Positions 1 to 32,000 of a stretch of DNA of 32,000 bases are shown piece after piece. Source of the stretch: Massilicoli timonensis (GTDB lineage Bacteria > Bacillota_I > Bacilli_A > Erysipelotrichales > Erysipelotrichaceae); NCBI RefSeq assembly GCF_900199515.1, contig NZ_LT963434.1, positions 1,143,272 through 1,175,271 on the forward strand, in the 5' to 3' direction. The notes under the pieces are model-generated. The model worked only from the letters and a program-made list of their open reading frames with translations. It made no database searches and was not told where the DNA came from. Made by a program: the position numbers and the translations under genes. The first letter of the stretch is position 1. Each line of letters opens with the position of its first letter.

Positions 1-530
1 TAATCATCGGAAAAGTTGCTTTCGTCATCGTAATAAGGAATCGCATGTTTTTCACAGTATTTCAACAGATCTTTTTTGGTATAGGCAAGCAGCGGCCGCA
101 CGACAAGGATATTGTGCAGGATCAGCTCTTCTCGAATACCGTAGTATTGTGGTGTGGCATGACGTTTGCGCTGCATGAGATAGGTTTCGATCACATCATC
201 CATCTGATGTGCGACCAAAACGCCGCCGCAGGAATAAGTATCTGCCAGCAGACGGTAAAAATCATAGCGGTATGCACGGGCATATGCCTGAAAATTTCCC
301 TGATGATGGGGATCGCAATACGCCACATGACACATGACATCATGCGCCTTACAGAAGTTTACCACACACATCATATCGCGGTTTGCGCTTGCTCGCTTTT
401 GATAATTCACATGGGCGACGATCACATCCAACTGCTTTTCTAAACACATTGCCAAAAGCGCCATCGAATCGGCGCCGCCGGAGACACCGACGACCCATCT
501 GCGATTTTTTAATTCCCGCCAGTTTGCCAT
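1..530 (-). CDS. tilS: tRNA(Ile)-lysidine synthase TilS, N-terminal part (gene runs off the window edge)
   Basis: Absent from the ORF track because no stop codon lies inside the window. My minus-strand translation from the ATG at 530-528 reads MANWRELKNRRWVVGVSGGADSMALLAMCLEKQLDVIVAHVNYQKRASANRD... It contains the SGGxDS PP-loop motif in the TilS N-terminal layout. An AGGTGA RBS lies 4 nt upstream. The + ORF 45..443 is its antisense shadow. Confidence 0.85.
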   Translation of the reverse strand, partial: MANWRELKNRRWVVGVSGGADSMALLAMCLEKQLDVIVAHVNYQKRASANRDMMCVVNFCKAHDVMCHVAYCDPHHQGNFQAYARAYRYDFYRLLADTYSCGGVLVAHQMDDVIETYLMQRKRHATPQYYGIREELILHNILVVRPLLAYTKKDLLKYCEKHAIPYYDDESNFSDD

Positions 531-557
531 ATCATCACCTATCCGTTTTCTTGCTTT

Positions 558-566
558 ATTATAACA
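558..566 (-). promoter_or_regulatory. Extended -10 promoter element (TGtTATAAT) upstream of tilS
   Basis: The minus strand reads tttaTGtTATAATaaagc about 28 nt upstream of the tilS ATG. The -35 (TGTGCA at 17 nt spacing) is weak. Confidence 0.45.
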
Positions 567-710
567 TAAAGGCTTGCTTCTGCACATGAAATCCTTTGGA
601 TTGCGAAATATTTTGATATCGGTAAATCGCCCTGTCATCCCATTTTCTTGGCTATGTGCGTCATCAGATCTTTTTATGCACATTTGATGAAATCGAAAGT
701 AAAACAAGAA

Positions 711-746
711 AAAAGGAAGTCCGGATCGACCAAGATGCTTCCTTTT
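711..746 (-). terminator. Possible rho-independent terminator after pepD
   Basis: A 9-bp stem (AAAAGGAAG / CTTCCTTTT) is followed on the minus strand by TTCTTG, about 59 nt after the pepD stop. The 18-nt loop is large, so the call is tentative. Confidence 0.35.
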
Positions 747-804
747 CTGCTTCTGTTACAAACTGCTCGGATGAAATCCATGCCGGATCGACACATCGAA
801 GTTT

Positions 805-2223
805 TTACAGTGCGGCGATCAAACGGCACAAGAACGCATAAGTGCGATCAAACGATGCCAGATCCAGTTTTTCATCCGGCGTGTGTACGTCATATAAATT
901 CGGTCCCATTGTTACGATGTCCAATGCCGGCATTTTTTCCTTGAAGATCCCGCATTCCAAACCACCGTGGATCGCTTCCATCTTTAATGGACTGCCATGC
1001 ATCTGTGCATAAACTTCCGCCATCGTGTCCCGCAGTGGGCTGACCTCCATATAATCCCATGCCGGATACCAGTTGTCGCCGCTGCCGTTAAAGCCGAATG
1101 CCGCGGCAATCGTTAACAGTTCGGACTTCATATCCTTGACATAAGAATCCAAAGCGCCGCGCGTACTTGTTTCAATGCGCACCGTATCATCTGCAACAGA
1201 GATGATGCCGGTGTTTTCACTGGCTTGTGTTACGCCGATTTTCTCAGAGAACTGCCGCATACCGCAAGGCAATACATATAACAGGCGGATCGCCGCATCG
1301 CTGTCGCCTTGTTCCATCACCTTTTCCGCTGTTGCTTCTTTTAATTCCCAAGTAAAGCCGGGATCGGTAAATTCCAATTCTTTGCGGATCTTGTTCGCTT
1401 CATCTAAAATAACATCTTTTACCTCTTCTGCTGCGGCAAATACCGCCTGCGCTTCTCTTGGGATCGCATTGATCTTCAAACCGCCCTGCCAGTTTGCCAA
1501 ACGAATGCCTTTCGCTTCATTGGCCGCATGCAGGAGGCGTCCCAGCACTTTATTGGCATTGCCGCGCCCTTTATGGATCTCCGCTCCGCTGTGCCCGCCT
1601 AATAAGCCCTTTACTTCCAGCAGATAGGCAGGTTTTGTATTTTGTTCAAACCGCACTTGTTTTTGCAAGAAAACATCTTCCCCGCCTGCCGAACAAGTAT
1701 TGGTCGTATCTTCTTCTTCGGCGTCGATATTGATCAAACGGGTGCCGCGCAATAAGCTTGGATCCAGTGAAAAGGCGCCGATCATCGTACTTTCCTCATC
1801 AACTGTAAACAACGCTTCGATTGCCGGATGCGCCAGCGTCTGATCTGCCAGCACTGCCATGATCATGGCAACTCCGGCTCCATCATCACCGCCCAGCGTT
1901 GTGCCTTTTGCCCGCAAATAACCGTCCACAATTTCCAGTTTCAGCGGGTCTTTTTCAAAATCATGTTCTACATCGGCATTTTTTTCATTCACCATGTCGA
2001 TATGCGCCTGTAAAATAACGGCATCCTTATCCTCATATCCGCTTGTCGCATCTTTATAAATGATGACATTGTTTACCTGATCCTGTACGGACCGCAGACC
2101 ATGCGCTTTGGCAAACGCCACCAAATGATCGCTGATTGCCTTTTCATTGCCTGAGCCATGCGGGATCCGGGTCAGTTCCTCAAAAAATTTCTGATAAGCT
2201 TTGCTATGATCTAATACGTTCAT
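805..2223 (-). CDS. pepD: Aminoacyl-histidine (Xaa-His) dipeptidase, M20C family
   Basis: 472 aa. The N-terminus, F..L..IPHGSGNEKAISDHLV.FAK..G, continues into QAHIDMV and TTLGGDDGAGVA, which track E. coli PepD along the full length as I recall it. Confidence 0.9.
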   Translation of the reverse strand: MNVLDHSKAYQKFFEELTRIPHGSGNEKAISDHLVAFAKAHGLRSVQDQVNNVIIYKDATSGYEDKDAVILQAHIDMVNEKNADVEHDFEKDPLKLEIVDGYLRAKGTTLGGDDGAGVAMIMAVLADQTLAHPAIEALFTVDEESTMIGAFSLDPSLLRGTRLINIDAEEEDTTNTCSAGGEDVFLQKQVRFEQNTKPAYLLEVKGLLGGHSGAEIHKGRGNANKVLGRLLHAANEAKGIRLANWQGGLKINAIPREAQAVFAAAEEVKDVILDEANKIRKELEFTDPGFTWELKEATAEKVMEQGDSDAAIRLLYVLPCGMRQFSEKIGVTQASENTGIISVADDTVRIETSTRGALDSYVKDMKSELLTIAAAFGFNGSGDNWYPAWDYMEVSPLRDTMAEVYAQMHGSPLKMEAIHGGLECGIFKEKMPALDIVTMGPNLYDVHTPDEKLDLASFDRTYAFLCRLIAAL

Positions 2224-2293
2224 ATGTACCTCCTGTTTCCGCTTTCATTTTAGCACAGTTCTACATAAAAAGACACCTTTTCCCCTTTTATGA

Positions 2294-4123
2294 TCAAGAG
2301 TGATTTTTCAATACCTTTGCATAAACGATCGTAGAATCGTCCTTGCGCTTTACACGCGTCAAAATTTCCATCATCGCTTCAACCTGTGCTTTTGCATCCG
2401 TTCCTTTCCTCATGCGCAGCCATTCATAGATCTCATTCATATAAACGCCGTCGCTAAACATCAAAAACGCGTCGTTTTCCCGCAGCTGCAGCGTATAGCA
2501 GTCCGCATCTAAAGCGTTTAAGATGCCAACCGGCAAATTGTTGCCGCTGATCTCCAACAATTCATCTCCGCGAATCAAAATGGTCGGACAGGCGGCGCTT
2601 TTGAAAATATAGGCAAGTTTTTGATTGAGATCGAAGGTAATGACATCCATGGTCGCGAATACATCGCTCTGCAATAGCCGGTTCATACAGCGCACACTGA
2701 TATCCATAGGAATATCACTGCTGATCATTCTTTGGAAGATCGTTGTCATGCTGCGGGAAACCGTTGCGGCACGATCACCGCTTCCCATTCCATCACTGAT
2801 CATACAAATGCGGTACTGCCGATATGCAAAGATAGAAAAACTGTCGCCGCAGCGTGATTCTTTTCTCAAGCTGTCGGCATACGCATCCAGCACAAAAGGC
2901 TGTACGCTTTCTAAGACCAGTTCTCTGCGGTTGCGCAAGAAGCGTCGGCTTTGTTCTTTCTTGATCTCCAGCCGGCAGTCACACAAACTTTCTAACAACG
3001 GCAGGATCGTTTCCTGTCCTTCCTGTGCTTTCAGATTGCATAAGGTCAAAGCGATGTGGATCATGCCTTCTTCATTTTCTTCATAATAAAAATGTTCTAT
3101 TTCATAACGATACACCTCTAAAGTTTTACGAATCTTGTTTTCACGATCTTCCCGCAGCGCATGCAAATACATGATCGAGGCACTATAAGACAACGCTTCT
3201 GCCATATGTCCCAGTATTTCCGATTGTACCGGAGAAATGGCAGCATAATACTCTGCAAGCGTATCAAAAATGGCTGAAAAATTATGAAGCCGCCGCTTAA
3301 AGTCTTTTTGTTGATTGGTGCATACATATGCGGCAGCTGTTTCTTTGGTCAATCGTTCATAAAGATAGGCACACACAAAACAACCGTATATGCCAAGCAG
3401 CAGCCACGAAGAAAAAAAGACTGCACCGCCAATGCCGCTTACACTTAATAGAAATAAATTTTGACGGAAATAGGCGCAAATGATCACAAACAAATAGTAA
3501 AGCGGCGCCGATATTGCGGCACTTAACCCATACAGCAGCAGCAACGTGACCAAAGCTGTTTCAAATTCCGCACGCAGACAAAGCATTACCCCGACAACCG
3601 CAAGCAGCGAAACGCCATAGTGAGGGAAAAGAAACGCTGCCCAAATCGCAATGCTTAATGCGATCAAGGTCTGGGTGATATGAAAGTGGCGGCTTGCCTC
3701 CTCCATATGCAGCCGATCACTTTCAAACAATAAGATCTGTGCAGCTAAAATACAGATGATCCGCGCAGGCGCCATCTGTAAATACATCGCATATACCGCA
3801 CTGCTCCCCACTACGCCAAACATTACCCACTTGCCGATATTGCCGCCGCACAGCCGGGCAGCTTCTATCATACAAAAAACAATCATCAATAACAAGGCTA
3901 TGACATATACATTGGATAGAGAACCGAATACAAATGCGCTGCCGCAAAGAAACAATGCACCGATCCATGCATCTCTTTTCTCTTTCCAGTACCGGTACCC
4001 GATCAAAGTCATACCGATCAACACCAGCACGCCCTGTCCCATCCAAAGCAATGTCAGCGGCACCATTTCCCGCCAGGTGAAGGCAAGATGGCGATGCCGC
4101 TGTCTTCTGATACTTTCTTCCAC
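2294..4123 (-). CDS. spoIIE: Stage II sporulation protein E-like membrane PP2C phosphatase
   Basis: 609 aa with a GTG start preceded by GGAGAGG. About 330 aa of polytopic membrane N-terminus are followed by a C-terminal SpoIIE/PP2C domain (ISDGMGSGDRAA ... LMFSDGVY). Synteny with tilS matches B. subtilis. Confidence 0.8.
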   Translation of the reverse strand: MEESIRRQRHRHLAFTWREMVPLTLLWMGQGVLVLIGMTLIGYRYWKEKRDAWIGALFLCGSAFVFGSLSNVYVIALLLMIVFCMIEAARLCGGNIGKWVMFGVVGSSAVYAMYLQMAPARIICILAAQILLFESDRLHMEEASRHFHITQTLIALSIAIWAAFLFPHYGVSLLAVVGVMLCLRAEFETALVTLLLLYGLSAAISAPLYYLFVIICAYFRQNLFLLSVSGIGGAVFFSSWLLLGIYGCFVCAYLYERLTKETAAAYVCTNQQKDFKRRLHNFSAIFDTLAEYYAAISPVQSEILGHMAEALSYSASIMYLHALREDRENKIRKTLEVYRYEIEHFYYEENEEGMIHIALTLCNLKAQEGQETILPLLESLCDCRLEIKKEQSRRFLRNRRELVLESVQPFVLDAYADSLRKESRCGDSFSIFAYRQYRICMISDGMGSGDRAATVSRSMTTIFQRMISSDIPMDISVRCMNRLLQSDVFATMDVITFDLNQKLAYIFKSAACPTILIRGDELLEISGNNLPVGILNALDADCYTLQLRENDAFLMFSDGVYMNEIYEWLRMRKGTDAKAQVEAMMEILTRVKRKDDSTIVYAKVLKNHS

Positions 4124-4309
4124 ACTTTCACCTCTCCCCCATTGTAGTGAATGTATAGGGAAGAAACCTGTCGATTTTCCAACGGGATCATCATTTATCT
4201 TATGATACTTATAAAGTCTAAGTCATCTATCCTCTCGATTTTATCAAATGATCGATCAATTTCTTTTTAGCGCTGTTCCTGCTTTTCTTTTTCTCCCCAA
4301 ATTTCACCT

Positions 4310-4879
4310 TTACACCAAACACTGCAACACCCGCTCTCTGATTTCCTGAAACTGTTTGCTGTTTTTACGTACATGCGCTTTGATGTCGATAATTCTCGCT
4401 GTATTGATCCACTTTACATCATTGATGAACAACACCGATTCCTTATTCATCCCCGCCAGTTTTCCTAAACGCATCAAATGCTTTTTCCCCTTTGGATTAT
4501 CCTTTCCATAAGCGCTTAAATAAGCCTGATAATTACCGCTCATCGGCACGACAAACGCCTTGTTGCGATAGAGCTTCAAGATCAGACCGAAATGCTGAAA
4601 TCCGATCTCATTGCGATAAGCCTCGCCAAAGTCTATGTATGCAATATCGCCTACACGCACCCGAATGCCCAGCTCCTCACAAGAATAATAATCCCTTCGA
4701 TTTTGATAATTAACGGCGCTGATCATACGGGGAACCGCCTCGCCAATGCTTAAACTGTGATATTCGCCGCCTTTTTCTTCTACATACTGATTCCATAAAC
4801 GATCCCACTCATGACTTTTGGATACCGGCTGCGTACCGTCTTCTTTCTGCATCATCCCCATTAGTTTCTGAATATCCAT
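4310..4879 (-). CDS. Hypothetical protein with a C-terminal MazF/PemK-like fold and a ~70 aa N-terminal extension
   Basis: I moved the start to MDIQK (ATG 4879) because GGGAGGTG lies 8 nt upstream; the track start at 4933 has no RBS. The segment VGDIAYIDFGEAYRNEIGFQHFGLIL...AFVVPMSGN...SVLFINDVKWINTARII follows the MazF/NdoA beta-strand pattern (GDV.fadl....GsEq.g.RPvLVi...ai.T...SVill.QirtID..Rl). Confidence 0.5.
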   Translation of the reverse strand: MDIQKLMGMMQKEDGTQPVSKSHEWDRLWNQYVEEKGGEYHSLSIGEAVPRMISAVNYQNRRDYYSCEELGIRVRVGDIAYIDFGEAYRNEIGFQHFGLILKLYRNKAFVVPMSGNYQAYLSAYGKDNPKGKKHLMRLGKLAGMNKESVLFINDVKWINTARIIDIKAHVRKNSKQFQEIRERVLQCLV

Positions 4880-4999
4880 TTCAGCCACCTCCCATATGTA
4901 ATATACGTCAAAGAGAACATGATTCCTAAACATCCCTTTTTTTACCGGATGCTTATCATCATGATCTTATCCTTTCTTGCCCGTTCCTATTCTCCCATA

Positions 5000-5021
5000 T
5001 AAAAAAGAGCATCACTGCTCT
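5000..5021 (-). terminator. Weak rho-independent terminator overlapping the tagO-like stop codon
   Basis: Minus strand: AGAGCA-gtga-TGCTCT followed by TTTTTAT. The 6-bp stem holds the TGA stop in its loop. Confidence 0.45.
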
Positions 5022-6109
5022 TCCTTTTCAGCTTGTTGTTTTTCTGTTTCCTTTTCTTCATCCGGTCTGCGCCGCACCAGTCGATGAAAGATTCCCAGCA
5101 GTGGATGATACTTCGATGAGATCATCTGACTCGATTCAATAAACAACTCGAAGCCAAGCATGATGATCGCCATACAAATCAATCCGGCTGCCTTATTTAC
5201 AATATAGACATAGGCGGTCAAACCGAAAAGCGCCGTGATCGCATATAAGATCAACACCGTATTGCGATGTCCAAACCGCCGCATCAGCGCATGATGCAAA
5301 TGATTGCGATCCGCATCGGAGAACTTATGCCCGGCCAAAGTCCTGCGCAAGATCGCGGATAAAGTGTCAATGATCGGAATCAGCAGCATCAAGATCGGCA
5401 AAGCCAATGTAATGATGGTCGATCCCTTAAAGCCAAGCAAAGAGATGACCGCAATGCTGAAGCCTAAAAACTGCGAGCCGCAATCCCCCATAAAGATGGA
5501 TGCGGGATAAGAGTTATAGATGAGAAAACCCAAGCTCGCACCGGCCAAGATCAGTGAGGGTATGACGACATCACTGCGCGGTACGACGAGCGCAAGCGAT
5601 GCGATAACGATCAAAACGATCGCGCTCAAGCCTCCGGCCAAGCCATCCAATCCATCGATCAAATTGATGGCATTGGTGATCCCGGTAATCCAGAAAAACG
5701 TAACGATCATCGAAATGATCCCCATATCGATGCGAATGCCTAACGGCAGACGAATGACATCAAGCGACACATTCCCCATCAGCATGACGATCAGTGCCGC
5801 TAACACTTGAAATCCAAACTTATAGCGCGGTCTTAGATCGACCAGATCATCGATCAAACCGCCCATGAACATGACAAAGCCGCCGATCAAGATCGCATTG
5901 AACGTCGCATCTACTTCTACAAAACAAGTCATGGATACGATAAACGCCACATAGATCGCGACGCCGCCGATCCTGGCTATCTTGCCGGTATGGATCGTAC
6001 GCTCATTGATTTCCGCATAGGCGCCTAAAGCAACGGCGATCCGCTTTACCAGCGGGGTAATGCCGACAGAGATGGCAAAGGGCACAAACAGATACAGCAG
6101 ATAATCCAT
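5012..6109 (-). CDS. tagO: Undecaprenyl-phosphate GlcNAc-1-phosphate transferase (glycosyltransferase family 4, TagO/WecA/MraY-like)
   Basis: 365 aa polytopic membrane protein. Motifs: IGGLIDDLVDL, NAINLIDGLDGLAGG, and a Y.A.IFMGD.GSQFLGF-like segment (YPASIFMGDCGSQFLGF). These are typical of GT4 polyprenyl-phosphate HexNAc-1-P transferases. Confidence 0.8.
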   Translation of the reverse strand: MDYLLYLFVPFAISVGITPLVKRIAVALGAYAEINERTIHTGKIARIGGVAIYVAFIVSMTCFVEVDATFNAILIGGFVMFMGGLIDDLVDLRPRYKFGFQVLAALIVMLMGNVSLDVIRLPLGIRIDMGIISMIVTFFWITGITNAINLIDGLDGLAGGLSAIVLIVIASLALVVPRSDVVIPSLILAGASLGFLIYNSYPASIFMGDCGSQFLGFSIAVISLLGFKGSTIITLALPILMLLIPIIDTLSAILRRTLAGHKFSDADRNHLHHALMRRFGHRNTVLILYAITALFGLTAYVYIVNKAAGLICMAIIMLGFELFIESSQMISSKYHPLLGIFHRLVRRRPDEEKETEKQQAEKEEQ

Positions 6110-6137
6110 CTCTCACACCTCCGGCTTCCTTCGTTTC

Positions 6138-7124
6138 CTATCTTACCAAATGCAAATTTTCCAACAATACACCGGTTCCTTCGGCAACACAGCGCAGTGC
6201 ATTTTCCGCAACATATACCGGAATATGCAATTCATTGCGCAGCAGTTCATCAATTCCATCCAACAATGCGCCGCCGCCGGTCAGAACGATCCCACGCGTT
6301 ACGATATCCGCCGCCAGTTCAGGCGGTGTCTGTTCCAATACCGTTTTGCATGCACGTACGATATTCTGCAGGCTTTCACGCATACAGCCTTCGATCTGAC
6401 TGCTTGTCAATGTGATCGTATGCGGCAGTCCCGTTACTAAATCACGACCGCTGACTTCGATCGATTCATTGCGCGATCCGGCCCAAGCCGTACCGATCAC
6501 CTTTTTGATTTCTTCTGCCGTACGATCACCGATCAGCAGTTTCTTTTCTTCTTTTACATATTTGATAATATCGCGATCCAGCGTATCGCCCGCAACCTTC
6601 AAAGAAGTAGATGAGACGATCTCGCCTAATGACAGCACGGCCACATCTGTCGTTCCGCCGCCGATGTCAAGCACCATGCTTCCGCTTGCTTTGCTGATAT
6701 CAAGACCGGCGCCGACCGCAGCGACCTTCGGTTCTTCTTCGATATACACTTTCTTCGCACCGGCACGATAAGCCGCATCACGAATCGCGTTGCGTTCAAC
6801 CGATGTAATATTAGACGGACAGCAGATCAAGATCGTCGGACGCTTGAACATGCCCTTCAAATTCAATTTCTTCAAAAAGTAGTTCAGCATGATCTCGCAC
6901 ACTTCAAAATCTGCAATTACCCCATCCTTCAGCGGACGAATCGCCAATACACGTCCCGGCGTTCTTCCCAGCATGTCTTTTGCCTCCTGTCCGGCTGCCA
7001 GACATCTCTTTGTTTCAGCATCTATGGAAACGACTGAAGGTTCATCGATCACAATTCCTTCCCCTTTTACATAAATCAGTAGGTTTGCTGTTCCTAAGTC
7101 GATACCAACTTCTTTTGTAAACAT
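6138..7124 (-). CDS. mbl: Actin-like rod-shape protein, MreB/Mbl family
   Basis: I moved the start to MFTKEVGIDLGTAN (ATG 7124) because GGAGG lies 8 nt upstream. The sequence is near-collinear with B. subtilis Mbl as recalled (GRTPG...AIRPLKDGVIADFEV, DIGGGTTDVAV, LTGGGALL). Its position next to spoIID and spoIIQ fits mbl. Confidence 0.9.
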   Translation of the reverse strand: MFTKEVGIDLGTANLLIYVKGEGIVIDEPSVVSIDAETKRCLAAGQEAKDMLGRTPGRVLAIRPLKDGVIADFEVCEIMLNYFLKKLNLKGMFKRPTILICCPSNITSVERNAIRDAAYRAGAKKVYIEEEPKVAAVGAGLDISKASGSMVLDIGGGTTDVAVLSLGEIVSSTSLKVAGDTLDRDIIKYVKEEKKLLIGDRTAEEIKKVIGTAWAGSRNESIEVSGRDLVTGLPHTITLTSSQIEGCMRESLQNIVRACKTVLEQTPPELAADIVTRGIVLTGGGALLDGIDELLRNELHIPVYVAENALRCVAEGTGVLLENLHLVR

Positions 7125-7156
7125 TTTATATTCCTCCATTTCTACAAGGCATAAAC

Positions 7157-7165
7157 ATTATAACA
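7157..7165 (-). promoter_or_regulatory. Extended -10 promoter element (TGtTATAAT) upstream of mbl
   Basis: The minus strand reads aaaaaTGtTATAATgtttatg about 33 nt upstream of the ATG at 7124 and downstream of the terminator at 7263-7295. Confidence 0.5.
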
Positions 7166-7262
7166 CATTTTTCCAAATTAAAAAGACAAAATCATAATTC
7201 CGCAGGTTTCCCATCACTTTCTCATAACATCACGTAAAATCGCCTGTTTTTCATGCTTTTAT

Positions 7263-7295
7263 CGAAAAACAGCACCCGTCATGCAGGGTGCTGCT
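7263..7295 (-). terminator. Rho-independent terminator after the spoIIQ-like gene
   Basis: Minus strand: CAGCACCC-tgcatgac-GGGTGCTG followed by TTTTTCG, about 30 nt after the stop at 7325. Confidence 0.8.
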
Positions 7296-7324
7296 TCACG
7301 CATTTCACGATCAGCTCAGAAGCT

Positions 7325-7954
7325 TTACTGGATGTCTTTGACCGCCAGCCCATAGATCGATTCAGGATCGATGAGCCGATCACCTTTGCTTACTACGATA
7401 TGCACATGATTGCCCAGATCCTTTCCATAAATATTCACGCCCGCCTGTGCGATGACATCGCCCTGTTTGATTGCATCGCCCGCCTGCAGCGTCGGAGCGC
7501 TCAAAGACTGATACGTAATGGTCAGATCATCGCTTTTGACCTTTACCGTATGTCCGAACATGGCATCTTCTTTTACTTCCTCCACGCTGCCGCTGAAAAT
7601 CGCCAACACATCAAACGCCTCATTTTGATAAGCATAGTCAATGCCCTGGTTCATCCGATACACCCCTTCAAACTGGGAGAAGCTGTCTACTTCACTTTCA
7701 CTTCCATCATAGAAATCCAATACGATGCTCGCTTCATTTTGATAAGGGCGGATCGCCGTTTCAGCAGCCTTGGGAATAGAAATGACCGGGATATCTACTT
7801 CTTTGACGACCGGTTTTGTCGCTGTTTCCTCCTCCTTGCCTAATTCATTCATAGATAAGATGCCGACCATCGCCAGCAGAAACAAGCCGCTGCCACATGC
7901 CGCATAGATTCTTGCGCGTTTGTTTTTCTTCGTATAAGCATACATACTTTTCAC
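7325..7954 (-). CDS. spoIIQ: SpoIIQ-like degenerate LytM (M23) domain membrane protein
   Basis: 209 aa with an N-terminal TM helix (IYAACGSGLFLLAMVGILS). The C-terminal LytM domain YRMNQGIDYA...FDVLAIFSGSV...TYQSL...GNHVHIVV..G..IDP closely tracks B. subtilis SpoIIQ as recalled. It lies adjacent to spoIID. Confidence 0.7.
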   Translation of the reverse strand: MKSMYAYTKKNKRARIYAACGSGLFLLAMVGILSMNELGKEEETATKPVVKEVDIPVISIPKAAETAIRPYQNEASIVLDFYDGSESEVDSFSQFEGVYRMNQGIDYAYQNEAFDVLAIFSGSVEEVKEDAMFGHTVKVKSDDLTITYQSLSAPTLQAGDAIKQGDVIAQAGVNIYGKDLGNHVHIVVSKGDRLIDPESIYGLAVKDIQ

Positions 7955-7986
7955 CTCTGATTTCAGTATGCCCGCGCCTTTCCCCC

Positions 7987-8901
7987 TTATACATTTGCTT
8001 TGCTGATTTCTGCACCCTGATAATAGTATTGTAAGATCTCACGGTAATTCTGCCCCTCTAACGCCATTCCCAGCGCCCCATACTGGCTCATGCCGATTCC
8101 ATGGCCGCTGCCTTTGGTGATAAAAACAAAGCCTTCTTCACTTTCCACGATGCGAAAGCTGCTGCTGCGAAGGGAAAATGCCTCACGTATCTCTCTGCCG
8201 CTTTTACAGATCTCACCTACACACAGCTTTTCCACATAACCGCTGTCATAATAAGTAATGGCAGGAAGGGAAGAAAGCGCAGTGCCCATTGTTTCCGCCA
8301 AAGCGGCAGCGCTGACTGCCTTTTCACTTTCATAATTGTCTTGCAGTTCTGCTTCCCAAGGCGAAGGAACCGACCTTAGATAAGGCACATCCTTTTGCCA
8401 GTATTCAGCAGCATTATTGGTATTGCCGCAGCTGGAAGAATAAAACGCCGCCGTGATATAAGCGCCATCATAAGTCAGCACTTCTCCTTTTGTCGCTTCT
8501 ACCGCCGTTTTGATCTTTGCCCAGTTTTCCTCATACGCACTTCCCCACTGCTCGCGCAGCTGTGCTTCATCCTTATAAACTTGAGAAGCGGTCGTATCAT
8601 CTACTTCCAGCGTGCGCTGATAAACATAAGTCCGCGCCGCTACACTTTGTGCTTTCAGCGCCTCCATTTCAAAAGAGACTGGCATCTCCGCAGCAACCAC
8701 TCCCATCACATACTCCTCCAATGGCTTGATCTCCACTGCATCATCACGATGCAGCGTTACCGTGATCGCTTCCTCTTTCTCCTGTTTCCCACTGCTTTCA
8801 TGTGTTGTTTCTTTGATCCATGTTTCCTGTTTGAAGCTTTCTTTCAGCAACAAAAGAAACACGATGACAAACACACCTGCCACTATGTATACTTTCCTCA
8901 T
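7987..8901 (-). CDS. spoIID: Stage II sporulation protein D (lytic transglycosylase)
   Basis: 304 aa with an N-terminal TM anchor. Matches the SpoIID family signature: EEYVMGVVAAEMP...EALKAQSVAARTYV..., AFYSSSCGNT, GHGIGMSQYGA. Confidence 0.9.
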   Translation of the reverse strand: MRKVYIVAGVFVIVFLLLLKESFKQETWIKETTHESSGKQEKEEAITVTLHRDDAVEIKPLEEYVMGVVAAEMPVSFEMEALKAQSVAARTYVYQRTLEVDDTTASQVYKDEAQLREQWGSAYEENWAKIKTAVEATKGEVLTYDGAYITAAFYSSSCGNTNNAAEYWQKDVPYLRSVPSPWEAELQDNYESEKAVSAAALAETMGTALSSLPAITYYDSGYVEKLCVGEICKSGREIREAFSLRSSSFRIVESEEGFVFITKGSGHGIGMSQYGALGMALEGQNYREILQYYYQGAEISKANV

Positions 8902-8970
8902 AAAAAACCACCCTCATCTCATTTTATGAAGGCGGTCTTGATTGTATGTTGTGATCTTTGTTTTCTTCTA

Positions 8971-10548
8971 TCAGATTTCCTGCTTTTGATGCTTGCGGTA
9001 TTCACTCGGAGATACATGATAGAATTTCTTAAATACTTTATTGAAATAGAACTGATCGTTGATACCTACCATATTCGCTACTTTCTTGATCGTCATATTC
9101 GGATCCTCTAACAGTTCCATCGCTTTGCGCATCTTCTTTTCATTGATGAAATAAATCAGGTTTTTCCCGGTTTCATTCTTGAACATACGGCTCAAATAGC
9201 TCTCATTGATCGAAAAAGCCTCGGCAATCGTTTTCAAACTGAGCTTTACCGTATAATTTTCATCAATATATTCAATGATATGCGTAATATCATCACGATA
9301 TCGGTTATTATTGGTGTCTTTGATCCACGAGCGAATGTAAGCGATCGTATTATTGACGACCTTCTGCAGCATCTGGGCCGTTTCGGCATTGGAGATCAGA
9401 TCCAGCCATGCTTCTAAATGAAAGACATTCTGCAGGCCTTTCTGCATTTCATCGCCCTCCACATTGCTGAATAAAAAGACAAAGTAGTTTTTGACTTGCT
9501 TTGGATAGATGAACTCTTTTTTCATGTAGTCTAAGATCTCCATGATGATCACCTCAGCCCGTTCATAATCACGCGTGCGCATCGCTCTCATGAAATCTAA
9601 ATGATAGTTTGTCGCCATTGGATCCAGATCCTGAAAAGAAGGGATCTCTTCATCTTCAACGATGACCTTTTCACCCAGATAAAATCTCGCTTCATGACGT
9701 TCTAACAAATACTGATAAGCCTGAAACAGCATATTCAGATCATGGCTCGCTTTGCCTACGGTAACCGACATTTCGATATTCATCTGTTCCTGTACTTCGC
9801 GAATCATCAGATTGCAGTTATTCATCACACGCAGGTGCTGCATGCCCTTAAATACCAATACCCCGGAATGATTGGAAATAAACAGCAGTAAATACTGCTG
9901 ATCGGCAGGCAGCGCATCTACGATCACGGAACGCAAGCGCTCCTGTAACTGTTTATGAGAAGTGATGCGAGATTCATAAAGCAGACGAATATTATCAATG
10001 CGAAAATAAGCGAGCTGATAGCCATCGCGCCGATATTCATCAAACACACTGCCGCGCAGCACTTCCCGCACTTCTTCTTCATTCACTTCATGCTGGTTGC
10101 GGTATAAGATCATATACTGACGCAGCCGTTCGATGCTGTCCCCTTCGGCACGGATATTCTGCGTGCGATAGCTCGTAAAATAATGAATGGCATCTTTCAG
10201 TGTGCTTCTCAATAATTCTCTGTTCAGCTCTTTCCGCAGCAGATAATCAAATACCCCTGCTTTCAAAGCATTGCGCACATAATGATAGTCATCCTGATCG
10301 CTGATCACGATAATCTGGGTTGCACGATGATGCTGGCGCAGATCCAAGATCATAGATGTCAGATCGACATCATTGGTCATAATATCGGTAATGACGATCT
10401 CCGGCATCAGCTTGCGATAGTTCACCACCGCATCCGCCATATTGGTTACGGTCGATACCACTTCACAGTTTAGCTCCTTCCAGTCGATCAGCTGTTTTAA
10501 CTCTTTGCAGGAATCTAAATTTTCCTGAATCAACATGACTTTATACAT
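8971..10548 (-). CDS. Response regulator with C-terminal AraC/XylS HTH (YesN-like); receiver domain atypical
   Basis: 525 aa. The N-terminal CheY-like receiver has ITDI at the phospho-acceptor position. The C-terminal AraC signature is LSLKTIAEAFSINESYLSRMFK...VANMVGINDQFYFNKVFKKFYHVSPSEYR. Confidence 0.85.
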   Translation of the reverse strand: MYKVMLIQENLDSCKELKQLIDWKELNCEVVSTVTNMADAVVNYRKLMPEIVITDIMTNDVDLTSMILDLRQHHRATQIIVISDQDDYHYVRNALKAGVFDYLLRKELNRELLRSTLKDAIHYFTSYRTQNIRAEGDSIERLRQYMILYRNQHEVNEEEVREVLRGSVFDEYRRDGYQLAYFRIDNIRLLYESRITSHKQLQERLRSVIVDALPADQQYLLLFISNHSGVLVFKGMQHLRVMNNCNLMIREVQEQMNIEMSVTVGKASHDLNMLFQAYQYLLERHEARFYLGEKVIVEDEEIPSFQDLDPMATNYHLDFMRAMRTRDYERAEVIIMEILDYMKKEFIYPKQVKNYFVFLFSNVEGDEMQKGLQNVFHLEAWLDLISNAETAQMLQKVVNNTIAYIRSWIKDTNNNRYRDDITHIIEYIDENYTVKLSLKTIAEAFSINESYLSRMFKNETGKNLIYFINEKKMRKAMELLEDPNMTIKKVANMVGINDQFYFNKVFKKFYHVSPSEYRKHQKQEI

Positions 10549-10577
10549 AATAACACTCCTATTTCCATTTCTTTTGT

Positions 10578-10787
10578 TTATAGCATGATGCCGTTATAAA
10601 TACTCAAGGCCAAGATAAACTGCGCACTCAGCCAGCCGATTGCCATCGCCAGTAAAAAGATAAACAAATGGATCTTCCAAGGCTGCTGTAAATGACAAAA
10701 GCGATCAAAGCGCACGGCAGTCAGAGCAAAAAAGCTGACGGCAAAACAGACGATATAAACAATGAGTACAATCAAATTTGTTGCCAT
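10578..10787 (-). CDS. ywzB: Small two-TM membrane protein, DUF1146/YwzB-like
   Basis: 69 aa with two hydrophobic helices. The -10 TATAAT and GGAGG RBS are well placed. Size, topology and proximity to the atp operon match B. subtilis ywzB, which lies immediately downstream of atpC there. Confidence 0.6.
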   Translation of the reverse strand: MATNLIVLIVYIVCFAVSFFALTAVRFDRFCHLQQPWKIHLFIFLLAMAIGWLSAQFILALSIYNGIML

Positions 10788-10998
10788 ATCTTTCCTCCGT
10801 TTTTCTATTATACCTGTTTTATATTGATTTTTCTATAAATGAAACAAACTTTTAACAAAAAAATACATGCAATATTTGATAATCAAACAATATCAAAACA
10901 TCTCTATCCGCATGATTTTCATTATCATTTTGTCGCCATCACAGGGCTAGAGCCAGCATCGCACGATAAGCAGCTGCCAATGCATCGTTTTCTTTCAT

Positions 10999-12219
10999 TC
11001 AGTTCATTTGCATGCGAATCTGCGTCTGGGGAAAATACATCGCCATTGCCCCTAAGAGAAAGAAGAAGAACATTGCCGTCTGTACCCAGAAAATCGTGTA
11101 GTCAAACACGCCATGCAGCAGCGTTACCGCCAATGTCGCGGCAACTAACGCAACCAAGCCTTTGTCTGTCTTAGCTCTGAATAGCAGCCATGCCTGTTTC
11201 AAAAAACCTGCCAGATACAGAAGCACTAAGAAAGAGCCGATGATACCGAAACTGGCAAGCGGATCTAATAAAAGATTATGCGCATGCTGAGTCTTATACA
11301 TTTCATGCGGTGTATCGATCGATTGCAGATAATTAAAATAGTAAGTAAAGGAACCTTGTCCAAACAGCGGATGCGCCTGAAAACATCGCCATGCCCCTTC
11401 CCAGATCGCAAAGCGTGCCTGAAAATTACGTTCTAAGAATGTAACGCGCGGAAATAACTGCGGCTTTGTCGCAAAAAATACGATCAGCGCCCCGCATCCG
11501 CTCGTAAATGCGGCAATCACATATTTATTCATCAAAAACAGGATCATAATCCCGATGCCCCCGACTGCCGCAACCATGCCGGTCCTGCTTCCTGTCAAAT
11601 ACAAGATGAACGCCTGCAACAGCATCGCGCACAGATAATACAATTTACTTGCTTTTGATCCTTTCCCCTGTATTTTATAAAAGCACAGCAGGATCGTAAA
11701 TTCTATCATCATCGCATAATAATTCGCATTGAAGAATCCGACGCGAATACGGTATTGCCGTTTGCTGGGAATCGGCAGTGCCATAATGTCCCAATCTAAC
11801 ATCACGATGATACGATACGCATATTCAAACAACGCATACACCGCGCAAAGGCACATCAAAAATACAGCGATTCGCACGATCAGATCGAACATCGCATGAT
11901 TTACCAGCGTACGATAATACATCAATACCATGATTACCATACCCAGTAATATCCCTAATCCAACACCCCACCAGTTGCGATAACAAAGCGATACGACTAA
12001 GGTAAGCACAAGAAAGAAAGCGATCGTATATCCAAACGGCGTCTTTTTCATGACCGTCTGTAATCGGCCTTCTTTAATCATATAGAAAAATGCGAATATG
12101 ACTGCCGGAACCGTTACAAAAAAAGGCAGAAACATCGAAATCAACGTCCAAACGATGACCTTGTCTTCACCTGACAGCCCTTGCAGTTCTTTTTTTACAT
12201 TACTCAATTCTTGTAACAT
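10999..12219 (-). CDS. O-antigen ligase / Wzy_C-like polytopic membrane protein
   Basis: 406 aa with at least 10 hydrophobic helices. The central segment LYLTGSRTGMVAAVGGIG is followed by a larger loop with HAHNLLLD. This pattern is typical of the O-antigen ligase/polymerase (Wzy_C) family. Confidence 0.6.
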   Translation of the reverse strand: MLQELSNVKKELQGLSGEDKVIVWTLISMFLPFFVTVPAVIFAFFYMIKEGRLQTVMKKTPFGYTIAFFLVLTLVVSLCYRNWWGVGLGILLGMVIMVLMYYRTLVNHAMFDLIVRIAVFLMCLCAVYALFEYAYRIIVMLDWDIMALPIPSKRQYRIRVGFFNANYYAMMIEFTILLCFYKIQGKGSKASKLYYLCAMLLQAFILYLTGSRTGMVAAVGGIGIMILFLMNKYVIAAFTSGCGALIVFFATKPQLFPRVTFLERNFQARFAIWEGAWRCFQAHPLFGQGSFTYYFNYLQSIDTPHEMYKTQHAHNLLLDPLASFGIIGSFLVLLYLAGFLKQAWLLFRAKTDKGLVALVAATLAVTLLHGVFDYTIFWVQTAMFFFFLLGAMAMYFPQTQIRMQMN

Positions 12220-12341
12220 AAAAACCCCTTTCTATTTCATTACTTTCCATTATAATGAAATTCCCTATAAAAAGGAAGCGCAATTTTTTCTCATAAAAAC
12301 AAACAGTCCTCCGCTTGTGAGCAGAGAACCGTTCATTTGGT

Positions 12342-13346
12342 TTAATTGGCGTTGCAAGTGCCTTTCTGTGATTCATATTCGTATATTTTTTTATTTGACT
12401 CATTGATCCCGTTTTCTTTCTTCGTGATCTCGCTTGTCGTTGCCGCTAATTCCTCTTTGGCAGTATTCAACTGTTTGCCGATATTGCCGTATTCTGTATT
12501 CAACGCTGTCAGTTGGTTATTCAGATCGGTGATTTCTTCTTCTGATAGCTCATCTTCCTTCAAGGAAGTCTCGATCTTGGTAATGCTTTCGATGCAGGCA
12601 TCATATTTTTTTTGAATACTAGCTACCATGGCCTGCTGTTCTCCCTGCTTTGTATAAAGGGTTTTTAACTCACCCTGCAAAGTGGCGATCGTTTTTCTTT
12701 CTCCCTCGATCAACTCATCCAACTTCGCGTCCTCTGCACTGCAATCTTTTTCATTATCCTTCTCATCATCTTTTTCGTCTTCTTTCTCATCGTCTTTTTC
12801 ATTATCTTTTTCATCGTCTTTTTCCTTATCCTTTTCATCGACTTCCTCAGTCTGATCCTCTTTTTTCTTAGAATCATCTGATCCGCCCATGAAGTTCATC
12901 GCAACGACGACCGCAACGATCAAAAGAATTGCCACGACCGCAATAATGATGCCGGTAATGATCTTATTCTGTTTATCGTTTTTATCGGGATCAGTCGGTT
13001 TCTTCGGCTGTCCGCCTTTATTTTTCGATGACTTTGTCGATTTCAGCACCAATTCTTCTTCCTCATCAGTACGAGTTGTCCGCTCTTCCTGCGCCTGTTT
13101 CGCACTTGTCAAGATCGTAAGGGTCTTATCCTGCATAGACAAATCCTTTGTCGTCATGACCCGTGTCAGATCATCTCCTGCTTCTGTGCGTTTATCAAAT
13201 GCGCTGTCTGAATCATTTGCCGGGGTCGCAGCTTTTTTAGATGGCTGCTGCGCCATCTGTTCGGCTGCTTCTTCTTTTTCGTATTCTTCGACCATCTTCA
13301 TCAAGTCAATATCTTCATTTGTATCTTCGATTCGTTTGTTTGTCAC
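12342..13346 (-). CDS. Hypothetical bitopic membrane protein with an acidic octapeptide repeat and an extracytoplasmic coiled coil
   Basis: I moved the start to the second GTG (13346), with GGAGG 8 nt upstream. A charged N-terminus precedes a single TM helix (IITGIIIAVVAILLIVAVVVAM). Then comes 4x DEK[DE][DKN]EKD, followed by heptad-like sequence (TIATLQGELKTLY...LNNQLTALNTEYGNIGKQLNTAKEEL). I recognise no family. Confidence 0.65.
   Translation of the reverse strand: MTNKRIEDTNEDIDLMKMVEEYEKEEAAEQMAQQPSKKAATPANDSDSAFDKRTEAGDDLTRVMTTKDLSMQDKTLTILTSAKQAQEERTTRTDEEEELVLKSTKSSKNKGGQPKKPTDPDKNDKQNKIITGIIIAVVAILLIVAVVVAMNFMGGSDDSKKKEDQTEEVDEKDKEKDDEKDNEKDDEKEDEKDDEKDNEKDCSAEDAKLDELIEGERKTIATLQGELKTLYTKQGEQQAMVASIQKKYDACIESITKIETSLKEDELSEEEITDLNNQLTALNTEYGNIGKQLNTAKEELAATTSEITKKENGINESNKKIYEYESQKGTCNAN
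12744..12839. repeat. Four imperfect 24-bp tandem repeats inside the acidic-repeat CDS
   Basis: Plus-strand units: atctttttcattatccttctcatc / atctttttcgtcttctttctcatc / gtctttttcattatctttttcatc / gtctttttccttatccttttcatc. They encode DEKDKEKD-DEKDNEKD-DEKEDEKD-DEKDNEKD on the minus strand. Confidence 0.9.
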
Positions 13347-13597
13347 GCAAAACACCTCCGCATTTGGTTTTATTGTACCATAAATATGGAATTTTTCTAC
13401 TTTTTATTAGCAGAAAACCAGTTTTCTCAATACATTCCCAAATCCTGTTGTTTCATGATAAGATCATTTCAAAGAAGGATCCTTGATACTGATCGCCTTA
13501 TCCTTATCAATATGATCAATACCTAATATAGTGATCATGAAAGCTGGTGCTTATATAAGCATCATGCGAAATATGACTTCTTTCTATGGAGGATTTT

Positions 13598-14719
13598 ATG
13601 TCTGGTAAAAAACAAATCTTGCTTCTTTTCATCCTGCTGCTCACCCTTTGTGCCTGTAAACCAAAACCGCTTTCTTATGAAATTACTTTCCAGAAAGAAG
13701 AAGCGCTTGAACAAGTGTTTGATGAACTGGCATTTAGCGAAGACCGCAACGAGCTGGTAGTCCATGGCTTTTTCAACAATACATTGTATTTCAGTAAATG
13801 GCATGATGATGCTTCCATGATCGGTCAGACCAAGTTAGTCTGGAAATATGACTTTGATACACAAGAATATGCAGAAGTACTCACCCTCAAAGACCATTTG
13901 CGTGTGCAAGATCTGGTAGAGTTGGAAGATGGCACGATCCTTTATACAGCGGTAAAGTCCGGTGAGATCGACTACCTCACTCCTTACACTGTCGAAATTC
14001 ATTTCGTTGAAAAGGGAAAAGACAATACTTTACGAAGCGGCCTTACATGGAACTATATCGGCACCCCAATGATCTACATGAATCAAAACGGCTGTCATTT
14101 GAATCTATTTACGATGACAGATTACAACGAAGACTATACAACCTTTTTAGAATGCTATCATCTGTATCGCTTCCGCAATCACAAACTCGAATTGGTGGAA
14201 TATGGCGCTTATCAGGTAAACAACAATTCAATTACACCGAATCAGGGAGATCGCTTCTGGTCTAATCTTGGAACAATGGCAGTCAATCATGATCAGTTAT
14301 TCTATCTGATCAAACATGATGATACGATTGCGCTCAACTATGGAAAAATAAAGATGAATACGTTACCTTTGGACTTTTCGCCAAACGGCATGTATGAGGC
14401 AACCGATGATTATTTTATAACTACTGATAATCTAATGAAAAATGTTACCTATCGGCTATCTGATATGGAAAAGTTATATTTCCCTGAACTGGATGGCTGC
14501 TGCAACGGTGATCTGGTCGCTTTCGATAACGGCCTGCTCGCTGTCAAAAATGATGACAATGACATTTTCCGTTATTATTTCTTGAAAGATGATCGTTTGA
14601 CACCGATACAGACAGATTTCCCACAAGATACACGCTACCATATTTTGCACGATCATGCGCATATGATCATTCATACATACAATAATCATACATTCTATCG
14701 GATCTCTTTGACAAACTGA
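13598..14719 (+). CDS. Hypothetical lipoprotein
   Basis: I moved the start to MSGKKQ (ATG 13598), with GGAGG 4 nt upstream inside the track's earlier ATG. The signal peptide KKQILLLFILLLTLCAC has lipobox L-C-A-C. The mature part is rich in aromatic, Asn and Asp residues, consistent with a beta-rich fold. I recognise no family. Confidence 0.7.
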   Translation: MSGKKQILLLFILLLTLCACKPKPLSYEITFQKEEALEQVFDELAFSEDRNELVVHGFFNNTLYFSKWHDDASMIGQTKLVWKYDFDTQEYAEVLTLKDHLRVQDLVELEDGTILYTAVKSGEIDYLTPYTVEIHFVEKGKDNTLRSGLTWNYIGTPMIYMNQNGCHLNLFTMTDYNEDYTTFLECYHLYRFRNHKLELVEYGAYQVNNNSITPNQGDRFWSNLGTMAVNHDQLFYLIKHDDTIALNYGKIKMNTLPLDFSPNGMYEATDDYFITTDNLMKNVTYRLSDMEKLYFPELDGCCNGDLVAFDNGLLAVKNDDNDIFRYYFLKDDRLTPIQTDFPQDTRYHILHDHAHMIIHTYNNHTFYRISLTN

Positions 14720-14808
14720 TCTTTTCGTTCATCTCTAGCCATGTCCTTACATGGATAAAACCTTTCACATCATAGATATTGCCGAAGAATCGCGCCTCCA
14801 TAAGCAAA

Positions 14809-14847
14809 AGCACTCTGCACACATTGATAGGGCAGAATGCTTTTTTC
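14809..14847. terminator. Bidirectional rho-independent terminator between the lipoprotein gene and atpC
   Basis: The stem AGCACTCTGC / GCAGAATGCT has one mismatch. It has a 13-nt loop. It is flanked by TTTTTT on the + strand and TTTTGCTT on the - strand. It abuts the atpC stop at 14849. Confidence 0.75.
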
Positions 14848-14848
14848 A

Positions 14849-17494
<2,646 letters not shown>

Positions 17495-17497
17495 ACA

Positions 17498-19015
17498 CTA
17501 TCCTTCCAGTACTTCATACTGTTTCGCAAATGCTTCCAAAGCCGTTTTGATCTTCGCCTCTAACTCATCATCCAATTTCTGTTTCGCATCGATTTCACTG
17601 AAAATATCCGCATGTTCGCGTTCCATATATTTCAACATTTCTTTTTCGTAGTTTCCTACCTGTTTTGCCGCAACCGGCTTTAAGAATTTATTTTTCGCCG
17701 CATACAGCGATACGACCTGATGTGATACCGGCATCGGTTCATACTGATTTTGGATCAGCAGCTGGGTCAGGCGTTCACCATGTGCCAATACGCCTGCCGT
17801 AGCCGCATCTAAGTCGCTTCCGAATTTCGCAAACGCCTGCATTTCCGCATACTGTGCCAGCTCCAGTTTCAAAGAGCCGGATACCTGCTTCATCGCCTTG
17901 ATCTGCGCCGCACTGCCGACACGAGATACCGAAAGACCGCTGTCTACCGCCGGACGAATACCGGCATTAAACAATTCGCTCTGCAAGAAAATCTGTCCAT
18001 CGGTAATGGAAATGACATTGGTCGGAATATAGGCGGAAATATCGCCTGCCTGTGTTTCAATGATCGGCAAAGCCGTCAAGCTGCCTCCGCCCAGTTCATC
18101 ATTTAATTTCGCCGCACGCTCCAATAAACGGCTGTGCAGATAGAAGACATCGCCCGGATATGCTTCACGTCCCGGCGGGCGTTTCAGAAGCAGCGACATC
18201 GTACGGTATGCGACCGCATGTTTGCTGAGATCGTCATAAACGATCAGCACGTCTTCGCCCTTTTCCATCCACTCTTCACCGATCGCACAGCCCGCATAAG
18301 GCGCAATATACTGCAGCGGCGCCGGTTCACTCGCTGTGGAAGATACGATCGTCGTATATTCCATGGCACCATAACTGCGCAGTTTTTCCACGATCTGTGC
18401 AACCGTGCTGGCTTTCTGACCGATTGCCACATAAATACATTTTACATTTTTTCCTTTTTGATTGATGATCGTATCGATCGCAATCGCCGTTTTACCGGTC
18501 TGACGATCGCCGATGATCAATTCACGCTGTCCTTTCCCGATCGGGATCATCGAATCAATGATCTTGAGTCCGGTCTGGATCGGCTGAAATACACTTTTTC
18601 TCGTCATAACGCCCGGTGCAACACGTTCTACTTCACGATAGCGGTCGCTCTTGATCGCTTCACCGCCATCGATCGCCTGTCCCAACGCGTTTACCACACG
18701 TCCCAGCATGCAATCACCGACCGGCACCTCAACGATACGCCCGGTACGCTTGACTTCATCTCCTTCTTTGATGCCGGAATCATCGCCCATCAGCACGGCT
18801 CCGACATGTTCTTCCTCCAGGTTCAGCACCATTCCATATACATCGCCCGGAAATAACAGCAGCTCGCCTGCCATCGCATTTTGAAGTCCATAGATCAAAG
18901 CGATCCCATCACCGATCGTAATGACCGTTCCGCTTTCGCCCACATCTAAGTCTTCATCATAGCGCTTGATCTGCTCTTTGATCAGTTTACTGATTTCTTC
19001 TGGCCGTAGATTCAT
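17498..19015 (-). CDS. atpA: F1 ATP synthase alpha subunit
   Basis: 505 aa. Walker [10 protein letters not shown] is present, and the alpha-subunit pattern holds over the full length. Confidence 0.97.
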
Positions 19016-19030
19016 ATGCGCTCACCTCAC

Positions 19031-19576
19031 TTATCGCTCATTTGCTGACTGCACAGACTCTTTCATTTTGTTTAACCGCATCGCGGCCGAGTTGTCAATC
19101 ACCAAATCATCTACTTTCACTCTGATGCCTGCCAATAACGATGGATCGACCAGCACCTGCAGTTCCACTGTCTTGGATAACTTTTGTTCCAACAACGCCT
19201 TGAGCGCGGCACACTGTTTTTCATCCAGTTCCTGTGCGCTTCTTACAAGCGCCACCGCGATCCGGTATTCTTCGTTGTATGCCTTCACAAAAGCTTTTAC
19301 GATCTGAAAAAAACTCACAAAACGTCCTTTATCGATCAACAGCTTCATAAAATTCATGAGGCTGTGATCTGTATCGGCACCGTACACTTGCACAAGCAGT
19401 TCCTTTTTTTCAGCCTTGGCAACCCTTGGATGATTCAAGATCTTTACGAAATCACCATGTTCCCTAAGCGATGCCGCAATCGCCGTCAGCTGTTCTTTAT
19501 AAACATCTAAACGCTGTTCCTCTTTGCCTAATGCAAACAGCGCCTGCGCATAAGCGTTCGCGGCTATGCCTGCCAT
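19031..19576 (-). CDS. atpH: F1 ATP synthase delta (OSCP) subunit
   Basis: 181 aa. The N-terminus .A..YA.ALF....E is OSCP-like, and the gene sits between atpF and atpA. Confidence 0.9.
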   Translation of the reverse strand: MAGIAANAYAQALFALGKEEQRLDVYKEQLTAIAASLREHGDFVKILNHPRVAKAEKKELLVQVYGADTDHSLMNFMKLLIDKGRFVSFFQIVKAFVKAYNEEYRIAVALVRSAQELDEKQCAALKALLEQKLSKTVELQVLVDPSLLAGIRVKVDDLVIDNSAAMRLNKMKESVQSANER

Positions 19577-20091
19577 GTATCTTCACCTGCCTGCTCGATG
19601 AAGTCTTTTACATATTGTTTATGGGTCGCTTCATCCAGTTCTTTTTCAACGATCTTACCGGCCGCAAGAAAAGCAACTTCCGTGATCTCGTCTTTGATCT
19701 GCTTGCGGGCAAGCACTTTTTCCCGTTCAATATCGGCAGCCGCTTTTTCTTTCATCAGATCAGCGCTGCGCCGTGCATCTGCCAAAATTTCCCGCTTTTC
19801 TTCATTCGCGTTCTTTTTCGCCGTTTCCATGAGCGCATGCGCTTCCGCTTTCACACTTGCAAGCTGTTCTTCATACTGCTGCTTATATTGTGCGCCTTCT
19901 GCTTTCGCCGCTTTCGCCGCATCTAAATCACCCTGGATCACTTCCGAGCGGGCATTGAGATAAACCGTTACCTTATCCCAGAAGAAATGCTTTGCGATAA
20001 GTACAATGAGCAATGTGGAAATACAGATCAGAAGCATATCGGTTGGAACCAATCGTAAATAACTATTGATATCAAATACAAAACCATTCAT
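19564..20091 (-). CDS. atpF: Fo ATP synthase b subunit
   Basis: 175 aa with a single N-terminal TM helix followed by a long charged helix (AKAAKAEGAQYKQQYEEQLA...). Confidence 0.9.
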   Translation of the reverse strand: MNGFVFDINSYLRLVPTDMLLICISTLLIVLIAKHFFWDKVTVYLNARSEVIQGDLDAAKAAKAEGAQYKQQYEEQLASVKAEAHALMETAKKNANEEKREILADARRSADLMKEKAAADIEREKVLARKQIKDEITEVAFLAAGKIVEKELDEATHKQYVKDFIEQAGEDTWQA

Positions 20092-20127
20092 GTCTTATCT
20101 GTCCTCCTTCTCTTCTAAAATGCGTGA

Positions 20128-20385
<258 letters not shown>

Positions 20386-20420
20386 TCAACTAATCGTCTT
20401 TTTATGTAGTTCTGTTTTTA

Positions 20421-21113
20421 CTATTCACCTTCACACACCTGCTCGCTCAAGAAGAAGCTTGCCAGCGTAAAGAAGATATAAGTCTGAATCAGACCTGAGA
20501 AAATATCAAAATATGCGTGCAGCAGCGGGGTAAACAGATAACCCAGCGCACCGAACGGCATAAACGATGTCATCATGTAGTAAACAAGCGCCATGATGAT
20601 CGAGCCTGCCAAAATATTGCCAAACAAACGCAGCGACAGTGAGATCGGCAGAGCCAGTTCGCCGATGATATTTAACGGAGTTAAAAAGAACATCGGTTCT
20701 GTCAGTTCTTTCATTCGCGCAAGCAGCCCGCCTTTTCTGATTCCGTTATACTGAATCAGCAGAAACATCATAAGCGCCAGTGTTACATTCACGCTCAGAT
20801 TTGATGTCGGCGGCTGTAAGCCCAACAGTCCCAGCAGATTGCTCATCGCCATCATCATCGTCAGCGTTCCTAAAAACGGCAAATAACGATGTGTTTTTTC
20901 TTTCAGGTTATCGCCGATGATGCTCATGCACGTGTTATACAGCATTTCCACCATCAATACGATGCCTTTCGGCGCCTGCGTCGGATCTGCTTTTTCAAAC
21001 TTTTTGCCCCATATCACAAGCAGCACACACAGAATGACACATAGGCCCAGCCAATTAACAACTGATTGGGGAATCTCAAGGACAAATGAGCCAACTGTGA
21101 TCACAAAGTCCAT
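20421..21113 (-). CDS. atpB: Fo ATP synthase a subunit
   Basis: 230 aa. The essential-Arg helix LSLRLFGNILAG is present, in a multi-TM protein. Confidence 0.95.
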   Translation of the reverse strand: MDFVITVGSFVLEIPQSVVNWLGLCVILCVLLVIWGKKFEKADPTQAPKGIVLMVEMLYNTCMSIIGDNLKEKTHRYLPFLGTLTMMMAMSNLLGLLGLQPPTSNLSVNVTLALMMFLLIQYNGIRKGGLLARMKELTEPMFFLTPLNIIGELALPISLSLRLFGNILAGSIIMALVYYMMTSFMPFGALGYLFTPLLHAYFDIFSGLIQTYIFFTLASFFLSEQVCEGE

Positions 21114-21481
21114 TATTCAGCCTCCTTTCTGTGCATCCACACATATAAAAGTATTGCGACTTTGTGGCAGGAAAAACCCACCAGCATCGCCAATATATCA
21201 ACGCCTGCATAGGCGCTAATACCAAACACCAATAAATACAGCACATAGCGCTTCGCATATTCCGAGAATGCCGGCAGCTTCAGATCGGTTACGCTGCCAT
21301 CGATCCGCTCGCTCATCGCAATGATCTTCTGAAAGCCAAGCACCCCGCTTAATGCACCGATCGCCACACCGGCGGGAACGTATTTATATTCCTGTGTAAG
21401 CAGCGCCATGGCTGCCATGGCAATCGCCATCAAAAGCCAAGTCAATTGCCGGATCCCGCGGTACATTCGTTTTTCATTCAT
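21113..21481 (-). CDS. atpI: ATP synthase protein I (AtpI-like)
   Basis: 122 aa hydrophobic protein immediately upstream of atpB with a 1-nt overlap. Size and topology fit AtpI. Confidence 0.65.
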   Translation of the reverse strand: MNEKRMYRGIRQLTWLLMAIAMAAMALLTQEYKYVPAGVAIGALSGVLGFQKIIAMSERIDGSVTDLKLPAFSEYAKRYVLYLLVFGISAYAGVDILAMLVGFSCHKVAILLYVWMHRKEAE

Positions 21482-21662
21482 CTTTCCCGCACTCCTTTAC
21501 CAGCAGATAAAGATTGCCGATCATCGCATATACAAGCAAGCCGATCAAAAACAATGGCGATGTATGCAAATGATCATCAGCATAAATACCGATACCAAGC
21601 GCAAGCACACAAGAGATCGCCATGCGAAAGGCAAAGCGCAGTGCCTGCTGATAGCCTTTCAT
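21474..21662 (-). CDS. atpZ: AtpZ/AtpI-family small membrane protein
   Basis: I moved the start to MKGYQQALRF (ATG 21662), one nt after the upp stop. The track start at 21728 would overlap upp by 65 nt. It is 62 aa with two helices separated by GIYADDHLHTSPLF, matching the AtpZ pattern G.w.D..lgt.P.f. Confidence 0.6.
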   Translation of the reverse strand: MKGYQQALRFAFRMAISCVLALGIGIYADDHLHTSPLFLIGLLVYAMIGNLYLLVKECGKDE

Positions 21663-21663
21663 C

Positions 21664-22293
21664 TTATTTCGTGCCGAAGATGCGATCGCCGGCATCACCG
21701 AGACCGGGTACGATATAGCCCTTTTCATTTAAGTGATCGTCTAAGGCTGCCAGATAGATATCGACATCGGGATGCAGTTCCTCAATGACCTTGACCCCTT
21801 CCGGTGCACCTACCAAACAAATCAGACGAATATCACGCGCACCCTGTTTTTTCACCATGTCAATGGCCGCCGCCGCGCTGCCCCCGGTTGCCAGCATCGG
21901 ATCCACCACCATCACGATCGAGCGATCCATATCTTTCGGATACTTTTCAAAATAAGGATGCGGCTGCAGCGTTTCTTCATCACGATACATACCGATATGT
22001 GCAACCTTCACCGTCGGAATCAGATTACAGATTCCATTCACCATGCCAAGTCCCGCCCGCAGGATCGGCACCAGCACGATATCCTTTTCCAGCTCTTTCG
22101 TCACACAGCCGCAGACCGGCGTTTCGATCCGCACTTCTTTTGTCGGCAGATCACGGGTAATCTCATAAGCCATTAAACCGCCGATTTCATCAAGATTCTG
22201 TCGAAAATCCTTTGTTTTCGTTTCTTTTTTACGCATCTGTGTTAATTTATGCGTAATCAAAGGATGATCCAACACATGTAACATTATCCTCAC
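21664..22293 (-). CDS. upp: Uracil phosphoribosyltransferase
   Basis: 209 aa: HPL..HKLT..R...T....FR....E...L..YE, then the PRPP loop [14 protein letters not shown], ending [15 protein letters not shown]. Confidence 0.96.
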
Positions 22294-22349
22294 TCCTTAT
22301 TGATTTATACAGCACACCCATCTTTTTCCCACTGTATAAATACGATTTC

Positions 22350-22378
22350 ATTATAACAAACTCACCTATGAAATACAA
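22350..22378 (-). promoter_or_regulatory. SigmaA-type promoter of upp (TTGTAT-17-TGtTATAAT)
   Basis: Minus strand: -35 TTGTAT (22378-22373), a 17-nt spacer, then the extended -10 TGtTATAAT (-10 hexamer 22355-22350). It lies about 57 nt upstream of the upp ATG and downstream of the terminator at 22424-22456. Confidence 0.6.
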
Positions 22379-22423
22379 AAGTATTCTTTATGAGTTCCAG
22401 TTCATCGGTAAGGAAAATTGCTA

Positions 22424-22456
22424 TGAAAAAAAGGAACATGCTGCTATGTTCCTTCT
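22424..22456 (-). terminator. Rho-independent terminator ending the decarboxylase-regulator transcription unit
   Basis: Minus strand: AAGGAACAT-agcagc-ATGTTCCTT followed by TTTTTTTC, about 60 nt after the regulator stop at 22517. Confidence 0.85.
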
Positions 22457-22516
22457 AAACGAAAAGCGATGAAATACCAATAATCAGTTATTTCGGTTAT
22501 TTAAGAAGGACGTTCA

Positions 22517-24502
22517 TCAAAATTCAGGGAAATTTCGTATATAGTTTTCTAAACAACTGATAAAATTTTCATAAGTCAGATTATGCAGCAGCTCCATCAT
22601 CGCTCTACCATTGTTGATCCAATGTTCAAACTCACCGCCAAACAGCAGTAAATCTTCTTTATGATCATTTCCCAAGATCAATACGATCACGCATTGTATC
22701 GCTTCACGAAAGAATATGACCGGATGCTCCAGCTTAAACACAGAGCAATATGTTTCGCTCGTATAGTTTTCCAGCGTCTTTAAGTAAGCGATCGTATTGC
22801 CGTTCTCTACCGGGTTTAAGGTGTTTCTGATCCGCAGATCGGAATGAATATCACCTTTAATGCCCAGATCCTCCTGTAAACGATCGGCAATGCGATTTAA
22901 CGCTTCTACATCGGAGTTTACTCCTTTCAAGGTGTAAAAGTTCTCTTTGCGGAAAATCTTTTTGAGCTTTGCCAGTTTTTCTTCGATGCGATAGTAGCAC
23001 AGCGCACTGGCGATCTCATCATGCTTTGATATTTTGAAATCAAAGTGCACCACCGGCGTATTGGTCGATTCAAACTCTTCTGCCGGCAAGTCGGTAATGA
23101 TGAAATCATACTGTCCGAACTGAATATCATTTTTCTGATATTGCTCATATACTTTGATATCTCTGATAAAGCGATTAAAACGCTGTACCGTCGCTTCGAC
23201 GATGCTCATCGCCACATCTCTGCCAAAGTAGGAAATCACGGCAACACGGTTGTCCTTCAAAACATCTTTTTCCATGCGCATGATGACCGGAAGCAATAGA
23301 AACGCCATATAAGGCACTTCATTTCGATGGATCTTATAGCCGATGGTATCCGAAAGCCGTTTGCACAGCAATACGGATAACTCGATCGCCAATGAAGAAT
23401 TTTTGATCGTCAGATAGCCCGGTACATAGTCAATGATCAAATTGTTCTGGGCACGCAGACGCAGGCCGATCAAATGCAGCGTCAAACGCTCTTTGAAGAT
23501 GCGATCGGTTTCAAAGGTCGCAAGCCCGCATCGATTTGATAAATAGTGGATCGCATCCTCGGCTAATGCCAAACATTCATGAAACTGTCGTTTCACATGT
23601 ACTTCTTCATAGCGAAGAATGGTACGATAGCCAAGCATGGTGATCCCTAGGAATGCAATATCATCCTCGGTATAGACCAAATCGATTTCTTCTTTGAGCT
23701 TGGCTAAGATCTTCTTGCTCATTTCATAAGAAAATGTAAAATGACAGTTGATGATTTCCTCATCTGTATAAGAAACCTCTTGTCCTGATGAGTTGCGGTT
23801 TTTCAACAGAATGATCGCCAATACGATCTTATCGATCGCTTCCGATGATATACAGTAATTGGCATCCTGTTTCAAGAAGTCTAAGATGACAGCACGAATG
23901 ACCTTTGTCTGATGCGTTGGCAGTTCAAATAACTGCTTGTAGTTTTTTTCTTCATAAACGCTTCCCTGCATATGTAAAAAGGAACCGTGTTCATTCATCA
24001 TACAAATGCGTTTATTGCTTTCTTTGCCGTTTACGATCAAGCCATAATTCGCTTTCTGTTCTAAAAGCAGACCATACTCTTCCAAAACCTCACGTACGAC
24101 ATGCAGGGTCCTGGTGATCAGCGAGCGGCTGCAGTAAATTTCCTCTGACAACGAAGCGATCTTGACATAGCCGTTAGCGGCAATCAAGCGCTGGATCAGA
24201 TAATGCAGACGGGCTTCGTTATTGACATAGGGATAGATCTCTTTATAAGCGTTGTTGTAGATCTCCATGAACTTCTGGAATTTTTCTTTATCCTCGCGAT
24301 GCAGATAAAACCCCAGTCCGCTTTTTGATTCGATGTCGATTCCATATACCTCTTTCAAATGCGCGCTCATCTGTTCAATGTCGCGTCGGATCGTTTTGCC
24401 CGCTGCCCCAATAACAAGTGAGAGCTGACTGGAATTTAAGAATCCGTCATACTCAATCAACTGCATCAGTATGGCATATTGTCTTCTTGAAAGTTGTTCC
24501 AT
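22517..24502 (-). CDS. PRD-domain transcriptional regulator (MtlR/LicR/ManR architecture: 2x wHTH, 2x PRD, EIIB-like, EIIA-like)
   Basis: 661 aa. The N-terminus R.YAILMQLIEYDGFLNSSQLSLVIGAAGKTIRRDIEQM is a DeoR/Mga-type wHTH, and a second HTH lies around aa 100-160. PRD-like helices include KERLTLHLIGLRLR. Length and layout match LicR (641 aa) and MtlR (694 aa). An AGGAGGG RBS is present. Confidence 0.75.
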   Translation of the reverse strand: MEQLSRRQYAILMQLIEYDGFLNSSQLSLVIGAAGKTIRRDIEQMSAHLKEVYGIDIESKSGLGFYLHREDKEKFQKFMEIYNNAYKEIYPYVNNEARLHYLIQRLIAANGYVKIASLSEEIYCSRSLITRTLHVVREVLEEYGLLLEQKANYGLIVNGKESNKRICMMNEHGSFLHMQGSVYEEKNYKQLFELPTHQTKVIRAVILDFLKQDANYCISSEAIDKIVLAIILLKNRNSSGQEVSYTDEEIINCHFTFSYEMSKKILAKLKEEIDLVYTEDDIAFLGITMLGYRTILRYEEVHVKRQFHECLALAEDAIHYLSNRCGLATFETDRIFKERLTLHLIGLRLRAQNNLIIDYVPGYLTIKNSSLAIELSVLLCKRLSDTIGYKIHRNEVPYMAFLLLPVIMRMEKDVLKDNRVAVISYFGRDVAMSIVEATVQRFNRFIRDIKVYEQYQKNDIQFGQYDFIITDLPAEEFESTNTPVVHFDFKISKHDEIASALCYYRIEEKLAKLKKIFRKENFYTLKGVNSDVEALNRIADRLQEDLGIKGDIHSDLRIRNTLNPVENGNTIAYLKTLENYTSETYCSVFKLEHPVIFFREAIQCVIVLILGNDHKEDLLLFGGEFEHWINNGRAMMELLHNLTYENFISCLENYIRNFPEF

Positions 24503-24537
24503 ATCAGCCCTCCTGTTTGATTTTTATTTTTTACACA

Positions 24538-25692
24538 TTATGCAAAGAACATGAGCAAGGCGCCGGCCGCAACCGCAGATCCGATTACACCTGCTACGTT
24601 AGGCCCCATTGCGTGCATGAGCAAGAAGTTGGCAGGATTGTATTTCTGCCCTTCTTTCTGTACGACACGCGCCGCCATCGGTACCGCCGATACACCGGCA
24701 GCGCCGATCAAAGGATTGATCTTTCCTTTTGTTAGTTTGCACATTACTTTTCCTAATAATACACCGCCGGCAGTGCCAACCGAGAACGCGATCAGGCCCA
24801 AGATAATGATCGAGATCGTCTGCGTATTCAGGAAGTGCACCGCGTCTGCTTTTGCACCTACGGTCATACCTAACAAGATGGAAATGATATACATTAACGT
24901 ATCTGACAAGGTCTTAACCAGATTTGGCACAACGCCGGATTCTTTGATCAAGTTGCCCAGCATCAGCATACCGATCAGGGATCCAGCAGATGGTAACAGC
25001 AAGATCACCAACAGCGATACGGCGATCGGGAAGATGACCTTTTCGGTCTTGCTGACCGGACGCAGCTGTTCCATTTTGATCTTGCGTTCTTTTTCCGTCG
25101 TCAGCAGCTTCATGATCGGCGGCTGGATAATCGGTACCAGCGCCATATAAGAGTATGCCGCAATCGCGATCGGTCCCAGCAGATCAGATGCCAGACGGCT
25201 CGTTAAGAACAATGCGGTCGGTCCATCAGCACCACCGATGATACCGATAGAAGCCGCTTCCGGTCCGGTAAAGCCAAGCAGGATCGCACCGACAAAGGTG
25301 AAGAAGATTCCAAACTGCGCCGCCGCACCAAGCAGCAAAGAACGCGGATTGGCAATTAACGGTCCAAAATCTGTCGAGGCTCCGATACACAAGAAGATGA
25401 GCGGCGGATAAATACCTAGATCAGTACCCGCATAGAGTAATCTCAGCAATCCTCCATCATCCATCAAACCGGCCAGAGGCAGATTCACTAACAGCATACC
25501 AAATGCAATCGGGATCAGCAAATATGGTTCATAGCCTCTCCAGATGGCCAGGTATAAGAACAGACATGCAATGCAGATCATGATCAAATAGCCCGGCAGC
25601 ATCAGATTCATTCCAAATAACTCTAACTCAAATAAGTCGAAGATGTGGTAGAACCCTGTGCTTTCCCAAAAACTCTGCAGTAATTCAAGCAT
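24538..25692 (-). CDS. mmdB: Na+-translocating decarboxylase beta subunit (OAD_beta family; MmdB/OadB/GcdB)
   Basis: 384 aa polytopic protein. The N-terminus, ....F..TG........MI.I...LLYLAI.....EPLLLIPI.FG.LL.N.P-like, continues into the [10 protein letters not shown] region. This is characteristic of the membrane Na+ pump subunit. Confidence 0.9.
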
Positions 25693-25714
25693 TTTGTTTT
25701 ACCTCTCTTTCAAA

Positions 25715-26089
25715 TTATTCAAGTGTTACCAGTACATCTCCTGAAGCAACAGTATCTCCTTTTGCTACACTTACGCTTGCTACCGTACCATCAGCCGGTG
25801 CAACGATTTCATTTTCCATTTTCATGGCTTCCAGGATACACAGGATATCACCGGCTTTTACGCTCTGTCCGGCTTTTACCTGCACATCCAAGATCGTTCC
25901 CGGCATCGGTGCGTTTACTGCTCCTGCTCCGCCTGCCGGTTTTGGTTTCGGTGCCGCTTTTTTCGCAGCTGGTTTCGGTGCCGCTTTCGGCGCTGCCTGT
26001 GGAGCTGCGCTCGCTACTTCGCTGACACCCAATTCTTCAACTTCTACATCATAAGAAACGCCATTTACTGTAATGTTATATTTTTTCAT
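25715..26089 (-). CDS. mmdC: Biotin carboxyl carrier subunit (MmdC-like)
   Basis: 124 aa. The start MKKYNITVNGVSYDVEVEE is followed by an Ala/Pro/Lys linker and a biotinyl domain with EAMKMENEI. The layout matches Veillonella MmdC as recalled. Confidence 0.9.
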   Translation of the reverse strand: MKKYNITVNGVSYDVEVEELGVSEVASAAPQAAPKAAPKPAAKKAAPKPKPAGGAGAVNAPMPGTILDVQVKAGQSVKAGDILCILEAMKMENEIVAPADGTVASVSVAKGDTVASGDVLVTLE

Positions 26090-26100
26090 TTTTTATACTC

Positions 26101-26442
26101 CTATCTCATTAAATTCATACGTCCGGCTTTCGCCCATTCTGATTCATTCTCCGCACTTGGCACGATACTGCGCACCACAAATGCATTCATTGATTTTCCG
26201 CTTGTCGCCGCAACGGCCGCCGCAATGACCGCAACCAGTTCACTGTCATCTTCCTCCTCGATGACTTCTTCCACGATCGGTGCAGCCGCTGCTTTCGGCT
26301 CTTCTTTTTTCGTTCCCCGATTGATGAGGAATGCCACAAAATCAATGAAGTAGGAAATTACAATCAAGGCAACGAATACCAACGCCATACTGAATACGGT
26401 GATTACACCAGAATCAAGCAGTGTGATTTCATTTCCATACAT
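26101..26442 (-). CDS. mmdD: OadG-like small anchor subunit (MmdD-like)
   Basis: 113 aa. It has one N-terminal TM helix (VITVFSMALVFVALIVISYFI), a charged linker, then ELVAVIAAAVAA, the OadG/MmdD hallmark. Confidence 0.75.
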   Translation of the reverse strand: MYGNEITLLDSGVITVFSMALVFVALIVISYFIDFVAFLINRGTKKEEPKAAAAPIVEEVIEEEDDSELVAVIAAAVAATSGKSMNAFVVRSIVPSAENESEWAKAGRMNLMR

Positions 26443-26464
26443 ACTGTTTTACCTCACTTATATC

Positions 26465-27706
26465 TTACAAAAACCAATTAAATACACCAAGCAGACCCAT
26501 TGCCGCACCGATCAGTACGGAAAGAACTGCAAGACCTAACTGCTGCATGAACAGTTTATTTTTATCCGTTTCAGCATTGGCTGCCGAGTAACCGAGCGCA
26601 CCGATTGTAGAAAGCGGTGAACAAGTTACCAGATGCGCACCCAAGCAGACTGCCGCACCTAATGCCGCCGGTGCCACAGCTCCGCCTAAACCGGCTGAAA
26701 TCTCTGTAACCGTAGGGATCAATGTCGGCATTACGACACCGGACGCGCTGGATACTGCCGATAACAGACCGGCCATACAACAGATAATGGAAGACGCTGT
26801 GTTTTCGCTCATGATCGAAGACAGCGCATCGGATAATAACTGAATGCCGCCGACACTGTTAATGACATTGATCAGCACCGAAACACCGCCGACCAAAAGC
26901 AATGTGCCCCAAGGAACACCGGCAATGGATTTCGCCTGATCGCTGGCTTTCAGGATCAGCAATACAGATGAACCAAGCAGTGCCACAAGCGCAATATCCC
27001 AGCCTAAGAACATCGCTGCCAATACAACGCACAGGATCACAGCAACTGTCAGCCACTGATTTTTATTGAAGGAAGGCACTTCTTCGCCTTCGCGCACTCC
27101 CTGATTTTTGATCTTCCAGCCGCCAATGATCGTAAATACGACAGCATACTGTACGATATGGATCACGACTGCGGATAACATAACCGGTGTATATGGTGCA
27201 ATACCGGAAGATTCAAACAATGTTGATGCAACGATGCCGCTTGGTCCAAATGGTGTCAAACCACCAACCAGACCACCGCAGATGACACACATCAGCATGA
27301 TGATATCTTTGATGTTTTCCTTTTTACCGACACTGGTAGCGATCGGACAAAGCAAGGCCGGCGTAACGATCGGACCTGCACCGACTGCCGATAGGATCGC
27401 CGCGAATACAAAGAATAAATGCGGGATCAGTTTTGTTTTACCTTTTGCCAGCTGAATTACTTTATACGCCATCGTTTCCATCGTACCATTGACTTTGGCG
27501 ATAGAGAACAGGAACGTCATGGACATCAAGGTAACAAAGGTGCTTGTCGGGAATCCGGCGATGATTTCTTTACCGGTCATATCCGCTAAGAACGTACCTA
27601 CCAAGAATGCCATCGCAATACCTAAGACACCGGTATTTACATTGGTGAAGTAACCGATTGCAATCGCTACGAATAGGGAAAGCAATGCAATAAGTTCTAT
27701 GCTCAT
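26465..27706 (-). CDS. Ion-transporter-superfamily permease, putative dicarboxylate carrier (MatC/CitMHS/DASS-like)
   Basis: 413 aa and very hydrophobic. A two-fold internal repeat is visible: IAGFPTSTFVTL (aa 49-60) with ILSAVGAGPIVTPALL (104-119), versus IAGVPWGTLLLV (261-272) with LLSAVSSASGVVMPTLI (314-330). From memory the N-terminus resembles the MatC_N (malonate carrier) family. That assignment is not verified. Confidence 0.7.
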   Translation of the reverse strand: MSIELIALLSLFVAIAIGYFTNVNTGVLGIAMAFLVGTFLADMTGKEIIAGFPTSTFVTLMSMTFLFSIAKVNGTMETMAYKVIQLAKGKTKLIPHLFFVFAAILSAVGAGPIVTPALLCPIATSVGKKENIKDIIMLMCVICGGLVGGLTPFGPSGIVASTLFESSGIAPYTPVMLSAVVIHIVQYAVVFTIIGGWKIKNQGVREGEEVPSFNKNQWLTVAVILCVVLAAMFLGWDIALVALLGSSVLLILKASDQAKSIAGVPWGTLLLVGGVSVLINVINSVGGIQLLSDALSSIMSENTASSIICCMAGLLSAVSSASGVVMPTLIPTVTEISAGLGGAVAPAALGAAVCLGAHLVTCSPLSTIGALGYSAANAETDKNKLFMQQLGLAVLSVLIGAAMGLLGVFNWFL

Positions 27707-27725
27707 AAGTTTCTCCTTTCCTTAA

Positions 27726-29267
27726 TTATAGAGGGATGTTTCCGTGTTTCTTCGCAGGACGCGTCTGACGTTTGTTCTGCAAGATTTCAAATGCGGAAAT
27801 CACATATTTTCTCGTTAATGCCGGTTCAATGACATCATCGACATAACCGCGTGCCGCACCGATATATGGATTGGCAACCGTATCTTCGTATTCTTTGATC
27901 TTTTCCGCACGTTTTGCGGCAGGATCGTCGGCCGCTTTGATTTCCTTGCGGAATACGATATTCGCGGCACCGCTTGCACCCATAACCGCTAACTGTGCAT
28001 GCGGCCAAGCATAAACGAAGTCAGCGCCCAGATGTTTTGAACACATTGCAATATAAGAACCGCCAAAGCCTTTACGGGTAATAACGGTTACCATCGGTAC
28101 AGTTGCTTCGCTGTATGCATACAGCATCTTTGCACCATGACGGATGATACCGCCGTATTCCTGTTCAGAGCCCGGCAAGAAGCCCGGTACATCTTCCAGC
28201 GTCAGCATCGGGATATTGAAAGCGTCGCAGGTGCGGATAAAGCGTGCACCCTTGTCTGATGCGTCGATATCCATGCAGCCGCCGTTCATCTTCGGCTGGT
28301 TTGCGATCACACCAACGCTCTTGCCATTCAAACGCATAAAGCCGCAGATGATGTTTTTCGCAAATAACGGCTGGTATTCCATAAATACACCGTCATCAGC
28401 CAATGATTCAATGATATCCATCATATCGTAAGCCTTGTTCGGATTGTCAGGAACGATCGTGTTCAGCTTTTCATCAACACGGTTGATATCATCATCGCTG
28501 GCAACGACCGGTGCTTTTTCCATATTGTTAGATGGCAGGTAGGAAAGCAGTTCTCTGATGCGGGCAAAGCATTCCTCTTCTGTCGCATCCATGTAATGTG
28601 CCACGCCGCTCACTGAATTATGGGTCATCGCACCGCCTAATGTTTCCTGATCGATCTCTTCACCGGTTACCGTTTTAATGACATCCGGTCCGGTAATGAA
28701 CATCTTGCCGATGTTTTCCACCATTAAGATGAAGTCGGTCAGCGCCGGAGAATAGGTTGCCCCACCGGCACATGGTCCTAAGATTACCGAAATCTGCGGA
28801 ATGACACCGGAAGCATTGACATTATTCTTAAAAATATTGCCAAAACCCGCTAACGCATCAATGCCTTCCTGCACACGTGCACCACCGGAATCCTGAATAC
28901 CGATGAGCGGAACACCGCTTTCTAATGCCATGCGCTGTACTTTGCAGATCTTGTCGGCATGTTTTTCACCAAGTGATCCGCCCAGCACCGTAAAGTCCTG
29001 TGCGAAAATATAAACCGGACGTCCGTCGATCTGTCCATAGCCGCATACGACACCTTCACCCGGCGCTTCTTTTCCAAGCATGCCGAACTGCGTGCAGCGA
29101 TGTTCTACGAACGCGTCGATTTCCACAAAACTGCCTTCGTCCAATAAATGATTGATTCTTTCTCTTGCGGTCAGTTTGCCTGACTGATGCTGTTTTTCAA
29201 TCGCCTTTTCTCCGCCGCCCAGACGGATCTTTTCTTTTCTGGCTTTCAATTCATCTAGTTTACTCAT
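27726..29267 (-). CDS. mmdA: Acyl-CoA carboxyltransferase alpha subunit (methylmalonyl-CoA decarboxylase MmdA-like)
   Basis: I prefer the start MSKLDEL (ATG 29267) over the GTG at 29276. The sequence is collinear by eye with Veillonella parvula MmdA as recalled: GGGEKAIEKQH..GKLTARER, FAQDFTV.GGSLGE, GARVQEG, ANQPK..GG, and it ends KKHGNIPL. Confidence 0.9.
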   Translation of the reverse strand: MSKLDELKARKEKIRLGGGEKAIEKQHQSGKLTARERINHLLDEGSFVEIDAFVEHRCTQFGMLGKEAPGEGVVCGYGQIDGRPVYIFAQDFTVLGGSLGEKHADKICKVQRMALESGVPLIGIQDSGGARVQEGIDALAGFGNIFKNNVNASGVIPQISVILGPCAGGATYSPALTDFILMVENIGKMFITGPDVIKTVTGEEIDQETLGGAMTHNSVSGVAHYMDATEEECFARIRELLSYLPSNNMEKAPVVASDDDINRVDEKLNTIVPDNPNKAYDMMDIIESLADDGVFMEYQPLFAKNIICGFMRLNGKSVGVIANQPKMNGGCMDIDASDKGARFIRTCDAFNIPMLTLEDVPGFLPGSEQEYGGIIRHGAKMLYAYSEATVPMVTVITRKGFGGSYIAMCSKHLGADFVYAWPHAQLAVMGASGAANIVFRKEIKAADDPAAKRAEKIKEYEDTVANPYIGAARGYVDDVIEPALTRKYVISAFEILQNKRQTRPAKKHGNIPL

Positions 29268-29281
29268 TTTTATCACATTCC

Positions 29282-30469
29282 TTATAAAATATTTTTTGCT
29301 TTTACTTCAGCGATCTGTTCTTCGCTGTATCCCAAGTAGTCGCGTAAGATCTCATCGGTGTTTTCACCCAAAACCGGCGCCGGTGTGCGGAAACCGCCTT
29401 TTGTTTCGGACATCTTGATCGGCGTATCTGCCATCTTGAACGGTCCTACCTTCGGATGATTTGCCTCAACGATCATTTCACGCGCAACGACCTGCTCATT
29501 GCTGATTACCTTATCAACCGTATTGACATAAGTAACCGGCACGTTTGCGGCAACCAGCTGTTCATACCATTCATCACTGGTCTTTGTCATAAAGATTTCA
29601 TCCATGATCGGTTTCAATTCTTCATAATTCTGTGTACGCAGCGGATTGGTATTAAAGCGTTCGTCATCAACCAGTTCTTCACGGCCTGCAACAGTCAAGA
29701 ATTTCTTCCACAGACCATTGTTTCCGATCGCAACCATAACTTTGATATTGTCCTTGCACAGGAAATCTTCAAATGGGGTAATGGAAGCATGGCGATTGCC
29801 TTTTGGCTGCGGGATCACGCCGTTTACCAAATAACGTGCAATCGCATTTTCCAAGATTGCCACCTGGCAGTCCAGCATTGCCACATCGACCTTCTGTCCT
29901 TTACCGGTCTTATTTTTGTGGTAAAGCGCAGTAATCGTTCCGACTGCCGCAAACAAACCGGCCGTGATATCGCCCACAGACGCACCGACACGGGTGTACT
30001 GTCCATCGCCCGGACCGGTAATGCTCATGATTCCGCCCATTGCCTGCACGATCGCATCATAAGCAGGACGTTTGGAGAACGGACCGCTGTGACCGAATCC
30101 GGATACACAGGTATAAATGATTTCCGGATTGATCTTCTTCAGATCTTCATAGCCCATTCCCAGTTTTTCCATCGTTCCCGGCTTAAAGTTTTCCACAACG
30201 ACATCAGCCTTCTTGATCAATTCTTTTACCAGTTCCACACCGTTAGGGTCTTTGGTATTGACCGTAATGCTCTTTTTGTTGCGGTTGATGCTCATGTAAT
30301 AAGCACTTTCACCGTTCACATAAGGGCCGTATGCACGGGAATCATCACCGGTTCCCGGCATCTCAACTTTAATGACTTCTGCTCCGAAGTCTGCCAAGAT
30401 CATCGTACAATATGGTCCTGACAATACACGTGTCAAATCGACGACTTTTACTCCCTCTAATGGCAGCAT
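29282..30469 (-). CDS. Family III CoA-transferase (CaiB/BaiF/Frc type)
   Basis: 395 aa. The N-terminus is PLEGVKVVDLTRVLSGPYCTMILADFGAEVIKVE. The catalytic-Asp motif is RPAYDAIVQAMGGIMSITG (D138). A GGAGG RBS is present. Confidence 0.9.
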   Translation of the reverse strand: MLPLEGVKVVDLTRVLSGPYCTMILADFGAEVIKVEMPGTGDDSRAYGPYVNGESAYYMSINRNKKSITVNTKDPNGVELVKELIKKADVVVENFKPGTMEKLGMGYEDLKKINPEIIYTCVSGFGHSGPFSKRPAYDAIVQAMGGIMSITGPGDGQYTRVGASVGDITAGLFAAVGTITALYHKNKTGKGQKVDVAMLDCQVAILENAIARYLVNGVIPQPKGNRHASITPFEDFLCKDNIKVMVAIGNNGLWKKFLTVAGREELVDDERFNTNPLRTQNYEELKPIMDEIFMTKTSDEWYEQLVAANVPVTYVNTVDKVISNEQVVAREMIVEANHPKVGPFKMADTPIKMSETKGGFRTPAPVLGENTDEILRDYLGYSEEQIAEVKAKNIL

Positions 30470-30760
30470 AAAAAATTCTAACCTCCTTCTCGCATGTATA
30501 TGGATACATGGCTTTTCTATAGTTAGAATTATAAAGACCTTAATAAAGGAACTAAACAGGATAAAAAACCGTTATAAAAGCATAAAATAAAGCCGTTATG
30601 TAAAAAAATCACACAATTTTTCCATAAATTAGCAGAACTCTCTGTACGTTCTTTCAAATAATTTCCTTAATCAAAGGACATTTATATATTCAGTATGCGC
30701 TTACATCTTTTTTTCATGCTTCACCTGACGAAAAAACCTGTAAAAATGCCGCTGTTAAAG

Positions 30761-30789
30761 GTAAACCTATAAGTATCGTTCGGGTTTAC
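30761..30789. promoter_or_regulatory. Candidate BirA operator (GTAAACC-N15-GGTTTAC)
   Basis: A perfect 7-bp inverted repeat with a 15-nt spacer lies 41-69 nt upstream of the birA ATG. It abuts a TGgTAAAAT extended -10 at 30794-30802. The half-site resembles the TGTWAACC halves of Firmicute BirA boxes. Confidence 0.6.
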
Positions 30790-30829
30790 TAAATGGTAAA
30801 ATGTAGATGATAAGAAATGAGGTGCTGCT

Positions 30830-31777
30830 ATGCTGGTAATTGAATTATTGGAAAAAAGCAGAGGGCGTTATTTATCAGGAGAACTGATCGCACAATACTG
30901 CGGCATTACCCGCGCTGCGGTCTGGAAACAGATCAAATCGTTGAAGGAGCAAGGCTATCAGATCGAAAGCCGCAAAGGTAAAGGCTATTGTCTGGCAAAT
31001 GACTGTGATATTCTGTCACAAGAAGCGATTTCCTCTTATTTGCATGATCCCTCTTTTCAGATCATTGTCAAATCTGAGGTTACTTCCACCAATGATGTAT
31101 TAAAAGAACTCGCTCAGCAGGGATATCCGGAAAAATGTGTATTGATCGCACAGACACAGACAAAAGGGAAAGGGAGAAAGGGACGTTCTTTCTATTCCCC
31201 AAATGATGATGGCTTATATATGAGCCTGCTGCTCAGACCAAAACAGCTCAAACCGGAAGACACGCTGCTGTTAAGCGCCCTCAGCGCCTGTGCCGTACAA
31301 AGCGGCATCAAGCGTGTTACCGGATTAGATACACAGATCAAATGGGTCAATGACATTTATCTGAAAGGGAAGAAGGTCTGCGGCATCTTATGTGAGGGAA
31401 GCTGTTCGATCGAAACAAATGAATTTGACTATATTATCGTCGGCATCGGCATCAACTGCCACAATACCACATTCCCACAGGACATTAAGGGAATTGCCGC
31501 TTCTTTGCAAAGTGCATCTTTCATACGGGCGAAGCTGGCAGCCGCGATCATTGCAGATTTTTTCAAAGATTATCAGACACTGCCAAATCGTGATTTTCTA
31601 TCACATTACCGTAAACACAGCTGTGTGATCGGCAAGATGATCCAAGTGTATCAGGGCAATCAGACTTATCCCGCAAAGGTGCTGGACATTGATGAACATG
31701 GCTATCTGATCATTGAAAAAGACGGTCACTTGGAAACGCTGAGCAGTGGGGAAATCACCATTCGCGTCAAGTCTTGA
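30830..31777 (+). CDS. birA: Bifunctional biotin-protein ligase / biotin operon repressor
   Basis: 315 aa. The N-terminal wHTH is LSGELIAQYCGITRAAVWKQIKSLKEQGYQIES. The BPL catalytic core includes Q..GKGR.GR.F.S and the KWVNDIY...KKVCGIL motif. A C-terminal SH3-like domain follows. Confidence 0.9.
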   Translation: MLVIELLEKSRGRYLSGELIAQYCGITRAAVWKQIKSLKEQGYQIESRKGKGYCLANDCDILSQEAISSYLHDPSFQIIVKSEVTSTNDVLKELAQQGYPEKCVLIAQTQTKGKGRKGRSFYSPNDDGLYMSLLLRPKQLKPEDTLLLSALSACAVQSGIKRVTGLDTQIKWVNDIYLKGKKVCGILCEGSCSIETNEFDYIIVGIGINCHNTTFPQDIKGIAASLQSASFIRAKLAAAIIADFFKDYQTLPNRDFLSHYRKHSCVIGKMIQVYQGNQTYPAKVLDIDEHGYLIIEKDGHLETLSSGEITIRVKS

Positions 31778-31816
31778 CCGTTTGCCTGATCATTTATTGA
31801 AGGAGGAACATGACAA

Positions 31817-32000
31817 ATGAAAACAAAAGATATGATCCAATGCACACTATGCTGTGTTTTAATGATTATCGGGGGACTCTTACATATTTCGATCGGACCG
31901 ATCCCTTTGACTTTGCAGGTCCTGATGCTTTGTATTACGGTATTTCTGCTTCAGAAACAAGCATGGATCAGCGTTGCCCTTTATATTGTGATGGGTTTGA
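31817..32000 (+). CDS. bioY: Biotin ECF transporter S component BioY (N-terminal part; runs off the window)
   Basis: My translation from ATG 31817 (AGGAGG 10 nt upstream) reads MKTKDMIQCTLCCVLMIIGGLLHISIGPIPLTLQVLMLCITVFLLQKQAWISVALYIVMGL. The P-(I/V)-(P/T)-L/T-LQ motif and helix pattern are typical of BioY. It is absent from the ORF track because it has no stop in the window. Confidence 0.8.
   Translation, partial: MKTKDMIQCTLCCVLMIIGGLLHISIGPIPLTLQVLMLCITVFLLQKQAWISVALYIVMGL

Follow-up and report, generated by a model that had tools for sequence, protein, structure and literature searches.

The human-gut isolate Massilicoli timonensis carries a six-gene operon, at positions 24538-30469 of the 32,000-nucleotide stretch analysed here (the window), and this is probably a self-sufficient engine for decarboxylating a short 2-carboxy acid, with malonate as the likeliest candidate. 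In the proposed cycle, a MatC-type carrier would import malonate and a family III CoA-transferase, acting through Asp167, would convert acetyl-CoA and malonate into malonyl-CoA and acetate. An MmdA-type carboxyltransferase would then move the free carboxyl to biotin on a small carrier protein, regenerating acetyl-CoA. The OAD_beta subunit, tethered to the complex by an OadG-like anchor, would decarboxylate the carboxybiotin and export Na+. The net reaction would be malonate + H+ -> acetate + CO2, and the cycle would run without ATP, acyl carrier protein, a B12 mutase or an epimerase. The Na+ gradient could be used by a nearby Na+-type F1Fo ATP synthase, and the adjacent BirA and BioY would attach and supply the biotin. 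We infer the substrate, CoA donor, transport direction, stoichiometry and regulation of the operon.

The operon consists of six consecutive, tightly packed open reading frames on the minus strand, each start preceded by a Shine-Dalgarno-like sequence. They encode the CoA-transferase (29282-30469, 395 aa, WP_102268240.1), the carboxyltransferase or alpha subunit (27726-29276, 516 aa from a GTG), the MatC_N/CitMHS dicarboxylate carrier (26465-27706, 413 aa, WP_102268235.1), the OadG/MmdD-like membrane anchor or delta subunit (26101-26442, 113 aa), the biotin carboxyl carrier or gamma subunit (25715-26089, 124 aa) and the OAD_beta carboxybiotin decarboxylase/Na+ pump or beta subunit (24538-25692, 384 aa, WP_102268229.1). 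The likely start of the carboxyltransferase is the ATG at 29267, giving 513 aa as in the public gene call. With this start the intergenic gaps are 14, 19, 22, 11 and 22 nt, in agreement with the spacing of 11-22 nt given in the sequence-only reading. The Pfam families also bear out the gene content of that reading: CoA_transf_3 (PF02515, 430 bits, full length), Carboxyl_trans (PF01039, 675 bits), MatC_N (PF07158, 126 bits) with CitMHS (PF03600, 92 bits), OAD_gamma (PF04277, 63 bits), Biotin_lipoyl (PF00364, 80 bits) and OAD_beta (PF03977, 522 bits). The gene of an Mga/PRD/EIIA-type transcriptional regulator (22517-24502, minus strand, 661 aa; Pfam Mga, PRD, HTH_11 and PTS_EIIA_2) lies downstream of the pump gene, separated from it by 35 nt, and is kept at the same position in the related loci L001 (44% identity) and L086 (37%). 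It is possibly the operon regulator or a seventh gene, a role that we only infer.

The transferase falls below the cut-off of every NCBIfam equivalog (SUGCT, YfdE-type, Frc, mesaconate), the best model being succinate--glutarate CoA-transferase, and its closest PDB matches are SUGCT (9br7) and YfdE (4hl6). The Asp of its AYD motif, earlier taken as catalytic, is D138. This residue is invariant, but the catalytic position maps instead to the Asp of an invariant VGD motif, D167. The assignment is based on the offset from D169 of Frc and from YfdE, on the invariance of D167 among 23 homologues and on Asp212 being the catalytic residue of SUGCT (PMC10871334). Enzymes of the SUGCT type act on both malonate and malonyl-CoA (PMC8085960, table; PMC10871334), and the window enzyme is proposed to be an acetyl-CoA:malonate CoA-transferase.

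The decarboxylase subunits were compared with NCBIfam models. Two of them fall short of the cut-off of their nearest model: the carboxyltransferase scores 869 bits with the mmdA subfamily (TIGR01117, cut-off 998.8) and the biotin carrier 128 bits with MmdC (cut-off 200). The biotin carrier has an Ala/Pro-rich linker and the biotinylation motif LEAMKMENE. The anchor exceeds the cut-off of the oadG family (TIGR01195, 46.4 against 36.05 bits), as does the pump that of Na_pump_decarbB (TIGR01109, 482 against 190.6 bits). The pump keeps the equivalents of Salmonella OadB E40, D203, Y229, N373, G377, S382, R389 and N412, whose roles, including those of Na+ ligands, have been described (PMC7274780).

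Two genes downstream of the operon lies the F1Fo ATP synthase operon atpI-B-E-F-H-A-G-D-C (14849-21481, minus strand, Pfam assignments). Its c subunit (20128-20370) has the Na+-binding signature Q...ETTGIY, and the top four PDB hits of this subunit are without exception Na+-dependent c rings (A. woodii 4bem c1 and c2, F. nucleatum 3zk1 and I. tartaricus 1yce; E-values 2e-44 to 1.5e-22); H+ c rings matched with E-values of 3e-14 or weaker. Judged by its sequence, this synthase is of the Na+ type. Divergent from the decarboxylase operon is birA, encoding a bifunctional biotin ligase/repressor (30830-31777, plus strand; Pfam BPL_LplA_LipB, HTH_11 and BPL_C; 173 bits against a TIGR00121 cut-off of 83.1). 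BioY follows it beyond the window, as L178 shows, and lies downstream in L001 and L086 as well. About 40 nt upstream of birA, a repeat search detected the inverted repeat GTAAACC-N15-GGTTTAC (30761-30789), with 7-nt arms that are 100% complementary, which we take to resemble a BirA operator such as E. coli bioO.

The sequence-only reading had proposed a survey of gene neighbourhoods as a check, and this survey, with flanks of up to 10 kb per side (some contigs end sooner), found the module in several lineages without mutase, MeaB or epimerase. The module has three architectures, and gene orders and regulators differ. L001-3 and L086 have the same six genes and the same flanks, their transferases being 85% and 78% identical to that of the window. 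The same genes occur in a different order in L089 (a JGI metagenome) and L096 (Proteiniborus sp. MB09-C3, CP127161.1), where they follow genes for a dCache histidine kinase and a sigma54 regulator; the order in Dethiosulfatibacter aminovorans (L024) is transferase-MmdA-OadG-BCCP-OadB. In the metagenomic loci L098 and L099 the order is HK - sigma54 RR - CoA_transf_3 - MadL - MadM - MmdA - OAD_gamma - BCCP - OAD_beta. Here MadL-MadM (PF03817, PF03818) take the place of the MatC-like carrier, and the operon is identical in all other respects. Pfam defines both families as subunits of a malonate transporter, and together they form a malonate/Na+ symporter. Transferase-MadL-MadM pairs are also found in L004/5, L011, L088, L100, L104, L117, L134 and L169. 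L011, which has MadLM only, has two elements in common with L089, L093 and L096, which have MatC and Mmd: a promoter of the sigma54 type (TGGCA-N7-TGCA) and, upstream, the inverted repeat AGTGGTAA...TTACCACT.

The carrier belongs to a subfamily (subfamily 1) in which it is 43-63% identical to carriers of mutase-free operons and of the MadLM locus; one member lies beside MadLM and the CoA-transferase in L088, and another occurs together with a 2-oxoacid:ferredoxin oxidoreductase in L097. The two carrier groups parallel two groups of transferases. In bootstrapped trees, built by neighbour joining only, the window clade and the MadLM-linked transferases of L004, L088 and P0011 group at 100%; deep nodes have bootstrap values below 45%. 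L092 departs from this neat pairing, having a transferase from the window's 100% clade but a subfamily-2 (mutase-type) carrier, with OadB and malic enzyme. A search found no solved homologue of the carrier. It is proposed to be a malonate uptake carrier, but the MatC_N sequence as such does not predict substrate specificity, and the setting of the L097 member also speaks against a firm assignment.

The operon might instead be the distal part of a succinate-to-propionate pathway, which we consider unlikely. The carrier would then import succinate and the transferase would make succinyl-CoA from propionyl-CoA, with mutase, MeaB and epimerase, encoded elsewhere in the genome, providing (S)-methylmalonyl-CoA to the Na+-pumping Mmd. 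Clusters of this kind do exist with a family III transferase, so that the earlier premise of Mmd always acting after a family I enzyme is not general. The order in Thermosinus carboxydivorans (L094) is mutase - B12 domain - MeaB - epimerase - MmdA - x - x - OadB - x - MatC - MatC - transferase. An Acholeplasmataceae locus (L013), on a contig that stops some 1 kb upstream of MeaB, has MeaB, epimerase, Mmd, a MatC-like carrier and transferase, and in a Phascolarctobacterium locus the transferase is accompanied by two MatC-like carriers. The transferase alone is therefore not the distinguishing mark of the operon, since it accompanies MatC-like carriers and Mmd in such Negativicutes-type clusters also. 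The L094 and L013 transferases are 57-63% identical to that of the window, which indicates that the enzyme family can serve succinate, and the best NCBIfam model of the window enzyme, although below its cut-off, points the same way.

Against succinate, the window transferase lies apart from clade B, a clade with 99-100% support whose surveyed loci are in or beside mutase-epimerase-Mmd clusters, and the window carrier is just 28-33% identical to mutase-cluster carriers. Where mutase-pathway genes are present they adjoin mmd, as in L013, L094 and P. faecium (table in PMC7568257). As the sequence-only reading had stated, the 32-kb window gave no match to probes for mutase (E. coli ScpA), MeaB (E. 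coli ArgK, L013 MeaB), family I transferase (E. coli ScpC) or epimerase (L013). No mutase or epimerase family was among the genes called in a further 10 kb upstream (L178, a contig with an identical BirA). Nor were mutase-pathway genes found in L001, L086, L089, L096, L024, L098 or L099, within the surveyed flanks (up to 10 kb; some contigs end sooner). Among 94 loci the mutase, MeaB and epimerase probes matched only L013 and L094, and they matched none of L098-L177. The presence of the malonate symporter in sister operons also argues for malonate, and so, in our reading, does the failure of many gut isolates that carry a closely similar mmdA to consume succinate (PMC11441152). The window MmdA shares 64-67% identity with mutase-linked MmdA and 69-76% with MmdA of mutase-free operons.

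There is little chance that the same machinery acts on methylmalonate or another 2-substituted malonate (ethylmalonate, tartronate), with propionate, butyrate or glycolate, not acetate, as the product. Methylmalonyl-CoA decarboxylases reportedly accept both malonyl-CoA and methylmalonyl-CoA, so that the substrate cannot be read from the decarboxylase, and the models nearest to the carboxyltransferase, mmdA and PccB, are those of enzymes acting on methylmalonyl-CoA. However, the equivalent of PccB D422 is Ile (Ile409) in the window MmdA and, wherever the position is covered, in the other mutase-free or MadLM-linked sequences (7 of 7), which we take to fit the acetyl-CoA-accepting AccB type. The residue is Leu in both of the only two mutase-linked MmdA compared and, as an exception, in the MmdA-like carboxyltransferase of L095, where no mutase is nearby. 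Methylmalonate would, moreover, require an epimerase unless the transferase yielded the (S)-isomer only, whereas malonate is achiral, and the MadLM proteins replacing the carrier in sister operons are of malonate transporter families. The promiscuity of SUGCT-type family III transferases toward dicarboxylates (PMC10871334) counts in favour of this alternative.

It is very improbable that the complex disposes of malonyl-CoA or methylmalonyl-CoA made in the cell, for example by pyrimidine, purine or amino-acid breakdown, with the carrier exporting or exchanging the acid product: the subfamily-1 carrier, family III transferase, amidase and MmdA-like gene of L095 (Anaerotruncus-type) do lie amid XDH-like genes, a uracil-permease-like NCS2 transporter and AllFGH genes, and transferases of AllF/AllG, cyclase and CN_hydrolase clusters share a 100% clade with the MadLM-linked enzymes of L011, L098, L100 and L134, but neither the window nor its upstream extension has catabolic neighbours of this sort. 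A CoA-transferase would be required only when the free acid is the starting point. The partner in L098, L099 and L011 is a symporter for uptake, and the dCache sensor kinase controlling it suggests that a ligand outside the cell is sensed.

The preferred reading, a mutase-independent cycle of import, CoA transfer and Na+ pumping with malonate as the likeliest substrate, had in essence been put forward from the sequence at the outset, there with malonate or methylmalonate as the most parsimonious substrates. It is supported by the mutase-free recurrence, the MadLM swap, the transferase clade shared with MadLM-adjacent enzymes, the parallel split of the carriers, the conserved Na+ ligands and the Na+-type c subunit. 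No paper describing a six-gene operon of the M. timonensis type was found in the literature, in line with the earlier statement that no genetically defined operon of such composition was known to its author. Sporomusa malonica reportedly ferments malonate via malonyl-CoA formed by acetyl-CoA-dependent CoA transfer, as demonstrated biochemically. The operon is probably the genetic form of this type of malonate fermentation, and thus provides candidate genes for a process so far known from enzyme assays only.

The region 24538-30469 is filled by six minus-strand ORFs. Gene 1 encodes a family III CoA-transferase (full-length PF02515, 430 bits, profile positions 1-366 of 366); gene 2 (27726-29276), an MmdA/PccB-type carboxyltransferase (PF01039, 675 bits); gene 3, a permease; gene 4, an OAD_gamma anchor (TIGR01195, 46.4 bits, above the cut-off of 36.05); gene 5, a biotin carrier with the motif LEAMKMENE, read from the sequence (core EAMKME); and gene 6 (24538-25692), an OAD_beta pump (TIGR01109, 482 bits, cut-off 190.6). 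The ORF listing of the window and the Pfam and NCBIfam searches, in which CoA_transf_3, Carboxyl_trans, OAD_gamma, Biotin_lipoyl and OAD_beta were all assigned, agree with the six-gene operon that the sequence-only reading had proposed. In the public gene call, the second gene starts at ATG 29267 and encodes 513 aa; with this start, the intergenic gaps are 14, 19, 22, 11 and 22 nt. Each of the six starts is preceded by a Shine-Dalgarno-like sequence. A promoter and terminator consensus scan gave fewer promoter-like sites than in shuffled sequence, none of them in the operon leader.

The best NCBIfam model of the carboxyltransferase (alpha) is TIGR01117, the mmdA subfamily, at 869 bits, below the curated cut-off of 998.8. 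The biotin carrier (gamma) and the anchor (delta) likewise score under the NCBIfam cut-offs for the equivalogs and subfamilies of the Na+-translocating methylmalonyl-CoA decarboxylase (Mmd). The permease is a MatC-type carrier, with a MatC_N domain (PF07158, 126 bits against a cut-off of 23) on a CitMHS-type permease (92 bits), and its malonate specificity is a prediction. No solved homologue of the carrier was found in the PDB match search.

The transferase has both the full-length domain and the conserved catalytic Asp of family III. The Asp of an 'AYD' motif had earlier been taken for the catalytic residue, which was wrong. D167, in a VGD motif, corresponds by its offset to D169 of Frc and to YfdE, is invariant in 23 aligned homologues of the window's transferase, and has its counterpart in the catalytic Asp212 of SUGCT (PMC10871334); it is therefore assigned as the catalytic Asp. 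None of the named family III equivalogs reaches its cut-off (score/cut-off: SUGCT-type 345/750, YfdE CoA:oxalate 337/522, succinyl-CoA:mesaconate 317/700, Frc 298/504, CaiB 162/413). The best solved-structure matches in the PDB are SUGCT (E = 2e-100) and YfdE (E = 1e-87), and the closest transferase among the genome-contig matches listed in the profile search is 62% identical. Judged by these scores, the window's transferase belongs to an unnamed subfamily within family III.

Neither mutase, MeaB, family I transferase nor epimerase had a match in the 32-kb window when E. coli ScpA, ArgK and ScpC and the MeaB and epimerase of the Acholeplasmataceae MAG L013 were used as probes, which bears out the earlier statement that mutase and epimerase are missing there. 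On an M. timonensis-type contig the called genes of the 10 kb further upstream (BirA, BioY, hypothetical genes, isocitrate dehydrogenase, citrate synthase and aconitase) include no mutase or epimerase family either. The adjacent mutase and epimerase genes usual for Mmd were thus not found in the window or its 10-kb extension.

The mutase-free module recurs. Relatives of the L001 and L086 type, whose transferases are 85% and 78% identical to the window's, have the identical gene arrangement and the same flanks. Another order, transferase-MmdA-OadG-BCCP-OadB-carrier, follows genes for a dCache histidine kinase and a sigma54 response regulator in a JGI metagenome contig (L089) and in Proteiniborus sp. 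MB09-C3 (L096, a complete genome), and Dethiosulfatibacter aminovorans (L024) has transferase-MmdA-OadG-BCCP-OadB. No mutase, MeaB or epimerase occurs in the flanks (up to 10 kb per side) of the relatives' loci, L089, L096 or L024. Several loci in a neighbourhood survey of the kind that the sequence-only reading had called for show CoA_transf_3, MmdA and permease together, with no mutase in these flanks.

That the operon is instead a part of the succinate pathway had to be weighed as an alternative, since classical succinate clusters carry transferases 57-63% identical to the window's. The complete succinate-to-propionate cluster of Thermosinus carboxydivorans (L094, 1-11185 of AAWL01000004.1) has the order mutase - B12 domain - MeaB - epimerase - MmdA - x - x - OadB - x - MatC - MatC - transferase, so that its last three genes code for two MatC-like carriers and a family III CoA-transferase. 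L013 (5-11179) has MeaB, epimerase, Mmd, a MatC-like carrier and the transferase on a contig that ends about 1 kb upstream of MeaB, before any mutase, and on the Phascolarctobacterium contig L018 such a transferase adjoins two MatC-like carriers. Succinate-to-propionate clusters are usually cited with a family I transferase, and the earlier account of Mmd, which named this type only, was incomplete: it stands for the main cluster of P. faecium, which uses a family I enzyme (PMC7568257), but not for L094, in which a family III transferase accompanies the mutase.

The mutase-linked transferases, however, form a clade of their own (clade B; 99-100% bootstrap) apart from that of the window, and the carriers encoded in mutase clusters share only some 30% identity with the window's carrier. 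The trees are bootstrapped NJ trees (200 replicates, numpy distances), the deeper nodes of which are weakly supported. The carriers fall into two groups. One consists of those of the window, L001, L086, L089 and the MadLM-adjacent L088, which are mutually 43-63% identical; the other, of those of the mutase clusters and Phascolarctobacterium, mutually 55-83% identical; identity between the groups is just 28-34%. The MmdAs of mutase-free operons are 69-76% identical to the window's, against 64-67% for mutase-linked clusters, and the OadBs 77-91%, against 59% for L013. This closeness of the mutase-free operons holds even though the Acholeplasmataceae are phylogenetically nearer to the Erysipelotrichaceae than the Tissierellia are.

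Malonate is the substrate suggested by the carriers found next to related transferases. In L004/5 and L088, MadL-MadM is directly followed by transferases that share 65% and 71% identity with that of the window, and L088 has a window-type carrier alongside MadLM and the transferase. The window's transferase clade joins the MadLM-linked L004, L088 and P0011 at 100% bootstrap (NJ, 200 replicates). A metagenome scan seeded with MadM, in which genes were classified with protein probes and Pfam, yielded L098, with the order dCache-HK - sigma54-RR - CoA_transf_3 - MadL - MadM - MmdA - OAD_gamma - BCCP - OAD_beta; the order in L099 is the same. These two loci are the L089/L096 operon with the malonate/Na+ symporter MadLM (PF03817, PF03818) in place of the MatC-like carrier. 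Transferase-MadL-MadM occurs in five more loci of the scan. The role of MadLM in malonate uptake is summarised in PMC8085960. In some other metagenome MadLM loci (L132, 800-11324; L129; L137) the gene directly upstream of MadL encodes a biotin carrier, and L132 also has distant OadB-like and carboxyltransferase-like genes and BirA; this looks like a Malonomonas-type mad cluster, in contrast to L098 and L099.

Residue I409 of the window's carboxyltransferase lies at the position of D422 of S. coelicolor PccB, as located via the D422I entry 1xnw. This position is Ile in the window and in all seven other mutase-free or MadLM-linked MmdAs that cover it, and Leu in both mutase-linked ones. D422 has a reported role in PccB, and the acetyl-CoA-accepting AccB reportedly has Ile at this position. 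The Ile/Leu difference is a candidate marker of malonyl- versus methylmalonyl-CoA preference, suggestive only in so small a sample.

The leaders of L011 (9712-9992), L089 (9855-10005), L093 (9806-10003), L096 (4998-5172) and L098 (8228-8403) have in common a sigma54-type -24/-12 element, TGGCA-N7-TGCA, and a long inverted repeat with the half-site AGTGGTAA/TTACCACT (TCGGTAAC in L098). The dCache-kinase/sigma54 regulator pair may bind at this repeat. The shared leader spans operon types, since L011 has transferase-MadLM only and L089, L093 and L096 have transferase-Mmd-MatC, and the kinases and regulators are equally similar across these two types as within each. The leader elements and the similarity of the regulators therefore point to one type of regulon.

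Some loci do not fit this division. L092 has a transferase in the window's 100% clade, yet with a carrier of the mutase-cluster type (subfamily 2), OadB and malic enzyme, and in Desulfosporosinus a window-type carrier (subfamily 1) lies beside a 2-oxoacid:ferredoxin oxidoreductase. The metagenome contig L095 (4042-21272), whose carrier falls in a cluster, P0189, named after Anaerotruncus colihominis, has the order MatC carrier (subfamily 1) - family III transferase - amidase - MmdA-like carboxyltransferase - PucR - AllH/AllF/AllG, with XDH-like subunits and a uracil-permease-like NCS2 transporter as neighbours; its transferase is deep-branching, and the marker residue of its MmdA-like carboxyltransferase is Leu.

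L007 (4854-11176), L006, L008 and L010 carry conserved clusters with transferases that share 58-62% identity with that of the window. The cluster of L007 is annotated as AllF(FdrA)-like, AllG, cyclase-family hydrolase and CN_hydrolase; the other three match it by ORF size only. The public label 'CoA:oxalate CoA-transferase' of these transferases may be wrong or incomplete. The 100% clade of the MadLM-linked L011, L098, L100 and L134 also includes transferases from AllF/AllG, cyclase and CN_hydrolase clusters, those of L006 and L007 among them, from which one might speculate that the degradation of N-heterocycles is linked to malonate. Ureidomalonate is the malonyl homologue of oxalurate, and L095 may encode an anaerobic route from pyrimidine or ureide to malonate via a 'malonurate', an analogue of oxalurate. 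Transferases in clusters with AllFGH, amidase and XDH possibly mark an undescribed anaerobic pyrimidine-to-malonate route; a literature search on barbiturate or uracil with malonyl-CoA found nothing on such a link. A malonamidase E2-like identity of the L095 amidase is unsupported, its best PDB matches being generic peptide amidases and GatA.

Among other identities, oxalate as the substrate is suggested by the second-best score of the YfdE-type model and by the 'CoA:oxalate' label of the databases. It was rejected because no oxalyl-CoA decarboxylase is present and an MmdA/PccB-type biotin carboxyltransferase needs a 2-carboxyacyl-CoA. A Malonomonas rubra-type Mad system was rejected, as the MadB model TIGR03136 scores 183.6, against a cut-off of 596.9, and no ACP- or MadA-like ORF is among the six genes. 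The biotin-independent Mdc was also rejected, with 84-88 bits for malonate_beta (cut-offs 228-278) and 28.5 for malonate_gamma (cut-off 237). Glutaconyl-CoA decarboxylase is dismissed, no GcdA being among the PDB matches of alpha listed at E <= 1e-60, which are annotated as PCC-beta-, 12S-, AccD-, methylcrotonyl-/geranyl-CoA- or MmdA-type.

The pump subunit keeps the equivalents of Salmonella OadB E40, D203, Y229, N373, G377, S382, R389 and N412; experiments support D203, S382 and N412 as Na+ ligands (PMC7274780). At the positions aligned with OadB R304 and N311, reported as essential, the window's pump has Asn and Asp. Downstream of the operon lie a Mga/PRD/EIIA regulator (after a 35-nt gap), upp, and a complete F1Fo ATP synthase operon (14849-21481), which is thus two genes away; this synteny is retained in L001 and L086. 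The c subunit of the synthase (atpE, 20128-20370) shows the Q...ETTGIY signature of Na+ binding. The four PDB entries that match this subunit best are Na+-dependent rings (A. woodii c1 and c2, F. nucleatum and I. tartaricus), and H+ c rings match it far more weakly. The Na+ coupling proposed earlier is well supported at the sequence level by the ligands of the pump and by the c subunit.

Upstream and divergent from the operon is BirA, followed by BioY just past the window edge. A perfectly matched inverted repeat, GTAAACC-N15-GGTTTAC, at 30761-30789, about 40 nt upstream of birA, resembles a BirA operator of the E. coli bioO kind. If it is one, birA-bioY would be under biotin control, and perhaps the divergent decarboxylase operon as well. 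Elsewhere in the window, genes for SpoIID, a SpoIIE-domain phosphatase and an M23 peptidase (2294-4123, 7325-7954, 7987-8901) lie next to mreB. Massilicoli timonensis, an Erysipelotrichaceae isolate from human stool, is described as non-spore-forming, with 53% G+C; the window has 40-49% G+C. The species description lists no phenotype on malonate or succinate.

A closed cycle can be proposed from what was observed: which genes are present, which residues are conserved, that the module recurs, that its carrier is exchanged and that it separates from mutase-linked systems in the trees. In this cycle the substrate and the CoA donor are predicted, as are its stoichiometry, the way in which transport runs and how the operon is regulated. 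Malonate would be taken up, and CoA would be moved to it from acetyl-CoA by Asp167 through the anhydride mechanism typical of family III enzymes. The carboxyl group of malonyl-CoA would pass to biotin, and the decarboxylation of carboxybiotin would be coupled to Na+, with acetyl-CoA regenerated to close the cycle. The neighbouring Na+ F1Fo ATP synthase would then make ATP. Malonate is achiral, so that no epimerase would be needed, which fits the gene content.

We are confident that the system is independent of the mutase and activates a dicarboxylate with CoA, decarboxylating it with Na+ pumping. That malonate is the physiological substrate is probable, if less firmly so. The joint claim has about an even chance of holding in all its parts: that the operon and its kin in Clostridia, Tissierellia and Erysipelotrichaceae would supply the genes for malonate fermentation via free malonyl-CoA, as a portable sodium engine of six genes with an uptake slot for MatC-type or MadLM carriers and a mutase-less paralogue of the Negativicutes-type succinate cluster, through which a gut bacterium would gain ATP from malonate by way of the adjacent Na+ F1Fo ATP synthase.

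Malonate fermentation via malonyl-CoA has reportedly been known for three decades from enzyme assays only, and this operon family would supply its genes. The operon appears distinct from the succinate pathway that mmdA usually marks. In PMC11441152 many mmdA carriers fail to consume succinate; the present operons suggest a mutase-independent, acetate-making pathway as the source of part of the mmdA signal, which would explain such carriers. A compact, ATP-free six-gene module that turns a simple decarboxylation into a sodium gradient is of interest to bioenergetics and engineering, and the swapping of MatC-type and MadLM carriers is a practical route to substrate inference. No description of such an operon was found in literature searches on S. 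malonica, malonate CoA-transferase, MadL/MadM with CaiB, MatC with Mmd, Massilicoli and Dethiosulfatibacter. The parts and the chemistry are all known, and the operon is not categorically new. The combination appears undescribed: self-contained, free of ACP and mutase, with two alternative carrier types, and, in a gut Erysipelotrichaceae, beside a Na+ ATP synthase.

Compared with known systems, human SUGCT and E. coli YfdE resemble the window's transferase in the catalytic Asp and, by analogy, in accepting dicarboxylates, malonate being used weakly (PMC10871334); they differ in genomic context and in equivalog scores far under the cut-off. Use of malonate or malonyl-CoA by SUGCT-type enzymes is documented (PMC8085960; PMC10871334). 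The Mad system of M. rubra (EC 7.2.4.4) likewise converts malonate to acetate and CO2 with Na+ export, a biotin carrier and an OAD_beta-type pump, and its MadLM symporter is the carrier of the sister operons L098 and L099 (PMC8085960). It activates malonate on a dedicated acyl carrier protein via MadA and has a split carboxyltransferase, MadC/MadD, whereas the window has a free CoA-transferase and a single MmdA-type subunit.

The subunit logic is that of Mmd (Veillonella parvula mmdADECB, Propionigenium modestum; EC 7.2.4.3), with an MmdA-type subunit, an OadG-like anchor, a small (A/E)MKM biotin carrier and an OAD_beta pump with the Na+ ligands. The window's operon differs in that it lacks the epsilon subunit, has no mutase, MeaB or epimerase in or near it, and has the transferase and the carrier built in. 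Mmd is reported to accept malonyl-CoA too. The complex would work like a methylmalonyl-CoA decarboxylase, on (S)-methylmalonyl-CoA or another substrate; membership of the Mmd equivalog is not established, because alpha, gamma and delta are below the cut-offs and the defining mutase context is absent.

Functionally closest is the malonyl-CoA route of Sporomusa malonica, which is said, in work by Dehning, Stieb and Schink of 1989 and Dehning and Schink of 1994, to run through CoA esters with decarboxylation as the sole energy source. Growth of S. malonica by malonate decarboxylation is confirmed by PMC8085960. The proposed chemistry, CoA transfer from acetyl-CoA to malonate followed by decarboxylation of malonyl-CoA, is alike, a likeness for which the support is gene context. 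The route is known from enzyme assays, with no gene assignment found in the literature, and the Sporomusaceae transferases sampled, those of S. malonica not among them, fall in the mutase-linked clade B, outside the window's clade. Structurally closest is L094. The Negativicutes-type succinate clusters (L094 and, in part, L013) have the same six protein families as the window's operon, with MeaB and epimerase added and, in L094, also the mutase and the B12 domain. Beside them the window's operon looks like a mutase-less paralogue, putatively adapted to malonate.
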